From Candidatus Multivorans sp. (GTDB taxonomy: Bacteria; Acidobacteriota; Thermoanaerobaculia; Multivoradales; Multivoraceae): a stretch of 64,000 nucleotides of DNA. Under the pieces are notes generated by a model. The model was not told where the DNA came from. It searched no databases and saw nothing but the letters and a program-made list of their open reading frames with translations. The position numbers were made by a program, and so were the translations under genes. This document shows positions 1 through 64,000 of the stretch, piece by piece. How positions within the stretch are numbered: position 1 is the first letter of the stretch; each line of letters begins with the position of its first letter. Location: assembly GCA_965208755.1 (NCBI GenBank), contig OZ242353.1:3866341-3930340 (forward strand), in the 5' to 3' direction.

Positions 1-622
1 GAGCGGCCGCCGAGATCGTGAGGGCCCGAGTACGCGCTTCCGTTCTGTTGCCGGATCCGGACGTTCCCGGCAACTGATAGCCGGCGACGACCAGCAAGAG
101 GACCAGGCTCTCAGGCCGGGTCATGAAGAGCAGCCCCAGGAGGGCGCCGATCAGCCGCGTGTCGGCTTCTTCGACGGTCTTGCGTGCCACGAGGACGACC
201 AGGAAGGCGAACAGACCGCCCTCCAGGCCGTTGGCGGCAACCAGCCAGAAACGGCCATGGACCGCCACCAGGGCGACCGCGGCCAGACAGGCCGCCGGTG
301 AGGCGCCGAGACCCCGCCCCAGCAGGTATGCCTCGCGTAGTGCCAGCAGCGCGAACGACACGCCGAGAGCGAAGGCCGCCGGCTCGACCGGCAGACGCAG
401 CGTTTCGACGAACGCCAGCAGCAGGGTCCACGACAGGCTGGTCACCCCCTCCACGCGCTCGCCGAGGCTGAACACCAGGCCGTTGCCGTCGGCAAGGTGG
501 CGGGCGTAGCGGAAGGTGATGAAGGCGTCGTCGATCGTCCGGATCGGCAGGAACAGCAGGGTAAGCAGCGGCAGGGCTGCCACCGACGCTCCGAGGAGTC
601 GGAGCGTCCCACGATCCGTCAC
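1..622 (-). CDS. Polytopic membrane protein, C-terminally truncated by the window edge. Possibly a GT-C-like glycosyltransferase or polysaccharide-locus membrane protein. N-terminus reads [48 protein letters not shown].
   Basis: Minus-strand frame open across all 618 nt with a strongly hydrophobic, membrane-like translation. GTG start at 620-622 overlaps the flippase stop at 619-621 (GTGA coupling). Not in the ORF track because no stop lies in the window. The listed ORFs 111-431(-) and 123-509(+) are Arg/Pro/Ala low-complexity and are rejected. Confidence 0.5.
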
Positions 623-2082
623 GAGGTCGTCCCGATGTCCGCGCTACCCGCGTCCGGCGCCGTCCCCGCCCGGCGGAAGAACCGCCGGTAGTCGGGCAGG
701 AAGCGAAGCAGAAGCACGCCGCCGCCGAGCGCGGCCGCCGCTGCGCTGGTGACGAACCTCGACCAACTGTCCGCCGGCAGCAGAGCCGCCGCGGCGAGGA
801 AGAAGGGCAGCGGCAGAAGATAGACCTGAGCCAGGCTCAGGACCAGCTTTCGTTTCTGTCCCGCGAAGATGCTGAAGATCTTGATCAGCATGAGCAGGCT
901 GCCCAGACGGACGAAGTTCGCCCAGGCCATGCCGATCGGTCCCCATTGGTATGTGAAGAGGATGCCGAGGGCGATCAGGGCCGTCATGTTCAGGACCACG
1001 GTCGTGAGCCACAGCCGGTCCCGGCCCTGCACCTTGAGCGCCTCGCCGCCGGTGGTCGTGAAGACGTCGACGAGCGGTACCAGGCACAGGATGCGCAGCA
1101 ACGGACCGACGTCGGTCCACGTCTCGCCGAACAGCAGGAGGACGACCTTCTCGATGTTGAAGAACAGGAAGTAGGCGGCGAGGACGATCCCGGACAGGAA
1201 GACGAGCGTTCCAAGCCGCAGCGTTTCAGCGAACTCGGCCTCGTCGTGCCGGAACTCGACGAGGGCCGGCAGTAGTGGGCGGACGGTCAGCGTGAGCGGA
1301 ACCAGGAAGGCGAGCCAGTAAGCCTGCGCGTAGTAACCGACGACCTCGCTCGACGAGAAGTACCTGACGATGTAGTAGTCGACGTACGTGAAGACCTGGA
1401 ACGCGACCCAGACTGCGAACAGGTAGCGGCTCGCTCGCAGCAAGGCGGGGATTCGCCGCATGTCCAGGGTCAGCGGAACTCGCCCGCGGGCCCGCCACAG
1501 CAGGAACAGGGCGAAGGCCGCCGAAGACGCCAGCTCGCCGCCGACGAAGGACCAGACGCCTGCGCCGTTTAGCGCCAGCAAAGCTGCCAGGACGCCGAAG
1601 AGCAGTGCACGAAGGACTTCGAAGCCAGCGATCTCGCGGATCAGGAGCCGCCGCTCGAAGTACGTCCGGTAGACCATGATGACCGCGTCGATCACGATCC
1701 AGGCCGACATGGCCCGCAGCACCTGGGGCAGGTCGGGTTCGTAGGAGAAGAGGCCGGCGACGGCGACGAGGATCAGCGACAGCAGGACGCCGACGCCGGC
1801 GCTCCAGGCCAGCACCGTGCCGTAGGACTCGCGCGGGTCCCGCATCAACTGGTGGGTAAGCCCGAGGTCGCGTGCCGCCGAGATGAGCACCACCACGCGT
1901 AGCGCCTGCTCGTAGATCCCGAGCTCCGAGGGCAGAATCAGACGGGCCAGTACGTACCGGGTCCCGAAGGCGATGATCAGCCGGACGAACAGCGTGGCGT
2001 AGGCACTGAACGTGGAGTGCAGCAACCGCTGCTTTGCTCCGACGACCGGAGCGGCCGGATCTTGGTGCGGGCTCTGTTCCAC
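619..2082 (-). CDS. Polysaccharide biosynthesis protein, Wzx-like oligosaccharide flippase (MOP superfamily)
   Basis: 487 aa with about 12 predicted TM segments and a typical flippase hydrophobic profile. GTG start confirmed at 2080-2082. Sits next to GT2 and nucleotide-sugar genes. Confidence 0.7.
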
Positions 2083-2092
2083 GGGTTACCGG

Positions 2093-3079
2093 CTACAACG
2101 CGAGGCTACGGTAGCGCAGGCAGCCCCGGAGCCGTCCCAGCCGCCAGCCGGCGAGCCAGATCCACCGGCCGCGCTTCGACCTGGACAGGAGTTGCGGACT
2201 GCGCAGTAACAGCGAGCCGAGTCGGAGCAGCCCTGGAAGAGCGGGCAACCGCGGCATGCCGCGCGACCGGTACCGCGTATAGATGTAGACGTTGTACTGA
2301 CCGTACCGGACCGCCTGGCGGAAGGCTCCCCGAAGCGTCGCCGGGAACCGCACATGGACGACCGCATCGGGCGCGAAGACGAGGCTGTAGTCGCCAAGTT
2401 GCAGGCGCCAGCACAGATCGGTGTCCTCCAGCGCAACGTACTCCTCGTCTAAACCGCCGAGCTCATCGAAGACGTGGCGCCGGATCCCGAAGCCGCAGCC
2501 GCCCGCGTGATCGAGGAAGGGCGGGTTCGTGTAGCTGCACAGGCCGTGCTGCTGCGCGGCGTTGCCGTGCAACCGTCGCGCCTGCTCGTCGTTCAAACGC
2601 TCGATCTCGTGGCGGCTCGCCGCCGCCTCGTGGCTCTCCAGCTCGCGTACCAGGCCGTCGATCCAGCCCTCGGCGACTACGTCGTCGGCGTCGCAGAAGA
2701 GAAGGACGTCGCCGGTGGCCGCCGCCGCGGCGACGTTCCTGGCGTGCGCCGGCCCCTGGCGGTCGGCGGCGGGCAGAACGCGCAGGCCGGGCAGCCGGTC
2801 GCGCCAGGACGCGGCCAGGTCCGCGGAGCCGTCGGTCGACCCGTTGTCCGCGACCAGCACCTCGAGGTCGCCCTGCCACGTCTGCCGACTGAGTGCTTCG
2901 AGTTGCGCGCCGAGAGTGCCGGCGGCGTTCAGGCAGGGGATGATGACGCTGACGCGCTCGATCGTGAACGGCCGAGGCCCTGCCTCGTCCTCGGTCACTC
3001 GAGGTAGCCCATCGCCTCGAGCGCCTTGCGCGCGGCCTCGGTGTGTGGCGTGACGTTCTGCGGCGAATCGCGGATCCAC
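2093..3079 (-). CDS. Glycosyltransferase family 2. The true start may be a GTG near 3001, which would avoid the overlap with the sulfatase gene.
   Basis: VSVIIPCLNAAGTLGAQLEALSRQT...LVADNGSTDGS...FCDADD motifs (GT-A fold with DxD). Confidence 0.8.
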   Translation of the reverse strand: MDPRFAAERHATHRGRAQGARGDGLPRVTEDEAGPRPFTIERVSVIIPCLNAAGTLGAQLEALSRQTWQGDLEVLVADNGSTDGSADLAASWRDRLPGLRVLPAADRQGPAHARNVAAAAATGDVLLFCDADDVVAEGWIDGLVRELESHEAAASRHEIERLNDEQARRLHGNAAQQHGLCSYTNPPFLDHAGGCGFGIRRHVFDELGGLDEEYVALEDTDLCWRLQLGDYSLVFAPDAVVHVRFPATLRGAFRQAVRYGQYNVYIYTRYRSRGMPRLPALPGLLRLGSLLLRSPQLLSRSKRGRWIWLAGWRLGRLRGCLRYRSLAL

Positions 3080-4443
3080 CTGCTCAGCCGTCGGCCGAGC
3101 CGGTCCCTGACCTCCGGAAACTCGGAGGCCACGTCTCTGAGTTGCAGCGGATCGGACGGCAGGTGGTAGAGCTCGATCGTCGGCTTCTCACGGTCCCGGT
3201 TCGGCGGACGCAGGACGAGTTGCCACTCGCCGTCCTGAATGCTCCGCAGGTGACGCTGGTAGGCCCCGGCATCGGCGAAAGCGATTGGATCCGTAACGGC
3301 GCCGGTTTCGGCTTCGTCGGCCTGCGGCTGCCCCCGCAGCAGAGGCGTCCAGCTGCGGCCCTCGAAGCCCTCGGGCATCGGTTCTCCCAGCAGCTCGACC
3401 AGGGTGGGGAAGAGGCCGATCAACTCGACCGGCTGCTCGACGCGTGCGCCCGTGTCGACCCAGGGTTCGCCGACGACGACCAGCGGCACGTGGACGCTGC
3501 TGTTGTAGGGCACCGGACCATGTTCGAAAGGCACTCCGTGCTCGTTCAGCTCCTCGCCGTGGTCGGCGGTCAGCACGAAGAGGCTCCCGTCGTCCATTCC
3601 GAGTTCCCCGATCTGGTCCAGGATGGCGCCGATCGCGCGATCCGTGACCCAGACGTTCGCGTCGTACTGGGCAACGTAGTAGCGGAGTTCCCGCTGGTCG
3701 CCGAGCGCACGCCCCTCGGCGCCCGTCAAGTCGACGATTTCGTCGCCGACATAGTGCTCGTCGTCCAGAAACGGATTCCCGGTTCCGGGCTGGAGCAGGT
3801 AAGGCACGTGCGGGTCGGTGTAATGCAGCCAGACGAACAGCCGCTCCTCGGAGGCCAGCGAGGCGAGCAGCGGCGCCGCCAGTTCGTTCACGCGGTCGGC
3901 CCACACGTGGCGCCGGAACGCCATCGGCCGCTGCTCGACCGGGAGTTCGTCGACGGCATCGAGGGTCGCCTGGTCGACCCAGGTCTGCTCGTAGCGGTCG
4001 AAGCCGCGGCCCCAACCGAGTTCCCGGCTCAGCACGGGGTTGGAGATCACGGCCGCCGTCGTGAAGCCGCGTTCCTGGAACCAGCCCGGCAAAGCGACAT
4101 AGGACTCTGGAATCGTCTGCGCGGCGTCATGTATCAGCCCGGTCGTGTGCGGGTAGAGGCTGGTGAACATCGAAGCGAAGGACGGTCCCGTCTTCGGCCA
4201 CTGGACGATCGCCCGCTCGAAGACGACACCGCGCTCGACCCACTCGTCGAGCCGCGGACTCGTGTCCCGGGGATAGCCATGCCAGCCCAGGTGATCAGCG
4301 CGCAGCGTGTCGACCGTGATCAGGAAGACGCGCCGCGGCGCTTCGGCTGCGGACTCGAGCGCCGGCTCAGTGCCAGTGCCGCAGGCCAGGGCCAGCGCTG
4401 CAAGTGGCAGGAGGGCCAGCGCTTGCAGGCGGCAACATCGCAT
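2995..4443 (-). CDS. Sulfatase-like hydrolase/transferase of the alkaline-phosphatase superfamily, predicted lipoprotein. The ORF track extends it to 4677, but the probable start is the Met at 4443.
   Basis: VFLITVDTLRADHLGWHGY N-terminal sulfatase motif. Signal peptide with lipobox LALACGTG starts at MRCCRLQALALLPLAALA. A canonical formylglycine C-x-P-x-R motif is not obvious, so true sulfatase activity is uncertain. Confidence 0.7.
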   Translation of the reverse strand: MRCCRLQALALLPLAALALACGTGTEPALESAAEAPRRVFLITVDTLRADHLGWHGYPRDTSPRLDEWVERGVVFERAIVQWPKTGPSFASMFTSLYPHTTGLIHDAAQTIPESYVALPGWFQERGFTTAAVISNPVLSRELGWGRGFDRYEQTWVDQATLDAVDELPVEQRPMAFRRHVWADRVNELAAPLLASLASEERLFVWLHYTDPHVPYLLQPGTGNPFLDDEHYVGDEIVDLTGAEGRALGDQRELRYYVAQYDANVWVTDRAIGAILDQIGELGMDDGSLFVLTADHGEELNEHGVPFEHGPVPYNSSVHVPLVVVGEPWVDTGARVEQPVELIGLFPTLVELLGEPMPEGFEGRSWTPLLRGQPQADEAETGAVTDPIAFADAGAYQRHLRSIQDGEWQLVLRPPNRDREKPTIELYHLPSDPLQLRDVASEFPEVRDRLGRRLSRWIRDSPQNVTPHTEAARKALEAMGYLE

Positions 4444-4497
4444 GGCTTCCTGCAGGAGACTAGCACTGGCCCGGACGCTAGAGTCCTCCGCGCGACC

Positions 4498-6972
4498 ATG
4501 ACTCCAACCGTCGTGCCAGGCCCTGTAGCGGAACCGGAGTTGCCGCGCCGCGCGAGCGTGATCGTGATCGGCGGTGGCGTGATCGGTTGCTCGGTCGCCT
4601 ACCACCTCGCACGCTCGGGGTGCTCCGATGTGCTGCTGCTCGAGCGCCGGCAGATCACTTCCGGCACCACCTGGCATGCCGCCGGCCTGCTCGGTCAGTT
4701 GCGGCAGTCGGTCACGATGACGAACCTCGCTCGCTACACGAGCGAGCTCTACGCCCGCCTCGAGCAGGAGACGGGACAGTCGACTGGCTATCGCCGCTGC
4801 GGCTCCTTCTCGGTCACCGCCGACCCCGAGCGGTTCGAGGAACTCAGGCGCGCGGCTTCACTGGCGAAGGTGCTCGGGCTGCCGGTCAATGTGGTGACGG
4901 CGAAGACGATCGGGGAGCGGGTGCCGCTGCTTGAGACGTCCGACCTGCTCGGCGGACTGCACATCCCCGGCGACGGCTACGCGAGTCCGACGGACGTCAC
5001 CCTGGCGCTGGCCGCGGGCGCCCGCTCCGCCGGCGCCCGGATCGTCGAGCAGGTGCCGGTGATCTCCGTTCGCACCGCCGGGGGACGCGTCATGGGCGTC
5101 GCGACGGAGCAGGGTGACGTCGATGCGGACTGCGTCGTCCTCTGCGCCGGCATGTGGACCCGGGAGCTGGCCGCATCGATCGGCGTCAACGTCCCGCTGC
5201 ACGCCTGCGAGCACTACTACGTGCGGTTCGACGATGTCGAGGGACTCGATGCGAACCTGCCCGTCGTGCGGGACTACGACGCCATCTCGTACTTCAGGTG
5301 CGACGCGGACAAGCTGATCGTCGGCGTCTTCGAGCCGAACGCGCGGCCCTGGGGCATGGACGGCATTCCCGAGGACTTCTGCTTCGACGAGATCGCCGCC
5401 AACCGCGAGCATTTCGAGCCGTTGCTCCGCGGCGCCAGGGAGCGGATGCCGGCACTCCAGTCGGCCGAGGTCCTGCAGCTCTTCTGCGGCCCGGAGAGCT
5501 TCACGCCGGACGTCCGCTACCACGTCGGCCCGGCCCCCGAGTGCGAGAACTGCTTCGTCGCGGCCGGCCTGAACTCGATCGGAATCCAGTCCGCGGGCGG
5601 GATCGGCAAGGTCGTTGCCGAGTGGATTCTCGAAGGGCATCCGCCGGCCGACCTCTGGGAAGCGGACGTGCGCCGCAACATGCCCTTCCAGGGCAACCGC
5701 AGGTACCTGCGCGAGCGGGTCTCCGAGAGTCTGGGCCTGCTCTACGCCATGCACTACCCGTATCGCCAGTTCGAGACGGCGAGGGGCGTGCGCCGGTCAC
5801 CGCTCTACGACCGGCTGGAGGCAGCCGGCGCCTGCCACGGGGAACTCGCCGGCTGGGAGCGCCCGAACTGGTTCGCGCCGGCCGGCGTGCCGGCCCGCTA
5901 CGAGTACAGCTACGGGCGCCAGAACTGGTTCGAGTACTCGGCCGCCGAACATCGGGCCGTGCGCGAAAACGTGGGACTGTTCGACCAGTCGTCGTTCGCG
6001 AAGTTCCGCCTGGAGGGCCGGGATGCGGCCAGGGTGCTCAACCGGGTCTGCGCCAACGACGTCGACGTGCCGCCCGGCCGCATCGTCTACACCCAATGGC
6101 TCAACGAGCGCGGCGGCATCGAGGCGGATCTCACGGTGACGCGCCTGGCGGAAGACAGTTTCCTCGTCGTCACCGCCGTCACCTCCGAGGTGCGGGACTT
6201 TCACTGGCTCAAGGGCCACACTCCGGACGACGCGCACTGCGTGTTGACGAACGTGACCTCGGCGATGGGCGTGATCTCCCTGATGGGCCCGGCTTCCCGC
6301 GCGCTGCTGCAGTCCCTCACGCCGGCGAACCTGGCCAACGAGGCGTTCCCGTTCGCGACCAGCCGCGAGATCGAACTGGGCTACGGCCTGGTTCGGGCAT
6401 CGCGCATCACCTACGTCGGCGAACTCGGCTGGGAGCTCTACGTTCCCACGGAGTTCGTGGCCGGCGTGTACGACGAGATCGTGGCTGCCGGCGAGGCCTT
6501 CGACCTCGTGCACGCCGGCTACCACGCCCTGGACTCGCTGCGCATCGAGAAGGCCTATCGCCACTGGGGCCACGACATCACCGATCAGGACTCGCCGCTC
6601 GAAGCGGGCCTCGGGTTCGCCGTCAGGTTCGGCAAGGCGGGCGGCTTCATCGGGCGCGAGGCGCTGCTCAGGGAGAAGGAGAGCGGCATCGCGAAGCGCC
6701 TGATCCAGTTCAGGCTCCGGGATCCGCGGCCGCTGCTCTACCACTACGAACCGATCTGGCTCGGGGACAAAATCGCGGGCTACGTCACTTCTGGGAACTA
6801 TGGCCACAGCCTCGGAGCGGCCGTCGGTCTCGGCTACGTCCCCATGTCGCTGTTGCCGGACTTCCCCAAACTGCCCGGTGGCTTCGAGATCGAGGTCGCG
6901 GGCGTTCGCGTCCCGGCCGAGGCTTCCCTCAGACCCATGTACGACCCTGGCGGCAAGCGCGTTCGCAACTGA
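4498..6972 (+). CDS. FAD-dependent oxidoreductase fused to a GcvT-like aminomethyltransferase domain (dimethylglycine/sarcosine dehydrogenase family)
   Basis: The start MTPTVVPG...VIVIGGGVIGCSVAYHL is a Rossmann FAD motif, followed by a C-terminal folate-binding GcvT-like domain. About 824 aa. The 1309-aa track ORF 3043-6972 is a run-on of this frame. Confidence 0.75.
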   Translation: MTPTVVPGPVAEPELPRRASVIVIGGGVIGCSVAYHLARSGCSDVLLLERRQITSGTTWHAAGLLGQLRQSVTMTNLARYTSELYARLEQETGQSTGYRRCGSFSVTADPERFEELRRAASLAKVLGLPVNVVTAKTIGERVPLLETSDLLGGLHIPGDGYASPTDVTLALAAGARSAGARIVEQVPVISVRTAGGRVMGVATEQGDVDADCVVLCAGMWTRELAASIGVNVPLHACEHYYVRFDDVEGLDANLPVVRDYDAISYFRCDADKLIVGVFEPNARPWGMDGIPEDFCFDEIAANREHFEPLLRGARERMPALQSAEVLQLFCGPESFTPDVRYHVGPAPECENCFVAAGLNSIGIQSAGGIGKVVAEWILEGHPPADLWEADVRRNMPFQGNRRYLRERVSESLGLLYAMHYPYRQFETARGVRRSPLYDRLEAAGACHGELAGWERPNWFAPAGVPARYEYSYGRQNWFEYSAAEHRAVRENVGLFDQSSFAKFRLEGRDAARVLNRVCANDVDVPPGRIVYTQWLNERGGIEADLTVTRLAEDSFLVVTAVTSEVRDFHWLKGHTPDDAHCVLTNVTSAMGVISLMGPASRALLQSLTPANLANEAFPFATSREIELGYGLVRASRITYVGELGWELYVPTEFVAGVYDEIVAAGEAFDLVHAGYHALDSLRIEKAYRHWGHDITDQDSPLEAGLGFAVRFGKAGGFIGREALLREKESGIAKRLIQFRLRDPRPLLYHYEPIWLGDKIAGYVTSGNYGHSLGAAVGLGYVPMSLLPDFPKLPGGFEIEVAGVRVPAEASLRPMYDPGGKRVRN

Positions 6973-7024
6973 AAGGGAGTAGGCTGGCCGCACGGCGAGC
7001 CAAGCGCCGACGATCGAGCCAACG

Positions 7025-8236
7025 ATGCACTCCCGACCTTCCCAGGCCGTGATCCTGGCCGGCGGCCGGGGCACCCGCCTGGCGCCCCTGACGGACACGC
7101 TGCCCAAGGCGCTGATTCCGTTCCACGGCAAGCCGTTCCTCGGCCACGTGATCGACATGCTGCGCGAACAGGGCTTCGAGCGCGTCCTGCTGCTGCTCGG
7201 CTATCGCGCGGAGGCGATGATCGACCACTTCGGCGACGGCTCGGCCTACGGTGTCGAGATCAGCCACCGGGTGACGGCGCCGGATGACCTGACGGCGCAC
7301 CGGGTCAAGGACGCGGCCGGCGAACTGGACGACCTGTTTCTGCTCCTCTACTGCGACAACTACTGGCCGATGCAGTTCGACCGGATGTGGCGCGCCTACG
7401 TCGACTCCGGGGCGGCGGCCCAGATCACCGTCTACGCGAACCGCGACGGCTACACCCGCGACAGCGTGATCGTGGGCGACGATGGCTTCGTCACCGTCTT
7501 CGACCGCGGCCGGACGACGCCGGGGCTCCGCGGAGTCGAGATCAGCTACGCGATCCTCAAGAAGTCGGCGGTGCTGCCGCTCCTGCCGGATCACCAGGAG
7601 CTGTTCGAGGAGGCGGTCTATCCGGCACTGACTGCCCGGGGCGAACTCCACGCCTATTGGAGCGAGCACCGCTACTACAGCGTCGGCGGCCACGAACGGT
7701 TGCCGCTGACCGAGGCGTTCTTCGCCCGCACGCCGACGATCATCCTGGACCGCGACGGCGTCCTCAACGTGCGCCCGCCGCGGGCGGAGTACGTCTGCAC
7801 GCCTGACGAGCTGCTCTGGCTGCCGGGCGCCCGCGAGGCGCTCGCCGCCTTCAACCGGGCCGGTTGGCGGGTGCTCGTCGTGTCGAACCAGCCCGGAGTC
7901 GCCCGTTGCCGCATGACGCTGGACGACCTGGCGGCGGTGCATCGACGCCTGTGCGGCGAGGCCGAGGCCGCGGGCGGGCGGATCGACCGCATCTACTTCT
8001 GTCCTCACGGCTGGGACGAGGGTTGCGACTGCCGCAAGCCGGCGCCGGGAATGCTCTTCCAGGCTCAGCGCGATCACCACCTCGACCTGACCAGGACGAC
8101 GTTCCTGGGCGACGATGAGCGCGACGGCCAGGCAGCGGACGCGGCGGGCTGCCCGTTCGGCCTGGTCACCGAGAGCGAACCGCTGCTCGCGCACGCCGAG
8201 CGGCTGCTGGCCTTGCGAACGGCGGCGGCGGGATGA
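7025..8236 (+). CDS. Bifunctional sugar-1-phosphate nucleotidyltransferase / HAD-IIIA phosphatase. Resembles a fusion of D-glycero-D-manno-heptose-1-phosphate guanylyltransferase HddC with D,D-heptose bisphosphate phosphatase GmhB.
   Basis: N-terminus [16 protein letters not shown]...KALIPF is the nucleotidyltransferase G-x-G-T-R motif. C-terminus [10 protein letters not shown]...VVSNQ...[14 protein letters not shown] is a GmhB/histidinol-phosphatase HAD motif with a Zn-binding Cys cluster. Confidence 0.8.
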
Positions 8237-9309
8237 GTACGGCCTTCGTTCGCCGTCCGGTCCTGGTGACGGGGCATCGCGGCTATCTCGGCTCGGTCAT
8301 GGCGCCGTTCCTGATGGAGCGAGGCTACGACGTCGTCGGGCTCGATACCGGCTACTTCGACGACTGCACGATCACGGCGGACCCGGTGCCGATCCCATCG
8401 ATCCGCAGGGACATCCGGGATCTCGAGCCGGCCGACCTGCGCGCGTTCTACGCGGTGATCCACCTCGCCGCCCTCTCGAACGACCCGATCGGCAACCTGG
8501 ATGAGAACTGGACCGAGGAGATCAACCACGGTTCGTCCGTGCGGCTTGCCGAGCTGGCGCGCGAGGCCGAGGTGCGTCGCTTCCTGTTCTCGTCTTCGTG
8601 CATCATGTACGGCCAGTCCAGCACGGAAACCGTGGACGAAACCTCGCCGCTCGACCCACGGACCCTGTACGCGCGTTCCAAGGTCCGGAGCGAGGAGGCG
8701 ATCCGGGAGCTGGCGCAGGACGGTTTCTCGCCGACCTTCCTGCGCAACGGTACCGTGTACGGCCTGTCGCCGCGGATGCGCTTCGACACGGTACTGAACG
8801 ATCTGACCGGAGCCGCCTTCGCCAACCGGCGAGTCGTCGTCTACGGCGACGGCAAGCCGTGGCGGCCGGTCGTCCACGTGGAGGATGTGGCGGCGGCGTT
8901 CGGCCGCGTGCTCGAAGCGCCGCTCTCGCTGGTTCACAACGAGGCCTTCAACACCGGCGCCGACCACCTGAACCACCGCGTGATCGAACTCGCGGAGATC
9001 GCGGCCGACCTCGTGCCCGGCTGCGAGATCGAGGTGCGAGGCGAGCCCGGCGCCGACCAGCGCACCTACCGCGCTTCGTTCGAGAAGTTCGCCAGTGCCT
9101 TCCCGGACTTCGAGTTCCGCGACGCTGCCGGCGGCGCGAAGCAGCTGATCGAGGGCTATCGCAGCGTCGGCCTCGATGCGGCGCTCTACGGCGACGCACG
9201 CTTCGTTCGGCTGCGCTGGCTCAACCGGCTGCTCGACTCGGGACGGCTGGACGGCTCTCTGCGCTGGAAGGCCAGCGGCGAAGAGACAGAACGGGAGGAG
9301 AAGGGATGA
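8233..9309 (+). CDS. NAD-dependent epimerase/dehydratase (extended SDR family)
   Basis: [12 protein letters not shown] glycine-rich NAD motif and YARSK catalytic YxxxK. ATGA overlap with the upstream gene. Confidence 0.8.
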
Positions 9310-9755
9310 TCCACGGCGTCAAGGTGGTTCCGCTTCGTCAGATCGTCGACGAGCGGGGCAAGATCATGCACATGCTGAAGGCCACCGATGAACACTTCCT
9401 CGGCTTCGGCGAGATCTACTTCTCGACCGCGTGGCCGGGGACGATCAAGGCCTGGCACATCCACCGGTCGATGACCGTCAACAACGCGGTGATCAGCGGC
9501 CGGGCCAAGCTCGTGATGTACGACCTGCGTGAGGACTCGCCGACCCACGGCGAGCTCCAGGAGGTCTTCTTCGGTGAGGACAACTACGTCCTGGTCCAGA
9601 TCCCGCCGGGGATCGCGAACGGCTACAAGGCGTACGGCGACACGCAGGTGATCATGGCGAACGCCGCCACCGAGCCGCACGACCCCGACGAGATGGACCG
9701 GCTCGATCCGCTCACCGACCGGATCCCCTACGACTGGGCGCTCCAGCACGGCTGA
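9306..9755 (+). CDS. RmlC-like cupin sugar epimerase (dTDP-4-dehydrorhamnose 3,5-epimerase-like / GDP-heptose C3,C5-epimerase-like)
   Basis: About 150 aa with a cupin-like pattern (KAWHIHRS..., [16 protein letters not shown]). ATGA overlap with the SDR gene. Family-level call only. Confidence 0.55.
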
Positions 9756-9777
9756 GGCGACGGGGATCCTCGCTGAC

Positions 9778-10785
9778 GTGGACGCATCGCGCCTGATCGT
9801 GACCCGTACGCCGCTCAGGGTGTCCCTGGTGGGCGGAGGCACCGACCTGCCGGCGTTCTACCGGCGCGAGGGCGGCGCCGTGCTCTCGACCACCATCGAC
9901 CGCTACGTCTACGTCACGGTGAAGCGGCACAGCGAGTTGTTCTTCGAGCCGGTCCGCGTCAACTACTCCCGGAGCGAGCAGGTCGAGCGGATCGACGAAC
10001 TGGACAACAACATTGCCCGCGAGTGCCTGCGCTTCGTGGGCATCGACCCGCCGGTCTACATCTCGACGGTCGGCGACGTGCCGGCGTCCACCGGCCTCGG
10101 CGGTTCGAGCGCCTTCGCCGTCGGCCTGCTGAACGCGCTGCACTCGTACAAGGGCGAGCGCGCGTCGGCGGGTCAGTTGGCGGAGGAGGCCTGCCACATC
10201 GAGATCGACGTCCTGGGTGCGCGGATCGGCAAGCAGGATCAGTACGCCGCGGCCTACGGCGGACTCAACCTGCTGTCGTTCAAGCGGGACGGCGGGGTGA
10301 CGGTCGAGCACTTGCGGATCCCCGGCGACCGTCTGCGCGAGCTGTTTCGTTCGGTGCTCATGTTCTGGACCGGACACCAGCGGGACGCGAGCGCGGTGCT
10401 CTCGGAGCAGGACGACCGCACCGAGCTGAACCTGGAATCGCTGCGCCGGATGCGGGACCAGGCGAGCGACCTGCACCGGGATCTCGGCGCCGGCGACATC
10501 GATGTCGAGGGCATTGGCCGGCTCCTCGACGAGGGCTGGCGGATGAAGCGGGAACTCGCCGGATCCATCACGACGCCGTTGATCGACGGCTGGTACGACG
10601 CGGCGATCGCGGCCGGCGCCCTGGGAGGCAAGCTCTGCGGCGCCGGCGGCGGCGGGTTCCTGCTGTTCGTCGTGCCGCCCGATCGGCAGGCCGCGGTCCG
10701 CGCGGCGCTGACCGACCTGTACGAGTTGCCCGTAGGCCACGAGTCCCACGGCTCGCAGCTCGTCGCTCCGTTCCACCATGGCTAG
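9778..10785 (+). CDS. GHMP kinase, D-glycero-D-manno-heptose 7-phosphate kinase (HddA)-like
   Basis: RTPLRVSLVGGGTDLPAFY N-terminus and PASTGLGGSSAFAVGL GHMP ATP-binding motif. Confidence 0.8.
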   Translation: MDASRLIVTRTPLRVSLVGGGTDLPAFYRREGGAVLSTTIDRYVYVTVKRHSELFFEPVRVNYSRSEQVERIDELDNNIARECLRFVGIDPPVYISTVGDVPASTGLGGSSAFAVGLLNALHSYKGERASAGQLAEEACHIEIDVLGARIGKQDQYAAAYGGLNLLSFKRDGGVTVEHLRIPGDRLRELFRSVLMFWTGHQRDASAVLSEQDDRTELNLESLRRMRDQASDLHRDLGAGDIDVEGIGRLLDEGWRMKRELAGSITTPLIDGWYDAAIAAGALGGKLCGAGGGGFLLFVVPPDRQAAVRAALTDLYELPVGHESHGSQLVAPFHHG

Positions 10786-12001
10786 CTGCCTCCTCTGCGC
10801 TGCATGCGAGGTGGAGACCTTCCTCGACCTCGGCAGCACAGCGCTCGCCAACAAGTTCCCCAGCGCTGAAGGCCTGAGCCGGCCCGAACCGCGCTTCCCG
10901 CTCCGCGTCGGCTTCTGCCACGCCTGCGGACACGTCCAGCTTGTGGAGCGCGTGCCTCCCGCCGCGATGTTCACGGACTACCTCTACGTGTCGTCCGCCT
11001 CCGACACGCTGCGGGCCCACTTCGACGACCTGGCGGCCACGCTGACTGCCAGGCATGACCTCGCCGACGGCGGCCTGGTCATCGACATCGGCTGCAACGA
11101 CGCGTCGCTCCTCTGCTGCTTCCGCGACCGCGGCGCCCGGATCCTGGGCGTCGATCCGGCCGAGAACCTGGTCGAGTACAGCCGCGACACCGGGATCGAG
11201 CGCTACCGGGGGTTTTTCGGCGCCGACACCTCTGGCGAGATCGCGGCCCGCTGGGGCCGGGCGGCGCTGGTCACCGCGACGAACACGTTCCCGCATGTAC
11301 CCGACCTCTCAGGCTTCGTCGCCGGCCTCGACGCGGTCCTCGCGCCCGGCGGCGCCTTCGTTCTCGAGGCGCACTACCTGGTCGACCTGCTCGACCAGCT
11401 CGCGTTCGACACGGTGTACCACGAGCACGTCTCCTACTGGGCGCTGGGTCCGATGAAGCGGCTCTTCGAGGACCACGGCATGGAAGTCGTGCGGGCGGAG
11501 CGGCTGCCGATCCACCATGGCCAGCTCCGTGCCACCGTGATGCGCCGCGGCGAGGGCGAGGTGGACAGCAGCGTCGCCGAGGTCCTGACCGCCGAGACTC
11601 AGCTCGGCATCGACCGGTTCGACACCTGGCGCGCGTTCGCCGGGCGGGTCGGGCGGTTGAAGGCGGAGGTCATGGACTGCCTCAACGGCCTCAAGGCGGA
11701 CGGCGGGCGCCTCGCCGGCTATGGCGCTCCCGCCAAGGGCAGCACGCTGCTCGAGTTCTTCGGCGTGGGCCCGGACCTGCTCGACTTCATTGCCGACCGG
11801 AGCCCGCTCAAGCAGGGCCGCTACACCCCGGGCTCCCATATTCCGATCGTCGCGCCGGAGCGGCTCCTGGAGGAGCCTTCGCCCGACCACGTGCTGCTCC
11901 TGGCCTGGAACTTCGAAGAGGAAATCCTCGCCCAGCAGGCCGAGTTCCGCCGCCGCGGCGGCAGGTTCATCCTACCGGTGCCGGAAGTGCGGATCGTCTG
12001 A
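10778..12001 (+). CDS. SAM-dependent sugar C-methyltransferase (TylC3/NovU-like; N-terminal putative Zn-binding domain, class I MTase, C-methyltransferase C-terminal domain)
   Basis: N-terminal Cys cluster CLLCAAC...CHACGHV, a methyltransferase core DIGCNDASLL, about 407 aa. Start overlaps the kinase stop. Confidence 0.7.
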   Translation: MASCLLCAACEVETFLDLGSTALANKFPSAEGLSRPEPRFPLRVGFCHACGHVQLVERVPPAAMFTDYLYVSSASDTLRAHFDDLAATLTARHDLADGGLVIDIGCNDASLLCCFRDRGARILGVDPAENLVEYSRDTGIERYRGFFGADTSGEIAARWGRAALVTATNTFPHVPDLSGFVAGLDAVLAPGGAFVLEAHYLVDLLDQLAFDTVYHEHVSYWALGPMKRLFEDHGMEVVRAERLPIHHGQLRATVMRRGEGEVDSSVAEVLTAETQLGIDRFDTWRAFAGRVGRLKAEVMDCLNGLKADGGRLAGYGAPAKGSTLLEFFGVGPDLLDFIADRSPLKQGRYTPGSHIPIVAPERLLEEPSPDHVLLLAWNFEEEILAQQAEFRRRGGRFILPVPEVRIV

Positions 12002-12011
12002 GCCAGCGGCC

Positions 12012-12791
12012 GTGTTCCGTTCGCGATCGGGATCGGGAGCGGGAGCGGGTGTCGTGGCCCTCCTGCTCGTCTGCTTCGCATGCGCGGGGTCCGAACCGCC
12101 GCCCCGGGAGCCGCCCTATCGCGGCACCGCCTTCATCGACCCCGACTTGATCGTTGCTTCCGACCCCTCGGCGCTGCGGAGTCTCGACTACACGGGGCTT
12201 GACACTCGCAGGATGTTCGACCGGCGCGCGGACGCCTTCGTGCTGACCGATGCCTATCTGTTCAACGCGACCTTCGAGCGTGAGACGGTCGTGGAGGTCC
12301 AGGTCAACGCGGAGTTCGGCGACCCGGTTCTGGCCGAGCGGCATGCAGCCTTCTACGCCCAGGCCATCGGCCAACTGCCGGCGGGCCTGCGGACGCTGGT
12401 CGAGACTGTGTGGATTCACCGGGGCGACCAGCCCTTCGGCGGCGGCAACGACAACATCCTGATCCACACGGGAAAGGCGGCGGAGTACCTGCGCGACGGC
12501 GTGCTGGAGGAGATCCTGATGCACGAGGCCGCGCACACCTCCCTGGATCCGGTGTTTGCGGCTGCCGAAGATTGGTTGACCGCGCAGGCCGCGGACGGCG
12601 GCTTCATCTCCGACTACGCTCGCGAGCATCCGCGGCGGGAAGACGTCGCCGAGAGCTTCGGGCCCTTCTTCGCGGTCCGGCACCGCCCGGAGCGGATCTC
12701 CCGCGACATGGCGGAGACGATCCAGGCGACGATGCCGAATCGCATCGAGTTCTTCGACCGCCTGGAACTCGACATGAACCCAGTCAGGTAA
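12012..12791 (+). CDS. Secreted or lipoprotein HExxH zincin-like protein, hypothetical
   Basis: GTG start at 12012 gives a signal peptide VVALLLVCFACAG. HEAAH motif (ILMHEAAHT). The track ORF 11721-12791 is a run-on through the upstream gene end. Confidence 0.45.
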   Translation: MFRSRSGSGAGAGVVALLLVCFACAGSEPPPREPPYRGTAFIDPDLIVASDPSALRSLDYTGLDTRRMFDRRADAFVLTDAYLFNATFERETVVEVQVNAEFGDPVLAERHAAFYAQAIGQLPAGLRTLVETVWIHRGDQPFGGGNDNILIHTGKAAEYLRDGVLEEILMHEAAHTSLDPVFAAAEDWLTAQAADGGFISDYAREHPRREDVAESFGPFFAVRHRPERISRDMAETIQATMPNRIEFFDRLELDMNPVR

Positions 12792-12803
12792 CGGGCCGCC
12801 GCG

Positions 12804-14252
12804 TTACGGCTCGCGAAAGCTGTACAGCTTCGACCGCGTTCGCATGACCAGCCGGTCGCCGGCCAGCGCCGGAGACGCGAGGGTCATCTCGTCCAGCGGA
12901 TTCGCGTGGAGCTGCTCGAACTCGTCGCCGGTTCCGAACACGAAGGTCGTGCCGCCCTCGTCGGTGGCGAAGATGCGGTCGCGGTAGGCCCAGGGCGAGG
13001 TCGTGAAGTGGCCGTTCGAGTCATCGATTCGGGACCGGTACAGCCGTTCCCCGGTGGCCGCGTCGTAGCGGGCGAAGATGCCCCGGTCGTAGACGACCCA
13101 CAGGGAGCCCTTGTAGGCGACAGGCGTAGGGATGTAGGTGCCGGCGCGGTCGTCGTTCCAGACGACGAACTCGCTGCTCGTCTCGTCCTCTGCCAGGGTG
13201 AGATCGCCGCTGGCGCCGGGGCGGATCGCCGTGATCGGGCGGTTCTGGTCTCCATGAACGCCCGATGTCACGTACAGGAGACCCTCGTAGGCGAAGGGCG
13301 TCGGCACCGGCAGCAGCGAGTGCCGGTAGAGCCGCCACAACTCGCGGCCTATCGTGTCGTAGCTGATCGCCGTGTAGGGACCGAGCGCGACGATCTCGGT
13401 GCGCTCGTCGTGACGCCAGACGAAGGGCGTGGTCCAGGAGCTTCGGTGGTTGGGGGCGTGCGGAGCGGCGAGCCGTCCCCGGGCCGCGCGCCAGAACTCG
13501 CGGCCGTCCTGCTTGGAGAAGGCGGCGAGGAACGGGTGCTCCTGGTTGTCGTTCAGGATGACGACCAGGTCGTCCGTGAGGGCGGGCGAACCGCCGGTCC
13601 CGAAGTCCATGTAGATCTGGAACGGGTCCAGCCGCCGCTCCCAGCTCAGGTCACCGTCGACGGAGTAGGCCCACAGGCCGAGGCCGGTGACGTAGACGAA
13701 GATCGTCTCGCCGTCGGTGACCGGCGTCTCGGAGGCGAAGGTGTTCGTCGAGTGGCGGCCGCCGGGAGGCGGTCCGGCGAAGAAGGTGCGTCGCCAGAGT
13801 TCGGCGCCGTCCTCGAGCGACCAGGCGATCAACTGGTAGTCGAGATCGACCTCGTCGGGGAACTCGATGAAGCGTTCGTCGTGCCGCTTGAGGACTTCCT
13901 CCCACGGAAGCCCCTGCTCGCGGAGTTCGCGCATGAACTCGTTGCTGTACTCGGTGCCGAACTCCGGCCGCTTGGTCGCCTCGATCGACCTGGCCGCCGT
14001 GGTCAGGAACACGGTGTCGCCGACGACGATCGGCGACGACCAGCCGGAACCCGGCACGTCGATGCTCCATTCGACGTTCTCTGTGGTCGACCAGTGGAGC
14101 GGCAGCCGTTCGTTGTCCGAAACGGGGATGCCGTCCGGGCCACGGAAGCCGGGCCAGATTGGTGTCGGCGTCGGCTCGGCCGCCGGCTGCGCAAGCGCGG
14201 GTAGCGCTACGCACGGCAGGATGAGCGCGGCAGCGAGGAGGCAGCGGCGCAT
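12804..14252 (-). CDS. PQQ-like beta-propeller repeat protein (BamB-like), secreted
   Basis: Signal peptide MRRCLLAAALILPCVALPALAQP at the internal Met at 14252. Repeated propeller-blade W-x-x-x-G motifs. The track ORF extends to 14960 but the upstream part lacks a signal peptide and looks non-coding. Confidence 0.7.
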   Translation of the reverse strand: MRRCLLAAALILPCVALPALAQPAAEPTPTPIWPGFRGPDGIPVSDNERLPLHWSTTENVEWSIDVPGSGWSSPIVVGDTVFLTTAARSIEATKRPEFGTEYSNEFMRELREQGLPWEEVLKRHDERFIEFPDEVDLDYQLIAWSLEDGAELWRRTFFAGPPPGGRHSTNTFASETPVTDGETIFVYVTGLGLWAYSVDGDLSWERRLDPFQIYMDFGTGGSPALTDDLVVILNDNQEHPFLAAFSKQDGREFWRAARGRLAAPHAPNHRSSWTTPFVWRHDERTEIVALGPYTAISYDTIGRELWRLYRHSLLPVPTPFAYEGLLYVTSGVHGDQNRPITAIRPGASGDLTLAEDETSSEFVVWNDDRAGTYIPTPVAYKGSLWVVYDRGIFARYDAATGERLYRSRIDDSNGHFTTSPWAYRDRIFATDEGGTTFVFGTGDEFEQLHANPLDEMTLASPALAGDRLVMRTRSKLYSFREP

Positions 14253-14294
14253 GGCGCGGATGTTAGCCGCCGCCTCTGCGTTACGCTGACCCGC

Positions 14295-15254
14295 GTGGCT
14301 GGACAGGGAGCACCGACGGTTGCCGCCCTCGTCCTGAACTACAACGGGCGCGACATCACGTTGCAGGCGTTGGCGAGCCTCGAAGCGATGACCTACACCG
14401 CCTGCGAGTTGATCCACATCGACAACGGTTCCGGCGACGGTTCGTTCGAGGCGGTCGCCGCCGAGCACCCGGGTGTGACCCAGATCCGGGTCGAGGAGAA
14501 CCAGGGTGTGGTCTACGGCATGAACAAGGGGATCGCACTTGCCGTCGACCGCGGCGTCGACTACCTCCTGCTGCTCAACAACGACATCGAGGTCGAGCCG
14601 GACTTCCTCGACGAACTCGTCGCGGTAGCTGAGGCTGATCCCGCTATCGGCTGCGTGGGTCCGAAGATCCTCTACCACGGCGAGCGGGACAGGTTGTGGT
14701 CTGCCGGCGGCCGGATTCGCTTTCGCGAGTCGATGACCCGGGAGCGCGGCGAAGGCCAGGTCGATCGCGGCCAGTACGACCGCGACGAGGAAGTGCCCTA
14801 CGTCAACGGCTGCGCGATGCTGGTGCGCCGCTCGGTCGTCGAGGAGATCGGCCTCTGGGATCCGCTGTTCCATCTGGCCCTCGACGACGCGGACTGGTGC
14901 ATGCGGATGAAGGCACGCGGCTACCGCTGCTACTACGCGCACCGGGCCGTGCTCTACCACATGGTTGCGCGGACGGTAGGCGGGTATCGGGCTTCGCGGA
15001 CGTTCTTCAACGGCCGCAGCGCCGCGCTGTTCGTGCGCCGCTACGGCGGGCCACTCCAGTGGTGCTCATTCCTCCTGTTTCTCTCGGCGGGCCTCTTCCT
15101 GGCCTTCTTTCGCGAACTCGTCCGCGGCAACCAGGGCGCCGTGATCGCCAAGCTCCGCGGCGTGGTCGAGGGCCTCCGGGCGCCGATGGCGCCGCCGCCG
15201 GGGGTCGACCCTCGGGAGGACCAGGCGCAGGCTGCAGGCTCCGGCTCGTTATGA
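14295..15254 (+). CDS. Glycosyltransferase family 2
   Basis: ALVLNYNGRDITLQAL...IDNGSGDGS...LLLNNDIEVEPDFL, GT2 GT-A fold. GTG start. Confidence 0.8.
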   Translation: MAGQGAPTVAALVLNYNGRDITLQALASLEAMTYTACELIHIDNGSGDGSFEAVAAEHPGVTQIRVEENQGVVYGMNKGIALAVDRGVDYLLLLNNDIEVEPDFLDELVAVAEADPAIGCVGPKILYHGERDRLWSAGGRIRFRESMTRERGEGQVDRGQYDRDEEVPYVNGCAMLVRRSVVEEIGLWDPLFHLALDDADWCMRMKARGYRCYYAHRAVLYHMVARTVGGYRASRTFFNGRSAALFVRRYGGPLQWCSFLLFLSAGLFLAFFRELVRGNQGAVIAKLRGVVEGLRAPMAPPPGVDPREDQAQAAGSGSL

Positions 15255-15269
15255 CAGTATTGCAGCCTT

Positions 15270-15557
15270 ATGGTGGTGCGTGCGACCTACTCACTCGACG
15301 AAGCTACCGTTCGGCGCCTTCGGCGAACGGCGGAGCGGCTCGGAAAACCCCAGAGCCAGATCGTTCGCGAGGCGATCGCCGACTATGCGGCCCGTTGCGA
15401 CAGGCTGAGCGAGGTCGAGCGGCTCAGGATGCTGGAGGTGCTCGGCCGACTGCGCAGCGCGCAGGTGACGGGCTCGGCGGAGGCTGTCGAGGCCGAGTTG
15501 CGTGAGATCCGCGAATCCCGTCGCGTCGGCTGGGACCGCGAGTCCGATCGGCGATGA
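15270..15557 (+). CDS. vapB: Ribbon-helix-helix (CopG/VapB-like) antitoxin
   Basis: 95 aa with an RHH-like N-terminus (SLDEATVRRLRRTAERLGKPQSQIVREAIADY). ATGA overlap with the downstream PIN gene. Confidence 0.65.
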   Translation: MVVRATYSLDEATVRRLRRTAERLGKPQSQIVREAIADYAARCDRLSEVERLRMLEVLGRLRSAQVTGSAEAVEAELREIRESRRVGWDRESDRR

Positions 15558-15928
15558 TCCACCTTGACACCTCGGCCCTGGTGGACGCTCTGGTGTCTCC
15601 TCACCGTTCGTTCGACCGGCTGATGTCCTTCGTTGAGGACGGCCACCGTTTGTGCATCTCCACACTGGTTCTGTACGAGTGGCTGCGCGGTCCGCGAACG
15701 GTGGCGGAGCGACTGGCGCAGGAGCAGATCCTGCCGGCCGCTGCCGCCGTGCCGTTCGACGCCGAGGCCGCGGCCCGGGCTGCCGAGATCTACGAAGTCG
15801 TCTCGCGGCCCCGCCGCCGCCAGGCGGACATCGCGATCGCGGCGTGCGCCCTGGTTCAGGGCGCCGCGCTCTGGACGCTCAACGAGCGCGATTTCGCGGA
15901 TGTACCCGAGCTGGAGATCGTCCAGTAA
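15554..15928 (+). CDS. vapC: PIN-domain ribonuclease toxin VapC
   Basis: MIHLDTSALVDAL ... acidic PIN residues ... TLNERDFADVPELEIV, classic VapC. Confidence 0.8.
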   Translation: MIHLDTSALVDALVSPHRSFDRLMSFVEDGHRLCISTLVLYEWLRGPRTVAERLAQEQILPAAAAVPFDAEAAARAAEIYEVVSRPRRRQADIAIAACALVQGAALWTLNERDFADVPELEIVQ

Positions 15929-15933
15929 CCCCG

Positions 15934-16484
15934 TCTTGAAGAACCTGCGCGAGGACACGCGCCGGCTGCGCGCGATCAAGACCAAGCCGTTCCCCTTCTA
16001 CGTGCTCGAGTCGCTGCTGTTCGAGAACGGCTACCAGGCCGTCGTCCTCTACCGGATCGCCCACTGGTTCAAGAGCCGCCGCGTTCCGGTGCTGGGGCCG
16101 TTCGTCGCCCGGCTCTCGCTGTTTCTCAACAGCGTCGACATCGCGCCGGGGGCCCGCATCGGACCGGGTCTGTTCATCAGCCACGGCATCGGCCTGGTGA
16201 TCGGCAACGGCGTGCGCATCGGGCGAAACGGAACGTTGCTCCACCAGGTCACGATCGGCGCCCCGACCGGCCGGCGGCTGGACCAGATGCCGACCCTTGG
16301 CGACAACGTCTTCGTCGGCGCCGGCAGCCGGCTGATCGGAAGCATCGAGATCGGCGACGACGTCTTCATCGGCGTGAACTGCGTCGTGACCGAGGACATC
16401 CCGGCCGGCACGAAGGTCACGACGACCGCTGGTCTGCTGCTCAAAGCCGGCGGCGGCACCCCGACCGACGGGGAGAGCGAGTAG
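15934..16484 (+). CDS. Hexapeptide-repeat acyltransferase, serine O-acetyltransferase (CysE/WcaB)-like
   Basis: Left-handed beta-helix hexapeptide repeats (IGPGLFISHGIGLVIGNGVRIGRNGTLLHQVTIGA...). Probable TTG start at 15934 giving MKNLREDTRRL, a typical short-SAT N-terminus. An ATG at 15900 is the alternative. Confidence 0.65.
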
Positions 16485-16582
16485 GACGCCGCGCCGCGGG
16501 AAGAGGGGGTGCCGTCGATGTCGGGGAGCGCATTGGTACGCTTGGGAATCGGATTTGGGAACACTGAGGAGCCGCCGCTCTG

Positions 16583-16843
16583 ATGATTGAAGTCAGTCGC
16601 TTCTACGGGATCGTCGTCGAGATGGAGTGTGGAGACACCCCTCCGGCCCACTTCCACGTCCGATACGGCGGTGCGGTCGCGTTGATCGGCATCGAGAAGA
16701 TGACCATGCTGAAGGGCCGCCTCCCGCCGCGCGCCCTCGGTCTGGTGATGGAGTGGGCTGAGTTGCACCGGGGCGAGTTGCGGCAGGCCTGGAAACGGGG
16801 GCAGCGCTCGGAAGACCTGGGGAAGATCGCGCCGCTGGAGTGA
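16583..16843 (+). CDS. DUF4160 family protein
   Basis: MIEVSRFYGIVVEMECGDTPPAHFHVRYGG matches the DUF4160 N-terminal signature. No DUF2442 partner is present. Confidence 0.65.
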   Translation: MIEVSRFYGIVVEMECGDTPPAHFHVRYGGAVALIGIEKMTMLKGRLPPRALGLVMEWAELHRGELRQAWKRGQRSEDLGKIAPLE

Positions 16844-16932
16844 GTGGTAGGCCACTCTGGTGGCTGCGCTCATCGCTGGAAGTGACTACGATCGACTGAC
16901 GACCGGCGGTCGGATTCACAGGAGGAACCAGG

Positions 16933-17877
16933 ATGAATCAACGAGTACCAGCAGCGACGCTTGCGTTCGTGGGGACGCTCTTCGTCTCGACGGGTTGCGG
17001 TGGCCAGCAGTTGGTCTACCGGCTCGACCCCGAGTTCGGCACCCGGTACGCGGGTAGCACGACGACGGAGACGCGGACGCAGACCCAGATGCAGGGAATG
17101 GACATCGAAGTATCGATCACGATGCGGATGGATCACGACGTGGTGTTCGAGGCGGGATCGGACGACACGGTGGTCGGGCGCTACACGACGACATCCGTGT
17201 CGGTGGAGATGGGCGGTATGCCTGGCCTGGATCAGATGCCGTTCGACCTGAACGACCTCTACCAGGGGATGGTCGGCGTGACCTTCACCTTGGTGATGAC
17301 CCGTGGCGGCGAGATGGTCGAGTTCGATGGGCTCGAGGCGATGATGGACGTCATGCTGGGTCGGCTGGAGGCGCCGGACGAGCTTCGCGCCATGATGGGC
17401 CAGTTCCTTGAAGGGAACTTCGGAGAAGACCAGATCAAGCAGATGGCCGGGCAGTCCGGTCTCTCAATGCCCGATCATCCGGTGGCGGTCGGGGACGCCT
17501 GGACGGATTCGGTGAGCGCTCTCGGCATCGACATCGAGACGACGTACACGCTGACTGACCGAAGCGACGGCCTGGCGGCCATCGATGCGACGGCGACGGT
17601 TTCGGGAGCCGATGATGCCGGCTTCGAGTTTCCGGGCGTCCCGAGCGTGCCCGGCATGGAGATGCGCTTCGAGAATCTGTCTGGTGCGCTGGAAGGCTCG
17701 TACGAACTCGACGAGTCGACCGGGCTGACGTCGGCCTACAGCATGAACATGACCATGGACACCGACATGGTGATGGAGATGCCTCAGGCGGAAGGTCAGC
17801 CGCCTGGCGCCTCTTCCATGTCCATATCCATGTCGATGGAGACGTCAGTGGAGGGGACGCTCGGCAAGGCTGAGTAG
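16933..17877 (+). CDS. Lipoprotein, hypothetical (Met-rich)
   Basis: Signal peptide with lipobox LFVSTGCGG. RBS AGGAGGAAC upstream. Confidence 0.55.
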   Translation: MNQRVPAATLAFVGTLFVSTGCGGQQLVYRLDPEFGTRYAGSTTTETRTQTQMQGMDIEVSITMRMDHDVVFEAGSDDTVVGRYTTTSVSVEMGGMPGLDQMPFDLNDLYQGMVGVTFTLVMTRGGEMVEFDGLEAMMDVMLGRLEAPDELRAMMGQFLEGNFGEDQIKQMAGQSGLSMPDHPVAVGDAWTDSVSALGIDIETTYTLTDRSDGLAAIDATATVSGADDAGFEFPGVPSVPGMEMRFENLSGALEGSYELDESTGLTSAYSMNMTMDTDMVMEMPQAEGQPPGASSMSISMSMETSVEGTLGKAE

Positions 17878-17985
17878 TGCGCACCAGTTGACGCACCTCG
17901 CCGGGCCGCGGTTTGGCGTCCCGGGGCGCCGGGAGACCATGTATTCTCGGCTCGCGCGTGGGGCCACTGCCCGCGTGCCTCCGCG

Positions 17986-19458
17986 ATGGTGGCGGTCGAG
18001 CATCACGTAACCGACCAGAAGGCCCGAGGGGCCTACTACACACCACCTGAGACCGCCGCCGCGCTGGTCCGGTGGGCCGTTCGAGACCCTGACGAGCACA
18101 TGCTCGACCCGTCCTGCGGCGACGGCCGGTTCCTCGCGCTACATCCCCGCAGCACCGGTGTCGATTGCGACGCCACGGCAGTCTCCAGTGCAACCGAGGC
18201 GGCACCTCGCGGAACCGTAGAGTGTGCGGACTTCTTCGATTGGGCCGCGTCCACGACGCAGCGCTTCGATTGCGCGGCCGGCAACCCCCCCTTCATCCGC
18301 TACCAGCGGTTCACCGGCGAGACGCGACGTCAGGCCCTGAAACTCTGCGCTACGTTGGGCGCCAAGTTGTCGGGGCTCTCGTCGTCCTGGGCACCGTACC
18401 TGATCGTGACCGCTTCTCTGCTTCGGCCCGGCGGCCGGATGGCTTTCGTCGTGCCAGCTGAGATCGGCCATGCTCCCTACGCGGCCCCGGTCCTCGACTG
18501 GTTCGCGGGTCACTTTGACGATGTGCAGTTGGTTCCGGTCCGGAAGAAGCTGTTCGCGGACCTGTCGGAAGATGTCTGGCTTCTCTACGCCGATGGCTTC
18601 GGCGGGAGGACGGGCCACTTCGACCTCGCGCTCCACGAGCGTTTCGTGTTCCGGTCCGAACCGCCGATAGCCGACACGCGCGTGTCGGTCCGAGAGTGGC
18701 GTCGCTGGGGCTCTCGGCTCCGGCCGATGCTCTTGCCGAGCAGGATTCGCGACGCCTACGAGAGGCTCAGAGACTCCGACCTGACCACCCCGCTCGGGCG
18801 AGTGGCCGGCGTAGGCATCGGCTACGTTTCCGGCGCCAACGACTTCTTCCACCTCCGCCCATCGGAGGCGGAGGAGTTGGGTATCCCGACGGAGCTGTTT
18901 CGCCCAACGGTCCGAAGCGGCCGGGAACTCCAGGCCGGGGCGATCACCGATGAGACGGTTGCAGGTTGGCGAACCAACGACAGGCCGAATTTCCTGCTGG
19001 CGCTCGGCCCCGAGACACCGCTGCCCGACACGGTCAGCCGTTACCTGGATTCACCTCGTGGCATCGAAGTCAGGAAGCGCTACAAATGTCGCATCCGAAC
19101 TCCGTGGTACGCGGTGCCCCATGTGTCCGTGCCCGACCTCTTTCTCTCGTACATGAGTGGAGAAGGGCCCGCCCTGGTCGAGAACCAGGCTCGTTGCACC
19201 TGTACGAACGCGGTCCATGGCGTCCGTCTGAACGACAGAGGCGTCACTGCGTCTCACCTCCGCCGGCGGTGGGAGACGACTCTGACTCGTCTCAGTTGCG
19301 AGATAGAGGGCCATCCGTTGGGCGGCGGCGTGTTGAAACTGGAGCCGCGCGAGGCGTTGAATGTTCTTGTGTGTCTGGAGGGCGACCTGGATGCCGGCGA
19401 TGAGCGCGGCCTGAAGGAGGGAGTCGAGACTCTGCGCCGGTGGCGGCACCGTGGCTAG
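17986..19458 (+). CDS. Gamma-class N6-adenine DNA methyltransferase (type II, M.TaqI/Eco57I-like) with a C-terminal target-recognition domain
   Basis: ARGAYYTPPE (motif X/I), DPSCGDGRFL, and NPPF (motif IV). Confidence 0.8.
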   Translation: MVAVEHHVTDQKARGAYYTPPETAAALVRWAVRDPDEHMLDPSCGDGRFLALHPRSTGVDCDATAVSSATEAAPRGTVECADFFDWAASTTQRFDCAAGNPPFIRYQRFTGETRRQALKLCATLGAKLSGLSSSWAPYLIVTASLLRPGGRMAFVVPAEIGHAPYAAPVLDWFAGHFDDVQLVPVRKKLFADLSEDVWLLYADGFGGRTGHFDLALHERFVFRSEPPIADTRVSVREWRRWGSRLRPMLLPSRIRDAYERLRDSDLTTPLGRVAGVGIGYVSGANDFFHLRPSEAEELGIPTELFRPTVRSGRELQAGAITDETVAGWRTNDRPNFLLALGPETPLPDTVSRYLDSPRGIEVRKRYKCRIRTPWYAVPHVSVPDLFLSYMSGEGPALVENQARCTCTNAVHGVRLNDRGVTASHLRRRWETTLTRLSCEIEGHPLGGGVLKLEPREALNVLVCLEGDLDAGDERGLKEGVETLRRWRHRG

Positions 19459-20338
19459 ACAGACGAACCGTTGTCGCTGGATCGGCCTCTCCGAGGCTCT
19501 CGACGCGTTTGTCTCTGTGCCCGGAAAGTCCCAGAGTCAGGCCCACATCCGGCCCCTACACTGGTACACCGCTTGCCGGCTCGTGGTTGAAGGCGGCTTT
19601 CACCCGGACGACATCGTTCCACGACCGCCTTTCTCGGTGCGCCGCTCGCGTGGCGGCCATGTTCTGGTTCACGACCCGGAAAGCGCGGCGGGAGGTGAGT
19701 TGACGGTGCTGGGAGGCTTGAAGACAAAGGACGTGGATGTCGTCGTCAGCAAGCCAGGCATCGGCCCCTGTGTTGCCGTGTCGATCAAGGGCACGCTGAA
19801 TGCCTTTCGTAACCTGACAAACCGCATGGAGGAAGCGGTCGGCGACTGTACGAACCTGCACATCTCCTACCCGAACCTGGTCTACGGGTTCCTCCACGTC
19901 ATTCGCGCCAACCGGGAAGGCCCCTTGGCGCGCGATGCGGCGCACTTCCTCAAAGCTGACGGTGCGGGCAACGTCGCCGCCAACGACATCGCCATCCGGG
20001 ATGACGGCGGAGTGGCCGAATCGATCGTTCGCTACCACGATGTTCTTCTTGGTCTCACCGGCCGCGACGGCGTGCGGAACGACATCTCGCGTTACGAGGC
20101 GCTGGCGCTGGCTCTGGTCGATCCGGAGAATCGAGCCGTGCTCCCGGACTGGCCGTCGGCCGAAAGCCCGCTTTGCATCGAGAAGTTCATGGACGCGATC
20201 TACCGCGCGTACGACCAGCGCTACGTTTACGCCGCGCCCAAGCTGGCGAAACGAACCGCCAGGTTCGCCTGGCGGGCCGACTCCCCGGCGTTCGCCGAAC
20301 CGTTGGCGGCAGCGTTCGCGCGACGGCTGGGGCACTGA
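19451..20338 (+). CDS. Hypothetical protein, possibly the cognate restriction endonuclease of the adjacent methyltransferase
   Basis: 295-aa ORF whose start overlaps the MTase stop by 8 nt. Candidate PD-(D/E)xK-like stretch HDPES...ELTVLGGLKTKDVDVVVSK. No confident family match from sequence alone. Confidence 0.4.
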   Translation: MARQTNRCRWIGLSEALDAFVSVPGKSQSQAHIRPLHWYTACRLVVEGGFHPDDIVPRPPFSVRRSRGGHVLVHDPESAAGGELTVLGGLKTKDVDVVVSKPGIGPCVAVSIKGTLNAFRNLTNRMEEAVGDCTNLHISYPNLVYGFLHVIRANREGPLARDAAHFLKADGAGNVAANDIAIRDDGGVAESIVRYHDVLLGLTGRDGVRNDISRYEALALALVDPENRAVLPDWPSAESPLCIEKFMDAIYRAYDQRYVYAAPKLAKRTARFAWRADSPAFAEPLAAAFARRLGH

Positions 20339-20357
20339 GATCACCTGAGCCGAAGAG

Positions 20358-20936
20358 ATGCCGCGCCGCGTCACCTACCAACTCAGGATCGATCTGAAGG
20401 GAACGAAGCCCCCCATCTGGCGGCGGGTTCTCGTGCCGCCTTCGTTCCCGCTTGATCGCCTGCACGAGGTCGTCCAGGTGGCCATGGGTTGGCTCGACGT
20501 ACACCTCCACATGTTCGTCAAGGGTCGACAGACCTACGCCCTCCCGAACCCCTGGGATGACGATTGGGCGCTTCCCGGAATGCCCGCGACACTCGATGAG
20601 AGAAAGTTCCGGGTCGGCCAACTTCTCAAGCGCGAGAAGGACTGGATCAGGTACGAGTACGACTTCGGCGACGGCTGGGAGCACCGAATCACGCTCCAGA
20701 AGATCCTCCCGTACGACCCGGCTCTCCTTCTCCCGGCATGCACTGGCGGGAAGCGGCACTGTCCGCCTGAAGACTGCGGCGGCGTTTGGGGCTACTACCA
20801 CAACCTGGAAGTCCTCAATGACCCGAAGCACGAGGAGTACGAACACATCCGGGAGTGGATGGGCGCCGGGTTCGACGCGGAGGAGTTCAGCGTCGACGAA
20901 GTCAACGAAGTGCTCCGTTCGATGGACCCGGCGTGA
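20358..20936 (+). CDS. Plasmid pRiA4b ORF-3-like family protein (PF07929-like)
   Basis: IWRRVLVPPSFPLDRLHEVVQVAMGW...HLHMF and YEYDFGDGWEH motifs typical of this family. Confidence 0.7.
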   Translation: MPRRVTYQLRIDLKGTKPPIWRRVLVPPSFPLDRLHEVVQVAMGWLDVHLHMFVKGRQTYALPNPWDDDWALPGMPATLDERKFRVGQLLKREKDWIRYEYDFGDGWEHRITLQKILPYDPALLLPACTGGKRHCPPEDCGGVWGYYHNLEVLNDPKHEEYEHIREWMGAGFDAEEFSVDEVNEVLRSMDPA

Positions 20937-20943
20937 AGCCGCG

Positions 20944-21966
20944 TCAAGCGCTGTACAGAATCCGCTCGCCCGCGTCGTCCCGCTGCAGCTCGCCCAGATC
21001 TTCCAGCCACCGCAGGTGCGCGATCGCTTCGCCGGTCGCGAACCAGCGCTGCATGATCGGGAAGTCGTCCCAGGACCTGGCCCGGATGTCCCAGGTCATT
21101 TCGCTGGCGGTCTGGTAGGCGTTGCGGCTGCCGTTCGCGCGCAGGATGTCGATGACCTCCTGGCCGCGGGTTTCGTGGTGCTTGCGAAGTTCGCGGCAGC
21201 GGCCCTTGAAGTCGTGAATCAGGCTGCGGTGGCCGGGCAGGCAGAGGTCGACGTCCAGCGCCTCGACCTTGGCGACGCTGTCGAGGTAGAGGCCCAACGG
21301 ATCGTGGTCGTCCGCCCAGGCCTGAATGTTGGGCGTGATGTCGCCCAGGATGTGGTCACCGGCGATGAAGAGGCGCTTCGCGCGGTCGTACAGCGAGATG
21401 TGACCGAACGTATGGCCGGGCGTGTCGATGACCTCGAGACGGTAGCCGGCGATCTCGATCACGTCGCCTTCGTAGAGCGGCGCGTACTCGATCATCTGGC
21501 CGCTGAAGCGCGCGCCCGGGTGGCGCTTGAAGGACTCGGCCAGCTCCTCGGGCGGGAAGCCGCTGCGCCTGAGGTAGACGCCCATCGGGCTGTTCTCGGA
21601 CCAGCCGCCGTGGGCCCGGCCCATCGCCGCGGCGTCGATGGCGCCCATTGAAGCAGTCCGCTCTGGTCGCAGAAGTTCCGGGATCAGGCCGTGGTGGTCG
21701 GCGTGGAGGTGGGTCGCCAGGAAGTCGGTCTTCTCGAGGTCTACGCCGATCTCGTCGAGCCCGGCGGTCAGAACCTCGCGGCACTCGGGCCGGTTCATTC
21801 CGGTGTCGATGACGAGGAAGCGGTCGTCCTCAGTGAGGACGTAGCAGTTCACTTCCTTGAGCGGGTTCCGCGGCAGCGGCACGACGACCCGGTAGAGCGA
21901 GTCGAGGATCTTCTCGGCGACTGGTTCGGTCATGGGCGCGAAGGGTAGCAAGCGGCTACGATTCAC
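20944..21966 (-). CDS. MBL-fold metallo-hydrolase
   Basis: HLHADHHG metallo-beta-lactamase motif. The start may be the internal Met near 21933. Confidence 0.8.
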   Translation of the reverse strand: MNRSRLLPFAPMTEPVAEKILDSLYRVVVPLPRNPLKEVNCYVLTEDDRFLVIDTGMNRPECREVLTAGLDEIGVDLEKTDFLATHLHADHHGLIPELLRPERTASMGAIDAAAMGRAHGGWSENSPMGVYLRRSGFPPEELAESFKRHPGARFSGQMIEYAPLYEGDVIEIAGYRLEVIDTPGHTFGHISLYDRAKRLFIAGDHILGDITPNIQAWADDHDPLGLYLDSVAKVEALDVDLCLPGHRSLIHDFKGRCRELRKHHETRGQEVIDILRANGSRNAYQTASEMTWDIRARSWDDFPIMQRWFATGEAIAHLRWLEDLGELQRDDAGERILYSA

Positions 21967-21992
21967 GATTCACGCGCGGAGAGGAGACCGAG

Positions 21993-23594
21993 ATGCCGCT
22001 GACCGAGAGCTACGTTCCCGCCGATACGAGTTCACCCGTCCTCGAGACGACGGTCGGCGGCATCCTCCGCGACGCCGCGGCCAAGTCCCCGGACACGGTA
22101 GCGCTGATCGAAGGCGTGCCGGGCGATCGGCGCACCTGGACCTACGCCGAACTCCTGGCGGGCGCGGAGCGCGTCGCGCGGGCGCTCGCCGCCCGCTTCG
22201 AGAAGGGTGACCGGGTCGCCGTCTGGGCGCCGAACATCCCGGAGTGGGTGCTGCTCGAGTACGGCGCGGGCCTGGCCGGTGTCGTCCTGGTGACGGTCAA
22301 CCCGGCCTACCAGCCGAAGGAACTCGAGTACGTGCTGCGTCAGTCCCGGTCGTCCGGCATCTTCTACCTGCGCTCGTTCCGCGGCAATCCGATGGAGGAG
22401 TCTCTGAAGCAGGTTGCGGACGGACTCCCGGATCTCAGGGAGATCATCCCGTTCGACGAGTTCGAGGAGTTCGTCGCATCGGCGCCGGACGATGTCGAGC
22501 TTCCCGAGGTGAGTCCGGACGACCCGGTCCAGATCCAGTACACGTCGGGCACCACGGGTTTCCCCAAGGGCGCCTACCTCCACCACCGCGGGATCACGAA
22601 CAACGCCCGGTTCGTCGCCGAGCGTCTGGGCGTCAGGCCCGGCGACGCCTACGTCAACCCGATGCCCCTGTTCCACACGGGCGGCTGCGTGCTGGGTGTC
22701 CTCGGTCCCTGTCAGCAGCAGGCGACCCTGGTCAACCTGGTCATGTTCGAGCCTGGGCTCATGCTGGCGCTGGTCGAAGAGCTGAGGGCCACGCATCTGC
22801 TCGGCGTGCCGACGATGCTGATCGCGGTGATGGAGCATCCCGACTTCGCCAGCCGCGACCTGTCGTCCGTCCACACCGTCTGCTCCGGCGGCGCGACGGT
22901 GCCGGCCGACCTGGTGCGGCGGATCGAGAAGACGCTCGGGGTGCAGTTCTCGATCATCTACGGGCAGACCGAGGCGTCGCCGGGCGTCACGCTGATGAAG
23001 CCGGACGACAGCGAGGAGGACAAGGCGAACACGCTCGGTCCGGTGCTGCCGCAGACCGAGATGAAGGTGATCGACCCCTCGACCGGCGACATTCTGCCGA
23101 TCGGCGAACAGGGCGAGCTCTGCTGCCGCGGCTACCTGGTCATGCTCGGGTACTTCGAGATGCCGGACAAGACGGCCGAGACGATCGACGAGGACGGCTG
23201 GCTCCACACCGGCGACCTGGTGACGATGGACGACCGCGGCTACACCACGATCACCGGCCGGCTGAGGGACATGATCATCCGCGGCGGCGAGAACATCTAT
23301 CCGCGGGAGATCGAGGAGCTGCTGTTCGAGCATCCGCAGGTCGCGGACGTAGCGGTCGTCGGTCTGCCGGACGAGCGCTGGGGGGAGATCGTGGGCGCCT
23401 TCGTCCGCGACGCGGACCCGTCGAACCCGGTCTCGGACGCGGAACTCCACACGTACTGTCGCGAGAACCTGTCTCCGCAAAAGACCCCCAAGGCCTGGTA
23501 CCGGGTCGACGAATTTCCGCTCACGCCCTCCGGCAAGATCCAGAAGTTCGTGCTGGTGGAGGAGTGGAAGAAGGGGGCCCACAGCGCGGCTTGA
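21993..23594 (+). CDS. AMP-dependent synthetase/ligase (acyl-CoA synthetase)
   Basis: YTSGTTGFPKGA AMP-binding motif and a C-terminal GKIQK. Confidence 0.85.
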   Translation: MPLTESYVPADTSSPVLETTVGGILRDAAAKSPDTVALIEGVPGDRRTWTYAELLAGAERVARALAARFEKGDRVAVWAPNIPEWVLLEYGAGLAGVVLVTVNPAYQPKELEYVLRQSRSSGIFYLRSFRGNPMEESLKQVADGLPDLREIIPFDEFEEFVASAPDDVELPEVSPDDPVQIQYTSGTTGFPKGAYLHHRGITNNARFVAERLGVRPGDAYVNPMPLFHTGGCVLGVLGPCQQQATLVNLVMFEPGLMLALVEELRATHLLGVPTMLIAVMEHPDFASRDLSSVHTVCSGGATVPADLVRRIEKTLGVQFSIIYGQTEASPGVTLMKPDDSEEDKANTLGPVLPQTEMKVIDPSTGDILPIGEQGELCCRGYLVMLGYFEMPDKTAETIDEDGWLHTGDLVTMDDRGYTTITGRLRDMIIRGGENIYPREIEELLFEHPQVADVAVVGLPDERWGEIVGAFVRDADPSNPVSDAELHTYCRENLSPQKTPKAWYRVDEFPLTPSGKIQKFVLVEEWKKGAHSAA

Positions 23595-23665
23595 GATCTG
23601 ACATGATCGCCGCTCTTCACGCAGACTTCTCTTCGCCGCTCCGCGACTAGCGAAGCGGTTGGCGC

Positions 23666-25297
23666 ATGCAGGCTCTCAGATCCAACGTCGACGTTCGCTC
23701 GGAGCAGTTCAGGAAGAACCGCACCGACATCCTGGAACAGATCGAGCAAGTGAACGATCTGCTCGAGCAGGTGGCCGGCGGGGGCGGGCCGGAGGCGATG
23801 AACCGGCTGCGGAGCCGCGGCAGGCTGCCGGTGCGCGAGCGCGTGGCGAACGCCCTCGATCGGGACAGCCCGTTCCTCGAGATCTCGCCGCTCGCGGCCT
23901 GGAACTCGTACTACACGGTCGGTTCCGGGTTCGTGCTCGGCGTCGGCGTGATCTCGGGCACGGAGTGCGTGATCCTCGGCCACGACCCGTCGGTTCGGGC
24001 CGGCGCCTTCAACGAGTTCAACTCGAAGAAGCTGATGCGCGGCCTGGAGATCGCGCGGATCAACCGGTTGCCCTACGTCCAGTTCGTGGAGTCCGCGGGC
24101 GCCGACCTGCGCGGCAACACGGGTGACGATCCGGACGCGCAGACGAAGCGGACCCTGGGGCACTTCGCCGAGTCGGGCCGTCTCTTCTACGAGATCTCCG
24201 AGCTCTCCAAGATGCGCATTCCAACCGTGTCGATCGTCTTCGGCGCCTCGACGGCCGGCGGCGCCTACCAGCCGGGGATGAGCGACTACAACATCTTCGT
24301 CAAGAACCAGGCGATGGTCTCGCTCGGCGGTCCGCCCCTGGTCAAGATGGCGACCGGTGAGGACGCCGAGCCAGAGAGCATCGGCGGCGCGGACATGCAC
24401 TGCCGCGTTTCGGGTCTTGGCGACTACCTGGCGCAGGACGAGATGGACGGAATTCGCCTCTGCCGAGACGTGATCGCCCACCTGAACTGGCGCAAGGAAG
24501 GTCCCGGTCCGAGCCTGCCGCCCGACGACCCGGTGCTCGATCCGGAGGAACTGCTTGGCCTCGTCTCACGCGACCTGCGCTCTCCGCTGGACATCCGGGA
24601 GGTCATCGGCCGGATCGTCGACGGATCGCGGTTCGAGGAGTTCAAGCCGCTCTACGGGCCGACGATCGTCTGCGGCTGGTCGTCGATCCACGGCTATCCG
24701 GTGGGCATCCTGGGCAACAACGGCGCGCTGTTCTCCGAGTCGGCGGAGAAGGCGACCCAGTTCATCCAGCTCTGCAACCAGATCGACGTGCCGCTCCTGT
24801 TCCTGCACAACATCACCGGTTACATCGTCGGCACCGACTACGAGCAGGGCGGGATCACGAAGAACGGATCGAAGATGATCAACGCGGTGGCGAACTCGAC
24901 CGTGCCGCACCTCTCGGTCATCGTCGGCGCGTCGTACGGGGCCGGCAACTACGGCATGAGCGGTCGCGCCTACGGCACCCGCTTCACCTACATCTGGCCG
25001 ACCGCGAAGATCGCGGTCATGGGCCCGGAGCAGATGGCGGGCGTGATGACGATCGTGACCCGGAGGGCGGCGCAGCGGCGCGGCATCGAGTTCGACGAAG
25101 AGGCCGACCGGAAGCGCGCGGCGGGCGTAATCCACTGGGCCGAGAAGCGCTCGCTGGGTCTCTACGCGACCTCTCGGGTTTCCGACGACGGGATGATCGA
25201 CCCGCGCGACACCCGCACCGTGCTCGGTCTGTCCCTGTCGGCCTGCCACAGCCGGGCAGTCGAGGGGGCGAAGGGCTATGCAGTCTTCAGGATGTGA
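23666..25297 (+). CDS. Acyl-CoA carboxylase carboxyltransferase subunit (methylcrotonyl-CoA carboxylase beta-like)
   Basis: 543 aa with the carboxyltransferase architecture of MCCase/PCCase beta chains. Confidence 0.8.
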   Translation: MQALRSNVDVRSEQFRKNRTDILEQIEQVNDLLEQVAGGGGPEAMNRLRSRGRLPVRERVANALDRDSPFLEISPLAAWNSYYTVGSGFVLGVGVISGTECVILGHDPSVRAGAFNEFNSKKLMRGLEIARINRLPYVQFVESAGADLRGNTGDDPDAQTKRTLGHFAESGRLFYEISELSKMRIPTVSIVFGASTAGGAYQPGMSDYNIFVKNQAMVSLGGPPLVKMATGEDAEPESIGGADMHCRVSGLGDYLAQDEMDGIRLCRDVIAHLNWRKEGPGPSLPPDDPVLDPEELLGLVSRDLRSPLDIREVIGRIVDGSRFEEFKPLYGPTIVCGWSSIHGYPVGILGNNGALFSESAEKATQFIQLCNQIDVPLLFLHNITGYIVGTDYEQGGITKNGSKMINAVANSTVPHLSVIVGASYGAGNYGMSGRAYGTRFTYIWPTAKIAVMGPEQMAGVMTIVTRRAAQRRGIEFDEEADRKRAAGVIHWAEKRSLGLYATSRVSDDGMIDPRDTRTVLGLSLSACHSRAVEGAKGYAVFRM

Positions 25298-25318
25298 GGG
25301 CGGCGCGGTGAGGGCGGC

Positions 25319-27322
<2,004 letters not shown>

Positions 27323-27353
27323 GGCGCGGAGCGCAGACGCGAGGAGGATCTGG

Positions 27354-28157
27354 ATGTCGAACCAGCCTGGTACGGAGTGCACGCTCTACGAGGTCAAGAG
27401 CGGCGCCGCCTGGATCACGCTGAACCGCCCGGAACGGCGGAACGCCCTGTCGCCGACGCTGGTCACGGAGGTCCATGACCACCTGGCCGCGGCGCAGGCC
27501 GACGACAGCGTCCGCTCGATCGTCATCACCGGCAAAGGCCCGGGCTTCTGCTCTGGCGCCGATCTCAAGCGGCAACCGGGCGAGAGCGAGCCGGAGAGGA
27601 TCGTGCCCTACCCGGAAGTCCTGACCGCGATCTGGGAGGGCGAGAAGCCGGTGATCGCCGCGGTGAACGGCCATGCCTTCGCCGGCGGCCTGGGCATGGT
27701 CGCGGCCTCGGACCTCGTGATCACCGCCGAAGAGGCGATGTTCAGCTTCAGCGAGGTGCGGATCGGCGTCATCCCGGCGATCATCGCGGTCGTCTGCCTG
27801 CGCAAGCTGGGGCCGCACCACGGCATGCGGCTGTTCCTGACCGGCGACCGGTTCAGCGGCCGCCAGGCGGTGGAGTACGGCCTCGCCCACAAGGCGGTGC
27901 CGCGCGACGAGCTGATGGCGACGGTCCAGGAGGAGATCGACGCGATCAACCTGGGCGGCCCGAACGCGGTCGTCGAGTGCAAGAAGCTGGTCCGCGCGGT
28001 CCCCGACATCTCGCTCGCCGAGGGCTTCGAACTGACCCAGGGCTGGAGCCGGCGCATGTTCCAGAGCGAGGAGGCGGCCGAGGGCATGGCGGCCTTCCGC
28101 GAGAAGCGCAAGCCGAGCTGGGCGGCGGCTGTCGGGTCCGGCGGAGAGTCCTCGTGA
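27354..28157 (+). CDS. Enoyl-CoA hydratase/isomerase (crotonase; methylglutaconyl-CoA hydratase-like)
   Basis: Crotonase-fold motifs (GKGPGFCSGADL, ALGGGL-like). Lies immediately after the carboxylase subunits. Confidence 0.75.
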   Translation: MSNQPGTECTLYEVKSGAAWITLNRPERRNALSPTLVTEVHDHLAAAQADDSVRSIVITGKGPGFCSGADLKRQPGESEPERIVPYPEVLTAIWEGEKPVIAAVNGHAFAGGLGMVAASDLVITAEEAMFSFSEVRIGVIPAIIAVVCLRKLGPHHGMRLFLTGDRFSGRQAVEYGLAHKAVPRDELMATVQEEIDAINLGGPNAVVECKKLVRAVPDISLAEGFELTQGWSRRMFQSEEAAEGMAAFREKRKPSWAAAVGSGGESS

Positions 28158-28765
28158 CGATTCAGCTCTACCACTGTCAGGGCGCCCGCTCGCTGCGTGC
28201 GGTGTGGACGCTGGAGGAGATGGGCATCGACTACGACCTGCACGTCTTGCCCTTCCCGCCGCGGGTGTTCAAGAAGGACTACCTCGGAACCAACCTCCTG
28301 GGCACGGTTCCCTACATGATCGACGGCGATGTCCACATGACGGAGTCTTCGGGGATCGCGAAGTACCTGGTCGACCGCTACGGCCCGACCCCGATCGGCG
28401 TGGATGTGGACGACCCGGAGTACGGCGCGTACCTCAACTGGCTGTTCTACAGCGACGCGACGCTGACCTTCCCGCAGACGCTGTTCCTGCGCTACACGCG
28501 GCTCGAGCCCGAGGAGCGCCGGGTCCCGCAGGTCGCGGAGGACTACCGGAAGTGGTTCCTGGGCCGGCTGCGGCTGGTCGAGTCGGCGACCTCGGACGGC
28601 CGCGAATTCCTGTGTTGCGGCCGCTTCACGATCGCCGACATCTGCGTCGGCTACGGCCTGAAGCTCGCGGCCTCGCTCGGCATCGACGACTTCGGCGACA
28701 ACGTCCGCCGCTACTGGACGGGCCTGCAGGAAGTCCCCTCGTACCAGCGGATCCGCGAGGTCTAG
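28153..28765 (+). CDS. Glutathione S-transferase
   Basis: GTG start in a GTGA overlap with the crotonase stop. GST N-terminal thioredoxin-like motif and C-terminal helical domain. About 204 aa. Confidence 0.65.
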
Positions 28766-28766
28766 G

Positions 28767-29270
28767 TTGCGCCTTGGAACGATCTTCCGACTGTTCCTGG
28801 CAACAGTCGCGCTTCTAGCCGGCGCCTGCGGCCCGACCCAGAACCTGCCCACGCCCGAGCAGCCGATCGCGTACGACCACCAGGTCCATATCGAGGCTGG
28901 GCTGGAGTGCGTCCGTTGCCATCGGGGTGCTGAGGAGGGGGTGCATGCGGGAATGCCGTCCGTGCAGGCCTGTGCGGGCTGCCATCGGCGGGAGATTCCC
29001 GATCATCCCGAGGTTCAGAAGGTGATGCTCGCGAATGAGAACCGGGAGCCGATCCAGTGGGCGAAGGTCAACGTGATCCCGGACTCGGCGATGGTGCACT
29101 TCAACCACAGGGCCCATGCCCGGGCGGGTATCGAGTGCCTGACTTGCCACGGTGACGTGGCTTCGATGACGGTGGCCGAGCCGGTGCGGAATGTTGCCGA
29201 CATGGGCTGGTGCGTCGAGTGCCACCGCGAGAACGAGGCCAGTGACGACTGCCTGGCTTGCCATCGGTGA
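28767..29270 (+). CDS. actA: Pentaheme cytochrome c, alternative complex III subunit ActA-like
   Basis: Five CxxCH motifs: CVRCH, CAGCH, CLTCH, CVECH, CLACH. N-terminal signal or lipoprotein peptide. Confidence 0.7.
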   Translation: MRLGTIFRLFLATVALLAGACGPTQNLPTPEQPIAYDHQVHIEAGLECVRCHRGAEEGVHAGMPSVQACAGCHRREIPDHPEVQKVMLANENREPIQWAKVNVIPDSAMVHFNHRAHARAGIECLTCHGDVASMTVAEPVRNVADMGWCVECHRENEASDDCLACHR

Positions 29271-29277
29271 GGATGGG

Positions 29278-31575
29278 ATGAGCAGCGGCAACGGCAAGCG
29301 CGGCGAACCGCGGGTCACGATCGGGCGGCGGGACTTCTTCAAGGTCTACGCCGCGGCCGGGGTGGCGGTGCTTCAGGGCTGTCGGCGGCGTGACCAGGAA
29401 CTGATCGAGTCTCCGGTGCGGCGGAGTACGGCGCTGCCCGGCGCCTCCGTGTGGCGGCGGTCGATCTGCGAGCAGTGCGGCGCCGGCTGCGAAGTCGAAG
29501 TGCGAACGGTCGACCGGCTGGCGAAGAAGATCGAGGGGCTGCCGTCGGGGTTCGTCAACGCGGGCGGTGTCTGCGCGCTGGGGCACTCGGCGCTGCAGGA
29601 GCTGTATCACCCGGACCGGGTGACGGAGCCGATGCGGCGGGGCTCCTCAGGCGAGTTGGAGCCTGTCTCGTGGGAGGAGGCGCTCGAAACCGCGGCGACG
29701 GCGATCGCGGCCGCGCCGGCTGCGACAACGGTTGTCGCGGGGGCGCCGTCGGGGCCACTCCTCGGCTTGTGGCGGCGGTTCGCGGCGACGGTGGGTGCGC
29801 CTGCGCCGGTTCACTGGCAGCCGGCCGACGTGGTCGTCGAACGGGAAGCCGCGCGGCTCGCGTTCGGCGAATCGACCCGGCCCGCCTACGACCTGGGCCG
29901 GGCCGACTACGTCGTGTCCGTCGGCGCCCCTTTCCTCGACCGCTGGCGTAGCCCCGTCCACTTCGGCGCCGCCTGGGCCGAGCTCACCGCCGACCGGCGC
30001 GGCAAGCTGGTGCAGGTCGAGGCGCGGCACTCGCTGACCGCCGCCAACGCCGACGACTGGCTGCCGGTGCGGCCGGGCAGCGAGGGCTTCTTCGCGCGCG
30101 GCCTCGCCGGACTCCTGCTCGGATCGCGAGCGGTCGGGGAAGAGGAGCGCGCGGCCTACGAGGCGCTCTATCCCGAGGCGCCGCCCGACCTCGCGGCGAC
30201 CGCCGAACGCTGCGGTATCGATGCCGGCCGGATCGAGCGGCTCGCGGCCGAACTCTCTCGTGCCCACCGGCCGCTGGTGATGGTCGGCGGATCGGCGCTC
30301 GAGGGCGAGAACGGCGTGGCAGCGGGCGCGGCGGCGCTCGCGCTCAACCTGCTGCTGGGCGCGGCGGGTCGCGAGGGCGGCGTCTTCGCCGGCGTCGACT
30401 TCGGTTTCGAGGACCGGCTGGCCGGCGACGCCGCCGCGTCCTCTCCGCCGGCGATGCTGGCGGATCTGCTGGCCGGGGACGGCGAATCGGGCGTTCTCGT
30501 CGTGTCGGAGGCCGATCCGCTCCACGGAATGCCGGGGCTCGAGGCCGCCTTCAAGCGCGCCGGCACGGTCGTCGCTCTTTCCGCCTTCTTCGACGACACC
30601 ACGGTAGGGGCCGATGTCGTGCTGCCGGTCCAGACGGACCTGGAGCGCTTCCAGGCGGTGGAGCCGGACCCGGTGCAGGGCGTTCCGGCCCTGCTCATCG
30701 CCTCGCCGACCGTGGCGCCGCGCGGCGAGGCGCGGCATCCCGGTGATGTGGCGCTGGCGCTGGCCGCGGCGGCCGGCAGCGCTCTGCCCTGGCCCGGCTT
30801 CCAAGAGGCGGTCGAGTCGGCGCTGAGCGACGCCTTTGCGGCGACGAGGGCGGCCGGCGACGACACGAGCAACCCGGCCACCCTGCCGGCGTCGCTGATC
30901 GCCGGCGCGCTGAACGCCCGGCAGTTCGTGCGCCGGACGACGGATGCCGGCGGCCTGGTGGGCATCGAGGAGATGCGGCGCGCGCCCGCCGCGCCGGCTT
31001 CGGGCGACGCGGACGAGGCGCCGGGCCCGATTCCCGATCCGGCTTCGCTGCCGGCGCCGGCCGCTCCGGCGGGCGTCGAGTCCTTCACGCTGATCCCCTT
31101 CGAATCGCTGAAGCTGGGCGACGGCCGCGGCGCCAGCCGTCCGTGGCTGCAGGAGTTGCCGGACCCGCTGTCCACCGTCATGTGGGGGTCGTGGGTAGAG
31201 GTGGCGACTGCCGACGCGGACCGGTTGGGCATCCACACTGGCGACATCGTGCGGCTGACCGGAACCGCGGCGGAGATCGAACTGCCGGCGATCGTTCTGC
31301 CGACGGTGCGGCCGGGCTCGGTCGGCGTGCCGGTCGGCGGTGGTCACGCGGACTACGGCCGTTACGCCCGCGGCCGGGGCGTCAACGTGAACGCCCTGCT
31401 CGATCCGGACCGCCGCGTGACCGGCGCCGGCGCGTTCGCGCGGGCCGAGCTCCGCGTGCGGATCGAGAGACTGCGCCGGCCTCAACGCAACGAGCGGCCG
31501 GTGATCTACGGCCGCGGCCTGCGGCAGGCCGAGGAGATACCGGTCGGCTGGGCGCCGCACGATGGAGGGAAGGCA

Positions 31576-31578
<3 letters not shown>
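29278..31578 (+). CDS. actB1: Molybdopterin-oxidoreductase-like subunit lacking an obvious cofactor role, ACIII ActB1-like, Tat-exported
   Basis: Twin-arginine signal RRDFFKVYAAAGVAVL at the internal Met at 29278, about 767 aa. ATGA overlap with the next gene. Confidence 0.7.
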
Positions 31579-32272
<694 letters not shown>

Positions 32273-32276
<4 letters not shown>

Positions 32277-33670
32277 CGGATCGGCCCCAGGCCTCTGCCA
32301 GGGCACTCGACGGCGAGCTGCTCGGCCGTCTCGACCGGCGCCGTCCGGGCCTGCTCGTCGGCTCGCTCGCCAGCGGCGCCCTGGTCCTCGTCTTCTTCTA
32401 CTGCTGGGGCTACCAGATCGCGAACGGCATCGGCGTCACCGGCATCAATCGGCCGGTGTTCTGGGGCTTCTACATCATCAACTTCGTCTTCTGGATCGGC
32501 ATCAGCCACGCCGGCACGCTGATCTCGGCGATCCTGCGGGTGACGAAGGCGGAGTGGCGGCGACCGGTTACGCGGTCGGCCGAGGCGATCACCCTGTTCG
32601 CGCTCGCGATCGGCGGCCTGTTCCCGCTGATCCACCTCGGCCGGGTGACGATCTTCTACTACATGATCCCGTACCCGAACAGCCGGATGCTGTGGCCGAA
32701 CTTCCGGTCGCCGCTGGTGTGGGACATCGCCGCGATCACGACCTACATCATCGGCAGCGCCCTCTACCTGTTCCTGCCCCTGATCCCGGACGCGGCGGTC
32801 ATGCGGGACCGCGCGGCGGCTGGCCTCAAGAAGCGCTTCTACGCGGTTCTGGCTCTCGGCTGGCGCGGCACGGCCCAGCAGTGGCACAGCCTGGAGTGGG
32901 GGATTCGCATCCTGGCGGTCGCGATCATCCCGGTGGCGGTCTCGGTCCACACGATCGTGTCCTGGGACTTCGCGATGACCCAGACGCCGGGCTGGAAGAG
33001 CACGATCTTTGGCCCCTACTTCGTCGTCGGTGCGATCTTCTCGGGGATCGCGGTCCTGATGATCGCGATGGCGCTGCTCCGGCGCGGCCTCGCGCTCGAG
33101 CGTTTCCTCACCGACCGCGTGTTCAACAACCTCGGCCTCCTGTTCGTGACGATGTCCCTGGTCTGGGGCTACTTCACGTTCGCGGAGCACCTGACCGTCT
33201 GGTACAGCGGCGATCTGTTCGAGAAGAACGTGCATCACGTCCTGCTGCACGGCGACTTCGCGGTTCCGTTCTGGACGATGGTCGTGGTCAACCTCGTGAT
33301 TCCGGTGGCCGTGCTCTCCTTCCCGCGCGGTCGACGGCCGCTGCCGACCGCGCTGGTCGGTTGCGGCGTGCTGGTGGGCATGTGGCTCGAACGGTTCCTG
33401 ATCGTCGTGCCGGCCCTTTCGACGCCGCGGCTGGCCTACAGCATTGGCGACTACCTGCCGAGCTGGGTGGAACTGGGGATCATGATCGGAGCGGTCGGAG
33501 TCTTCGCCTGCCTCTACTTCACGTTCACCCAGTTGCTGCCGATCGTCTCCGTGTGGGAGATGCGTGAGGGCTGGCGGCACGCGGAGGGTGGCGGCGAGAG
33601 CGGCCGGACTTCCGGGGCTGCGCCGACGTCCGCGGCGGCGTCACCGGTGCCCGGAGGAGGCGGGGCATGA
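32273..33670 (+). CDS. actC: NrfD/PsrC-like polytopic quinol-interacting membrane subunit, ACIII ActC-like
   Basis: 465 aa with about 10 TM helices in the NrfD family pattern. GTGA overlap. Confidence 0.75.
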
Positions 33671-34209
33671 CCGCGGCGGCCCAGGACCATCTCGTCGAAG
33701 CTGCGTTCGAGCGCGTCGAGGACGCGCGTGCGGTCGTCGAAGCCGCTCTGGAGTCGGGGGTCGCGGCCTCGCAGGTCGAAGTGCGCAGTCCGTCGCCGCT
33801 GGAAGAAGGCGAACTGCCGCTGCCGAAGCCGAAGTCCCGGGTGCTGTTGTTCGCTCTTGCCGGCGCCGTCCTCGGCGGTCTGACCGCCTTCGGCCTGGCG
33901 GCCGGCACCGCGCTGGCCTACCCGCTGCCGACGGGCGGTATGTCGATCGTCGCCGGGCCGCCGGTCGGCGTCGTGACCTACGAGGGCACGGCGCTTGGCC
34001 TGATCATCATGACGGTCCTGCGCGTGCTGTGGGAAGGCGGGCTGCTCCCGGGCCGGGCGATCCGGGGTGGCCGCGGCCGGGCTTCGGAGCTGGATCACCA
34101 CGTCGCCGACGGTCGGTTGCTGCTCCGGATCCACGGTCTGACCGAGAGTGGAGCGGAGGAGGTGCGCGAGTTGTGCCGGCCTCGTGCTGTCTCACTGGTT
34201 GAGGGGTAG
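33667..34209 (+). CDS. actD: Small two-TM membrane protein, ACIII ActD (DUF3341)-like
   Basis: 180 aa with a soluble N-domain then two TM helices. Position and size match ActD. ATGA overlap. Confidence 0.55.
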   Translation: MTAAAQDHLVEAAFERVEDARAVVEAALESGVAASQVEVRSPSPLEEGELPLPKPKSRVLLFALAGAVLGGLTAFGLAAGTALAYPLPTGGMSIVAGPPVGVVTYEGTALGLIIMTVLRVLWEGGLLPGRAIRGGRGRASELDHHVADGRLLLRIHGLTESGAEEVRELCRPRAVSLVEG

Positions 34210-34235
34210 CCGTTGGGCGCCGGCGCCGGGTGCGG

Positions 34236-35903
34236 CTAGAGGGCCGGCGAAGGCGAAGAGCGAAGCAGACTGATCTCGCCGGTGACCTCATCGCGCAGGC
34301 CTGCGGCGACGGTCCACTCGCCGACCGGTAGATCGAGCCGGATGCTCGCCTGCCAAGGGCCGGGTGCGCTCGGTCCGGCGAGGAAGCCCTCCCGCGCCGC
34401 GGTTTCCCGGCCTTCCGGGTCCACCACGTAGAGCCAGAGACGCAACCTGCGCTCGCTTTGCGACGAGAGGCTCAGAAGGGTTGTGACCGCGTCGGTGCCG
34501 AGGCCGAGGGAGGCCACGAGGCCGTCGGAATCCTCCGTCACGAGGAGCTGGGCGCCGAGGGGATTCGGCAGGCTGGCGTCGGGGCGCAGATCCGGCGCTC
34601 GGGCCGCCGTACGCAGGCCGTCGGCCCATTCCTGCTGCATGGTGCGATCCATGTAGCTGCGACGGTAGTGGAGCCTGGTGCGGCGCTTCACGTCGCCGAC
34701 CAGCCGGACCTCGAGTACGTGCCTCTCTCCGGTTCGCTGGTGCTGGGGATAGAAGGCAAGCGTGTAGACCGCCTCGCCTGCCTCCAGGGATCGGAGCACC
34801 GGCTTGACCACGTTGTTCGCGTTGAAGATCGTGCTGCCCCCGGTCTCCGACGCGAGCTGGGTCAGGCCGGACTGCAGGTTGGCGTTCGTGATCATCTGGT
34901 TCAGTTGGGTTCCGCCGAAGCGCGCGGAATCCAGGGCCGCGTTGGCCTGCGATGGCGCGCCGATGCCGCGTGCGTCGACCGTCACCAATGTCACGCGATG
35001 GGAGTTCGCGAGCCCGGCCACGCGGTGCAGTCGATTCGCCATGTTCTGCGTGCTCAGGACGCGATTGCTCAGCTCACTCGACAGATCGGGACAGAGGTCC
35101 TGAAGGTGCTCGAGAATCGCCACGCCCGGCTGGATCTCGATCCTGCCGGCAATCACGATCAGCATCTTGCGGCCCGGCACGGCGCTCAGGTACTGGATCG
35201 CATCGCCGAGCAGCCGGGCTCGCAGCTCGCTCGAGGCGAGGGCCGTGGCGGCGTAGTCGTCCGCGACGGCGAGAAGCTGCCCCCGGGAGTCGATGCAATT
35301 GGAGTGGGCGAGGACGTTCTCGATCTCGCGCATGGCGAAGAAGATGCCCTGCTGCTCTCGCACTGCGGAGGCGCGGCTCGACTCCTTGAAGTCCGTCGCG
35401 TCGGCCACCGTCCCTCCCCCCAGTTGCAGGGTCAGGCGCCCGCGCCGGAAGTGCCGGAAGACGACGAGCTCGGCGCCATGCGGGTTCGACGGCTCGGAGA
35501 GTGCCTGGATTGTGCGCAGGGCGCGGTTCCTTTGGCCCGGACCGAGGCTCACATCGTCGACGAACACCCCGACGATGCCGCCGCTTCCCCTGGACGCCTG
35601 TGGGGCCGATTCTGATGGAGCGGCCCGGGATGCCTCCGCGAGGGGCGCTGCTTCGCCGTTCGTACCGGTGACGTTCGGCGGCGAGAACACCGCGATCTCC
35701 ACCGGCTCGCCGTCCTCCAACAGGACGAAGTCCTCGATCCCCAGATCGGTGACCGGTTTGCCCCTGCGTTCCACGCGCACGTCGACGTGGACGAGGCGGA
35801 CGTCCAGTTGGTCCGCGAATTCGGCGCGAGCCGGATCGGCCGGCTGCGCGTGGATCGCGGCGGGCCAAGCCAGGAGCAGGATCGTTGTCGTGTACTTCAG
35901 CAT
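34236..35903 (-). CDS. VWFA-related acidobacterial domain protein (von Willebrand factor A), secreted
   Basis: Probable start MLKYTTTILLLAWPAAIHAQ, a signal peptide. vWA fold. Paralogous to 46773-48665 (shared IEDFVLLEDGEPVEI / DDFELKVENEPVEI). Confidence 0.65.
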   Translation of the reverse strand: MLKYTTTILLLAWPAAIHAQPADPARAEFADQLDVRLVHVDVRVERRGKPVTDLGIEDFVLLEDGEPVEIAVFSPPNVTGTNGEAAPLAEASRAAPSESAPQASRGSGGIVGVFVDDVSLGPGQRNRALRTIQALSEPSNPHGAELVVFRHFRRGRLTLQLGGGTVADATDFKESSRASAVREQQGIFFAMREIENVLAHSNCIDSRGQLLAVADDYAATALASSELRARLLGDAIQYLSAVPGRKMLIVIAGRIEIQPGVAILEHLQDLCPDLSSELSNRVLSTQNMANRLHRVAGLANSHRVTLVTVDARGIGAPSQANAALDSARFGGTQLNQMITNANLQSGLTQLASETGGSTIFNANNVVKPVLRSLEAGEAVYTLAFYPQHQRTGERHVLEVRLVGDVKRRTRLHYRRSYMDRTMQQEWADGLRTAARAPDLRPDASLPNPLGAQLLVTEDSDGLVASLGLGTDAVTTLLSLSSQSERRLRLWLYVVDPEGRETAAREGFLAGPSAPGPWQASIRLDLPVGEWTVAAGLRDEVTGEISLLRSSPSPAL

Positions 35904-36042
35904 CGGTTGCGGCGGCCTCCCTGTGAGCCTGGGGCTACTGACTCTTACGAAGGAAGCTGCCCATCCGTTTACACGAACGGAGAAAGCCCGGCGCCTCAAC
36001 GGGTGAGGCGCCGGGCCGTTGCCCTTTCAGTGGCCGGGGGCG

Positions 36043-38769
36043 TCAGAACTCGAAGCGGACGCCGGCCTCGTAGCGGCGCGGCTGCACGTATGCCGTGGCT
36101 GCGTCCAGAGCCAGGCCGCCAGCGCAGCCTTCGACTCTCGTGCAGACCGTGGTCACCTGCTCCTCGTCGAAGACGTTGAAGACCGCCCCGATCAGCTCGA
36201 AGCGAAGGTCGCGCCCGAAGATGAAGCCCTTCGATACCTGGACGTCCATGCCGTAGCGGTCGTTCGCTTCCCTGCTGCCGCGCCGCTCCGTGAAGATCCG
36301 GCCGTATGCCTCGGACGCTTCCGTCGGCGCGTAGACGCCCGCGGACGACCAGAAACCCTCGAAGGCCAGGGAGAAGTCGAGCGGAAGATCGACGAAGCCG
36401 TTCACCTTGACCCGGTGCCTGCGGTGGTCCGAGAGATAGCCATACGTGTTCTGGAAGTGGTCCGGATAGATGTCGAAATCGAGGCCGGCGTTCTGCGTGT
36501 AGCCGACGTTTCCCTCGGACTCGGAGTTCGTGTACGAAGCGAGAACGTGGAACCAGTCCGTGAAGCGGGACTCGAAGTCGAGGACGAAGCCGCTGTAGTC
36601 GCGCACCAGTCCCGGCAGGTTCGCCATGACGTAGAAATCGCAGTCCGCCCCGGCGGCCGGCGCCGGCAGGTTGCCATTGCAGGTGTCTTCGAAGATGTCC
36701 AGGGTCTCCTTGGTGATGTAGGTCAGGCCGATCGATGTGCGTCGGGTCAGTTCGCGTTCGACGCCGACGCTCCACTGGTCGGCGTAGGTCGGCTCGAGAG
36801 CGGCCGAGATCCTGCTCGCGGTACTCGAGAACACCCTGTTGTAGAACCAGCCGTTCGGATCAAACCCTGCAGGGTCGGCGATCCAGTTCGAGAAGGTCAG
36901 GCCGCCGACTGTTTGTTCACCGGGGTACGCGTCGCGGCAGTTCGCGCCCAGTTGCGGCCGGAACGACGAGCAGGAGATCCAGCGGACCGTCGGGAACTGG
37001 TTGACCCTCGCGAAGCTCGGCAGCGTGAGGGCGTTCGGGTGCATGAAGCGGCCCCAGTTCGCGCGAGCGACTGTCCTGGCGTCGCCGCCGATATCCCAGG
37101 CAATCCCGAACCGCGGCTGCAGCTTGGACAGGGCCGCCACCTCGTTGCCGATGTCGTTCTCGAACGCGACTTCATCGTGGCGCAGACCGAGCTTGAGCGT
37201 CAGGTTCGGCAGTACGCGCCATGTGTCCTGGACGTACGCGGTGAACTGCCTGCCGTCGTTCTCGGCCGGCGACTCGATCGGCGAAAAGAGGAGCGTGTAG
37301 GGCGCGCCGAAACGGTCGCCAAACGAGTAACCGCCTCCGGTGGCGTTGTTCTGGGTGGCGAAGAAGTTGCTGGCGTACTCCACACCCACCTCGACTTCGT
37401 GGTCGCCCGCGGCGCCATCGGTGAACCAGACCAGATTCGTCGTCAGGTCGTCCCGGTCGCGGGTCGAGAACTGCTGGTTCGTGTAGTTCACCGATCTCGA
37501 GCCGTCGCCGAAGGAGTCGACGTGACCGATCGTGTCGAAGTCGCGGCTCTGTGGGAACGAGTTCAGCTCGCCGCGGACCGTCCCGGCCTTGATGTGCCAC
37601 TGCAGGTTCGGGGTCAACAGTCCGAGCGCGTCCAGGCCGAGAATGGTCTTCGGCTGCTCCTGGAAGCGCGTGGCTTCCGGCGCCACGGAGCGGGAAGCGT
37701 TCGCGTTGGTGATCGTTGCGTCTTCGCCGATGTACCGGCCGGTGAGCTGCCACTCCGGGCTGGCCTGCCACGTCAGCTTGCCGTTGAGGTTCATGCCTTC
37801 GAAGTCGCGGGTGGCCGGCGACTCGGTGGGGGTGTTCTTCGATCTCACCGGGTTGGCCGCGGCGAAGAACCAGAGTTCGTCCCGGCGGATCGGACCGCCA
37901 AGTGTGGCGGCCGTCTCCTGGAACTCGACGACGTTGTCGTCCGTGTCGAAGTGCTCGCCGCTGGTGTTGAAGTCCGTGTCGCGGTAGCGCACGTCCAGAC
38001 TGCCCGAGAACGCGTTGCCCCCGGACTTCGTGACGACGTTGACCACGCCGCCGGTCGCGTTCCCGTAGCGGGCCTCGAATCCGCTCGTCTCGAAGTTGAT
38101 CTCCTGGACCGTGTCGAAGTTCATGTTGATGTTCCAGGTCGCGGTGACCGGATCGGTCGTGTTCACGCCGTCGACGACGAAGGAGTTCTCGCCCAGAGTG
38201 GAGCCGAACACGTTCGGGTTCGATCCGCCCGCGACGCCGCCGACGTCGGTCAGCACACTCTGGTAGCTGCGGTTCGCCGAGCCGATGGAGGCCTTCTTCA
38301 GGTACTCGGCGCCGAATGTTTGCGAGGTCGACACCTGCTCGGGATCGACTACGGGAGTTTCGGCGACGACCATCACTTCTTCACCGAACTCGCCCGCAGG
38401 CATCGAGAAGTGGATTTCCGTGACGCGGTTCAGCCGGACCTCGACCTCGGTCCGTTGCTGCGGGATGAAGCCATCCAGTTCGGCTTCGACGGTGTAGACA
38501 CCCGGCGGAAGACTGGGGAAACTGAAGCCGCCCTCAGCGTCCGCGAAGTCAGTTCGGGAACCCATGAGGTTGGGCGAGTTGACGGTTACCGTCGTGCCTG
38601 GAAGCGGCGAACCGTCGGCGTCCATGACCTGGCCGGCCAGCCGGCCGGTGAGCTGCGCGGTCGTTGGGGCGGCCAGGAAAGCGAGCGCCAGGGCGGCGCA
38701 TAGACCGAGGACCACGCTTCGGCTCAGGCCGGCGCGGTTTCCTCGGTGCTCGTTCTGAAGATGTAACAC
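36043..38769 (-). CDS. TonB-dependent receptor with N-terminal carboxypeptidase-regulatory-like domain (Oar-like)
   Basis: CarbopepD_reg-like N-terminus (PGTTVTVNSPNLMGSRTDFADAEGGFSFPSLPPGVYTVEAELDGF). Large beta-barrel ending ...EAGVRFEF. A GTG start near 38769 gives signal peptide ...LGLCAALALAFLAAPTTAQ. The track start at 38853 is the alternative. Confidence 0.75.
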   Translation of the reverse strand: MLHLQNEHRGNRAGLSRSVVLGLCAALALAFLAAPTTAQLTGRLAGQVMDADGSPLPGTTVTVNSPNLMGSRTDFADAEGGFSFPSLPPGVYTVEAELDGFIPQQRTEVEVRLNRVTEIHFSMPAGEFGEEVMVVAETPVVDPEQVSTSQTFGAEYLKKASIGSANRSYQSVLTDVGGVAGGSNPNVFGSTLGENSFVVDGVNTTDPVTATWNINMNFDTVQEINFETSGFEARYGNATGGVVNVVTKSGGNAFSGSLDVRYRDTDFNTSGEHFDTDDNVVEFQETAATLGGPIRRDELWFFAAANPVRSKNTPTESPATRDFEGMNLNGKLTWQASPEWQLTGRYIGEDATITNANASRSVAPEATRFQEQPKTILGLDALGLLTPNLQWHIKAGTVRGELNSFPQSRDFDTIGHVDSFGDGSRSVNYTNQQFSTRDRDDLTTNLVWFTDGAAGDHEVEVGVEYASNFFATQNNATGGGYSFGDRFGAPYTLLFSPIESPAENDGRQFTAYVQDTWRVLPNLTLKLGLRHDEVAFENDIGNEVAALSKLQPRFGIAWDIGGDARTVARANWGRFMHPNALTLPSFARVNQFPTVRWISCSSFRPQLGANCRDAYPGEQTVGGLTFSNWIADPAGFDPNGWFYNRVFSSTASRISAALEPTYADQWSVGVERELTRRTSIGLTYITKETLDIFEDTCNGNLPAPAAGADCDFYVMANLPGLVRDYSGFVLDFESRFTDWFHVLASYTNSESEGNVGYTQNAGLDFDIYPDHFQNTYGYLSDHRRHRVKVNGFVDLPLDFSLAFEGFWSSAGVYAPTEASEAYGRIFTERRGSREANDRYGMDVQVSKGFIFGRDLRFELIGAVFNVFDEEQVTTVCTRVEGCAGGLALDAATAYVQPRRYEAGVRFEF

Positions 38770-39137
38770 TGGGGGAAGTCCCTCCTGGTTGCGGGGCACA
38801 AGGCCGTTGAGCAAGGCGGATGCCAGTCGTTGTGACGAGGGTCGGACGAGCACCCGGTCAGGCCGTTCGGTGTTGTTTCTGCGCGGTTTTCTTGAGTTCT
38901 GGCGTCGGTTGACTCTCGGTCGTCCCGAGGCGGCAATTCACCGTACTGGACGGATCTCCTGCGAATCGCTGGATCCGGCGGATCCAGAATTCGGCCCTCG
39001 GATTCCGGTTCTTGAATCGTGCGGCGCCCCGGAATGACTCCCGCGTGGGGCGGCCTGTGGCGCCCTCCGGCCGCCTGCGATAGCTTCGCGGCCTCAAATC
39101 ACAGAGCCCTCTAGCTGGGAGAAGGAGCAAGCGAGCC

Positions 39138-40412
39138 ATGCCCGATCTCGACCCGTTCGGCATCGACGCCGAGTTGTACGACCTTTCGATGTCCGATGGA
39201 GCGAAGCCGCTTCTGACGAAGGTCAAGAACTTCATGGCCGACTACGTCGAGCCGATCACCGAGGAGTACTACCGCCGCGGCGAAGGGCGGGAGGACCGCT
39301 GGAGCTACGGCGAGGGCCAGTTGGAGTTGCTCGACGGCGCCAAGGCGAAGGCCAGAGAGATGGGCCTGTGGAACTTCTTCCTGCCTGACGCGGAGACGGG
39401 CGAAGGCCTGAAGAACCTGGACTACGCCTACATCGCCCAGGAGCTGGGGAAGAACCCGCTCGCCTCGCAGTGCATGAACTGCAGCGCGCCGGACACCGGC
39501 AACATGGAGGTGCTCGAGCGGGTCGGCACGCCGGAGCAGAAAGAGAAGTGGCTGGAGCCCCTGCTCAACGGCGAGATCCGGTCGTGCTTCGGCATGACGG
39601 AACCGAACCTGGCCTCGTCCGACGCCAAGAACATCGGCACCCGCGCGACCCTCGACGGCGACGAGTGGTTGATCCAGGGCGAGAAGTACTACATCTCCGG
39701 CGCCGGCGATCCGCGCTGCAAGATCATGATCTGCATGGTGAAGACGAGCCCCGGTGGGCCCGCCCACCGCCAGCAGTCGCAGATCCTGGTGCCGATGGAC
39801 ACCCCGGGCGTGAATGTCCTGGGACCGATGAAGGTCTTCGGGCACGACCACGCGCCCCACGGCCACATGCACATCAAGCTGGACAACGTCCGGGTGCCGA
39901 AGGAGAACATCCTGCTCGGCGAGGGCCGCGGCTTCGAGATCTCCCAGCTTCGCCTGGGGCCCGGCCGGATCCACCACTGCATGCGGTCCGTGGGTCAGGC
40001 CGAGAAGGCGCTCGACCTGATGGTCAAGCGTGGCATGTCCCGCGAGGCCTTCGGCCGGCCGATCATCCAGCTCGGCAAGAACATCGAACTCGTGTCGCGT
40101 GCCCGGATCGACATCGAGGCGATGCGCCTCATGGTGCTCCGCGCCGCCAAGGCGATGGACGTGCTCGGCAACCGCGAAGCGAGAGTCTGGGTCCACGCGG
40201 TCAAGGCGATGGTCCCGGAACGCACCTGCCAGATCATCGACCAGGCGATCCAGATGCACGGCGCCACCGGCGTCTCGCAGTGGACGCCGCTCGCCGACAT
40301 GTACACCGGCCAGCGGACGCTGCGCATCGCGGACGGCCCGGACGAGGTCCATCACCTCGTCGTCGGCCGCGCCGAGCTGCGGCGGTACACGGAGGAGAGC
40401 GCCGCGAACTAG
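39138..40412 (+). CDS. Acyl-CoA dehydrogenase family protein
   Basis: ACAD N/M/C domain pattern. 424 aa. Confidence 0.8.
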   Translation: MPDLDPFGIDAELYDLSMSDGAKPLLTKVKNFMADYVEPITEEYYRRGEGREDRWSYGEGQLELLDGAKAKAREMGLWNFFLPDAETGEGLKNLDYAYIAQELGKNPLASQCMNCSAPDTGNMEVLERVGTPEQKEKWLEPLLNGEIRSCFGMTEPNLASSDAKNIGTRATLDGDEWLIQGEKYYISGAGDPRCKIMICMVKTSPGGPAHRQQSQILVPMDTPGVNVLGPMKVFGHDHAPHGHMHIKLDNVRVPKENILLGEGRGFEISQLRLGPGRIHHCMRSVGQAEKALDLMVKRGMSREAFGRPIIQLGKNIELVSRARIDIEAMRLMVLRAAKAMDVLGNREARVWVHAVKAMVPERTCQIIDQAIQMHGATGVSQWTPLADMYTGQRTLRIADGPDEVHHLVVGRAELRRYTEESAAN

Positions 40413-40446
40413 CCGAGCGCGTCGCGACATCGGTTACACCCGCCTA

Positions 40447-40608
40447 GGCGAGCGCCGGAAGGCCGTCCCTGCGGCCGCTCGCGCTTGATCGGACGATGAG
40501 GAGTCGGCGCTCGCTGCGGTCGGCTGCGCTCCGGTTGGGCGTCAGTCGATGTAGGGCATCGGCCGTCGCTTGCCGACAGCCCGCGGGGACGGCCTTCCGG
40601 CGCTCGCC
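40447..40608. repeat. 162-bp element bounded by 28-bp near-perfect terminal inverted repeats. MITE-like, or a long stem-loop RNA.
   Basis: GGCGAGCGCCGGAAGGCCGTCCCTGCGG at 40447-40474 versus CCGCGGGGACGGCCTTCCGGCGCTCGCC at 40581-40608. They are reverse complements with a single mismatch. Confidence 0.5.
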
Positions 40609-40946
40609 CAGGCTGGAGGTTGTCTATGTGGCGTCCCGGTGGCCTGCGGTTCTGGCTCGTGCACCCGCAGAGGAGGTTAGAGTCCTGCGTACAGTGATTG
40701 ACGAGGGATCCCCGAATGCGTAGAGAATCGCAAAGCGACCGACAGCGGCAGGACCACCGGCCCTTCAAGTCGGTCGCCGAGGTTCAGGACTTCTTTCGGC
40801 AGTGCGATGCGGATCAGGCTCGCGGAGTCGAGCCCGACTGGGACGAGCACCTGGTAGTGATCCGGGAGTCGCGGAGACGCGGCAAGTCCGGGAACTGAGT
40901 CTAGGTTGCTGGCCGCCGGTGGGAACCGTATGAGGCGGTCACCGCC

Positions 40947-42314
40947 TTACCTCACGTACACCGGATTCGAGTAGATCCAGGTCCGCCATTCGCCGTCGAC
41001 TTCTAGCCAGCCTTCGACTCGGTAGACGCCCGGGCCATCGAGGCGGTGTGTGAGGGAACGGGCTTCGGTGACGGCGATCTCTTCGCCGTTGCGGATGAGG
41101 CGGATGGTTGCGGGCAGGGGTAAGAGGGCCTTGAGCTCGGCTGTTGCGCCGGCTTCCAGGGTCCACTCGTCGCCCATGATGGCGGTCGGCGCTCCAGGTT
41201 TGCCGACGAAGAACTGGAAACCGGTCGGGTCGGCCAGCCAGTCGTGGGCGACGTAGACGTGGCCCGCGGCGATGGCGCTGCGGATCGCTGCTTCGTCGAG
41301 TGCCGGTGCCAGGATGTGGGTCGTCGAGTTCCGCATCGACACCCAGTAGGGGTCGAGGTCGTAGCGGCCGATGACGGTGCCGGGTTCGTGGCCGCGGACG
41401 AGTTCGGGGATTCCTGGTGCGTCCGCGGCGGTCAGGACCCTCATCTCGTCCGGGTCGTCGACGATCGTGCCGACGCGGACTGAGTGGTCGTCGACCTTGA
41501 TCACGACGAAGACCTGGTTGTGGTGGCAGTCGTTCGCGTTGACGCCGACGATCCGGCGGTGGGCGGTTTCCCGGTCCCACTTGGCGAGGTACAGGGCGGG
41601 GTAGTCGAACTGGGCGCCGAAGACCTCCTCGGGGTACAGCTCGACGGCTCGGGCCAATGCCTTCGACTGGTCCGGATCGACGATCCAGCTGACCAAGGCG
41701 CGCATGGAATCGCCGTCGTCGAGGGCGTCGGCGTGGCGGTTGTAGATCTCCATGCCGGTCAGGCCGTCCATCGGATGGTCGACCCGCGCTTCGACGTGGG
41801 AAAGGAAGGCCATGCCGGCGCCGCGGTTCACCTGGCGGAGCAAGGTGCCGGCGTCGGCCCGCATGTGCTCGACGACGGACTCCTCGGGATGGATCAGGAA
41901 GCCGTGCGCTTCCGAGCCGGGGATGAAGAGCACGCCGTCGTGGAGTCCGCGCCAACCGTCCATGAAGTCACGGGGCGGCCGGTAGTGGTCGGACAGGAAG
42001 ACGACATCGACGTCGACCCGTCCGGCGTCCCGGAGCAACTCCTCAGGGGTGCCGCCGGTGTGATCGGAGTCGCCGGCGTGAGCGTGGAACACGCCGCGGT
42101 AGTCGTTGAGGCCGGGGCGGGGCGGCGGCGGTTGAACCGCCGCGCGGAGCCGTTCGACATCGGCGTGGGCTGCCGCGAGGCGTTCCGCGGACAGGCGCTC
42201 GAGGGTCGTCCAGCGCCGCGCCGGCGGTTCGCCTGGCGCTGGCTCCTGAGTCTGACTCCAGGCGGCCGCCGCGGCCAGCAGGCCGCAGATTCCAACCTGG
42301 AGCCGCCGTCTCAC
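40947..42314 (-). CDS. Secreted PHP-domain (polymerase/histidinol-phosphatase-like) metal-dependent phosphoesterase
   Basis: YRGVFHAHAGDSDHTGG PHP motif. GTG start at 42314 in a GTGA overlap with the upstream amidohydrolase. Signal peptide MRRRLQVGICGLLAAAAAWSQ. Confidence 0.55.
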   Translation of the reverse strand: MRRRLQVGICGLLAAAAAWSQTQEPAPGEPPARRWTTLERLSAERLAAAHADVERLRAAVQPPPPRPGLNDYRGVFHAHAGDSDHTGGTPEELLRDAGRVDVDVVFLSDHYRPPRDFMDGWRGLHDGVLFIPGSEAHGFLIHPEESVVEHMRADAGTLLRQVNRGAGMAFLSHVEARVDHPMDGLTGMEIYNRHADALDDGDSMRALVSWIVDPDQSKALARAVELYPEEVFGAQFDYPALYLAKWDRETAHRRIVGVNANDCHHNQVFVVIKVDDHSVRVGTIVDDPDEMRVLTAADAPGIPELVRGHEPGTVIGRYDLDPYWVSMRNSTTHILAPALDEAAIRSAIAAGHVYVAHDWLADPTGFQFFVGKPGAPTAIMGDEWTLEAGATAELKALLPLPATIRLIRNGEEIAVTEARSLTHRLDGPGVYRVEGWLEVDGEWRTWIYSNPVYVR

Positions 42315-43333
42315 AAGGAATAGACCCTGACCGCGGTCCGGTAGAACATCGCGTCCTGCTCGTCGTCCGGGAACCCGGCCGCGATCTTCTTCAGCGCGTT
42401 GTAGAGCACGTGGTAGGCGATCGAGAGCTTGTCGACCGGGAAGTTGCTCTCGAACATGCAGCGCTGCGGGCCGAAGCACTCGATCGTGTGCAGGTAGTAG
42501 CGGCGGTGGGCGGCGACGAGTTCGGCGGAGGTCGCTGGGGTGGCGCGCTCGCTCCAGCCGAAGCCGTTGTCGGGCATCGCGAGGCCGCCGATCTTGGCGA
42601 CGACGTTGGGACACTCCGCGATCTCGGCGATGTCGTCCTTCCAGGCCTCGAAGATCTCGTCGCGCTTGTCCGCGTAGGGACCGACCCCAAGCGGCGTGCC
42701 GAAGTGGTCGAGGATCATCGTCGTCCCTGGCACGGCGCGGGCCAGGGCGGCGAAGTCGCGGTTCTGGTGGTGGTAGTGCCAGGTGTCGAAGGTCAGGCCT
42801 CGATCTCCCAGGACCTTCATGCCGCGCCGGAAGTCGTCGCGGGCGTACAGGCCTTCGGGCGCCCTGCCCGCGATCCGCAGGTGCTCAGGATGCGGGTCGC
42901 GGGCCCCTGAGTGGCGGATGCCGCGAAACAGCCCGTTGCCTGCCTCCTCATGGGCGTCGAGCACCTCGGCGACCTCGTCGCCCAGGGTCAGGTTCGCGTG
43001 ACTGACGATGCCGGCGATGGTCGCACCGTCACCCGCGGCGGAGGCGGCGGCAGCTTCCGCCACGAACTCGGTCTCGCCCACGCAGCGCAGGTGCTCCGGC
43101 CCGTCTTCGCGGTAGCAGGCCCGGCACTCGACGAACACGGTCTTCTCGACGTTGTGGCTCTGGGCGTCGGAACCGACTGCCTCCGTGTCGTCCCACAGGT
43201 CCTCCAGCAGGTAGTCGCCGGTGGGACGCCGCCAGAGGTGGTGGTGCGGATCGACGATCCGGCGCGCCGGGTCGACCGTTGCTTCCTGGACCTGGGCGAG
43301 CCACTCGGGCGTGCCGGGCTTTGGTGCTGACAT
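42311..43333 (-). CDS. Amidohydrolase-2 family metal-dependent hydrolase (TIM barrel)
   Basis: RIVDPHHHLW metal-binding HxH start motif typical of amidohydrolase_2. Confidence 0.7.
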   Translation of the reverse strand: MSAPKPGTPEWLAQVQEATVDPARRIVDPHHHLWRRPTGDYLLEDLWDDTEAVGSDAQSHNVEKTVFVECRACYREDGPEHLRCVGETEFVAEAAAASAAGDGATIAGIVSHANLTLGDEVAEVLDAHEEAGNGLFRGIRHSGARDPHPEHLRIAGRAPEGLYARDDFRRGMKVLGDRGLTFDTWHYHHQNRDFAALARAVPGTTMILDHFGTPLGVGPYADKRDEIFEAWKDDIAEIAECPNVVAKIGGLAMPDNGFGWSERATPATSAELVAAHRRYYLHTIECFGPQRCMFESNFPVDKLSIAYHVLYNALKKIAAGFPDDEQDAMFYRTAVRVYSL

Positions 43334-43378
43334 TGCGCCTCCTGGATGGTCTGGGGGCGCTACCGTAGCAGCGTCGCC

Positions 43379-44416
43379 TCAGTGCTTGTAGTCGCGGTGG
43401 TGCTGCGCCAGCAGATCGCGGCCGAAGTCGCCTTTGAAGTCACGCCAGACGGTGTGGCTGTGGTTCGCGCGGTTCTGGACGTTGTCGTACTCGATGACGA
43501 AGTCCGGCGCCTGGATCCGGTAGTAGTGCGGCGCACCGGTCTCGCCGGGGCCGATCCAGGCGAAGTGGATCGCGTCGCCGGCCGCCTCAACCTGGGCGCG
43601 ACGCTTCTCGGCCAGGTCCGGCGGCACGTTGCCCGCGTACTCCTCGATCAGCGCGTCGAGCAGTTCGCGCTGTTCGGGCCGGAGCGCGCTCGCGGCCAGG
43701 CCCTGAGCCTCTTCGGGCGTCACTCGCGGCTGGTTCGACGTGAAGATGTCACGGGGAGCCTCGTCGCCGATCACGGCCTGCGTGCGCTGTTCGTCGTCGA
43801 GCGAATCGAGCAGTGCGCGGGCGAGGTCCTCCTCGCGGCCCAGGGCCCGCAGCCCTTCGCGTGGACCGCTCGGCACGCGGTGTGGATTGGCGCCCAGGAA
43901 CAGGGGTGCGGAGGCGGTCGCGTCGCCGGCGACGACGGTGAAGTTGAGCGACACGTGGTGCCCCTCGAAGCTCCAGCCCCAGTCGCCTTCTTCGCTCGGT
44001 GCGCCGAAGAAGGTCACGTGGTAACGGAGCGGATCCCGCATCGACGTGAAGCGGTTGGCGCCTGCGGCTTCCTCGAGCCTGCGCAGCACGGACTCCAGGC
44101 TCATCACGGTGGTCGTCTTGCCGTATCCCGTGCGGCTGAGCGATGCGCTGAGCAGGGCGTGAAGCAGGTGGTGCTGCGCGGGGTCCATGTCCAGCATCGA
44201 GAGGCCCTTGCGCTCCTTTGGGATGAAGTGCCAGTCGACGCGTTCGGCCGCGTCGAAGTCGAGCATGACGGTCGCGCGCTGGTCGTCGCTCAGGGCGGCG
44301 AGCAGGTTGTTCGCCGCCGAGGCCATCGTGTCGGAGGTCTTGTCGTTGCCGGCGGCACCGAGAAATCCGGCCGCGCCGGCGCAGCCCAGGGCGATCAAGA
44401 ACATGCGTGCGGACAT
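43379..44416 (-). CDS. DUF3500 family protein, secreted
   Basis: Start MSARMFLIALGCAGAAGFLGAA. C-terminus HYYRIQAPDFVIEYDNVQNRANHSHTVWRD matches the DUF3500 signature. Confidence 0.65.
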   Translation of the reverse strand: MSARMFLIALGCAGAAGFLGAAGNDKTSDTMASAANNLLAALSDDQRATVMLDFDAAERVDWHFIPKERKGLSMLDMDPAQHHLLHALLSASLSRTGYGKTTTVMSLESVLRRLEEAAGANRFTSMRDPLRYHVTFFGAPSEEGDWGWSFEGHHVSLNFTVVAGDATASAPLFLGANPHRVPSGPREGLRALGREEDLARALLDSLDDEQRTQAVIGDEAPRDIFTSNQPRVTPEEAQGLAASALRPEQRELLDALIEEYAGNVPPDLAEKRRAQVEAAGDAIHFAWIGPGETGAPHYYRIQAPDFVIEYDNVQNRANHSHTVWRDFKGDFGRDLLAQHHRDYKH

Positions 44417-44548
44417 CGTATGTCTCCCGCGGTTTCTCGGCGCCGGCGGCAATCGCCGGGGCCCGCTCGTTGCCGGTTCGGACATTCCAGCGTATCGCGC
44501 AGCGACGCCGGAGCGTCGGCTTGCGGGAGCCGCCGCTAGTATCGCCCG

Positions 44549-46771
44549 ATGGTCGGACTGGGCAAGCGCGGGGCAGTCTTGTGCGCTGTCGTTCTCGCTT
44601 TGCTGGCTTCCTTCCCCGTCGTCGCCCAGGACCGGCCCTCCGTCACGGCGCTCCAGACCGAGCAGGCGGTTCGTGTCGACGGCGAACTGACGGACTCCGC
44701 CTGGCTGGAGGCCGAGTGGGCGGGCGACTTCACGCAGCGCGATCCGAGTCCCGGCGCGCCGTCGACGGAAACGACGGAGTTCGCGGTCGCCTACACGCCG
44801 GACACCCTGTTCGTCGCGGTGCGCGCCAATGACCGCGAGCCGGAGCGGATCGTGGCGAAGGAGATGGAGAGGGACAGCGACCTGTTCCAGGACGATTCGA
44901 TCCTGTTGATGCTGGACACGTTCCACGACCTTCGCAACGGCTACGTCGTGGTCACGAACCCGAACGGCGCCCGCGGCGACGCGCTGATCACCGACGAGGG
45001 CCGCGACGTGAACTGGGCGTGGGACGGCGTATGGCGGGTCTCGGCGGGTCGGACGGCGGCGGGCTGGGTGGCGGAGATCGCGATTCCCGTTTCCACTCTC
45101 CGGTTCGATCCCCAGGTCGAGAAGTGGGGCCTCAACGTCCAGCGGATCATCCGCCGGCGCAACGAGGAGACTCACTGGGCGGCGCTGCCTCTCGAAGCCA
45201 GCGCCGAGGATCTCAACCAGCAGGGGAAGATCGCGGTGTATCGCGTCTCGCTGGCCGGCGATCTGGTCGGTCTTCGAGGGCTCCGGCCCTCGCGTCAGTT
45301 CGACGTGAAGCCCTATGTCATCGGAGGCCGCACCGAGGACCCGGCCCTGGGCGGCACCGACGACTCGGACGGAGGCATCGACCTGAAGTGGGGCCTGACT
45401 CGTTCGATGGTCCTGGACCTGAGCTGGAACACGGACTTCGCCGAAACGGAGGTCGACGATCAGCAGGTGAACCTGACCCGGTTCTCCCTGTTCTTCCCGG
45501 AGAAGCGCGACTTCTTCCTCGAGAACGCTGGCGTGTTCGACTTCGGGCCCAGGCCCAAGGTGCCGTGGGAGAGCGCGCTGATGAGGCCGTTCTTTTCCCG
45601 CCGCATCGGCCTCGACCACGGTCGCACGGTTCCGCTCGAGGTCGGCGCCAGACTCACCGGCCGCGCCGGGGGCTGGAACGTCGGAGCTCTCGGTGCGCGG
45701 ACCGGAGAGCTCCTCGATGACGGCGGTGGCGTGCTGGTTCCCGAGACGACCTACGGCGTGACCCGAGTCACCCGGAACATCGGCGACCGTTCAACGGTCG
45801 GCGGCATTTTCACGGAGAGGAGCCGCGCGGGGTTCGAGAGTGAACGGCTCTACGGACTCGATGTCGACTTCAAGCCGACTCAACGCCTCGAGTTCTCCGG
45901 GTTCTGGGCAGTGAGCGATCGGGGACTCCCGGATTCCGAGCAGGAGGCCAACTCGACGCGCGGGGCCGGGTTCATCTACCAGGGACCGGAGCTCAGTCTG
46001 ACGGGGGACTACGTCGAGGTTGAGCCGGACTACGAGCCGGCGGTCGGATTCCTGCAGCGTCGCGACTTCCGGATGATCAATCCACGTCTCGAGTGGCGGC
46101 CGAGGATCGAGAGGGCCGGGCTCCTCAGTTGGTGGTCCGATCTGAGCTACGAGCGCTTCGAACGGAGCAGCGACGGCCGGCTCGAGAGCGAGACGGTCGG
46201 TGTCTCGCCCCTTGGTTTTCAGACCCTGAGCGGCGAGTTCCTCTGGGGCGGCGTCAGGAGAACGAAGGAACAGTTGTTCGTCCCGTTCGAGATCTCGCCC
46301 GGGATCGTGGTGCAGCCGGGTCTCTACGAGAACGACGGCTTCGCCGGCGGGTTCTCGACGAGCGGCAGGCGGGCCGTCTGGTTCGACAACATCACCTTCG
46401 GCGGCGGCTTCTTCGACGGCAACTGGCTGAGAACGAACTCCGGGTTGACCTTCCGCCTGTCCCGGTTCATACGCGCCTCGACGCAGTGGACCTACGCGGA
46501 CGTCAAACTCCAGGCCGGCAGCTTCAGCTTCGACCAGTTCCGCCAGAGGATCGACGTTTCATTCAGCCCGAACATCCGGCTCAACCTGCTGGCCCAGTAC
46601 AACACGTCCGACGAACTGCTCGGCGTCAACGCGCGCTTCCACTGGATCTACCGGCCGGGCTCGGACCTCTTCATCGTCTACAACGAGAACTGGACGGCGG
46701 AGACGATCAGCCGCCGCGAGCCACTGGGCCGGCAGTTGATTGTCAAAGTGAACTACCTGCTGCAGCGCTAG
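44549..46771 (+). CDS. DUF5916 / carbohydrate-binding-module-9-like domain protein, secreted
   Basis: Signal peptide. N-terminus VRVDGELTDSAWLEAEW...LFQDDSILLMLDTFHD is a CBM9-like pattern. Large beta-rich C-terminal part. Confidence 0.65.
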   Translation: MVGLGKRGAVLCAVVLALLASFPVVAQDRPSVTALQTEQAVRVDGELTDSAWLEAEWAGDFTQRDPSPGAPSTETTEFAVAYTPDTLFVAVRANDREPERIVAKEMERDSDLFQDDSILLMLDTFHDLRNGYVVVTNPNGARGDALITDEGRDVNWAWDGVWRVSAGRTAAGWVAEIAIPVSTLRFDPQVEKWGLNVQRIIRRRNEETHWAALPLEASAEDLNQQGKIAVYRVSLAGDLVGLRGLRPSRQFDVKPYVIGGRTEDPALGGTDDSDGGIDLKWGLTRSMVLDLSWNTDFAETEVDDQQVNLTRFSLFFPEKRDFFLENAGVFDFGPRPKVPWESALMRPFFSRRIGLDHGRTVPLEVGARLTGRAGGWNVGALGARTGELLDDGGGVLVPETTYGVTRVTRNIGDRSTVGGIFTERSRAGFESERLYGLDVDFKPTQRLEFSGFWAVSDRGLPDSEQEANSTRGAGFIYQGPELSLTGDYVEVEPDYEPAVGFLQRRDFRMINPRLEWRPRIERAGLLSWWSDLSYERFERSSDGRLESETVGVSPLGFQTLSGEFLWGGVRRTKEQLFVPFEISPGIVVQPGLYENDGFAGGFSTSGRRAVWFDNITFGGGFFDGNWLRTNSGLTFRLSRFIRASTQWTYADVKLQAGSFSFDQFRQRIDVSFSPNIRLNLLAQYNTSDELLGVNARFHWIYRPGSDLFIVYNENWTAETISRREPLGRQLIVKVNYLLQR

Positions 46772-46772
46772 C

Positions 46773-48665
46773 TCAAGCGACGCTCGGGTCCGCCTGGACC
46801 GCCAGCTCCCGGACCACGAAGGACGAGCGTCCGCTGTTCTTCTCCCAGATGCCGACCGCCAGCCGGTAGGAGCCCGGCGGCAGCAGCACTTCGCTGCGGA
46901 CAGCGATGTACTGGCCTGCCGCTTGCTCGAGTTCGGCGACCGGCACGTTCAGCTCGAAGTCGAAGTGCTGGGGCGGCATTCGGCTGCCGTCTTCGCGCTG
47001 GACCTGAACCACGACGCGGAAGAAGCCGCTGGCGACCGGGTTGCGGGTCGCCCGGGTCGGCGCGAGTTCAAGGTCGCCGATCGGCAGGCTGGCCCTGACT
47101 TCCAGCGGCGTCTGCCCCGGTCGGTCCGGCCGTTCTCGCGACGCGGACCTCCTGACCTGGACCTCCATACCGTGGTTGTTCTCCTCCCAGCCGAACAGCA
47201 GCGTGCCCCAGGCTCGGCTGGCGAGGTTCTGCTGGATCGTCACCGGCGCGTAGCTCGCCCGATAGCGGAGCGAGCCGTTCCGGGCGAGGGGCCGCTGGCG
47301 CAGCCGGAGCGTGATCTCGCGAATGCCGGAGTCGCCCATCGAGTCGGGCGGCGTGAAGGAGAGCGAGTAGTAGGTCGAGATGTCGGTGCGGGTCGACTGC
47401 AGGAACTCGGCGACGCCGGTGTCGGAGACGAAGGAGAGGCCGCCGGTCAGGCCGGCCAGACTGTTCAGGCCTGTCCGCACGTTCGACAGCTCGACGATCG
47501 AGCCGCGGTCCTTGGCGCTCTCGCCGAGTTCGCTGATCGCCGGGTCGATGACCGGCGGCTTGAGCGGATAGAACGTCACCCGGTGGGTGTTCGCGAGCGC
47601 CGCCAGTTGATCGAAGGCGTCCGCGCAGCTCAGCTCGGCGGCCATGGTCTGGAAGGCGAAGGCGCCGCCGTCGTCGACCTGGACGATGTTCGTCGCTCTT
47701 CCCATGCGGTCGGCCCGGTCAACGCCGAAGGGTCGGTGGTTGCGGTCGTTCAGGTCGAGCGAGCCGGGCGCGCTGATCATCTCGTCGCCCTCGAGCTGGC
47801 GGGAAGAGCCGGCGAGACGGTCGTACATCGTCTTGGCGGCGCTGTCGAGAGGGTGGCGGGGGAGCCCGTCGCTCACGAACAGGATCGCCTTGCGGCCGGG
47901 AACGAAGGCGAGCGCTTCGACCAGGGAGCGCACCGCGCTGACGGTCAGCAGCGTGTCCTGCCGCAGGGCCTGCCCGAAGCTCCGGAGGTTCGCCTCCACG
48001 CTGGCGAGGGAGGCCTCGCCGAGACGGTAGCGGCTGCCTCTCGCCGCCATCAGCCGCAGCGTCTCCCTCATCGCCAGGGAAGCGGAGCGCTGCTGGGAGC
48101 GCAGCGTCGTCGTCGGAATGTCCCGGCCCATCGCGGCTTCGATCGTCGTCCGCACGGCCGCGCGGTCGCGAGTCGGCGACAGCAGCGGTTCGAGACGCTC
48201 ACCGAACGCCGCGGCCGCCACCCAGGTCGGGTTGGCCTCGATCTCCTCGTCGAGGGCTTCCGCGATCTCGGCCAGGGCCGCGTCGCGGTGCTTCCGCTGC
48301 AGGTGGCGCTCGTCGATGAACAGGAGAATCGTCAGTCGCCCGGTGACGGTGGTGCGGAGGTCCTGGCCTGCCGCGACGCTCAGTATCTCCACCGGTTCGT
48401 TCTCGACCTTGAGTTCGAAGTCGTCCTTGGTCAGGCCGGTCACCGGCCGATCGGAGGAGTCGGTGACGACGGCGTCGAGACTGATCAGCCGGACGTCGAT
48501 CGACTCGCGGAGCACGATGTCCTCTCGAATCGGATGCTGCCGCGGCGAACGGTCCTGCGCGCGGGCCGCTTCCGGGCCCGCGAAGTGGGCCGCGGCCGTG
48601 AGCGCCATGGCGGCGGTAGCGACCAGCAGCCTCGGCGGCCGGCGGTGAAGTGCGGAACCCGTCAA
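46773..48665 (-). CDS. VWFA-related acidobacterial domain protein, secreted
   Basis: Signal peptide. vWA domain. Paralog of 34236-35903. Confidence 0.65.
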   Translation of the reverse strand: MTGSALHRRPPRLLVATAAMALTAAAHFAGPEAARAQDRSPRQHPIREDIVLRESIDVRLISLDAVVTDSSDRPVTGLTKDDFELKVENEPVEILSVAAGQDLRTTVTGRLTILLFIDERHLQRKHRDAALAEIAEALDEEIEANPTWVAAAAFGERLEPLLSPTRDRAAVRTTIEAAMGRDIPTTTLRSQQRSASLAMRETLRLMAARGSRYRLGEASLASVEANLRSFGQALRQDTLLTVSAVRSLVEALAFVPGRKAILFVSDGLPRHPLDSAAKTMYDRLAGSSRQLEGDEMISAPGSLDLNDRNHRPFGVDRADRMGRATNIVQVDDGGAFAFQTMAAELSCADAFDQLAALANTHRVTFYPLKPPVIDPAISELGESAKDRGSIVELSNVRTGLNSLAGLTGGLSFVSDTGVAEFLQSTRTDISTYYSLSFTPPDSMGDSGIREITLRLRQRPLARNGSLRYRASYAPVTIQQNLASRAWGTLLFGWEENNHGMEVQVRRSASRERPDRPGQTPLEVRASLPIGDLELAPTRATRNPVASGFFRVVVQVQREDGSRMPPQHFDFELNVPVAELEQAAGQYIAVRSEVLLPPGSYRLAVGIWEKNSGRSSFVVRELAVQADPSVA

Positions 48666-48774
48666 CGGACACCCATGCTAGCGCCAGCGCCGGGCCGCGG
48701 CGGAACCAGGCGAGCGGGCTGCTATTCTCCCCGTTCGCGACCAGAGCAGGCCCTCATCGGAGGAGGCAGATTGT

Positions 48775-49612
48775 GATGAAGCGGAGTCTCACGGAACGGG
48801 CGGTGTTGACGCAGCTCGCGGCGTTGCTGCTAGCGGCATTGGTGCTCGCGGCGGCGCCCGCGGCAGGGCAGGACACCGACTACAGGGCGCCGCGCACCCA
48901 CGACGACAAGCCGGATCTCAACGGGATCTGGCAGGCGCTGGGCGCGGCCCACTGGGACATCGAACCGCACGCCGCGCGTCACGGCCCGGTGGTCGAGATG
49001 GCGGCGCTGGGCGCGATTCCCGGCGGTCTCGGCATCGTCGAAGGCGGCAGAATTCCGTACCTGCCGGAGGCCCTGCAGAAGCGCGATCAGAACCGCGAGA
49101 ACTGGCTGGCGCTCGATCCGGCGGTGAAGTGCTACATGCCGGGCATCCCTCGCGCCAACTACATGCCCTTCCCGTTTCAGATCGTCCAGACACCCGAACA
49201 TGTGCTGATCGCTTACGAGTTCGCCAGCGCCAGCCGCGTGGTGTACATGGACAGGGAGGGCTTCGAGGCTCCGTTCGACACCTGGATGGGACACTCGATC
49301 GGGCGCTGGGAAGGGGAGACGCTGGTGGTCGACGTGACGAGCCAGGTGCCCGATACCTGGCTCGATTCGAGCGGCAACCACCACACGGACGCGATCCACG
49401 TCGAGGAGCGCTGGACCGCGATGAGCCCCCATCACCTCCAGTACGAGGCGACGATCACGGACGAGAACGTCTACAGCGAGCCCTGGAAGATCAGCCTGCC
49501 GCTCTACCGCCGGGTTGACCCGAACGTCCAGCTACTCGAGTTCAAGTGCGTCGAGTTCGCCGAGGAGCTGATGTACGGCCACCTGCGCAAGGGCGCCGAC
49601 CCGGGTCCCTGA
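48775..49612 (+). CDS. Secreted hypothetical protein (family A)
   Basis: RBS GGAGGAGG. Start MKRSLTERAVLTQLAALLLAALVLAAAPAAGQ. Shares PDLNG/PDLTG and IGRWEGETLVVDVT / IGWWEGDTLVVETT blocks with 50088-51188. Confidence 0.55.
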
Positions 49613-49640
49613 CCGGCACCGCCACGAAGAGGAGAACAGC

Positions 49641-50067
49641 GATGAAGTTCCAGCGAATCGTCCTACTGGCAGCAGGCCTGGCTCTGGTGCTCGCCATCCC
49701 GCTTGCCGCTCATCACGCCTTCTCGGCCGAGTTCGACGCCGATCGGCCGCTCCAGCTTCGCGGCAAGGTGACGAAGATGGAGTGGATCAACCCCCACGCC
49801 TGGATTCACCTGGAGGTGATGAATGACGACGGCAGTGCGACCGTCTGGATGGTCGAGGGCGGCACGCCGAACACGCTCGCCAGGCGCGGCTTCACGAAGA
49901 GGTCGCTTCTGCCGGGGACCGAGATCGTCGTCGACGGCTACCAGGCGAAGGACGGCTCGAACAAGGCGAACGGCCGCGACCTGACCTTCCCGGACGGCCG
50001 CAAGCTGTTCATGGGTTCATCCGGCACGGGCGCCCCGCGCGACGGCCGGGATCCGACCGAGCAGTAG
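49641..50067 (+). CDS. DUF6152-like small secreted protein
   Basis: RBS GAGGAGAA. Signal peptide then HHAFSAEFD...VTKMEWINPHAWIHLEV, typical of DUF6152. Confidence 0.55.
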
Positions 50068-50087
50068 CGGAAGCAGCGGCTCGGGAG

Positions 50088-51188
50088 CTACTGGCCGCCG
50101 CTGGCCGCGCTGCGCGTCTCGTCCTCGAGCAGTCGCGCGCCCCTGAGGATGTTGCCCATCGCGTAGTTCCCCTCGTGGCAGGCGTACTCGTAGACCTTGG
50201 CCGGCGTGCCGGGCCACAAGTACTCGCCGCTCCAGGGCGCGCTCCACACGGTCGGATCCTCGACCGTGAAGGCGTAGAGCAGGTCGTCCGCGTTGACCCG
50301 GGTGAAGCGCTCGGTCACCTTGAGGTTCCGTGAGGCGAGGAAGAGCGCCGGACGGTCGATGAAGTTCGTGGTCTCGACCACGAGCGTGTCGCCCTCCCAC
50401 CAGCCGATCGAGTCGCCGAGCCAGCGGCGCTCGTCCTCCGGGATGTGCTCGCCGCCGATGCGGACGATGCGGGCGTCGTGGACCATCTCGACCAGGATCA
50501 TCAGGTGGTCCTCGGTCTGCACGATCCGCTTGGCGTTGTTGTAGAGCACGGGCAGCATGGGCGGCCCACCGGTGGAGCCAAAGCCGATCAGGCAGCGTTC
50601 GGGGACGCCCAGAGTCTCCGGACCGTCGTACGGACCGGGGCCTTCGATCTCGAGCCACCAGGCGGTGCCGTCGTTGCCGCGTCTTCGCCCGCGCCGCTCG
50701 GACAGCCGCTGCATCGTCTCGGCGGTCAGTTGCGGCATCCTGCCGTTCGCCGGGTCGACGATGATCGAGGTTCGGAACCTGCCGTCGATCGAGAACACGT
50801 CACTGCCGCGATCCGTCCAGAAGTTGTTGTAGCCGCCGACGTTGCCGGCGCCGCTCGTCTCCCGGAACTCGTCGCCCAGGCCGATCGGCGGCGCGCCGCC
50901 GGGCGGGGGCGGTTCGTCGATCTGGCGGGTAGCGGCCCGGGCCGCCACCCGCTGGCGCTCCCGTTCGACGATCTCCTGCGCCTGCTCGGACGTCAGGTAC
51001 AGGTTGTCTCCGAACTCCCGCGGACGCTGCAACGGCGTCAGCGTGGCGATCTCGTAGTCGCCCGTGAGGTCGGGACGGCCCGAGGCCGTGCGCGGGATCG
51101 CGTCGTCGTCGGCGGCAGGCGCGGCGGGCGCCGCGAGCAAGACGATGGCGGCGGCCGTGGCGGCAGCGAGGGAGACTCTGCTCTGCAT
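50088..51188 (-). CDS. Secreted hypothetical protein (family A paralog)
   Basis: Signal peptide. Block similarity to 48775-49612. Confidence 0.55.
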   Translation of the reverse strand: MQSRVSLAAATAAAIVLLAAPAAPAADDDAIPRTASGRPDLTGDYEIATLTPLQRPREFGDNLYLTSEQAQEIVERERQRVAARAATRQIDEPPPPGGAPPIGLGDEFRETSGAGNVGGYNNFWTDRGSDVFSIDGRFRTSIIVDPANGRMPQLTAETMQRLSERRGRRRGNDGTAWWLEIEGPGPYDGPETLGVPERCLIGFGSTGGPPMLPVLYNNAKRIVQTEDHLMILVEMVHDARIVRIGGEHIPEDERRWLGDSIGWWEGDTLVVETTNFIDRPALFLASRNLKVTERFTRVNADDLLYAFTVEDPTVWSAPWSGEYLWPGTPAKVYEYACHEGNYAMGNILRGARLLEDETRSAASGGQ

Positions 51189-51374
51189 GGTGGCTCTCCT
51201 TATCGATTGCCGGGGGGCTCCGTTATACCAGCATGCGGTGGCGTCGGGAACTACGTAGGAAGCTGGCCAAGCGGCTGGCGAACGGGGTTCTGAATCCAGT
51301 TCTCGTCTAGGTCTGCAGGGGAAGTGATTCCCATAGCCGACTTGCTATAGGCTCAGTATTCCGTGCCCGATCCG

Positions 51375-51470
51375 CACCCGGTCCACAGGCCACGCGCGGC
51401 CCAGCTACCATCCGCTCGGACAGCAGATCCGGCCTGCTGCGCCTATCTCCTGCCCAGATTCAGTCGCTCT
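51375..51470. repeat. Degenerate copy of the ~190-bp intergenic repeat family (see 54722-54925 and 58975-59165)
   Basis: CACCCGGTCCACAGGCCACGCGCGGCCCAGCTACCATCCGC is similar to ACCCGGCTCGCAGGCCCACGGCGCG...AAGCTACCGCGCC in copy A. Confidence 0.35.
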
Positions 51471-51688
51471 TCGTTGCCGACGCCCGATCCTGCAAGACGC
51501 TAGCCCGATGCACGAGACGAGAACAGCGCCTGGCAGGCGTCCCGAGAGCGCGGGGGCGTTCCCAAGGTGATCGAGATGTTCCCAAAGGCTGGCGCCGCTG
51601 AGAACTGGTTCGAGGACACGACCGACCAGATGGCCGCGGTCGTTCCAGGCTTGGACTGCAAGCGCCTCCGGCACCGAGAGCTCGTCCC

Positions 51689-52729
51689 ATGAGGACGAAA
51701 CACACTGCTGTCAGTCTGTTCTCCGGAGCTGGCGGCATGGACATCGGAGTCGACCGAGCCGGATTCAAGACGGTTTGCGGGATTGACCTCGATCCTCACT
51801 GTGCAAACACACTCCGCCGTAACGGTCGCGGCAAGACAGTGTGGAACGCCGATGTTCGGATAGTCGATCCTGACCGTCTCCGAGATGCCCTCGGCATGAA
51901 GAGAGGCGATTTGCGGCTCCTTCATGGCGGGCCGCCGTGCCAGCCGTTCAGTCAGATAGGCAAACGCGCCGGCATTAGTGACCCGAGAGGCGCGCTCGTC
52001 TTTGAGATGGCGAGGTTCGCCGAAGCGCTTCGCCCGACGGCGGTGATGATCGAACAGGTCGCCTACTTTCTCCGTGCGAGAATGCCGGATGGCAGGCCGG
52101 TATCAGAGGCGCTGGCCGAGGAGTTTCGCCGCTTGGGCTACGACATGTTTGTGCGTGTTCTCGACGCGAGCCAGTATGGTCTCCCGCAACGGAGGCAACG
52201 GGCTATCCTGGTATGCGTGCCGAGGGGGCAGCACTTCTGGTTCCCGCAGGGCAAAGGTGAATCCAAGACCGTCGGAGCCGCATTGCGTGGTCTTCCGGAG
52301 CCGGTTCGTCGCGGCGAGAAGCCAGCCCTGCCGAACCATGTCGACGTTACGCCAGACCGAGACCGGGAACGCATCTCATACGTGCCTGAAGGACTGTGGT
52401 TGTCCAAGTGCAAGGACGTTCCGCCGCAGATCATGCAGCGGCTCACCCGTAAGGACACCACGAAGTTCCGTCGGCTTGATCGAGCTTCGCTCGCGCCGAC
52501 TCTTCGGTGCGGTGAGGCTCCCTATCACCCGATCGCGGACCGGTACATCACACCGCGGGAGGCGGCACGGCTACAGAGCTTCCCGGACTCTCACGTCTTC
52601 ACTGGCCCGATTCGAGGTCGCAGCGGAAGTGTGCGGGACCTCGATCAGCATCGCCAAGTGGCGAATGCGGTGCCGCCGTTGCTCGCCCGCGTGGTAGCGA
52701 ACCAGCTGTCTGAGACGCTATGCCTGTAG
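51689..52729 (+). CDS. DNA (cytosine-5)-methyltransferase
   Basis: Motif I LFSGAGG, motif IV GGPPCQPFS, motif VI EQV. Confidence 0.85.
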   Translation: MRTKHTAVSLFSGAGGMDIGVDRAGFKTVCGIDLDPHCANTLRRNGRGKTVWNADVRIVDPDRLRDALGMKRGDLRLLHGGPPCQPFSQIGKRAGISDPRGALVFEMARFAEALRPTAVMIEQVAYFLRARMPDGRPVSEALAEEFRRLGYDMFVRVLDASQYGLPQRRQRAILVCVPRGQHFWFPQGKGESKTVGAALRGLPEPVRRGEKPALPNHVDVTPDRDRERISYVPEGLWLSKCKDVPPQIMQRLTRKDTTKFRRLDRASLAPTLRCGEAPYHPIADRYITPREAARLQSFPDSHVFTGPIRGRSGSVRDLDQHRQVANAVPPLLARVVANQLSETLCL

Positions 52730-53682
52730 TTGCGGAACTGTACGGGCAGACCCTCGACGACCGCATTGATCCCAGCCTTTGCCGAACCGCTCAGTGCCCG
52801 TTCATTGGGGCGATTTGCGATGGTGGGGGAAACCGCGATATGGCGCGAGTCAGCGCCTCGGATTTAACGCTTGGCCACCTTTTCTCACGCTCGGTGGGGC
52901 AGGAGACCGAGGGCTGGTTGCCGTGCGGCGTCTGCTCCGTGCGCACTAGCAGCAACAAGGCCTGGGCAATCTGTCCTCATCGCCTGTTTGGCTTCGGTCC
53001 GAACGGTGTATCTCCCAGGCACCGTGATCTGGCTCAGCGGGTGTTTCGCCTCGCGGGCTTCGAGCCAGGCCAACTGGTAGGCGTCTGGCCGGAGATCACC
53101 CTGTCTGAGATAGGTGAAGGCGGCCAGCAGTTCAGGTACCGACTGGACTACGTTCTTCGGGCCATGGACGCTGCTTCGTCGCCGCCGATTATCGTTGAAG
53201 TCATGACGTGCTCGACATCGGGGGGCAAGAAAGCAAAGGGCACAGACATTCAGGCGGCTTTCAAGCGCGCCGTACTGTTCGCTCACACGCCCGCAAAGGA
53301 GGAAGTGGCATCTCCTGGCGTCAACCTGCGGCAAGTTTGGGCGCGGATGGCTTCTCAACTCGTGGCTAAGTCCGAAGCCGCGAACAGCTGGGGCGGCCGG
53401 ACCATCTGGATCGTGCAGGACCTGCTCGCCGACTACATTCGCACACAAACCGCTCTACCGTTGGATGATCTGCACTCCGACGACTGGTCGCCTCACGAGG
53501 TCAACATGGTGGTGGCCGATCTGGATGGGCCAGTGGCTCTTTACGCGGGACCCATCCGTTCTCAGAACGGAGACCGGCGCTGCTGGCTTGAGATCCTCGG
53601 CGCTCCTCATCTCCCTTCTCTCGCGTCCATGACTAGGAAGTTGAACGACGTTCAGCCGTTAGCGGTCGTCGCGGCCCTCTAG
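52720..53682 (+). CDS. NotI-family type II restriction endonuclease
   Basis: N-terminal Cys cluster and WAICPHRLFGFGPNG block aligned by eye to NotI (TGTCPF...C...GVCVVN...WLVCPNR...LFGYGP). Start overlaps the MTase stop by 10 nt. Confidence 0.65.
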   Translation: MPVVAELYGQTLDDRIDPSLCRTAQCPFIGAICDGGGNRDMARVSASDLTLGHLFSRSVGQETEGWLPCGVCSVRTSSNKAWAICPHRLFGFGPNGVSPRHRDLAQRVFRLAGFEPGQLVGVWPEITLSEIGEGGQQFRYRLDYVLRAMDAASSPPIIVEVMTCSTSGGKKAKGTDIQAAFKRAVLFAHTPAKEEVASPGVNLRQVWARMASQLVAKSEAANSWGGRTIWIVQDLLADYIRTQTALPLDDLHSDDWSPHEVNMVVADLDGPVALYAGPIRSQNGDRRCWLEILGAPHLPSLASMTRKLNDVQPLAVVAAL

Positions 53683-53693
53683 GGAAGGCGACC

Positions 53694-54107
53694 ATGGTTG
53701 ACACCGTGTCTCGGGAACGCCGGAGCGAGATTATGGCCCTCGTCAGGTCGAAGGACATGAAGCCCGAGATGGCGGTGCGCCGGATCACTCATGCGATGGG
53801 CTACCGCTACAGGCTTCACCGGAAGGAACTGCCAGGAAGGCCGGATCTGGTGTTTCCGGCCCGCAGCAAGGTGATCTTCGTTCACGGTTGTTTCTGGCAC
53901 CAGCACTCACCTTGCAAGAATGTGCGAGAACCGAAGTCGAACCGAGACTACTGGCTCCCGAAGCTCAGACGGAACGTCGAGCGAGATGTGGAGAACCAAG
54001 CGCGGTTGTCCGAGATCGGTTGGCGAGCGTTGGTCCTGTGGGAGTGCGAGGTGCGAAGTCGGAACGATACAGCCCACCGCATCCGAGAGTTCTTGGAGCG
54101 TCCATGA
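53694..54107 (+). CDS. vsr: Very-short-patch repair endonuclease
   Basis: LVRSKDMKPEMAVRR...FVHGCFWHQHSPCK...WECE, canonical Vsr. Confidence 0.85.
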   Translation: MVDTVSRERRSEIMALVRSKDMKPEMAVRRITHAMGYRYRLHRKELPGRPDLVFPARSKVIFVHGCFWHQHSPCKNVREPKSNRDYWLPKLRRNVERDVENQARLSEIGWRALVLWECEVRSRNDTAHRIREFLERP

Positions 54108-54283
54108 GGTGTCGGGACGAGCCGAGGTCCAAGCGCCCCTGCGGGCGTCCGAAGCGTCTGAGGCCGGAGTTTCCCGATCCGACGCGACGAGGGACGGTCT
54201 GGGAGAACAACGTTTGCCAACGCGAAGGCTGCTTGGTCCGAGCCTCCGGCCTAGGAGCCGACTGAAGGCCTGACGACACGCTG

Positions 54284-54622
54284 GTGGACCTCCAAGGCTG
54301 GCTTCCCGTGATCGGCGTCGCCCTCGCAGCGACCGCTCTGCTCACTAGAGTCGTCTGGCGGCGAGCTGAGGCGCAGGGAACCAAGAGGGCGCTTCGCTTG
54401 GAGATCTTCGAGCAGGCCAGAACCGGGGAACTCCGAGGGCCGGCGCTTCGCCACAAGGCCCAAGATGCTGGCTTGGCGAAGCGAGAGGTTCAGTTCGTCG
54501 TCGAGTACCGAGGGAAGCAGAACAAACTCCTGAATCACGGGTACGGGGCTTCGAGCGAGCAAGACGAAGCCGAAGCTGCAAGACTCACGCAGGAGTTTGA
54601 GCGCATCCTGCTAGGCGACTGA
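54284..54622 (+). CDS. Small hypothetical protein with an N-terminal TM helix
   Basis: GTG start. WLPVIGVALAATALL TM segment, the rest is charged and helical. Weak call. Confidence 0.3.
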   Translation: MDLQGWLPVIGVALAATALLTRVVWRRAEAQGTKRALRLEIFEQARTGELRGPALRHKAQDAGLAKREVQFVVEYRGKQNKLLNHGYGASSEQDEAEAARLTQEFERILLGD

Positions 54623-54721
54623 GCCCGCCTGGCTGGCTTCCGATGCAGGCCCACGGCGTCCCGTGACCGGGGACCGGAGGAGAGGGTTGGCGCCGGGCCT
54701 TGTTGGTCGCCATGCACAGTG

Positions 54722-54925
54722 GGCACGAAACGCCCCGCCTATTCGCCGAGCGCCGGGAGCGACCCGGCGCCTGGTGTCGACTGTTGTATTCGGCAGGAGA
54801 CCCGGCTCGCAGGCCCACGGCGCGACGACAACCAACCACGAGAAGCTACCGCGCCGCCGATTGCGCGTCAAACGAACCGGCCAGCGGTCGGGCAGGGGCC
54901 GAGACGGATGCCGAGGTGAGACTAG
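54722..54925. repeat. ~190-bp repeat family copy A, ending in a truncated 3-codon ORF with RBS
   Basis: Shares GGGAGCGACCC...GGCAGG..CCGGCTCGCAGGCCCAC.GCGC..GACGAC.AACCAACGAG...GAGACGATG with copy B at 58975-59165. About 70-75% identity over 150+ nt. Confidence 0.55.
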
Positions 54926-54942
54926 GGCTTGGCCGCGCCTGG

Positions 54943-55641
54943 TCAGGGGAGGGCGGCCGTCGCCGCCGCGACCATCAAGCCCGCCAGACCGATCTCCAGC
55001 ACCTTTCCCGCGGCCCAGTTGATCGCGGCGATAGCGAACCCCGCCGGCCTGGACAGCCGGAACACGGCGGCAGCGCCCAGGCCGAGCAGAAGAAAGGACC
55101 AGACGAAGACGAAGGAGCTGACCATCAGGTCGAGAATGGCGCCGGGCGCGATGGCGGCCACGACCGCCAGCGCGTCCAGCCCTGAGCCCGCTTCTCTGTT
55201 CAGGACGTTCCGTTGAAACTCAAGGAGGCCGCCGACCTGGGTGGTTCTCAAGGCCGAGCGGACCACTAGCCCCACGGCGCTGATCAGGCTGACGTGGAGC
55301 GCCAGCGACAGGCACTGTTCGATGCTCGCCCGACCCTTCAGGGCCGCCGCCAGGAGCCGGAGCACGACGGTCTCGAACAACAGCGCGAGCGGGATGGCCG
55401 CGAGGAAGAACGAGACCATCCCGTATGGAATCTCGAGAGAGTCACCGATGCTCTCCATCGCATCGCCGAACCACCAGGCAGTCAGCAGACCGGCCAGGAG
55501 CACCAGGAAGATGCCCAATGCCAGGCCTGCGCCCCACGGATGGTGCTCGCGGATGACGACGAAGCTCTTCCGCGGAGCGGTGAAGATCCAGATCAGGGCT
55601 TTGAACCAGAGGTGACGGCTGGCCTCCGGTCGCTCGCCCAT
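54943..55641 (-). CDS. Yip1-like polytopic membrane protein
   Basis: N-terminus WFKALIWIFTAPRKSF then about 5 TM helices. Paralog of 55687-56466 (NAWLKALIGIFTSPRQSFEII). Confidence 0.55.
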   Translation of the reverse strand: MGERPEASRHLWFKALIWIFTAPRKSFVVIREHHPWGAGLALGIFLVLLAGLLTAWWFGDAMESIGDSLEIPYGMVSFFLAAIPLALLFETVVLRLLAAALKGRASIEQCLSLALHVSLISAVGLVVRSALRTTQVGGLLEFQRNVLNREAGSGLDALAVVAAIAPGAILDLMVSSFVFVWSFLLLGLGAAAVFRLSRPAGFAIAAINWAAGKVLEIGLAGLMVAAATAALP

Positions 55642-55686
55642 TTGGGGGACTGTATCGACTGGGGATCGACCTGCGCGATGGCCGCG

Positions 55687-56466
55687 TCAGGTCGGCATGA
55701 GTCGGGCTGCCAGGCCAATCGTCGCGGCCGCGAAGGCCGTCGTCGTTGCCCAGTAGATGGCGGCCAGCAGCCAGGCCTTGCGCTGTGGGACCTCGAACGC
55801 CGCGGCGGCGCCTAGGGCGAGCAACGCGAGAAACCAGACCGTGAACGGATTGATGCTCGCGTAAACGACGTTGAGCGTCGCGTTGTCGCCGGCCAGCAGC
55901 AGGTCGAGTCCCATCGGCGCCTGGAGGTCCAGTTGCGATCGGATCGCGTCGGTGCCACGGACGTGGAGGAGAAGGAAGTTGGCCCAGCTCTTGAGGTGGG
56001 TGATCACGGCCAGATGGACCATCAGGGAGAGGGACTGGACAAATCGGGGCCGTCCCTTGAGTGCTACCGCCAACAGCCACACGAAGACGGTCTGAACCGC
56101 GAGTCCGAGGGCCAGTTGCAGGGGTCCGGTGGCCATCGAAACCCATCTCGCCGCCGCGGCCGTCTGCTCGATCTGCGCCATCATGGCGTCGACCTGTTCC
56201 GGGTTGCCCGGCATCCGCTCCGTCAACTGGTTCCGCATCGCCTGGAGACCCAGAGGCGCCGAGGACATCGCCAGGGCGGCGCTTCCGGCTACGAGAAGAA
56301 GCAGCGGCGCGAGCCATGGGTTGCGGCGCCGGATGATCTCGAAACTCTGCCGCGGCGACGTGAAGATCCCGATGAGCGCCTTGAGCCAGGCGTTCCGGCC
56401 CTGTGAGTGGTCGCCGGTGGCTTTGATGTTGCGTTCGTCGTGGATGCTGCCTGCGTGCTCGGTCAT
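55687..56466 (-). CDS. Yip1-like polytopic membrane protein
   Basis: Internal Met start MTEHAGS at 56466 in an ATGA overlap with the ABC ATPase stop. The track ORF extends to 56604 inside the ATPase gene. Confidence 0.55.
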   Translation of the reverse strand: MTEHAGSIHDERNIKATGDHSQGRNAWLKALIGIFTSPRQSFEIIRRRNPWLAPLLLLVAGSAALAMSSAPLGLQAMRNQLTERMPGNPEQVDAMMAQIEQTAAAARWVSMATGPLQLALGLAVQTVFVWLLAVALKGRPRFVQSLSLMVHLAVITHLKSWANFLLLHVRGTDAIRSQLDLQAPMGLDLLLAGDNATLNVVYASINPFTVWFLALLALGAAAAFEVPQRKAWLLAAIYWATTTAFAAATIGLAARLMPT

Positions 56467-57248
56467 GTCGCGCTCCTGTTGCCGATCCAGGAGAGGCGGG
56501 AGAACCTCTCGCGCCTGGAGATACTGAGAATGAGGTTCTCGAGCCGCCCGGCGCCGTCTTCTCCCTCGGCGGCTGGCAGTTCGCGGAACTCCTCCCGGGA
56601 GCACGACAGGAGGACCTTGCCGTCCCTGATGACGGCGATGTGGGTCGACACGCGCTCGACGTAGTCGAGCATGTGGGAAGTGAGGAAGACGGCTGCGCCC
56701 TGCTCCGCCATCTGCTGCAGGATCGACATGACGGTCCGGGCGCTCAGGGCGTCCATACCCTCGAACGGCTCGTCGAGGAACAGGACCCGCGGCGCGTGAA
56801 GCGTCGCTGCCGCGAGGCGGATCTTCTTCCTCATCCCGTGCGAGTAGGTCGTGATCGGCCGTTTGGCTGCGCCTTCGAGGTCGAAGACCGAGAGCGCTTC
56901 GTCGGTCCGCTGCCCGGCGTCCTCGCGGCTCAGGCCGTAGATGCGGGCATAGGAGAGCAGCAGCTCTTCGCCGGTCAGGCTCTCGAACATCACGCTGTGG
57001 TCGGGGACGATGCCGAGTTGTTGCTTGAGTTCCGTGTCGTTGATGTCCATCGGCCTGCCCAGCAGGCGGACCGTGCCGCTCGTGGGATTGAGCACCCCGG
57101 TCAGCATGGACCAGGTCGTCGTCTTTCCGGCCCCGTTGGGACCGACGAAGCCCAGGATCTGTCCCTCCCGGACGTCCAGGTCGACGCCGTCGACGACGAC
57201 GTTGCCTCCGTACGACCGGGTCAGGTTCTCTGCCTTGATTACTTCCAT
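56463..57248 (-). CDS. ABC transporter ATP-binding protein
   Basis: Walker A GPNGAGKTT, signature-like YSHGMRKK, Walker B VLFLDEP. Confidence 0.85.
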   Translation of the reverse strand: MEVIKAENLTRSYGGNVVVDGVDLDVREGQILGFVGPNGAGKTTTWSMLTGVLNPTSGTVRLLGRPMDINDTELKQQLGIVPDHSVMFESLTGEELLLSYARIYGLSREDAGQRTDEALSVFDLEGAAKRPITTYSHGMRKKIRLAAATLHAPRVLFLDEPFEGMDALSARTVMSILQQMAEQGAAVFLTSHMLDYVERVSTHIAVIRDGKVLLSCSREEFRELPAAEGEDGAGRLENLILSISRRERFSRLSWIGNRSAT

Positions 57249-57300
57249 CCGTGAGGTGTTCCTTGTGGTTGCAGGGGCGGTAGAGGTAGGGGCAGGGGTT

Positions 57301-58887
57301 CTAGTGGGAGGAGTCCTTGAGCAGGAGTTCGCGGCCGCGGGCCGCCAGCATCCGTCTCTGCCTTTGGCGAGACGCGTAGGCGGCCGCTGCGGCGAGGAGG
57401 AGTACGCCGACCGCGATGAGCGCGGCTGTCAGCGGCGTCACGCGCTGGCGTTCCAGGAACGCCCAGAGGAGAAAGGAGAGGGCGCCCGGCAGGCCGACGA
57501 GGTGTGCGGCCACCAGGGTGGCGCCGAGCCTGGCGCCGTCGGGATCGTGCAGGAACCCCTCGTTGCGTTGAGGCCAGCGAAGCTGAATCAGGCCGTACGT
57601 TGCGGTGGCCATGAGGAATCCCGCGAGCATCAGGCAGACGGCGACGAAGAAGAACGGCCAGCCGAACCACTCAAGCGGCGTCAGTCCCAGGATGAACGCG
57701 ATGACGAAGACGATGACCGCGTTCATCGCACGGCCGGGTGCGCTGAAGATCCGCCGGACCGGGAACGGCAGCGTTAGCGACTCCCGCCATACGTGGCAGG
57801 TCGGGGGCTGCTTTCCGATGCGGAACTCGTGCAGAAAGATGGCGAAGAGAGCCGCCGGCCCTACCGCGAAGCCGCCTGCGGTGGGCACCAGGACGAGGGA
57901 GGTGCCCAAGACCAACGCGAGAACCAGACGTGCCGGTTTGAGACGCAGGAGGCACTCGCTCTCGACCAGCGTCAGGACGCCCGCCGGAGTGAGATGCTTC
58001 GCCTTGCGGAGCAGCCGGGCCACCGGCAGGCTCCCGGAAGCCGCGCGCCGGTCGCCGCCAGGACGCTCCAGGTAGCCGCGGAGCAGCAGCCGGTTCTCCA
58101 GTACGACCAGGGCGCCGAGAATCGCGAACAGGCTGCCGAGTCTCGCCAGATTCGACGCCGAAAGCCCCGGTTGGTGGACGATGCCGGCGACCAGCCCGGG
58201 CGGCGTGTAGCCGAGCCCGCCGAGAACGGCCGACTCCTCGATCGCCCGAGTGAGCCCTTCGGAAGCGATCTCTCCGCCGAAGGCCAGCACCCCGAGCATG
58301 ATCGCGCCCTGGCACGCGGCAATGATCGCCACGATGGCCAGGGCGCCGAGCTTGCCTTCGACCGGCCGGTTGACGAGAAGCGACAGGATCGCCGCGGTAC
58401 GGCCGAAGATCCACACCAGGCCCAGGATGGCGAGCAGGGTGATCGGCGCTCCGCTGACGCCTCCCGATCTCATGACGGCGAGGTAGACGCCGGCGGGACC
58501 GAGGACGGGGAGCCAGTACCCGATCGTGCTCAGGGCAAACCGGAGACCGTAGAGGTCCCGGAAGCTGACTGGCAGCCGCAGCAGATCCTCCAGGTCGAGC
58601 AGAAAGATCACGGGCGCTCGAAGCAGCACCTGGGCGAGCAACGCGACCGCCGTCACGGAACAGGCGATCAGGCTCAGGAGGTTTCTCCGCAGGACCTCGC
58701 TCTCGATGGCGAAGATCGCCGGAAGCAGCCCCAGGGTCGCGACAGTCGCGAACGCGAGGAACAGGACGGCAACGAAGATCGCCACCGCCAGCGGCTGCTT
58801 GCTCCGCCGGACCGCGTCCGGCAAGGCCAGCCGCGCGAGCGTCAGCAGCAGATCGGCCCGGCTACCCGGGTGCGTGAACGTCGCCAT
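57301..58887 (-). CDS. Large polytopic membrane protein, putative ABC-2-type permease partner
   Basis: 528 aa with at least 12 hydrophobic segments. Lies directly upstream of the ABC ATPase on the same strand. Confidence 0.55.
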   Translation of the reverse strand: MATFTHPGSRADLLLTLARLALPDAVRRSKQPLAVAIFVAVLFLAFATVATLGLLPAIFAIESEVLRRNLLSLIACSVTAVALLAQVLLRAPVIFLLDLEDLLRLPVSFRDLYGLRFALSTIGYWLPVLGPAGVYLAVMRSGGVSGAPITLLAILGLVWIFGRTAAILSLLVNRPVEGKLGALAIVAIIAACQGAIMLGVLAFGGEIASEGLTRAIEESAVLGGLGYTPPGLVAGIVHQPGLSASNLARLGSLFAILGALVVLENRLLLRGYLERPGGDRRAASGSLPVARLLRKAKHLTPAGVLTLVESECLLRLKPARLVLALVLGTSLVLVPTAGGFAVGPAALFAIFLHEFRIGKQPPTCHVWRESLTLPFPVRRIFSAPGRAMNAVIVFVIAFILGLTPLEWFGWPFFFVAVCLMLAGFLMATATYGLIQLRWPQRNEGFLHDPDGARLGATLVAAHLVGLPGALSFLLWAFLERQRVTPLTAALIAVGVLLLAAAAAYASRQRQRRMLAARGRELLLKDSSH

Positions 58888-58974
58888 CGAGTCCTGGGTG
58901 TCGTTCTAGCCGGCTCTGAGGAAAGGTGGGCCGGCACCTGGACTGGTGGCGGGCCGAATCGGCCGCTCTGCGCA

Positions 58975-59165
58975 GGAGAAACGAGACCCCCCGCCGACTT
59001 GCCTGACGCAGGGAGCGACCCTGAGCCCAGGGGCGACGGCTAGGTCTGGCAGGGGGTCCGGCTCGCAGGCCCACTGCGCCTCTGACGACCAACGAGTGGA
59101 CGCTAGCGCGCCGGGATAGCGCCCGTCAAACATCTCTGCGGGGAGGAGAGACGATGGCAACGAAG
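58975..59165. repeat. ~190-bp repeat family copy B, ending in RBS+ATG of a 31-codon ORF (59154-59249, +)
   Basis: See copy A. Ends GGGGAGGAGAGACGATG. Confidence 0.55.
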
Positions 59166-59262
59166 AGGACGCGGGAGGTCGACCTGACCGGGGCCGCTCG
59201 CGGGGGATCTCCGTTGCCATCGAACTCTCTCTACGCCGATCTACCGTGAGTGAGGGCGGGGC

Positions 59263-59550
59263 CTACTTGCAGAAGACCAACGCAACAGGTGCGTACGCTC
59301 CGATAATGGCGGCCCCGACACCGCCGGTGGCGGCGCCGGTTCCCATGGCAACGAAGCTGAAGGCGAGCACCGCGCCGACGCAGCTCCAGTTCGTTCCGCC
59401 GGTTGCCGTCGCGAGCAACGCTTCCCCGGTCTGCTCGGCCTCGACGGGGATGCTGGCCGTCGGGACGGCGGGTCCACTGGCGCCCGTGGCCGGGGCCAGA
59501 GCGAACAGAAACGTGAGAAGGAGGGTTGCGGCTACTGCTTTCTTGGACAT
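59263..59550 (-). CDS. Small secreted peptide with a double-glycine-like motif and a Gly-rich two-Cys C-terminus (bacteriocin-like precursor)
   Basis: N-terminus MSKKAVAATLLLTFLFALAPATGASG is Sec-like. An internal VEAEQTGEALLATATGG|TNWSC... resembles a GG-leader. A GTG start at VEAEQ would give an 18-aa GG-leader. Core TNWSCVGAVLAFSFVAMGTGAATGGVGAAIIGAYAPVALVFCK has 2 Cys. Confidence 0.5.
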   Translation of the reverse strand: MSKKAVAATLLLTFLFALAPATGASGPAVPTASIPVEAEQTGEALLATATGGTNWSCVGAVLAFSFVAMGTGAATGGVGAAIIGAYAPVALVFCK

Positions 59551-59619
59551 GTCGTTTCCTTTCAGTGATTCAGAGTGTCTTCGGTGTAGGGGTCTGATTG
59601 GTTTCTGGTAGGACCGGAT

Positions 59620-59979
59620 TCAGAAGAACATGGCGCAGGCCATGCCGGCGCCTGCCAGCGCCAGACCAGGGCCTGCACCGACGCCGGTCAACGCGAGAGC
59701 GAAGCCAGCGCCAGTGGCGGCTCCGCACAGGAAGTCGGAAGTGGGGCCTGCCCCTGCTGTTCGAGCCAGAACCCGGTCGGACAGGGACTGCGGCCCGAGG
59801 CCGGGGGCAGGCTGGAGGGCGGACACGTCTGGGGCCGGGGTTGGGACCGGCCCGAGATCCCAGGTGGCCCTCAGCGTGGCCGCGCCTGGGTCCTGCGCCT
59901 CGCCGGCGGTTGGTGTCGCCATAGCGGCGCCGGCAAGGAACAGGAAGAGGACGGAAAGAAAGGCAATGCGTAGTTTCAT
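59620..59979 (-). CDS. Small secreted peptide, leader-conserved paralog 1 (Gly/Ala-rich hydrophobic two-Cys core)
   Basis: MKLRIAFLSVLFLFLAGAAMATPTAGEA...ATWDLGPV is a conserved leader. Core ...SDFLCGAATGAGFALALTGVGAGPGLALAGAGMACAMFF. RBS AAGGAGCC. Confidence 0.5.
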   Translation of the reverse strand: MKLRIAFLSVLFLFLAGAAMATPTAGEAQDPGAATLRATWDLGPVPTPAPDVSALQPAPGLGPQSLSDRVLARTAGAGPTSDFLCGAATGAGFALALTGVGAGPGLALAGAGMACAMFF

Positions 59980-60043
59980 CGAGAGTTGGCTCCTTCGAGG
60001 TCTATTGGGTTGTGCGTGAGACGGACGCGTAGTTCGCTGTGGC

Positions 60044-60217
60044 TCAGACGGGGAAGTAGCAGGTAAGGGCGATCAGGCCGCCCAGGCCGGGAGCGATGGT
60101 GTCGACCATTGCCGCTACCACCATGCAAGCCCAGGAGACGGCCCAGCCGGACCCGCCGGTGACCGTCGCCAGGCCTGCCTCGGGCAGGTTCGCAATCAGG
60201 ATTGAAGTGGCGTTCAT
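60044..60217 (-). CDS. Double-glycine-leader bacteriocin-like precursor peptide, 57 aa (not in the ORF track)
   Basis: Hand translation: MNATSILIANLPEAGLATVTGG|SGWAVSWACMVVAAMVDTIAPGLGGLIALTCYFPV. RBS AAGGAGA 6 nt upstream of the ATG at 60217. Leader fits the L..E.L..V.GG consensus. Core is Gly-rich with 2 Cys. Confidence 0.6.
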   Translation of the reverse strand: MNATSILIANLPEAGLATVTGGSGWAVSWACMVVAAMVDTIAPGLGGLIALTCYFPV

Positions 60218-60257
60218 TTCGCGTCTCCTTGAGGCTCTTGGTTGTCAGGGCACGGCA

Positions 60258-60569
60258 CTAGAAGAGGATGGGAGGAAGGCACTTGTCGGGACCGGGCCAC
60301 GGGCTCGGGAACGGCCAAGGAACCGGGAAGGGGCGGGGCGAGGGAGGAAAGGGAAAGCTGTCGCAGGGCCAGGGGTAGTACACAGCCGTCCGTGTCGGCG
60401 CATCCGTCCGAAGGACGTAGCCGTCGGGGGCGGCAACCGGCCCGAGATCCCAAGCGGCCACCAGCGAGATGTCGTCCGGGCCCCGCGCCTCGCCGGCGGT
60501 CGGCGTCGCCATGGCCGCGCCGGTGAGAAACAGGAAGAGGAGGGAAAGGAAGGTAGTGCGTAGTTTCAT
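60258..60569 (-). CDS. Small secreted peptide, leader-conserved paralog 2 (Pro/Trp/Phe-rich two-Cys core)
   Basis: MKLRTTFLSLLFLFLTGAAMATPTAGEA...AAWDLGPV leader is near-identical to paralog 1, including about 50 nt upstream. Core YYPWPCDSFPFPPSPRPFPVPWPFPSPWPGPDKCLPPILF. ATGA overlap with the C39 gene stop. Confidence 0.5.
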   Translation of the reverse strand: MKLRTTFLSLLFLFLTGAAMATPTAGEARGPDDISLVAAWDLGPVAAPDGYVLRTDAPTRTAVYYPWPCDSFPFPPSPRPFPVPWPFPSPWPGPDKCLPPILF

Positions 60570-61186
60570 TGAGAGCTATCTCCTTCAAGGGTTGTGGGTT
60601 GGGGTGAAACGGACGGCATCGTGGCCGTCCGGGAAATCGGTGGCGGGCCGCTGGTGAAGGACAGAACGACGCCGTCCCAGGATCGTTCGAAGGTCCTGGA
60701 ACTCATGCGCAGCCGCCCGAGGGAGGGGTCGTCGATGACGAGTTCGTCGCCGGCGCTGCGAATGACGACGAAGTGATCGCCGTGCACGTGCGCGATCGCG
60801 GGGAGCGGGATGTCGTGGAGCCGCTGGACCGGTAGCCGGAGGCCCTGGCTCGTCACGCCTCGCTTTTCCGCGGCCTTCTTGAGCGCGAGCAGGCTGGTGC
60901 CGTCCGGGCCGGTTCCGGTGGCGAGCTCGAGCTCGGCGAGGGTCGTATCCTGGATGCCCCAGTGATCGAGGACCATCTTCAGGGCCGCCGGGCCGCAGTC
61001 GGCGCGTCTCTGCTGGCGAACGATCTCGCCTGGGGCCGGCGCCGATGGGTCGAGCGTGGCGGCCCAGGCCAGCCGGTCCATGGTCGGCCCCAGGGCCCGG
61101 GCCGCGACCGTCACGAGACCGGCCGCGAGCAGCAGACCGGCAGCGGCCGCGTGCGGTGGGCGAATCCGGAATCGCTCAGAGTGCAT
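60566..61186 (-). CDS. Standalone peptidase C39 (bacteriocin-processing cysteine peptidase) domain protein with an N-terminal TM or signal anchor
   Basis: Internal Met start MHSERFRIRPPHAAAAGLLLAAGLVTVAARALG. QQRRADCGPAALKMVLDHWG (catalytic Cys) ... LPAIAHVHGDHFVVI (catalytic His). No ABC domains are fused. The track ORF extends to 61336 overlapping the upstream gene. Confidence 0.7.
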   Translation of the reverse strand: MHSERFRIRPPHAAAAGLLLAAGLVTVAARALGPTMDRLAWAATLDPSAPAPGEIVRQQRRADCGPAALKMVLDHWGIQDTTLAELELATGTGPDGTSLLALKKAAEKRGVTSQGLRLPVQRLHDIPLPAIAHVHGDHFVVIRSAGDELVIDDPSLGRLRMSSRTFERSWDGVVLSFTSGPPPISRTATMPSVSPQPTTLEGDSSQ

Positions 61187-61682
61187 CGCCGCCGGATTCC
61201 AGAAAGGAGCGCCAGGCGATCTCTGGACGCTCTCCGGTGGTGACCGCGAGGATCCGGGACTGGCCGTCGACCAGGAACACCAGCGGTACATGGACGACGC
61301 CGAATCGCTTCGAGACGGCGCCGTCCGGATCGGCAATGGCCGCGTGGACGCCGTCGCCGTCGAGTTCGGGCGAATCCGAGCCGGCGACGACCGCGATCAG
61401 GTCGAAGGTCGGACCCTCCGTCCGTGCCATGCGGCGCAGGGCGGTGATGGTGCGGTCGCAGTTGCCGCAGCCGGCCCTGGCGAAGGTCACGACCCGCAGC
61501 CGGCCGGGAGCGGCCGGCAGGGCTTCACCGTCCGCGAGGCCCGGCAGCGCGGGGAACAGCGCGCCGACTTCGGGGCGCTGGGCCTGCCGCGCGCGGATCC
61601 CGGATTCGAACCAGATCAGACCTCCGAAGGGGGCGAGGACGGCCACGACGACGGTGGCGATGGCAAGTCGGCGGCGGTTCAT
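61176..61682 (-). CDS. Membrane-anchored thioredoxin-fold thiol-disulfide oxidoreductase (TlpA/ResA-like, CxxC)
   Basis: Internal Met start MNRRRLAIATVVVAVLAPF (TM anchor). CGNC active-site motif in ARAGCGNCDRT. Overlaps the C39 gene by 11 nt. Confidence 0.65.
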   Translation of the reverse strand: MNRRRLAIATVVVAVLAPFGGLIWFESGIRARQAQRPEVGALFPALPGLADGEALPAAPGRLRVVTFARAGCGNCDRTITALRRMARTEGPTFDLIAVVAGSDSPELDGDGVHAAIADPDGAVSKRFGVVHVPLVFLVDGQSRILAVTTGERPEIAWRSFLESGGDAL

Positions 61683-62028
61683 CGCCGCCCTCCCGCGAAG
61701 CCGGTTGCCCGCCGGCGGATCGCCGGTCTCGTCCGGCTGTGCAGCATGGAGACCAGTGGTCCGGACCGCTCGCCGAGCATGCGGAACGCGCGCGTCAGGC
61801 CGGCTTCGAGGGCGCTGGCCGGAGGATGGGAGAGGCGGGGACTCCATTCGCGCAGCAGATGACGCGCGCCTGGAGCGGTTGGCGGTTGGCGGAGGTTCGG
61901 AGGGAGGTTCGGGGACGTCATCGTCCAGCTCCAGTCGTTCCGTTCGTGACGGCCGGACGGCCGTTGTCGGGTTGTCGTTGAGGTCGAGGGCGGTCGTTCA
62001 GCGGCCGCGTGTATCGACTAAGACGCAA

Positions 62029-62066
62029 AAGGGCCTTCGGAACCCGTAACGGTTCCGAAGGCCCTT
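62029..62066 (-). terminator. Rho-independent terminator downstream of the SNF2 helicase gene
   Basis: Perfect 16-bp stem AAGGGCCTTCGGAACC / GGTTCCGAAGGCCCTT with a 6-nt loop. On the minus strand it is followed by UUUUGCGUCUU. Confidence 0.6.
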
Positions 62067-62105
62067 CGATGCAGCCGGCAGGACCGGCCTACTCGGCGCC
62101 CTGCG

Positions 62106-64000
62106 CTAGCTCAGCAGGAGCCGGAGATCGTCGGCAGTGAGATCCCGCAGGGACGATCCGCCGCCTTCGAGGATCGCGTCGGCGATCTGCCGCTTCGATC
62201 GCTGGAGTTCCAGCATCTTCTCTTCCACGGTGTCACGCGCGATCAGGCGATAGGCGAACACAGGCTGGGTCTGGCCGATGCGGTGGGTGCGGTCGATGGC
62301 CTGCGCCTCGACGGCCGGGTTCCACCACGGATCGAGCAGGAAGACGTAACCGGCGGCGGTCAGGTTCAGACCGACGCCGCCCGCCTTCAGGCTGATCAGG
62401 AAGATGTTCGTGTCCGGGTCGTTCTGGAAGTGGTCGACCACCTCGCCGCGGTTCCGGGTCTGGCCGTCGAGGTAGGCGTAGGGGACGGCCTGCTCCTCGA
62501 GGTGGCTCCGCACGTAGGCCAGCAGCGACGTGAACTGGGAGAACACGAGGCACTTGTGGCCCTCGTCGAGCACCTCGGACACCTGCTCGAACAGCGACTC
62601 GAGCTTGGCGCTTCCGGCGTCGTTCCAGGACTCGTCGATGAGCCCCGGGTGGCAGGCGACCTGCCGCAGGCGGAGCAGCGCCTCGAGCACCTGCATCGCC
62701 GATCCGCCGACGCCCTTGTCCTCGACCTGCTTCAGCAGGCTGTCGCGGTAGCCGGCGCGGAGCTGATCGTAGATCTCCTGCTGCTTCGGGTTCAGGGTGC
62801 ACTGCAGGATCTGCTCGGTCTTCTCCGGCAGGTCCGGGAGCACCTCTCGCTTGCTGCGGCGGAGGATGAAGGGCCGCAGACCCTTGGCGACGAGGGCGAG
62901 TTCCTGTTGGCTCGGCGCCCGGCCGCCGGCAAGCACGTCCAGGGCCGGCAGCCGGCCGAGCAGTCCCGGGTTGAGGAACTCGAAGATCGAGCCGAGTTCG
63001 CCCAGGTGGTTCTCGATCGGGGTGCCGGTCAGCGCCAGGCGGTGCTGGCCGTTCAGCAGGCGGCAGGCCTTGGCGGTCTGCGAGGTCGCGTTCTTGATCG
63101 CCTGGGCTTCGTCGAGGATCACGGTGTCGAAGTCGACGGTCGCGAGGTAGCCGATGTCGCGGCGGACGGTGCCGTAGGTCGTGACGACGAGGTCGGCGGA
63201 GTCGACCTCGTCCCGCAGATCCTCGCGGTCGCGACCGGCGTACTCCAGCACCTTGAGGTCCGGCGTGAAGCGGGCGGCCTCGTCGATCCAGTTGTACACC
63301 AGGCTGCGCGGCGCGACGACCAGGTAGGGCAGTTTCGTCGTCCGCGAGGCGGTGCGGTACATGCGAAGCAGCGCCAGCGCCTGGATCGTCTTGCCCAGCC
63401 CCATGTCGTCCGCGAGCACGCCGCCGAGGCCGAACTCGCGCAGGAAGCACAGCCAGCCCAGGCCCAGGCGCTGGTAGGTGCGGAGCGTGCCGACGAAGCT
63501 GCGCGGCTCCTTCTTCGGCTTGATCGACGAGAAAGTGCTCAGCTTCTCGCGCAGCTCGGCGAAGGTCTTGCTGACGTTCACCGGCGGCGTCACGGCCAGG
63601 AGCGCGTCGACCAGCAAGGCCTGCGAGGGCAGGAAGCGCAGTCCCTCGTCGCTCGAGGCCTGCGCAAGCTGACTGAGCGAGCCGTAGTTCTCGACCCAGG
63701 CTGCCGGCAGCAGTCCCTTCGAGCCGTCGTCCAGCTCGACCGATCGCCGCCCCTCCGAGATCGCCGACAGGATCTCCGAGAACTCGATCTGGTCCCCGCC
63801 GAAGTCGATCTGGCCGCTGAGTTCGAACCAGTCGACACCGCTCTCGATACGTAACGCCGGCGGGCTTGGCGGCCGGATCGAGGCGCCGTGGGCTTCCACC
63901 TCCCATCCCTCCGCGAGCAGCGGCTCCGCGACCGCGGGCAGGTCGCGCGGCTCGAGCTCCAGGCTATGGCCGGCCTTGGACGCCACCGGCTTCAGGTCGA
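62106..64000 (-). CDS. SNF2-family DEAD/DEAH-box helicase (RapA/HepA-like), N-terminus outside the window
   Basis: LADDMGLGKTIQALALL (motif I), DEAQAIKN (motif II), helicase C-terminal motifs (QTRNRGEVV...LISLKAGGVGLNLTAA...DPWWNPAVEAQAIDRTHRIGQ). The frame stays open to the window edge beyond the first Met at 63986. Confidence 0.8.
   Translation of the reverse strand, partial: DLKPVASKAGHSLELEPRDLPAVAEPLLAEGWEVEAHGASIRPPSPPALRIESGVDWFELSGQIDFGGDQIEFSEILSAISEGRRSVELDDGSKGLLPAAWVENYGSLSQLAQASSDEGLRFLPSQALLVDALLAVTPPVNVSKTFAELREKLSTFSSIKPKKEPRSFVGTLRTYQRLGLGWLCFLREFGLGGVLADDMGLGKTIQALALLRMYRTASRTTKLPYLVVAPRSLVYNWIDEAARFTPDLKVLEYAGRDREDLRDEVDSADLVVTTYGTVRRDIGYLATVDFDTVILDEAQAIKNATSQTAKACRLLNGQHRLALTGTPIENHLGELGSIFEFLNPGLLGRLPALDVLAGGRAPSQQELALVAKGLRPFILRRSKREVLPDLPEKTEQILQCTLNPKQQEIYDQLRAGYRDSLLKQVEDKGVGGSAMQVLEALLRLRQVACHPGLIDESWNDAGSAKLESLFEQVSEVLDEGHKCLVFSQFTSLLAYVRSHLEEQAVPYAYLDGQTRNRGEVVDHFQNDPDTNIFLISLKAGGVGLNLTAAGYVFLLDPWWNPAVEAQAIDRTHRIGQTQPVFAYRLIARDTVEEKMLELQRSKRQIADAILEGGGSSLRDLTADDLRLLLS

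What the first reader, a model, noticed from the sequence alone, without database searches (positions are those of the whole stretch)
59263..61682. Compact bacteriocin/RiPP-like operon: TM-anchored thioredoxin, standalone C39 peptidase, four small two-Cys peptides
Six tightly packed minus-strand genes, with ATGA or 11-nt overlaps at three of the five junctions. They encode a TM-anchored CxxC thioredoxin-fold protein, a C39 peptidase domain that is not fused to an ABC exporter, and four small peptides. Each peptide has exactly two Cys near its C-terminus. One is a textbook double-glycine-leader peptide. The C39 protein and the thioredoxin each have a single N-terminal hydrophobic anchor, so their catalytic domains are predicted to face the periplasm. 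Three of the four peptides carry Sec-type signal peptides. Taken together this suggests a maturation route of Sec export, then periplasmic C39 cleavage, then disulfide formation. That differs from the canonical cytoplasmic C39-ABC (LagD/ComA-type) processing. I do not recognise this arrangement from described bacteriocin systems.
Basis: partly seen in the sequence, partly recalled or inferred. Interest (0 to 1): 0.85.

Follow-up and report, generated by a model that had tools for sequence, protein, structure and literature searches.

The report
Sec-exported double-glycine peptides, periplasmic C39 protease
This operon appears to make small disulfide-stapled, bacteriocin-like peptides by an undescribed route: the peptides leave the cytoplasm through the general Sec pathway and only then lose a classical double-glycine leader to a membrane-anchored C39 protease working beside a thioredoxin-like enzyme, and the same gene set recurs in several Gram-negative phyla.

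Summary
The six genes are real and sit at the stated coordinates.

- **C39 protein:** stand-alone, with all four catalytic residues conserved and one N-terminal hydrophobic segment.
- **Thioredoxin partner:** belongs to the extracytoplasmic ResA/CcmG/TlpA group. Four independent fusion proteins (TM–thioredoxin–C39, with no second TM) place both domains on the same side of the membrane.
- **Peptides:** pepC and pepD, and about 100 peptides in 80 related loci, carry a Sec-type signal peptide, then a canonical double-glycine leader (hydrophobic at −4, −7, −12). The core is about 43 aa, with one Cys near each end.
- **Longer operon:** a promoter plus conserved RNA-like leader, an ABC-2-fold permease, a DrrA-like ATPase and two YknW/Yip1 proteins follow. 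These most likely provide self-protection or export.
- **Distribution:** the module occurs in Acidobacteriota, Bacteroidota/Ignavibacteria, Poribacteria and others. The peptide cassette is hypervariable between conserved flanks.

I found no description of this route; FapD is the only periplasmic C39 precedent. Three things are unexplained: pepB has no signal peptide, the route across the outer membrane is unknown, and the role of Pro-rich pepA is unknown. Nothing has been tested experimentally.

The parts
61679..61921 (-). orfU: probable small basic protein (80 aa). Its stop overlaps the trx start (ATGA). Function unknown.
   Evidence: The frame is open in 38 loci, with the conserved core RL.xPP...LEAxLxxAFxMLGxxSxPLVSML. 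pN/pS is 0.67, against 1.04 and 1.10 in the other two frames, which carry 29 and 9 stops. The ATGA overlap is kept in 35 of 39 loci. No Pfam hit.
61176..61682 (-). Membrane-anchored thioredoxin-fold thiol-disulfide oxidoreductase (168 aa). One N-terminal TM at residues 6-24; CGNC at residues 72-75.
   Evidence: CxxC and the cis-Pro are invariant in 13 homologues. The profile hits ResA at 1.2e-20, and also StoA, CcmG/DsbE, TlpA, DsbF and Etrx. As a single sequence it scores below the Pfam cut-off (Redoxin 19.4 vs 26.6 bits). The start codon is conserved.
60566..61186 (-). Stand-alone C39 cysteine peptidase (206 aa). It has an N-terminal hydrophobic anchor or signal (residues 11-29), and the catalytic domain is predicted to be periplasmic.
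   Evidence: PF03412 at E 1.5e-31. Q58, C64, H138 and D153 are invariant. It matches LahT150, the ComA peptidase domain and PCAT1 in the PDB. The positive-inside rule holds in 71 of 77 homologues. It overlaps trx by 11 nt.
60258..60569 (-). pepA: secreted Pro/aromatic-rich peptide (103 aa). It has a signal peptide, no GG site and two Cys flanking a 27-aa Pro-rich loop. Role unknown.
   Evidence: ATGA overlap with C39 and a strong RBS. It is present as the first gene after C39 in L001-L039. pN/pS is 0.40-0.64.
60044..60217 (-). pepB: 57-aa precursor with a 22-aa canonical GG leader (I-15, L-12, L-7, V-4, GG) and no signal peptide. The core is 35 aa with Cys9 and Cys31.
   Evidence: There are 10 orthologues. 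Leader pN/pS is 0.44 and core pN/pS is 1.13, with both Cys invariant.
59620..59979 (-). pepC: 119-aa precursor made of a signal peptide (MKLR...AMA), a pro-region, the leader SLSDRVLARTAGA/G and a 41-42-aa Gly-rich hydrophobic core with two Cys.
   Evidence: Core pN/pS is 0.24. The same core and GG-proximal leader are attached to two unrelated signal-peptide/pro regions in different loci.
59263..59550 (-). pepD: 95-aa precursor made of a signal peptide (MSKK...), a pro-region, the leader GEALLATATGG and a 43-aa core TNWSC...VFCK with Cys5 and Cys42.
   Evidence: The AF2 model shows a leader helix ending at GG, then a helix-turn-helix hairpin at residues 55-75 and 78-94, with core pLDDT 72-80. 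Other annotators have called it 'hypothetical protein'.
58905..59141 (-). Conserved non-coding element, copy 1. It starts with a sigma-70-like promoter (TTGACG, 17 nt, TAGCGT), followed by a structured leader of about 170 nt directly upstream of the permease gene. The apparent 'orf104' here is not a gene.
   Evidence: Nearly invariant across loci whose flanking proteins are 65-77% identical. In the orf104 frame pN and pS are both about 0.055. A 32-mer matches exactly in 26 loci. Predicted closing stem with wobble-compatible changes. No Rfam match.
57301..58887 (-). mem528: polytopic membrane protein (about 10-12 TM segments) with an ABC-2 (type V exporter) transmembrane fold. It is the presumed permease, or the cognate immunity component.
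56463..57248 (-). ABC ATPase of the DrrA / lantibiotic-protection / PmtA type (261 aa).
   Evidence: ABC_tran at 4.3e-30. DrrA at 5.4e-64, galliderm_ABC at 1.3e-41 and PmtA at 1.7e-31. It is 91-99% identical across the syntenic loci.
55687..56466 (-). Yip1/YknW-like membrane protein 1. The likely start is ATG at 56466, which overlaps the ATPase stop (ATGA).
   Evidence: Pfam Yip1 at 1.2e-12. NCBIfam YknW_fam at 5.2e-20, 71.9 bits, below the cut-off of 110.
54943..55641 (-). Yip1/YknW-like membrane protein 2.
   Evidence: Pfam Yip1 at 6.1e-10. YknW_fam at 6.6e-07.
54685..54877 (-). Conserved non-coding element, copy 2: a direct, diverged repeat of copy 1 with its own TTGACG-N17-TAGCTT box. No conserved ORF follows it.
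   Evidence: nhmmer 85 bits, E 2e-25, and present in about 30 loci. The downstream ORF 53965-54456 is not conserved.
62031..62068 (-). Terminator-like hairpin after the upstream SNF2 helicase gene. It marks the upstream boundary of the unit.
   Evidence: The sequence reads GGGCCTTCGGAACC...GGTTCCGAAGGCCC followed by TTTT.

Best explanation
This is a Sec-dependent variant of double-glycine-leader peptide (class-II bacteriocin/microcin-like) maturation.

**Proposed sequence of steps**
1. The precursors (pepC, pepD and their many relatives) are exported by Sec through a normal N-terminal signal peptide.
2. In the periplasm they still carry a roughly 15-residue amphipathic GG/GA leader, which presumably keeps them inactive.
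3. A membrane-anchored (or signal-cleaved) stand-alone C39 cysteine peptidase, with its catalytic domain facing the periplasm, cuts after the GG/GA motif.
4. The adjacent membrane-anchored ResA/TlpA-type thioredoxin forms or proof-reads a single disulfide. This disulfide ties the N- and C-terminal ends of a core of about 43 residues, usually a Gly-rich hydrophobic helical hairpin.
5. The downstream genes have their own promoter and a conserved leader. They encode an ABC-2-fold permease, a DrrA-like ATPase and two YknW/Yip1 proteins. These most likely expel the membrane-active peptides from the producer's inner membrane, giving self-immunity and perhaps release.

**Status of each step**
- Shown by sequence: the gene set, the catalytic residues, the precursor architecture, its conservation and the cassette hypervariability.
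- Inferred: topology, the cleavage site, the direction of the redox step, antimicrobial activity, and the immunity/export role.
For: **C39 enzyme**
- PF03412 at E 1.5e-31; Q58, C64, H138 and D153 invariant.
- Homology to the peptidase domains of LahT150, ComA and PCAT1.

**Stand-alone, anchored family**
- 114 of the best 150 cluster representatives are 260 aa or shorter, and 95 of those have an N-terminal hydrophobic segment.
- The positive-inside rule holds in 71 of 77 homologues.

**Thioredoxin partner**
- The profile hits only extracytoplasmic ResA/StoA/CcmG/TlpA/DsbF-type proteins, best E 1.2e-20.
- CxxC and the cis-Pro are invariant.
- Distant homologues carry DsbA/PDI-like CPHC or CGHC motifs.
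- Four independent TM-Trx-C39 fusions have a single TM. One of them sits next to a signal peptide + IEDTHLQQIVGG + two-Cys peptide and a Yip1 gene.

**Substrates**
- 86 GG-type peptides were found in 45 Acidobacteriota loci, and 69 of them have a signal-peptide-like N-terminus.
- The core has a median length of 43 aa, and 78 of 86 cores have exactly two Cys.
- The first Cys lies 4-12 residues after the GG site and the last lies 0-5 residues from the C-terminus.
- Leader positions −12, −7 and −4 are LIVMF in 74-100%, 68-86% and 55-67% of sequences. The search rule did not impose the −12 and −7 positions.
- 26 of 41 distant loci (Bacteroidota, Ignavibacteria, other Acidobacteriota) have such a peptide, and 23 of 41 have a CxxC ORF upstream.
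- The background rate for the combined features is 0.18%.
- The pepC core is found on two unrelated signal peptides, always with the same GG-proximal leader.
- The post-signal-peptide part of three peptides gives weak Bacteriocin_IIc hits, E 0.002-0.03.
- The AF2 model of pepD shows a leader helix followed by a helical hairpin.

**Toxin/immunity logic**
- The flanking genes are 90-99% identical while the peptides are 45-100% identical.
- The permease paralogue M2 co-occurs with the F6+F7 peptide pair in 6 of 6 loci and in 0 of 37 others.
- mem528 has an ABC-2 fold, and the hits include the PSM exporter subunit PmtD.
- The ATPase is of the DrrA / lantibiotic-protection / PmtA type.
- The Yip1 proteins are YknW-like. 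YknWXYZ protects Bacillus from the Sec-exported 42-aa disulfide toxin SDP (PMC4887032).

**Precedent**
- FapD is a C39 peptidase shown to be active in the periplasm (PMC5557850).
Against: - **No experiments.** Topology rests on a hydropathy/positive-inside heuristic and on family analogy. SignalP and DeepTMHMM were not available.
- **pepB does not fit.** It is the cleanest GG peptide, yet it has no signal peptide and no way to extend its ORF. A purely Sec-first model therefore does not explain it.
- **pepA has no GG site.**
- **Export is incomplete.** No outer-membrane or membrane-fusion component is encoded, so an extracellular bacteriocin role is not fully accounted for.
- **Redox direction is open.** ResA/CcmG/TlpA relatives are classically reductants, so 'oxidase' is not established. 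The window protein has CGNC, not CPHC.
- **The mem528 model is only moderate.** pLDDT is 64, and Foldseek gave no significant PDB hit.
- **Bacteriocin_IIc hits are sub-threshold.**
- **The M2-peptide association** does not correct for shared ancestry among loci.
Confidence: 0.62

Rival explanations
1. Split PCAT. The C39 domain faces the cytoplasm and removes GG leaders there. The adjacent ABC transporter (mem528 + ATPase + Yip1) then exports the peptides, and the thioredoxin acts outside, as PedC does in pediocin-type systems.
For: pepB has a classical GG leader and no signal peptide. An ABC transporter is always encoded next door. The C39 sequence is closest to PCAT peptidase domains: NHLM_micro_ABC1 at 2.2e-23 and LahT150.
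Against: - Most substrates carry a conserved Sec-type signal peptide upstream of the GG leader. Cytoplasmic cleavage would remove it and make it pointless.
- The positive-inside bias predicts a C-out orientation.
- Four TM-Trx-C39 fusions with a single TM put C39 on the same side as a ResA/TlpA-type domain, a family known only outside the cytoplasm.
- The transporter has an ABC-2 fold, not the type IV exporter fold of PCATs.
Confidence: 0.12
2. The maturation route is as proposed, but the products are not antimicrobial. They could be envelope or structural subunits, membrane-integrity factors or signalling peptides, by analogy with the FapD (amyloid) and FilB (pilus) periplasmic C39 systems.
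For: The only characterised or curated periplasmic C39 systems are fibre systems: FapD (PMC5557850) and NCBIfam FilB. No outer-membrane export gene is present. One related core (L081) is hydrophilic. No cognate small immunity gene of the usual type was found.
Against: - The cassette is hypervariable between conserved flanks, with multiple paralogous peptides per locus and a pepB core pN/pS of about 1.1.
- A peptide pair is co-inherited with a dedicated permease paralogue.
- The cores are hydrophobic, glycine-zipper-like and of class-II bacteriocin size, with weak Bacteriocin_IIc similarity.
- The ABC-2/YknW-type module is typical of peptide self-protection.
- The FapD and FilB models score far below their cut-offs.
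Confidence: 0.2
3. The small ORFs are chance reading frames in GC-rich DNA, and the C39 and thioredoxin genes act on unrelated substrates.
For: GC content is about 66-70%, so long spurious ORFs are common in this window. 'orf104' and 'orf163' did turn out not to be genes.
Against: - All four peptide ORFs have strong ribosome-binding sites.
- Orthologues in 10-15 close loci have only in-frame indels and pN/pS of 0.24-0.6.
- The Cys and GG positions are invariant.
- The same architecture appears in phyla with 39-52% GC.
- The background rate is 0.18%.
Confidence: 0.02

Closest known systems
Peptidase-containing ABC transporters (PCAT/AMS: ComA, LagD, PCAT1, LahT) with their GG-leader peptides
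   Same: The C39 fold is the same, with the Gln/Cys/His/Asp catalytic set. The substrates have the canonical leader: hydrophobic at −4, −7 and −12 (and −15), acidic at −8/−10, and GG/GA/GS at −2/−1.
   Different: Here the peptidase is a separate protein of about 200 aa with its own N-terminal anchor, predicted to face the periplasm. It is not fused to a type IV ABC exporter. Most substrates carry a Sec signal peptide in front of the GG leader. The neighbouring transporter has an ABC-2 fold.
FapD, the periplasmic C39 peptidase of the Pseudomonas Fap amyloid system (PMC5557850)
   Same: It is a stand-alone C39 enzyme that is exported and shown to act in the periplasm on Sec-exported proteins.
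   Different: - The Fap substrates are amyloid subunits without canonical GG leaders, and the cleavage target is still unknown.
- There is no thioredoxin partner, no small Cys-Cys peptides and no ABC/Yip1 module.
- The NCBIfam FapD model scores 44 bits against a cut-off of 330.
Pediocin PA-1 / bactofencin / glycocin clusters: PCAT plus a membrane-anchored thioredoxin-like accessory protein such as PedC (PMC5465099, PMC12457901)
   Same: GG-leader peptides with one or two disulfides are matured with the help of a dedicated extracytoplasmic thioredoxin-fold protein encoded next to the C39 function.
   Different: These are Gram-positive systems. Leader removal is cytoplasmic, on the PCAT, and there is no Sec signal peptide. 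The thioredoxin here belongs to the ResA/TlpA branch.
Bacillus SDP toxin with the YknWXYZ protection transporter (PMC4887032)
   Same: The toxin precursor is exported by Sec and then trimmed outside the cell to a peptide of about 42 aa with one disulfide. Protection comes from an ABC transporter that needs a Yip1-family protein (YknW). The Yip1 proteins here match the YknW model at E 5e-20.
   Different: SDP is processed by SdpA/SdpB, not by a C39 peptidase. YknYZ is a MacB-type transporter with a membrane-fusion protein, which is absent here. The YknW score is below the family cut-off.
Class II microcins of Enterobacterales such as MccV (PMC10233263, PMC9746304)
   Same: They are Gram-negative GG-leader peptides, some with a disulfide, and often Gly-rich and membrane-active.
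   Different: Microcins are exported in one step by PCAT-MFP-TolC with cytoplasmic leader cleavage. None is described with a Sec signal peptide.
ABC-2 (type V) peptide self-protection exporters: PmtABCD, LanFEG, DrrAB
   Same: The ATPase matches the DrrA, lantibiotic-protection and PmtA models. The mem528 model matches ABC-2 transmembrane domains, including PmtD and Rv1217c.
   Different: mem528 has no sequence-level family membership. It is about 520 aa with no detectable internal duplication, and it always comes with Yip1 partners.

Membership tests
Peptidase C39 (bacteriocin-processing cysteine peptidase domain) | Match to Pfam PF03412 above the gathering score | tested here: met
   109.4 bits against a cut-off of 22, E 1.5e-31.
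Peptidase C39 (bacteriocin-processing cysteine peptidase domain) | Catalytic Cys and His (plus Asp) and the oxyanion-hole Gln are conserved | tested here: met
   Q58, C64, H138 and D153 are invariant in 19 sequences, including a PCAT fragment. They align with LahT150 and ComA.
Peptidase C39 (bacteriocin-processing cysteine peptidase domain) | Cleaves after the GG/GA/GS of a double-glycine leader | not testable with these tools
   The neighbouring peptides carry canonical leaders, but cleavage was not observed.
PCAT / AMS transporter | C39 domain fused N-terminally to ABC transmembrane and nucleotide-binding domains | tested here: not met
   The protein is 206 aa and has only the C39 domain. 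114 of the best 150 relatives are 260 aa or shorter. There is no second C39 or PCAT in the window.
FapD-type periplasmic C39 (NCBIfam NF058616) | Score above the equivalog cut-off, and a fapA-F operon context | tested here: not met
   44.3 bits against a cut-off of 330. There are no fap genes nearby.
FapD-type periplasmic C39 (NCBIfam NF058616) | Catalytic domain located in the periplasm | tested here: inconclusive
   Predicted from the positive-inside bias (71 of 77) and from the single-TM Trx-C39 fusions. No dedicated predictor or experiment was available.
ResA/TlpA/CcmG-type extracytoplasmic thiol-disulfide oxidoreductases (thioredoxin fold) | CxxC active site, cis-Pro loop, N-terminal membrane anchor, and family-level sequence match | tested here: met
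   C72, C75 and P133 are invariant. The profile hits ResA at 1.2e-20 and 115 PDB thioredoxin-fold chains. There is a TM at residues 6-24. The window sequence on its own is below the Pfam cut-offs.
ResA/TlpA/CcmG-type extracytoplasmic thiol-disulfide oxidoreductases (thioredoxin fold) | Direction of the redox reaction (oxidase, isomerase or reductase) | not testable with these tools
   The motif is CGNC here and CPHC, CGHC or CSHC in distant homologues. This is only suggestive.
Class II double-glycine-leader bacteriocins / class II microcins | N-terminal leader with the GG consensus, removed to give an unmodified active core | tested here: met
   The leader consensus is met. No modification enzyme is encoded.
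Class II double-glycine-leader bacteriocins / class II microcins | Sequence membership (Pfam Bacteriocin_IIc, TIGR01847/TIGR03949) | tested here: inconclusive
   Three related peptides hit Bacteriocin_IIc at E 0.002-0.03, below the cut-off. The window peptides give no hit.
Class II double-glycine-leader bacteriocins / class II microcins | Export and processing by a dedicated PCAT, with the leader at the extreme N-terminus | tested here: not met
   In most precursors a Sec-type signal peptide precedes the leader. No PCAT is present.
Class II double-glycine-leader bacteriocins / class II microcins | Antimicrobial activity with a cognate immunity function | not testable with these tools
   The evidence is indirect only: cassette hypervariability and co-inheritance of peptides with a permease paralogue.
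YknWXYZ-type protection transporter | YknW (Yip1) protein above the NCBIfam cut-off, together with a MacB-type permease and a membrane-fusion protein | tested here: not met
   YknW_fam scores 71.9 bits against a cut-off of 110. There is no FtsX/MacB permease or MFP. The permease has an ABC-2 fold.
ABC-2 (type V) exporter | DrrA-like ATPase together with a permease of ABC-2 fold | tested here: met

The most novel reading that the evidence does not exclude
This is the founding example of a widespread, undescribed class of Gram-negative peptide toxins. At least 226 loci occur in species-representative genomes, in Acidobacteriota, Bacteroidota/Ignavibacteria, Poribacteria and Latescibacterota.

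The defining features would be:
- a bipartite 'Sec signal peptide + double-glycine leader';
- removal of that leader outside the cytoplasm by a dedicated periplasmic C39 protease, coupled to a dedicated ResA-like disulfide enzyme;
- swappable peptide/permease cassettes;
- an ABC-2/Yip1 immunity pump under the control of a previously unknown structured RNA leader.
Probability: 0.45. Interest if true: 0.85.

Novelty: new variant of a known kind. Interest (0 to 1): 0.74.

Why it matters
**A textbook assumption would change.** C39 'double-glycine' peptidases are taught as cytoplasmic domains of ABC exporters. A conserved family that works in the periplasm on Sec-exported GG peptides would change how such leaders are read in genomes. 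A GG motif after a signal peptide is currently ignored by bacteriocin and RiPP miners such as BAGEL and antiSMASH, whose rules look for PCATs.

**New material for discovery.**
- It would open a large, unexplored reservoir of disulfide-stapled peptides from hard-to-culture phyla, including sponge and coral symbionts.
- It gives a simple mining rule: a TM-anchored C39 next to a TlpA-like CxxC protein, followed by a peptide with a signal peptide, a GG site and a Cys...Cys core.

**Possible tools and open questions.**
- It offers a compact two-enzyme toolkit for making leader-free, disulfide-bonded peptides in the periplasm of Gram-negative hosts.
- It provides canonical substrates for a periplasmic C39 enzyme, which the FapD field still lacks.
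- The cassette structure and the conserved leader RNA are also entry points to how toxin and immunity genes are exchanged and regulated.

Tried and rejected
- **'orf104' (58906-59220) as a seventh gene: rejected.** pN and pS are both about 0.055 in that frame, and the block is conserved at nucleotide level beyond the neighbours' synonymous sites. It is a non-coding element.
- **ORF 53965-54456 after element copy 2: rejected.** It is not conserved in any other locus.
- **Sigma-54 promoter (TGG-N9-TGCA) upstream of trx: rejected.** Only 8 of 39 loci keep it. The conservation there is explained by the orfU reading frame.
- **Rfam scan of 54000-64000 at E ≤ 1:** only two chance hits, none in the element.
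- **mem528 by sequence and Foldseek:**
  - No Pfam or NCBIfam family.
  - The Foldseek PDB search gave nothing significant, best E 0.07.
  - hhalign of the N-half against the C-half found no internal duplication.
- **Finer sub-clustering of the main permease family (M1) against peptide families:** uninformative because of single-linkage chaining. Only the M2/F6+F7 association is reported.
- **Peptide cores against solved structures and NCBIfam:** no meaningful hits.
- **Lipoprotein reading of the alternative pepC signal peptide (ILAC):** rejected, because the Cys is not conserved among orthologues.
- **A longer N-terminus for trx (ATG at 61847):** rejected. Several loci have an in-frame stop upstream, and M/V-NRRR with a Shine-Dalgarno sequence is conserved.
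- **Literature:** eight full-text searches combined C39, periplasm, Sec, double-glycine, TlpA, Yip1, Acidobacteria and sponge. They found FapD, PedC, glycocin and YknW papers, but nothing on Sec + GG precursors or on a C39-thioredoxin periplasmic pair.

Full report
**1. What is in the window**

Between a terminator-like hairpin after an SNF2 helicase gene (62031-62068) and a restriction-modification island, the minus strand carries a compact unit.
- trx, 61176-61682
- C39, 60566-61186
- pepA, 60258-60569
- pepB, 60044-60217
- pepC, 59620-59979
- pepD, 59263-59550

trx and C39 overlap by 11 nt, and C39 and pepA overlap by ATGA. The other three junctions are gaps of 40, 64 and 69 nt, so two of five junctions overlap, not three. 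Each peptide gene has an AAGGAG-type ribosome-binding site. The trx start (MNRRR) is conserved, with a Shine-Dalgarno sequence, in about 45 loci. Some loci have an in-frame stop just upstream.

A third ATGA overlap joins trx to an upstream 80-codon ORF (61679-61921).
- This frame is open in 38 loci.
- It has a conserved core, LEAxLxxAFxMLGxxSxPLVSML.
- Its pN/pS is 0.67, against about 1.05-1.10 for the other two frames, which carry 29 and 9 stops.
- It is probably a seventh gene of unknown function, with no Pfam hit.

**2. The two enzymes**

*C39 peptidase*
- The 206-aa protein matches Pfam Peptidase_C39 at E 1.5e-31. It also matches the solved peptidase domains of LahT150, ComA and PCAT1.
- Gln58, Cys64, His138 and Asp153 are invariant in an alignment of 19 diverse homologues.
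- It has no ABC domains. The 64-kb window holds no second C39 and no other ABC ATPase.
- Of the 90 close homologues, almost all are 170-260 aa.
- In an exhaustive profile search, 114 of the best 150 cluster representatives are 260 aa or shorter. Of those, 95 have an N-terminal hydrophobic segment.

*Thioredoxin-fold protein*
- On its own it scores below the Pfam cut-offs.
- A profile of 13 homologues hits ResA (1.2e-20), StoA, CcmG/DsbE, TlpA, DsbF and pneumococcal Etrx. All of these are extracytoplasmic, anchored thiol-disulfide oxidoreductases; that statement rests on established knowledge of those families.
- The CxxC and the cis-Pro are invariant.
- The motif is CGNC in the window. In many Bacteroidota/Ignavibacteria homologues it is CPHC, the DsbA motif, or CGHC/CSHC. 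This hints at an oxidising or isomerising role but does not prove one.

**3. Topology**

I had no dedicated predictor, so this is inference from three lines.
1. Among 77 stand-alone homologues with an N-terminal hydrophobic segment, 71 have more Lys/Arg on the N-terminal side (mean 4.2 vs 1.8). This is the positive-inside signature of N-in/C-out.
2. The thioredoxin family is known only outside the cytoplasm.
3. Four fusion proteins from separate 50%-identity clusters (P0083, P0307, P0322, P0325) have the order TM, thioredoxin (CPYC/CPHC/CSHC), C39.
   - Each has exactly one TM.
   - The C39 protein's own anchor has been deleted, so these are not frameshift artefacts.
   - Both domains therefore work on the same side of the membrane.
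   - The P0083 fusion sits beside a Yip1 gene and an 86-aa peptide, MKNRIALLFLVLLALF...IEDTHLQQIVGG|VEP...GCQLW...KTC.

**4. The peptides**

*pepD* reads MSKKAVAATLLLTFLFALAPATGASG... (signal peptide) ...GEALLATATGG | TNWSC...VFCK.

*pepC* reads MKLRIAFLSVLFLFLAGAAMA | TP... then ...SLSDRVLARTAGA/G | PTSDFLC...ACAMFF.

A genome scan found 226 relatives of the C39 protein in species-representative genomes, and I examined the best 80 loci. L001-L039 are syntenic loci in Thermoanaerobaculia / 'Ca. Multivorans' / Holophagales MAGs, many from sponges and corals. L042-L047 are a second, paralogous locus in the same genomes.

In the 45 Acidobacteriota loci I found 86 GG-type peptides.
- 69 pass a signal-peptide heuristic.
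- The predicted core has a median of 43 aa (range 33-56).
- 78 of 86 cores have exactly two Cys, and 7 have four.
- The first Cys lies 4-12 residues after the cut and the last lies 0-5 residues from the C-terminus.

The leaders match the classical consensus.
- LIVMF occurs at −12 in 74-100% of sequences, at −7 in 68-86% and at −4 in 55-67%.
- Asp/Glu occurs at −8/−10.
- The −7 and −12 positions were not part of my search rule.
- The paralogous loci give textbook examples such as ILDDQELASVTGG|DGLSC and LLSDEELAAVSGG|KSK..C.

In the 41 more distant loci (Bacteroidota, Ignavibacteria, Poribacteria, Latescibacterota, other Acidobacteriota; 39-64% GC):
- 33 C39 proteins have the hydrophobic N-terminus;
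- 23 have a CxxC ORF immediately upstream;
- 26 have at least one signal peptide + GG + multi-Cys peptide downstream.

Background ORFs in the same loci meet the combined rule in 4 of 2,226 cases.

**5. Are the small ORFs coding?**

Among 10-15 close loci all indels are in frame. Pooled pN/pS values are:

| Peptide | Region | pN/pS |
|---|---|---|
| pepD | core | 0.42 |
| pepC | core | 0.24 |
| pepA | whole | 0.40-0.64 |
| pepB | leader | 0.44 |
| pepB | core | 1.13 |

- Both Cys of the pepB core are invariant despite its high ratio.
- The conserved pepC core, with its GG-proximal leader (SLxDxVLAxTxGxG), is attached to two unrelated signal-peptide/pro regions in different loci.
  - In the window that region is 73% identical to the pepA N-terminus.
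  - This is the modular behaviour expected if the signal peptide and the GG leader serve two separate machines.
- pepD has already been called as 'hypothetical protein' in public MAGs.
- An AF2 model from 23 homologues gives a leader helix ending at the GG, then a helix-turn-helix hairpin (55-75 and 78-94; core pLDDT 72-80). Such a hairpin would bring Cys57 and Cys94 together. The proximity is inferred, because I could not measure coordinates.
- Three related peptides give sub-threshold hits to Pfam Bacteriocin_IIc over the part that follows the signal peptide (E 0.002-0.03).

**6. The unit continues downstream**

Directly after pepD lies a block of about 235 nt (58905-59141) that mimics an ORF ('orf104') but is not one.
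- In that frame pN and pS are both about 0.055, lower than the neighbours' pS of 0.17-0.23.
- It is nearly invariant even between loci whose proteins are 65-77% identical.
- It begins with invariant TTGACG, then a free 17-nt spacer, then TAGCGT, which is a promoter signature.
- A conserved segment of about 170 nt follows, with a predicted closing stem.

Then come four genes.

*mem528*
- It has no sequence family.
- AF2 pLDDT is 64.

*ABC ATPase*
- It matches DrrA at 5.4e-64, the lantibiotic-protection ATPase at 1.3e-41 and PmtA at 1.7e-31.

*Two Yip1 proteins*
- They match the YknW family model at 5e-20 and 7e-7, below the cut-off.
- The first is ATGA-coupled to the ATPase.

The order C39, peptide, permease of about 520 aa, ATPase, Yip1 is kept in Bacteroidota and Ignavibacteria.

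YknWXYZ protects Bacillus from SDP. SDP is itself a Sec-exported precursor trimmed to a 42-aa peptide with one disulfide (PMC4887032).

**7. Cassette behaviour**

Across L001-L015, identities to the window are:

| Gene | Identity |
|---|---|
| SNF2 | 96-98% |
| ABC ATPase | 95-99% |
| C39 | 88-97% |
| mem528 | 43-93% |
| Peptides | 45-100% |

- Whole peptide families are swapped between loci.
- A distinct permease paralogue, M2 (about 31% identical to mem528), is present in exactly the six loci that carry the peptide pair F6 (four-Cys...CPxC...) plus F7 (...KWRCAI...). It is present in none of the other 37.
- These six loci are scattered among backbone lineages. The test is not corrected for phylogeny.

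This is the pattern of toxin genes travelling with cognate protection genes.

**8. How it most likely works**

Shown by sequence:
- the gene set;
- the catalytic residues;
- the signal peptide + GG leader + Cys...Cys precursor design;
- its conservation across phyla;
- the cassette variability.

Inferred:
1. Sec export of the precursors.
2. Periplasmic cleavage after GG/GA by the anchored C39.
3. Formation or proof-reading of an end-to-end disulfide by the ResA-like protein.
4. Partition of the hydrophobic hairpins into membranes.
5. Extraction or expulsion by the ABC-2/Yip1 pump as self-immunity and perhaps release.

I put 0.62 on this chain as a whole.

The main rival is a 'split PCAT' with a cytoplasmic C39. 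It is disfavoured by the signal peptides, the charge bias and the fusions. A non-antimicrobial role for the products remains possible, at about 0.2.

**9. Unexplained**

- pepB has a perfect GG leader (I-15, L-12, L-7, V-4) but no signal peptide, and there is a stop nine codons upstream of its ATG. How it would meet a periplasmic protease is open.
- pepA (Pro/aromatic-rich, two to six Cys, no GG site) is always the first gene after C39 in this lineage and is absent elsewhere. Its role is unknown.
- No outer-membrane or adaptor protein is encoded.

**10. Comparison with what is known, and novelty**

All the parts belong to known families, but the arrangement does not match any described system that I could find.
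- **PCATs:** the protease is fused to the transporter and acts in the cytoplasm.
- **Class II microcins:** export goes through PCAT-MFP-TolC.
- **Pediocin, bactofencin and glycocin clusters:** a thioredoxin-like accessory is combined with a PCAT (PMC5465099, PMC12457901).
- **FapD:** a periplasmic C39, but for amyloid subunits with non-canonical sites and an unknown target (PMC5557850).

No NCBIfam or Pfam model exists for the peptides, mem528 or this C39 subfamily. Eight full-text searches found no paper on Sec + GG precursors. The library covers open-access papers only, so prior description elsewhere cannot be excluded. I rate it a new variant of a known kind, with interest 0.74.

Noticed in passing
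window 58905-59141 (-) and 54685-54877 (-): Two direct copies of a conserved non-coding element bracket the transporter genes. Copy 1 is nearly invariant across about 38 loci, with a 32-mer that matches exactly in 26. Both copies start with TTGACG, a variable 17-nt spacer and TA(G/A)C(G/T)T. A conserved segment of about 150-170 nt follows, with a closing stem GUUGGUCGU/(G)CGACCAAC and an invariant GGG-UCGCU-CCC hairpin. There is no Rfam match. It is a candidate new promoter-plus-structured-leader or small RNA. Copy 2 has no conserved ORF after it.
   Followed up: partly
window 61679-61921 (-): An unannotated 80-codon ORF (orfU) has a stop that overlaps the trx start (ATGA) in 35 of 39 loci. 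It has a conserved core, LEAxLxxAFxMLGxxSxPLVSML, and pN/pS of 0.67 against about 1.05-1.10 in the other frames. It is basic, has no TM segment and gives no Pfam hit. It is a possible regulator or accessory protein of the system.
   Followed up: partly
loci L042-L047 (same genomes as L006, L012, L028, L035): Many of these genomes carry a second, paralogous copy of the whole system, in the order trx-C39-peptide(s)-permease-Yip1-ATPase. Its GG leaders are more canonical (for example ILDDQELASVTGG), and it lacks the conserved RNA-like element.
   Followed up: partly
loci L053 10904-11383, L057 11105-11602: In some Bacteroidota loci a DoxX/MauE-like membrane protein follows the Yip1 gene, with a weak hit to the BT_3928 family (a DoxX + TlpA-like fusion). 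It could be a membrane redox partner that re-oxidises the thioredoxin. No such gene is present in the window.
   Followed up: no
loci L003, L006, L024 (second mem528-like copy): Some loci have a second permease copy that appears fragmented or truncated in tblastn. This may be a decaying immunity gene left behind after a cassette swap.
   Followed up: no
locus L017 8242-9534: A 430-aa ORF that I read by eye as a transposase (not tested against any family model) is inserted in the peptide cassette of one locus. It disrupts the usual order, which is consistent with the cassette being a recombination hot spot.
   Followed up: no
window 51689-53682 (+): A C-5 cytosine DNA methyltransferase (PF00145, E 6.4e-52) and an adjacent ORF with no family lie just beyond the unit on the other strand. 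This is probably a restriction-modification island marking the variable downstream boundary.
   Followed up: no

Follow-up and report, generated by a model that had tools for sequence, protein, structure and literature searches.

Gene Content and Conservation of the Locus

The window, the whole 64-kb stretch of Candidatus Multivorans (Acidobacteriota) DNA that was analysed, contains a ten-gene locus in which a membrane-anchored thioredoxin-like protein and a C39 peptidase are followed by four small peptide genes, named here pepA to pepD, and by transport-related membrane protein genes. All genes of the locus lie on the minus strand, and its features, in the order in which they are read, are as follows:

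61176–61682, minus strand: thioredoxin/redoxin-like protein (Trx), 168 aa, with an N-terminal membrane anchor and a CGNC motif
60566–61186, minus strand: standalone C39 cysteine peptidase, 206 aa from the ATG at 61186, with one N-terminal, Arg-flanked hydrophobic segment
60427–60615, minus strand: repeat copy 1 (donor), the last ~48 nt of the C39 gene, including the pepA ribosome-binding site (RBS) GGAG, and pepA codons 1–48
60258–60569, minus strand: pepA, 103 aa, with a predicted signal peptide (1–21), a spacer (22 to ~58) and a Pro/Trp/Phe-rich core
60044–60217, minus strand: pepB, 57 aa, with a canonical N-terminal double-glycine (GG) leader ending in MNATSILIANLPEAGLATVTGG, no signal peptide and a hydrophobic core with two Cys
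59837–60027, minus strand: repeat copy 2 (recipient), a decayed relic of the C39 3' end, then the RBS and pepC codons 1–48
59620–59979, minus strand: pepC, 119 aa, with a borrowed signal peptide and spacer (1–46), its own spacer, a GG-type leader (~61–77) and a core
59263–59550, minus strand: pepD, 95 aa, with its own signal peptide (MSKKAVAATLLL...), a GG leader ending in EALLATATGG and a hydrophobic core with two Cys
58952–59097, minus strand: conserved structured non-coding element, copy 1 (146 nt), 5' of the permease gene, at the right-hand edge of the swappable cassette
57301–58887, minus strand: polytopic membrane protein, 528 aa, with ~10 hydrophobic segments and no family match
56463–57248, minus strand: ABC ATPase of the DrrA/ABC-2 type, from profile matches
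55687–56466, minus strand: Yip1/YknW-family membrane protein, 259 aa from the ATG at 56466, from profile matches
54943–55641, minus strand: second Yip1/YknW-family membrane protein, 232 aa, from profile matches
54696–54840, minus strand: conserved structured non-coding element, copy 2, 3' of the last Yip1 gene

Scans of the ten locus proteins against Pfam and NCBIfam matched only the Trx, C39, ABC ATPase and Yip1 families (NCBIfam YknW_fam, 5e-20), with two proteins lacking any match, and placed neither the 528-aa membrane protein nor any of the four peptides in a family. The former is presumed to be the permease partner of the ABC ATPase. Weak matches to ComC, GRASP-target, TMEM100 and V-ATPase-K were set aside as noise, and a weak NCBIfam link between distant peptides and the JUQZ-1 bacteriocin family was dropped, as it spans the signal peptide only. 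Rfam held no family for the locus, a sigma-70 consensus scan found no promoter, and the locus encodes no outer-membrane export component; GTTTGACGG...GCTAGCGTCC blocks may be candidate sites 5' of the transcription start.

The locus is syntenic in dozens of Candidatus Multivorans genomes, and its Trx, C39, peptide, permease, ABC ATPase and Yip1 genes recur both there and in the paralogous loci examined in sister genomes (L051–L057), all sequences coming from metagenome-assembled genomes. It is chromosomal and vertically inherited within this sponge-symbiont clade. The 64-kb window contains no second C39 gene; a C39 paralog, P0111, lies elsewhere on the same 5.07-Mb contig.

A Repeat Shared by pepA and pepC

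The 5' ends of pepA and pepC form a repeat that aligns over 164 nt without gaps at 80% identity (59837–60000 against 60427–60590), and the best local alignment (59837–60027 against 60427–60615, ~80% identical) scores 107, compared with 13.6 ± 2.1 for 300 dinucleotide shuffles (z = 44). The repeat comprises ~48 nt of 5' flank and codons 1–46, and the two proteins are 71% identical over residues 1–48 (tblastn E = 5e-18). The C39 stop codon (60566–60568) overlaps the pepA start as ATGA, so that copy 1 lies within the C39 3' end, whereas the C39 relic in copy 2 has a broken frame and lies within the pepB-pepC spacer. Past codon ~46 pepA and pepC are unrelated, and each core contains exactly two Cys (C69 and C97 in pepA, C85 and C115 in pepC). 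A first-pass annotation had described just such a tandem duplication at 59620–60630, with some 45 codons and 50 nt in common, an upstream copy inside the C39 gene and divergent two-Cys cores, and in all of these respects it was correct. Two more genes for two-Cys peptides were absent from it, namely pepB, which sits between the two paralogs, and pepD.

Origin, Direction, and Age of the Copy

In most relatives the Gly/Ala-rich core of pepC follows an unrelated signal peptide beginning MTKTLL, and therefore it was the 5' module of pepA that was copied onto pepC, with the direction of the swap given by the relic of the C39 gene end. Homology starts ~48 nt 5' of both ATGs, in sequence that codes for the C39 tail before pepA and is non-coding before pepC, and the upstream spacer of MTKTLL-headed pepC relatives is unrelated to this C39-tail-like spacer. 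Clusters with the PTSDF core carry the pepA-type head in ~6 cases and the MTK-type head in ~30. Relative to loci that keep the ancestral pepC head, the replaced segment spans ~59812–60038, and against one of these (L018) collinearity is lost exactly over 60038→59812. The copied DNA was ~190–225 nt long, made up of the last ~48 nt of C39, the pepA RBS and pepA codons 1–46, and it displaced the spacer, RBS and unrelated signal peptide of the original pepC.

The copying happened once and long ago. The two copies differ by a dS of 0.38 and pepC heads group together (window against L004, 91%), nearer to the pepC heads of other genomes than to the pepA of their own, which rules out ongoing gene conversion between pepA and pepC. 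Within the shared part, omega is 0.24 for the signal portion and 0.65 for the spacer. The duplication is a clean natural case of signal-peptide swapping between tandem genes.

The Shared Head as a Probable Export Signal

The shared head looks like a Sec-type signal peptide (residues 1–21, ending in A-x-A) followed by a dispensable spacer. Across 21 homologues, K2/R4 precede a hydrophobic stretch (5–18) and the motif A/V19-x-A21, with A21 invariant at −1 and A or V at −3. Hydropathy profiles show one N-terminal hydrophobic segment with its peak at 3–21, and in AlphaFold2 (AF2) models of both pepA and pepC the helix at 2–20 alone is confident, in keeping with an export head. The spacer is partly or wholly deleted in pepA orthologues of 88 aa and 75 aa. 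Besides pepA and pepC, the module also heads P0064 and P0172. It appears to be a general export head without peptide specificity.

Two other explanations of the repeat bear on this reading. One would make the similarity a piece of non-coding or mobile-element DNA and at least one of the two ORFs spurious, a view that the long spurious ORFs common in all frames of this GC-rich DNA might suggest. This is extremely improbable, since many genomes keep both ORFs at full length, with omega under 1 and invariant Cys and Pro columns, a GGAG stands 8–12 nt before each ATG, the window has no further copies of the module, and the family numbers 16 representatives among 1.84 billion proteins. The other, advanced in the first-pass annotation, takes the ~46 shared residues as a true RiPP or bacteriocin leader read by a maturation enzyme, with hypervariable cores behind it. 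Its premise of one N-terminal module on unrelated cores was borne out, the same N-terminus being found on pepA types 1–3, the PTSDF core, P0064 and P0172; the C39 gene adjoins, and WDLGPV is kept in both copies. The bacteriocin-like character of the locus also stood, with an active-looking C39 beside two-Cys peptides. A leader function for the shared segment is nevertheless improbable, and assignment to a RiPP precursor family was not sustained. The Pfam and NCBIfam scans of all ten locus proteins found no leader-recognising modification enzyme, leaving Trx and C39 as the only maturation enzymes in the locus, and some natural pepA orthologues lack the region after residue 27. PTSDF, GTGW and INWRK cores each occur elsewhere behind unrelated signal peptides, and pepC retains a separate GG-type leader beside its core. 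Two of the four peptides carry the head, and the cores, though distinct, each appear conserved rather than hypervariable (omega 0.07–0.22 for pepC and ~0.5 for pepA).

Double-Glycine Leaders and Peptide Cores

In pepB, pepC, and pepD, the core is directly preceded by a candidate GG-type cleavage site with hydrophobic residues at −4 and −7. Those of pepB (...GLATVTGG/S) and pepD (...LLATATGG/T) fit the pattern seen in dozens of neighbouring peptides, namely L at −7, V/A/T at −4, G at −2 and G/A/T/S at −1. In pepC the candidate site ...VLARTAGA/G fits with L71 at −7 and G at −2 (G76-A77/G78), although its register is uncertain; it reads G-A-G, with G-T-G or G-R-G in relatives, rather than a textbook GG, and the predicted scissile bond is approximate. 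In pepC the sequence that C39 likely recognises (...SLSDRVLARTAGAG/PTSDF) is found on the 3' side of the shared part. Leaders of this class form the extreme N-terminus (15–30 aa) with no Sec signal. Only pepB conforms to this, and a periplasmic model of maturation does not account for it, while in pepC and pepD a signal-like segment and a spacer come first. The paralogous loci encode textbook LSDEELAAVSGG leaders behind signal peptides, and in Bacteroidota and Ignavibacteria the genes that come after related C39 genes encode peptides composed of a signal, a GG leader and a Cys-rich core.

The pepC core is Gly/Ala-rich, 41–42 aa long, and predicted by AF2 to form a helical hairpin (79–98 and 102–118) preceded by a short leader helix (68–73); a pepC profile found nothing meaningful among PDB sequences.

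The pepA peptide has no GG-type site, and its core may represent a new family of disulfide-closed Pro/Trp-rich peptides with no known relatives. It has no family match in Pfam or NCBIfam and nothing meaningful in a PDB sequence search, its AF2 model (21 homologues) reaches a pLDDT of 56 with only the signal helix confident, and no hidden Gly/Ala core was found in its other frames. Proline-rich antimicrobial peptides (PrAMPs) are linear, cationic and Cys-free, with PRP-type motifs. The pepA core contains two invariant Cys, its charged residues (D, R, D, K) sum to about 0, and it was rejected as a member of this class.

The C39 Peptidase and Thioredoxin-Like Protein

The C39 protein matches Pfam Peptidase_C39 at 1.5e-31, and its best PDB matches are LahT150, ComA, and PCAT1. 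Catalytic residues are in place, with C64, H138 and D153 invariant and Q58 nearly so. Among NCBIfam models the protein scores best with the NHLP exporter's peptidase domain (NHLM, 2e-23) and has sub-threshold matches to FapD (1.2e-11) and FilB; at 44.3 bits against an NCBIfam cut-off of 330 it is not a FapD equivalog, and the locus holds no Fap genes. In peptidase-containing ABC transporters (PCATs), the TMD, the NBD and the C39 domain form one fused protein, in which C39 faces the cytoplasm. The protein described here, at 206 aa, has an Arg-rich N-terminus, one transmembrane (TM) segment and no ABC domains, and it would face outward, into the periplasm. This orientation, like the Sec dependence of the peptides, is read from sequence rules together with P0152, a natural Trx-C39 fusion with a single N-terminal TM segment; 3' of P0152 lie a peptide gene (signal, LQQIVGG, two-Cys core) and then a Yip1 gene. 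FapD provides a precedent for an active periplasmic C39 peptidase (PMC5557850).

Cassette Exchange Between Strains

Peptide cassettes have been exchanged between strains. Between loci L014 and L019 collinearity (87%) extends to codon ~49 of the gene in slot C, disappears over core C and slot D, where the sequences are unrelated, and returns at the conserved element; the L014 cassette matches that of L047 at 82%. This supports the first-pass annotation, which had raised polymorphic cassette shuffling. The window's own copy is old and vertically inherited. In CDI and Rhs systems, a large delivery domain and a demarcation motif precede variable C-terminal toxins, each followed by its own immunity gene. 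The locus does not belong with these polymorphic toxin systems and their orphan cassettes: the present peptides are 57–119 aa long with no immunity ORF after each core, and the shared ABC and Yip1 genes lie downstream of the cores.

A Proposed Maturation Pathway

Taken together, the locus is probably a bacteriocin-like operon in which pepA and pepC, the latter re-headed by copying, are two of four secreted-peptide genes and in which maturation proceeds through Sec, Trx and C39. Each precursor would cross the inner membrane via Sec and lose its signal peptide, after which the membrane-anchored thioredoxin-like protein would form the single disulfide between the two Cys. The outward-facing, membrane-anchored C39 peptidase would then cut pepC, pepD and probably pepB after the double-glycine-type site, yielding hydrophobic helical-hairpin peptides of 35–43 residues. 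Because it lacks such a site, pepA would be released by signal-peptidase cleavage alone as a disulfide-closed Pro/Trp-rich peptide. The products may be antibacterial, and the permease, ABC ATPase and Yip1/YknW proteins would protect the producer or expel the peptides, an immunity role suggested by analogy with YknWXYZ and the SDP peptide.

A wider proposal can be offered tentatively, at somewhat less than even odds: two-step maturation of GG peptides, with a Sec signal ahead of the GG leader, a periplasmic Trx, an outward-facing C39 and Yip1/ABC protection, would be widespread in diderms, and the locus would be a strain-polymorphic cassette site. The route may extend across Acidobacteriota, Bacteroidota, Ignavibacteria and others, with Trx sometimes fused to the peptidase, and the edges of the cassette site may be the shared signal module and the conserved structured RNA-like element. 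The literature searched, by pathway and by organism, describes no peptide pathway that combines Sec with a periplasmic C39.

Two alternatives concern the function of the locus as a whole. It may be an actively diversifying cassette system in which the N-terminal module and the non-coding element serve as homology arms and the duplication was selected as an arm. The L014/L019 breakpoints, at codon ~49 of slot C and at the element, and the L014 match to L047 speak for this, as do the differing slot contents among genomes and the same junction, after W[DG]LGPV.T, that heads two different cores; the junction in P0172 differs. It is nonetheless rather unlikely, given that the window copy dates far back (dS 0.38) and has been inherited vertically (window against L004 and L013), that the locus contains no recombinase, integrase or repeat-bounded mobile element, that transposases in L008 interrupt the locus and do not mobilise it, and that ordinary homologous recombination could exchange cassettes with no function dedicated to the task. 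Less probable still is that the peptides are envelope components (a fibre, amyloid, pilus-like structure or membrane hairpins) matured by a FapD/FilB-like periplasmic C39, with the ABC and Yip1 proteins serving assembly. The sub-threshold FapD and FilB matches are in keeping with it, as FapD is periplasmic and needed for amyloid secretion (PMC5557850); so are the Gly/Ala-rich cores, which are as hydrophobic as transmembrane hairpins, and the chromosomal, syntenic, vertically inherited locus. Against it, the C39 protein matches the peptidase domains of bacteriocin PCATs (NHLM; LahT150, ComA, PCAT1) more strongly, the leaders are textbook bacteriocin-type GG leaders, a FapF-like pore and an usher are absent, and strain-variable multi-paralog arrays with ABC-2 and YknW-type genes are typical of toxin-plus-immunity loci. 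The bacteriocin-like operon remains the preferred reading.

Comparison With Known Systems

As currently understood, C39 double-glycine peptidases reside in the cytoplasm as part of ABC exporters and remove the leader while the peptide is exported. Class II microcins and bacteriocins (MccV/CvaAB-TolC, ComA, LahT, PCAT1) resemble the present system in having small hydrophobic peptides that are unmodified, rich in Gly/Ala and in many cases disulfide-bonded, in the GG-type site, which is hydrophobic at −4 and has L at −7, and in a C39 with the Q/C/H/D set. They differ in that their C39 is a cytoplasmic ABC-exporter domain, whereas here it is a 206-aa standalone protein with an N-terminal anchor, MFP and TolC genes are absent, and the GG leader is internal, behind a Sec-like signal, in three of the four peptides. 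Double-glycine bacteriocin features and screens for N-terminal GG signals have been described (PMC12219008), and such screens would miss three of these four peptides. The bacteroidetocins (class IIf; Coyne et al., 2019, PMC6671954) likewise combine a GG-leader Cys peptide of Gram-negative bacteria with a thiol oxidoreductase and a multi-TM protein, but use a 15-aa N-terminal leader and a PCAT, with no Sec signal, standalone C39 or Yip1. FapD of the Pseudomonas Fap amyloid system (PMC5557850) is similarly a standalone, periplasmic C39 with an N-terminal export signal, but Fap proteins lack canonical GG leaders, whereas here the neighbouring genes supply obvious GG substrates, fapA-F are absent and the model score is 44 bits against 330.

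The presumed immunity has a counterpart in the SDP/YknWXYZ system of Bacillus subtilis, which also pairs a Yip1-family protein with an ABC transporter. SdpC is a Sec-exported pro-peptide processed to a hydrophobic disulfide toxin of ~42 aa. The system differs in its maturation by SdpAB rather than by C39 and Trx, its lack of a GG leader, its Gram-positive host and its FtsX-type permease. YknWXYZ protects Bacillus against the SDP peptide (PMC4887032). The prochlorosin and NHLP/Nif11-type families share with the locus one N-terminal module on unrelated cores, and the best NCBIfam match of its C39 is to an NHLP exporter domain. In those families the leader is an enzyme-recognition element, and a single modifying enzyme acts on hypervariable cores. 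In the present locus, by contrast, the shared part is an apparent export signal distributed by recombination, no modifying enzyme is present and the core families are conserved.

To our knowledge, the sole studied periplasmic C39, FapD, is still without a known substrate. An outward-facing C39 with adjacent textbook GG-leader peptides behind a Sec signal would make periplasmic C39 activity directly testable. In Acidobacteriota, Bacteroidota and Ignavibacteria, a whole class of candidate bacteriocins escapes mining limited to N-terminal GG leaders. The sponge symbiont clade appears to possess a conserved yet strain-variable peptide arsenal that includes a family of Pro/Trp-rich disulfide peptides to which no relatives are known.

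Organization and conservation of the peptide locus

Four small two-cysteine peptide genes, pepA to pepD, are arrayed on the minus strand downstream of a thioredoxin-like gene (Trx) and a standalone double-glycine peptidase gene (C39), in a locus flanked by an SNF2 helicase gene on one side and a Dcm-Vsr cassette on the other.

Genes of the locus, in minus-strand order
61682-61176, minus: Trx, N-terminally anchored thioredoxin/redoxin-like protein containing a CGNC motif
61186-60566, minus: C39 peptidase, standalone, 206 aa (Pfam, 1.5e-31)
60258-60569, minus: pepA, intact ORF, 103 aa
60044-60217, minus: pepB, 57 aa
59620-59979, minus: pepC, intact ORF, 119 aa
59263-59550, minus: pepD
after pepD, minus: presumed permease, 528 aa, ~10 hydrophobic segments, for which a search returned no family match
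after the 528-aa gene, minus: ABC ATPase of the DrrA/ABC-2 type
end of the gene order, minus: two Yip1/YknW-family membrane proteins

A self-comparison of the region recovers a significant direct repeat between pepA and pepC, in which 59837-60000 and 60427-60590 align without gaps over 164 nt at 80% identity, and the best local alignment (59837-60027 against 60427-60615) scores 107 against 13.6 +/- 2.1 for 300 dinucleotide-preserving shuffles (z=44). The two proteins are 71% identical over residues 1-48 (tblastn E=5e-18) and unrelated past codon ~46 (WDLGPV), and each core carries two cysteines. The C39 stop (60566-60568) overlaps the pepA start as ATGA, and the ~48 nt of similarity upstream of the pepA copy is therefore the 3' end of the peptidase gene. 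The first-pass annotation, which described this pair and did not list pepB and pepD, is thus confirmed in its observation, while its reading of the pair as shuffled RiPP precursors is supported in part.

The C39 protein can be aligned to the solved peptidase domains of LahT150, ComA, and PCAT1, and among 19 diverse homologues C64, H138, and D153 never change and Q58 rarely does. A scan of GTDB species genomes found this peptidase in dozens of MAGs assigned to Candidatus Multivorans and Thermoanaerobaculia, where the locus is syntenic, always adjoins the SNF2 gene, and runs Trx, C39, Pro-rich peptide, one to four hydrophobic peptides, permease, ABC ATPase, and Yip1; exact-sequence peptide matches also occur in MAGs labelled Holophagales or Acidobacteria. 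In the paralogous loci of these genomes (L051-L057), Trx, C39, permease, Yip1, and ABC ATPase accompany one or two peptides, and the Pro-rich gene is lacking. A second standalone C39 (P0111, 207 aa, 61% identical) lies on the same 5.07-Mb contig outside the window, and the source genome probably holds such a paralogous locus as well. Within the locus, a 91-nt repeat of 70% identity (55529-55619 against 56309-56399) stems from the gene duplication behind the tandem Yip1/YknW paralogs; in some relatives the Yip1 gene is single.

The shared N-terminus as a probable export signal

The N-terminal module common to pepA and pepC (codons 1-46, the head) had been taken for a RiPP or bacteriocin leader, a reading that its features do not favor. 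Residues 1-21 have the layout of a signal-peptidase-I substrate, with K2 and R4 in the n-region, a hydrophobic stretch at 5-18, A or V at -3, and at -1 A21, which does not vary among 21 homologues. The hydropathy maximum falls at residues 3-21, and AlphaFold2 is confident only for a helix at 2-20, in pepA and pepC alike. The spacer that follows (22-46) is partly deleted in the 88-aa pepA of two related loci (L004, L020), wholly gone in the 75-aa pepA of three others (L021, L023, L024), and under weaker constraint than the signal part (omega 0.65 vs 0.24). Conservation is high in the Gly/Ala core of pepC (...TAG[ATR]GPTSDFLCGAATGAGFALAL.GVGA.PG..L.GAGMACAMFF), and in ~30 of ~40 clusters (90% identity) it sits in a 106-aa protein under another, equally signal-like head (MTKTLLAVVAGAAL..., the MTK type). 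Because the spacer is dispensable in relatives and the pepC core occurs with an unrelated signal-like head, the shared segment appears to be a generic export head and no leader for a maturation enzyme.

Origin of the copy and exchange of cassettes

The edges of the copy emerge from comparison with the related locus L018, which is collinear with the window from Trx through pepB (61978->60039) and again from within pepC (59811->57000, 93%), while window 60038->59812 matches only L018's own C39-end/pepA-start. Some 190-225 nt (C39 end, RBS, and pepA codons 1-46) thus replaced ~157 nt (spacer, RBS, and MTK head). The stretch of ~48 nt before the pepC ATG, in the window as in L001 and L004, can be aligned with the C39 3' end upstream of pepA and contains indels and a stop, which marks it as a relic of the C39 end; in the MTK-type relatives L007 and L009 the spacer is unrelated. 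Ongoing conversion between pepA and pepC was considered and rejected, as the pepA-head and pepC-head copies differ by a dS of 0.38 and the window's pepC head shares 91% identity with its L004 counterpart and only 79-80% with any pepA head. The duplication is a single old copying event, inherited since, by which one peptide gene was re-headed with the signal peptide of its neighbor.

Although the window's own copy is this old, fixed event, cassette shuffling, as the first-pass annotation proposed, is supported at the population level. Loci L014 and L019 run collinear at 87% identity as far as codon ~49 of the gene in slot C, show no relation over that gene's core and slot D, and regain collinearity at a conserved non-coding element that precedes the permease; the divergent segment of L014 is 82% identical to the corresponding gene pair in L047. 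The protein P0064, a product of this exchange, combines a pepA-type head with a GTGWVEAAC core, which in other proteins follows a MKQTALL head of its own, and in P0172 a similar head meets a third core at another junction. The locus is conserved, strain-polymorphic, and bacteriocin-like.

The element that forms the right-hand breakpoint of the exchange is present twice, the copies being 71% identical.

58952-59097, minus: copy 1, ~146 nt, upstream of the 528-aa permease gene
54696-54840, minus: copy 2, downstream of the last Yip1 gene

It occupies the same two places in ~45 related loci (75-99% identity), is better conserved than the peptide genes, and is preceded by promoter-like conserved blocks (GTTTGACGG ... 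GCGCTAGCGTCC). A covariance model detects 67 copies, and the consensus structure comprises 36 pairs, with 96% of cells paired vs ~45% when slid and compensatory changes in nine pairs (shuffle mean 4.4, 1/500). The element has no Rfam match and may be a cis-regulatory leader RNA.

Between element copy 2 and a 366-aa gene (50088-51188, minus), which directly follows the locus in relatives L001-L009, lies an inserted restriction-modification-like cassette (51689-54107, plus). Its ORFs encode a C5 cytosine DNA methylase (Pfam 6e-52), a protein of 320 aa without a family assignment, and a Vsr mismatch endonuclease (7e-27). In L008 (8624-14199), three transposase genes (two Transposase_mut, one DDE_Tnp_1) break the peptide array past the Pro-rich gene, and both a peptide gene and a permease gene are left truncated.

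Candidate C39 sites and the pepA family

Alignment of peptides from ~45 main and paralogous loci revealed a recurrent site just before each hydrophobic or Cys-rich core, with L at -7, V/A/T/I at -4, G at -2, and G/A/T/S at -1.

Candidate C39 sites (slash, scissile bond)
pepB: GLATVTGG/S
pepC: VLARTAGA/G (L71 at -7, G76 at -2)
pepD: LLATATGG/T
paralogous loci: LSDEELAAVSGG/, LTDAQLATVIGG/, LLAVTGT/G

The pepC site is non-canonical, and cleavage after G78 is a possible alternative. AlphaFold2 predicts, with modest confidence, a short leader helix (68-73) and a helical hairpin core (79-98 and 102-118) for pepC, with the Cys pair at its open end. Most other GG peptides adjoining this C39 subfamily in the loci examined have a signal-like head; in pepB and its 61-aa counterpart (L009, L012) a canonical GG leader forms the N-terminus and no signal peptide is present.

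The recurrent site is absent from all three sequence types of pepA. This Pro-rich family is genuine, with invariant P and C columns and an omega of ~0.5. It is very narrow (16 representatives at 50% identity among 1.84 billion proteins), and all representatives share a MK[LMTI]RIALLS head and a C-terminal aromatic residue, with cores of at least three types. In the main locus pepA is always the first gene after C39; it is missing from paralogous loci that keep every other component, and its type varies independently of neighboring cores, which makes accessory secreted cargo the best guess for its role and a specific immunity or chaperone function less likely.

A putative periplasmic maturation route

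Four lines of evidence point to the periplasm as the site of C39 action. An Arg-rich stretch followed by one hydrophobic segment begins 19/19 C39 homologues, and Trx alike; the natural Trx-C39 fusion P0152 has a single N-terminal TM; the substrates bear signal peptides; and FapD, a C39 peptidase, was shown experimentally to be periplasmic (PMC5557850). P0152 (327 aa; L011 6589-9554, a distant contig) comprises a membrane anchor, a redoxin domain with CPYC, and then C39, a Rosetta-stone link between the window's Trx and C39 genes; downstream of it come an 86-aa peptide (signal, LQQIVGG, two-Cys core) and a Yip1 gene. The same peptide architecture adjoins related C39 genes in Bacteroidota, Ignavibacteria, Latescibacterota-like, and other Acidobacteriota MAGs (for example, MKKAISLLMLFLVVLTLLGPVSAPPKMSAQLDSNEMMQITGG/KTTCGGYWGHLYCC...). 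In the loci L058-L091, from MAGs of Bacteroidota, Ignavibacteria, and other Acidobacteriota, a related membrane-anchored C39 is directly followed by an ORF that encodes a Cys-rich core behind a Sec-like signal and a textbook LSxxEMxxIxGG leader; none of these ORFs matches a curated family.

Example ORFs following a membrane-anchored C39
L063, 6525-6761
L077, 6521-6733
L062, 6662-6979

In the C39 homologue P0157 (234 aa), the ORF continues in frame into a GG peptide (…MELTQGG/LSWGCWIAIAG…), a result of natural fusion or of stop-codon loss.

In the proposed mechanism, the peptides would be exported by Sec and cleaved by signal peptidase, after which the Trx-like protein would form the disulfide; bacteroidetocin loci likewise contain a dedicated thiol oxidoreductase (PMC6671954). 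C39 would then cut pepC, pepD, and somehow pepB, releasing hydrophobic hairpins of 35-43 residues, while pepA would mature by signal cleavage and oxidation only. The peptides are presumably antibacterial, and the permease/ABC ATPase and Yip1 proteins would most plausibly protect against or expel them.

No description of a pathway combining Sec signals with a periplasmic C39 was found in the searchable literature, and microcin mining screens explicitly for N-terminal GG signals (PMC12219008). The protective role is drawn by analogy with YknWXYZ and SDP (PMC4887032; YknW_fam match 5e-20) and with the ABC-2 systems of lantibiotics and PSMs, and the periplasmic C39/thioredoxin route would represent a variant of the double-glycine paradigm.

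Follow-up and report, generated by a model that had tools for sequence, protein, structure and literature searches.

A conserved gene for a putative double-glycine precursor peptide beside a stand-alone C39 peptidase in Candidatus Multivorans

A 57-codon open reading frame (ORF) in Candidatus Multivorans sp. is a genuine, conserved gene, and on balance we take its product to be the precursor of a small membrane-active peptide of bacteriocin type, processed along the route set out below. It lies in the window, by which we mean the whole stretch of 64,000 nt that was analyzed, and has the following parts.

60044..60217, minus strand: 57-aa precursor peptide gene, ATG start
60152..60217, minus strand: leader, codons 1–22
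60047..60151, minus strand: core, codons 23–57
60044..60046, minus strand: stop codon
60224..60230, minus strand: ribosome-binding site AAGGAGA, with 6 nt (CGCGAA) between it and the ATG

Translation of 60044..60217 on the minus strand yields MNATSILIANLPEAGLATVTGGSGWAVSWACMVVAAMVDTIAPGLGGLIALTCYFPV (57 aa), letter for letter the peptide of an earlier sequence-only reading, and the strong ribosome-binding site claimed there 6 nt upstream is found at 60230..60224. A longer N-terminus was ruled out because an in-frame TGA stands at 60247..60245, 30 nt upstream of the ATG. ORF size alone is not significant, since the 68% GC window holds dozens of comparable ORFs. The ORF is identified as a real gene by its gene-like GC content at codon positions 1/2/3 (0.59/0.57/0.83), by intact homologs of 57–58 aa (P0002–P0006, P0097, and P0099; ~8 distinct sequences from related Acidobacteriota assemblies), by a frame with 0 indels and 0 stops in the four DNA copies compared, by a ribosome-binding site kept in 3/4 homologous loci (AAAGAGA in L008), by a surrounding gene order that is identical in L001–L008, and by the low leader dN/dS given below. 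Neither a frameshift or stop within the ORF nor homologous loci lacking an intact ORF or ribosome-binding site, the observations named beforehand as speaking against the gene, were encountered. The family is narrow, as a profile search with the peptide alignment across 1.84 billion representative proteins returned only three real relatives; two further matches, long proteins with many matched stretches, were judged spurious. The expectation that so short a gene would normally go unannotated did not hold: an identical protein is present in NCBI and ENA records, and the homolog MCY3592313.1 is annotated “hypothetical protein.”

Leader and core behave differently in these homologs. The 22-aa leader ends in G21-G22, and the GG at −2/−1 is invariant in all of them. 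In the consensus for double-glycine leaders, positions −4, −7, −12, and −15 are hydrophobic and one position near −8 to −10 is acidic; here V19, L16, L11, and I8 fill the four hydrophobic positions and E13 stands at −10 (P0099 has D at −8), so that the fit to this consensus asserted by the sequence-only reading is borne out. Across the ~8 homologs the leader is nearly invariant as L-I-A-x-L-P-E-A-x-L-A-x-V-T-G-G, while divergence in the core consists mostly of amino-acid replacements and spares both Cys and a PGLG motif, the pattern that an alignment of homologs had been expected to reveal. Four closely related DNA copies, with small counts, give dN/dS values of 0.14–0.21 for the leader and 0.85–4.9 for the core (0.45–0.79 for the whole gene), next to 0.15–0.17 for the C39 gene described below. 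The synonymous/nonsynonymous split differs between leader and core (P = 0.013, Fisher’s exact test), and pS is 0.02–0.11 in the core vs. 0.10–0.26 in the leader. At the sequence level, the leader thus appears to be under purifying selection comparable to that on the neighboring C39 gene, and a constant leader joined to a variable core that keeps its Cys supports a double-glycine precursor.

It is very improbable that the ORF is functionless, whether as a chance ORF or as the decaying remnant of a signal-peptide-bearing paralog. Spurious ORFs are plentiful in so GC-rich a window, the signal peptide of the sister precursors is missing from the 57-aa peptide, a relative (P0100) has a C-terminus that looks frameshifted, and the dN/dS of the whole gene is intermediate at the values given. 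Against this, the ORF is intact in ~8 distinct sequences with frame and ribosome-binding site kept, its leader dN/dS equals that of an enzyme gene, its GC3 reaches 0.83, and neither the two Cys nor the PGLG motif varies.

The core had been described as amphiphilic with two Cys. The two Cys stand, whereas the 35 residues are very hydrophobic (one acidic, no basic, five Gly) rather than amphiphilic. Neither a Sec signal nor any basic residue occurs in the 57-aa peptide, which amounts essentially to a single hydrophobic segment. Because it lacks a basic cluster at the C-terminus, we rejected a sorting signal of PEP-CTERM or GlyGly-CTERM type. Scans against Pfam and NCBIfam gave no above-threshold match of the peptide to a curated bacteriocin, microcin, or pheromone family, the best matches being ComC (14 bits, cut-off 20.4) and GRASP_targ_2 (13 bits, cut-off 32). 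The same holds for any family in scans of 20 small peptides, including the sisters and distant ones, and the Pfam scan assigned none of the peptides to PF10439 (Bacteriocin_IIc). Subthreshold matches to ComC, BlpC, and TIGR04149 land exactly on the leader regions.

The neighboring genes would form one operon with it that reads, in order, thiol-disulfide oxidoreductase (TDOR), C39 peptidase, four small precursors, ABC-2-like permease, ABC ATPase, and Yip1/YknW-like proteins. The features around the 57-aa gene are as follows.

61176..61682, minus strand: membrane-anchored thioredoxin-fold TDOR, 168 aa, weak Redoxin and DsbE matches
60566..61186, minus strand: stand-alone C39 double-glycine peptidase, 206 aa, Pfam PF03412 (1.5e-31)
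60258..60569, minus strand: 103-aa secreted Pro/Trp-rich protein, Sec-type signal peptide (MKLR...AMA/TP), 2 Cys
59620..59979, minus strand: 119-aa precursor with Sec-type signal peptide, spacer, leader ending ...SLSDRVLARTAGAG, and 41-aa core
59263..59550, minus strand: 95-aa precursor with signal peptide, spacer, leader ending ...EALLATATGG, and 43-aa hydrophobic core
58909..59125, minus strand: conserved noncoding element that separates the permease gene from the last peptide gene
57301..58887, minus strand: 528-aa polytopic membrane protein
56463..57248, minus strand: ABC transporter ATP-binding protein of DrrA/lantibiotic-protection/PmtA-like (ABC-2) type
55687..56466, minus strand: Yip1/YknW-like membrane protein, 259 aa, Pfam Yip1 (1.2e-12)
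54943..55641, minus strand: second, divergent Yip1-like membrane protein, 232 aa, Pfam Yip1 above threshold

The stop codon of the C39 gene (60566..60568) lies 349 nt upstream of the 57-aa gene, in the same operon and at the distance of about 350 nt noted earlier; it overlaps the start of the 103-aa gene (ATGA). The C39 start codon was picked from homolog length and tblastn. The catalytic residues are Q58, C64, H138, and D153; among 18 diverse homologs C64, H138, and D153 are invariant and Q58 is present in at least 90%. The closest solved structures are LahT150, ComA, and PCAT1, with an HMM match of 1e-26 to LahT150 (6mpz), on which an AF2 model superposes with a TM score of 0.85 at 1.6 Å. 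By sequence and model, the protein has the double-glycine protease fold with its catalytic residues in place, and it looks active. Nearly all of its best 90 relatives are proteins of 115–256 aa without a transporter domain, the exceptions being one redoxin fusion and one protein with an ABC membrane domain. The source genome also carries a paralogous C39 (P0048) at a second C39 locus.

Several features point to a location of the C39 peptidase outside the cytoplasm. On inspection its N-terminus resembles a signal peptide (MHSERFRIRPPH-AAAAGLLLAAGLVTVAA-RA/LG), with a basic n-region, a 17-aa hydrophobic h-region, and an A-R-A/L end. The sole hydrophobic segment of the protein spans residues ~11–33, and throughout the family an Arg-rich stretch precedes a hydrophobic one at the N-terminus. 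The TDOR carries a CGNC motif and, at its N-terminus, an anchor (MNRRRLAIATVVVAVLAPFGGLIWF), and 11 nt of its gene overlap the C39 gene; its orthologs are 166–168 aa long, and a relative in L093 matches StoA and ResA. In P0089 (L173), a transmembrane anchor, a redoxin domain, and a C39 domain form one polypeptide, a fusion that supports an extracytoplasmic location of C39. By inspection of sequence, this gene fusion, and analogy, both enzymes would act extracytoplasmically, probably in the periplasm. Pfam and NCBIfam searches found no RiPP-modifying enzymes (LanM/LanBC, rSAM, or YcaO) in the operon, which contains only TDOR, C39, small peptides, and transporter or Yip1 genes; a disulfide is the sole modification suggested for the peptides.

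Most candidate substrates of these peptidases combine a Sec signal with a double-glycine leader. The leader of the 57-aa peptide is related to that of the 95-aa sister (9/14 identical across the GG site, BLASTP E = 6e-4), whose core carries Cys4 and Cys42, and the core of the 119-aa precursor is Gly/Ala-rich and hydrophobic with Cys near both ends. The 103-aa protein has no obvious GG site, and a protein like it is encoded by the first gene after C39 in 9/11 distinct Acidobacteriota loci read. The flanking paralogs with conserved N-termini that the sequence-only reading had pointed out are the MKLR... genes for the 103-aa and 119-aa proteins: they share a duplicated segment of 164 nt (59837–60000 and 60427–60590, 80% identical) that spans 5′ UTR and signal peptide. 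At distant loci most substrates likewise have a Sec signal peptide, a canonical GG leader, and a core that carries two or four Cys. This architecture (signal peptide, spacer, leader, core) recurs in Acidobacteriota loci, in Poribacteria (L016), and in unrelated metagenome loci (L093, L096, and L173), and leaders beside such C39s end, for example, in ELLSDADLLAVTGTG, ELLSEEDLALVVGG, LSSQEMQSLVGG, or IEDTHLQQIVGG. The P0081 locus, with genes for 178 aa, C39, 86 aa, 84 aa, 498 aa, and an ABC ATPase, is laid out as expected, judged by gene sizes. The cores are hypervariable, and their number differs even between close relatives; their chemistry ranges between loci from Gly-rich and hydrophobic to Cys-rich or acidic and soluble, and the cores encoded beside such C39s usually have 2–4 Cys (0 in L016). 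Most loci retrieved with the C39 alignment held ordinary fusions of the peptidase-containing ABC transporter (PCAT) type and were set aside (L017–L088 except L061 and L057, and most of L093–L172). L061 has a stand-alone C39 from Bacteroidota and L057 a 356-aa ORF; there is no obvious precursor gene near the L061 peptidase, and loci L094, L095, and L098 were too short or without a precursor.

In textbooks, a double-glycine leader marks a peptide for cleavage in the cytoplasm and coupled export through a PCAT, and the mining rules of BAGEL and antiSMASH rely on this link. Class II microcins require a fusion of C39 and ABC domains together with a membrane-fusion protein and TolC, and their cleavage takes place on the cytoplasmic side. 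With class II microcins such as MccV, and with PCAT, LahT, and ComA substrates, the 57-aa peptide shares GG at −2/−1 and hydrophobic residues at −4, −7, −12, and −15, and the C39 shares its fold and catalytic residues with LahT150, ComA-PEP, and PCAT1. The locus nonetheless differs from microcin systems, as Pfam detected no PCAT, membrane-fusion protein, or TolC in those ORFs from 34.2 to 64 kb that were scanned, and its C39 is predicted to be extracytoplasmic. The class II bacteriocin or microcin assignment of the sequence-only reading therefore survives as regards the double-glycine precursor and fails as regards curated families and export machinery, which sets the system apart from classical class II bacteriocins and microcins. 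The 57-aa peptide might still follow the classical class II pattern, with cytoplasmic cleavage and export through a PCAT encoded elsewhere in the 5-Mb genome and with the local C39 serving the sisters only. We consider this unlikely. In its favor, the leader agrees with the consensus of PCAT substrates, a Sec signal is missing from the peptide as it is from those substrates, and C39-ABC fusions of PCAT type occur commonly in other genomes of Acidobacteriota (L023 and L025), but beyond the missing machinery just described, the 57-aa gene occurs together with the stand-alone C39 and TDOR operon in every locus read.

A second alternative concerns the peptide itself, which might be an uncleaved small membrane protein, such as an immunity or decoy peptide for the neighboring secreted peptides. 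In favor of this are the missing signal peptide, the make-up of essentially one hydrophobic segment, and the position of its gene immediately after one for a secreted peptide, where class II immunity genes usually sit. A precedent is GIP, an immunity peptide encoded beside GllA1/2 in the gallocin operon that mimics the hairpin of the bacteriocin peptides (PMC10100652). However, the best-conserved part of the 57-aa peptide is the hydrophilic N-terminal leader with its perfect GG rather than the membrane segment, and this leader resembles the sequence around the predicted cleavage site of a sister precursor. Furthermore, the operon already holds immunity-type genes (ABC and Yip1), and in L009 the slot of the 57-aa gene is occupied by a different GG-leader peptide that also lacks a signal peptide. 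Together, these observations make an immunity or decoy role improbable.

We therefore return to the precursor reading and to a mechanism that would fit it. Residues 1–22 would be the double-glycine leader, and residues 23–57 a hydrophobic core that contains two Cys and turns at a central PGLG. The precursors would first arrive at the periplasmic side of the inner membrane, in the case of the three sisters via their Sec signal peptides. The 57-aa peptide, having no Sec signal, would need another route: it may insert by itself or in a YidC-type manner, with its uncharged or acidic N-tail outside, or it may use the operon’s ABC-2 exporter, for which export of PSMs by Pmt is a precedent. PSMs are not known to undergo cleavage of a Sec signal peptide during maturation. 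Next, the C39, whether secreted or anchored, would cut after Gly22, and the TDOR would join Cys31 to Cys53 by a disulfide, so that the 35-aa product would be a helical hairpin stapled like that of gallocin A. Finally, the ABC and Yip1 proteins would expel the peptide and protect the producer. The genomic context suggests antimicrobial activity. Maturation after export is known from the SDP toxin. Points against this explanation include the missing Sec signal and basic residues of the 57-aa peptide, set against a periplasmic peptidase; the lack of a match to curated bacteriocin families in the Pfam and NCBIfam scans; the small counts and low core pS in the divergence data; the C-terminus of P0100 that looks frameshifted; the low confidence of the permease model; and a diderm cell, for which Pfam scans found no outer-membrane export component at the locus.

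More tentatively, we propose a general two-step route as a real possibility, in which GG peptides are exported first, the leader is cut in the periplasm by a secreted C39, and the core is stapled by a coupled or fused TDOR; members without a signal, such as the 57-aa peptide, would rely on membrane insertion or an ABC-2 exporter. This route may span relatives in Acidobacteriota, Poribacteria, and unassigned environmental contigs, and would be undescribed so far. The cluster pairs textbook GG leaders with an apparently secreted C39, a dedicated TDOR, and mostly an upstream Sec signal, an arrangement not described in the curated families and literature consulted. If the proposal is correct, the peptides would give the uncharacterized periplasmic C39 class that includes FapD its first clear natural substrates, and the substrate logic of these peptidases, a question open since FapD was described, would become testable. 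The cluster would also represent a hypervariable family of disulfide-stapled hydrophobic peptides in uncultured bacteria that current mining misses, and a compact pair of protease and oxidoreductase for peptide processing outside the cytoplasm. The 57-aa gene is one modest member, and an informative exception because it lacks the Sec signal.

FapD of the Pseudomonas Fap amyloid system is a stand-alone C39 that bears a Sec signal and works in the periplasm; its target has been called unclear and the periplasmic C39 class still uncharacterized (PMC5557850). A literature search on stand-alone or periplasmic C39 with a signal peptide, GG motif, or thioredoxin returned only the FapD work. Like FapD, the C39 here is stand-alone, and by inspection its N-terminus resembles a signal peptide. 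Unlike the FapD system, the locus has no fap genes, and its candidate substrates bear textbook GG leaders, which Fap proteins lack. The comparison bears on whether the peptides, though processed as proposed, might serve in signaling or as structural or membrane components rather than as toxins, with the ABC and Yip1 proteins in export or housekeeping. FapD, the only characterized periplasmic C39, acts in fiber biogenesis, the C39 has weak NCBIfam matches to FapD and to the pilus-associated FilB, and the cores are extremely hydrophobic and uncharged, toxicity here being a prediction. Conversely, there are no Fap-like genes or amyloid repeats, and the FapD model (NF058616) scores 44.3 bits against a cut-off of 330. 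Hypervariable cores of varying number and chemistry are typical of conflict systems, and related loci are linked to immunity-type genes (Yip1/YknW, ABC-2, and CPBP) and, in one case, to an integrase and a transposase fragment. We regard a nontoxin function as rather unlikely.

Comparison with characterized peptide toxins favors the bacteriocin-type reading in parts. Gallocin A of Streptococcus gallolyticus (GllA1/GllA2, class IIb) has 23-aa GG leaders, few charges, and a hairpin thought to be disulfide-stapled, and depends on a thioredoxin-like surface protein (PMC10100652). The system here is similar in its GG leader of ~22–23 aa, its predicted mature peptides of ~35–60 aa with very few charges and two Cys, the several such peptides encoded side by side, and the presence of a thioredoxin-like protein predicted to be extracytoplasmic. 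Gallocin peptides, however, belong to PF10439, and in their Gram-positive host the PCAT BlpAB both cleaves and exports them, whereas the locus here has no PF10439 member, no PCAT among the ORFs scanned, a stand-alone C39 with a signal-like N-terminus in a diderm, and sister peptides with an additional Sec signal. PedC is a putative oxidoreductase that raises pediocin potency (PMC4919988), and PedC/PapC-type proteins improve correct disulfide formation (PMC4919988); like them, the TDOR is a dedicated thioredoxin-fold protein encoded with bacteriocin-like genes. PedC partners the PCAT PedD, while the TDOR here overlaps or is fused with a stand-alone C39.

Other likenesses concern export and immunity. 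In Bacillus subtilis, YknWXYZ protects against SDP, a 42-aa disulfide toxin (PMC4887032). SDP is a hydrophobic one-disulfide peptide toxin, as proposed here, and the protective ABC transporter needs the Yip1-family protein YknW (PMC4887032); the operon here encodes Yip1-family proteins, with YknW_fam scores below cut-off, next to an ABC ATPase. SDP is matured by SdpAB, not by a C39, and the Ykn permease is of MacB/FtsX type with a membrane-fusion protein, whereas the permease here is ABC-2-like and no membrane-fusion protein gene accompanies it. PmtCD exports PSMs and confers producer immunity (PMC12623860), and PmtABCD as a whole is an ABC-2-type transporter that exports small hydrophobic peptides and protects the producer (PMC12623860). 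PSMs have no leader and no C39 processing; the likeness of Pmt to the system here is one of analogy only.

The downstream genes look like immunity or export functions. The 528-aa protein has no family match in Pfam or NCBIfam; its low-confidence model (pLDDT 58) resembles ABC-2/ABCG transmembrane domains, and on that basis it is probably a tandem permease of the ABC-2 (type V) kind that works with the adjacent ATPase. The ATPase matches the PmtA model at 1.7e-31, below cut-off. The 259-aa Yip1/YknW-like protein, whose start was picked by ortholog length, is 88% identical to its ortholog in L001; it scores 71.9 bits and the 232-aa Yip1-like protein 29.1 bits against NCBIfam YknW_fam, both below the cut-off of 110. 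The noncoding element comprises a multihelix core (58950..59125) and a hairpin (58909..58935) and is a candidate structured RNA with a putative link to the peptide system. An Rfam scan of 53.5–62.2 kb gave no credible match. Promoter and terminator scans were uninformative except for a terminator-like site at 62031–62045, after the helicase gene.

The 57-aa ORF at 60044..60217 (-) is very probably a real gene. It opens with ATG, runs for 57 codons and translates exactly as in the sequence-only reading, with the ribosome-binding site AAGGAGA (60230..60224) 6 nt from the ATG; the ORF cannot start further upstream, as a TGA stands in frame at 60247..60245. Because the window has 68% GC and spurious ORFs are abundant, the existence of the ORF alone proves nothing. 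Its GC contents at codon positions 1, 2 and 3 (0.59, 0.57 and 0.83) match those of the real genes of the window, and four divergent DNA copies (the window and the homologous loci L001, L005 and L008) have no indels or stops, with the ribosome-binding site retained in 3/4. Searching 5.8 billion proteins, we found an identical protein in NCBI and ENA records and 57-aa homologues with 81–86% identity, among them MCY3592313.1, annotated "hypothetical protein, Acidobacteria bacterium". A further search, by profile over 1.84 billion representatives, yielded the homologues P0097 (57 aa), P0099 (58 aa) and P0100 (68 aa), and no credible relatives beyond these. Standard pipelines thus do call this gene, earlier expected to go unannotated, and it belongs to a narrow family. 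P0100 agrees with the peptide up to residue ~41, after which its hydrophilic sequence is unrelated; this suggests a frameshift, in a pseudogene or through misassembly.

The peptide gene lies within a conserved set of genes.

Genes around the 57-aa ORF in the window
61176..61682 (-), thiol-disulfide oxidoreductase (TDOR, or redoxin) with N-terminal anchor and CGNC motif
60566..61186 (-), C39 peptidase
60258..60569 (-), 103-aa protein
60044..60217 (-), 57-aa peptide
59620..59979 (-), 119-aa protein
59263..59550 (-), 95-aa protein
57301..58887 (-), membrane protein, 528 aa
56463..57248 (-), ABC ATPase
55687..56466 (-), Yip1-like protein
54943..55641 (-), second Yip1-like protein

The TDOR gene extends 11 nt into the C39 gene, the stop codon of C39 runs into the start of the next gene (ATGA), and the peptide genes are 40–70 nt apart, a layout that indicates a single operon; the C39 stop codon (60566..60568) lies 349 nt upstream of the ORF, in agreement with the earlier estimate of about 350 nt. 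Gene order is conserved in L001–L008: SNF2 helicase, redoxin, C39, 103/112-aa protein, 57-aa peptide, 110/119-aa protein, 95/104-aa protein, one or two membrane proteins of ~530–560 aa, ABC ATPase and Yip1. The ATPase is of ABC-2 type (matches to DrrA, 5e-64; lantibiotic protection, 1e-41; PmtA, 2e-31), and the first of the two Yip1 proteins resembles YknW (72 bits, under the cut-off); YknWXYZ shields B. subtilis against SDP, a 42-aa disulfide-containing toxin (PMC4887032).

Divergence within the gene follows the pattern of conserved leader and variable core that the sequence-only reading had proposed as a check. Nei–Gojobori estimates, which rest on small counts from closely related genomes, give dN/dS of 0.14–0.21 for the leader (codons 1–22), 0.85–4.9 for the core (codons 23–57) and 0.15–0.17 for the adjacent C39 gene. 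Between the window and L001, synonymous and non-synonymous differences number 5 and 2 in the leader and 1 and 10 in the core (Fisher P = 0.013). Both Cys, a PGLG motif and the stretch L-P-E-A-x-L-A-x-V-T-G-G are invariant among homologues. Against L001, L005 and L008, non-synonymous divergence is higher in the core (60047..60151), and synonymous divergence is lower there (pS 0.02–0.11) than over the leader codons (0.10–0.26); diversifying selection, recent recombination or nucleotide-level constraint are possible causes, among which such small counts do not decide.

The C39 domain is predicted, from profiles and a structural model, to be a genuine double-glycine (GG) protease. It matches PF03412 (1.5e-31), and its profile matches LahT150 (6mpz, 1e-26), PCAT1 and ComA. 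In an alignment with identities as low as 35%, C64, H138 and D153 are invariant and at least 90% of sequences have Q58; an AF2 model (pLDDT 81.5) superposes on LahT150 with TM 0.85 and 1.6 Å. We rejected its assignment as a PCAT, the C39-ABC fusion exporter of classical class II systems: the protein has 206 aa, and almost all of its 90 closest relatives have 115–256 aa and no transporter domain, the exceptions being one redoxin fusion and P0096, which has an ABC membrane domain. At the N-terminus of every aligned C39, an Arg-rich stretch precedes a hydrophobic segment of ~20 aa; in the window protein this segment ends, by inspection, in a signal-peptidase-like site, A-R-A/L (here and below, a slash marks predicted cleavage). 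The redoxin encoded alongside is N-terminally anchored and is similar to the extracytoplasmic oxidoreductases DsbE, ResA and StoA. In the fusion protein P0089 (locus L173), a TM anchor, redoxin and C39 form one polypeptide with no second membrane segment, which places both catalytic domains in one compartment. FapD shows that a C39 peptidase bearing a Sec signal can work in the periplasm; the paper on it calls this C39 class uncharacterised and the target of FapD unknown (PMC5557850). From these N-terminal segments, the redoxin resemblance, the fusion and FapD, we infer that C39 and TDOR would act in the periplasm. Outside the window, the source genome appears to encode a second stand-alone C39 paralogue (P0048, 207 aa, ~60% identical); this would mean another locus of this type.

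The neighboring precursors show a composite architecture that recurs in distant loci. In the 95-aa and 119-aa proteins, a Sec-type signal peptide and a spacer precede a GG-type site, EALLATATGG/ and DRVLARTAGAG/ respectively; the cores beyond it, of 43 and 41 aa, are hydrophobic, rich in Gly and Ala, and carry one Cys close to either end. Signal peptides combined with textbook GG leaders are also found in more distant loci, and leader regions give sub-threshold matches to the GG-leader families ComC, BlpC and TIGR04149.

Predicted leaders in homologous loci
L001/L005: VTLAEVEAAQTVGG/EFTLTEC...
L010–L014: ILDALEMKAVSGTG/, LLDDVLLDVTRGG/, TLDAITGA/
L091/L092 (C39 57% identical): ELLSDADLLAVTGTG/ and ELLSEEDLALVVGG/
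L089 (C39 50% identical): QLTDAELADITGRG/
L016 (Poribacteria): ...ARDIKGGG/; CPBP/Rce1-like and Yip1 genes come next
L093 (metagenome; TM-redoxin, then TM-C39): LSSQEMQSLVGG/WCVCINFWIFQVC...
L096 (metagenome): two peptides with signal peptide and GG leader
L173 (fused redoxin-C39): IEDTHLQQIVGG/, acidic soluble core, two Cys, then Yip1

The shared layout of these loci defines a predicted recurrent module, [TM-TDOR]-[signal/TM-C39]-[1–4 precursors]-[ABC-2, Yip1 or CPBP genes], whose precursors combine signal peptide, GG leader and a core usually with 2–4 Cys; no account of this module turned up in the literature that could be searched. L091/L092 has a distant version of the complete module, comprising redoxin, C39, GG peptides, permease, Yip1 and ABC, between a tyrosine integrase gene (4296–5237) and an ISL3 transposase fragment (10799–11011); this, with the related module in the Poribacteria genome of L016, suggests horizontal mobility. 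A direct duplication of 164 nt (window 59837–60000 and 60427–60590, 80% identical) spans the 5′UTR, ribosome-binding site and signal-peptide coding part of both flanking MKLR... genes (119-aa and 103-aa), and looks like a reusable 5′UTR-plus-signal-peptide cassette placed on unrelated cores. The first gene after C39 encodes a Pro/Trp/Phe-rich secreted protein with 2–4 Cys (for example ...YYPWPCDSFPFPPSPRPFPVPWPFPSPWPGPDKCLPPILF) in 9/11 distinct Acidobacteriota loci read, including window 60258..60569 (-), L001 7649–7960, L005 7625–7963 and L010 5612–6013; L089 and L091/L092 are the exceptions. No GG cleavage site is evident in this protein, a candidate chaperone, co-toxin or receptor-binding part.

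The 57-aa peptide appears to belong with these substrates: its leader/cleavage region matches that of the 95-aa sister at 9/14 positions (EAGLATVTGGSGWA versus EALLATATGGTNWS, pairwise E = 6e-4), and we consider it probably a GG-leader precursor served by the adjacent C39. Unlike its sisters, it lacks both an N-terminal hydrophobic segment and basic residues, and its hydrophobic windows start only at residue 24. In L009, the nearest genome identified (its C39 is 97% identical), this slot (4596–4781) is occupied by an unrelated 61-aa peptide, MKNHLLAAIANTSVADSTLQEAVGG/VNIACLNTALSQMLVCLGPSECFYYVNYALLAVCLL, also lacking a signal peptide, with a textbook leader (STLQEAVGG/) and a four-Cys hydrophobic core. 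This suggests cassette replacement, and signal-less GG peptides are therefore a recurring, selected component. Pf3-coat-type proteins insert with a short uncharged or acidic N-tail outside, and membrane insertion of this kind could bring the peptide to a periplasmic protease. Other possible routes are processing by a PCAT encoded elsewhere or export by the operon's ABC-2 transporter, for which Pmt, an exporter of PSMs, is a precedent (PMC12623860).

The best-supported function, to which we give even chances, is a membrane-active, bacteriocin-like role with ABC/Yip1 immunity. The GG leader, which the sequence-only reading saw as fitting the class II bacteriocin or microcin consensus, is supported. 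The peptide falls in no curated bacteriocin family, however, and the ORFs scanned between 34.2 and 64 kb include no PCAT, the defining feature of class II systems. The closest functional analogue may be gallocin A, whose peptides carry few charges, start with a GG leader of 23 aa and are 42 and 60 aa long when mature, and in which a disulfide between two Cys staples a helical hairpin; activity needs this disulfide and a thioredoxin-like surface protein (PMC10100652). With its two Cys, central PGLG and single charged residue, the 35-aa core of the 57-aa peptide agrees with this picture. The gallocin immunity peptide GIP mimics the hairpin (PMC10100652), a precedent that motivates a rival reading of the 57-aa product as an immunity peptide. 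Read as bacteriocin-like, the peptide would resemble class IIb disulfide-hairpin bacteriocins in its working, whereas its route of maturation would differ and is apparently undescribed. Close relatives differ in permease gene number (one or two) and in their set of peptide cores, which fits a toxin–immunity reading without proving it.

Two further features accompany the operon. A non-coding element of ~245 nt (window 58909..59125 (-), also L001–L013) separates the last peptide gene from the permease gene, and a diverged second copy (71%) follows the Yip1 genes at about 54688..54873 (-). The element is 84–94% identical even where the C39 protein is only 69–79% identical and so may be more constrained than adjacent coding sequence, with the caveat that identities of nucleotides and of amino acids do not compare directly. 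RNAalifold on the gene-sense strand gives a long-range multi-helix fold with 99% of cells paired (44–50% in slid controls), in which twenty pairs vary one-sidedly, all GC/GU or AU/GU, and one is compensatory; the element matches no Rfam family and is a candidate regulatory or structured RNA. On the plus strand are genes for a C-5 cytosine methyltransferase (51689–52729), an unassigned 320-aa ORF, possibly the endonuclease (52720–53682), and a Vsr mismatch endonuclease (53694–54107). Together with the second Yip1 gene they separate the first Yip1 gene from a 366-aa gene that adjoins it in L001, and 51689..54107 (+) looks like an inserted restriction-modification cassette.
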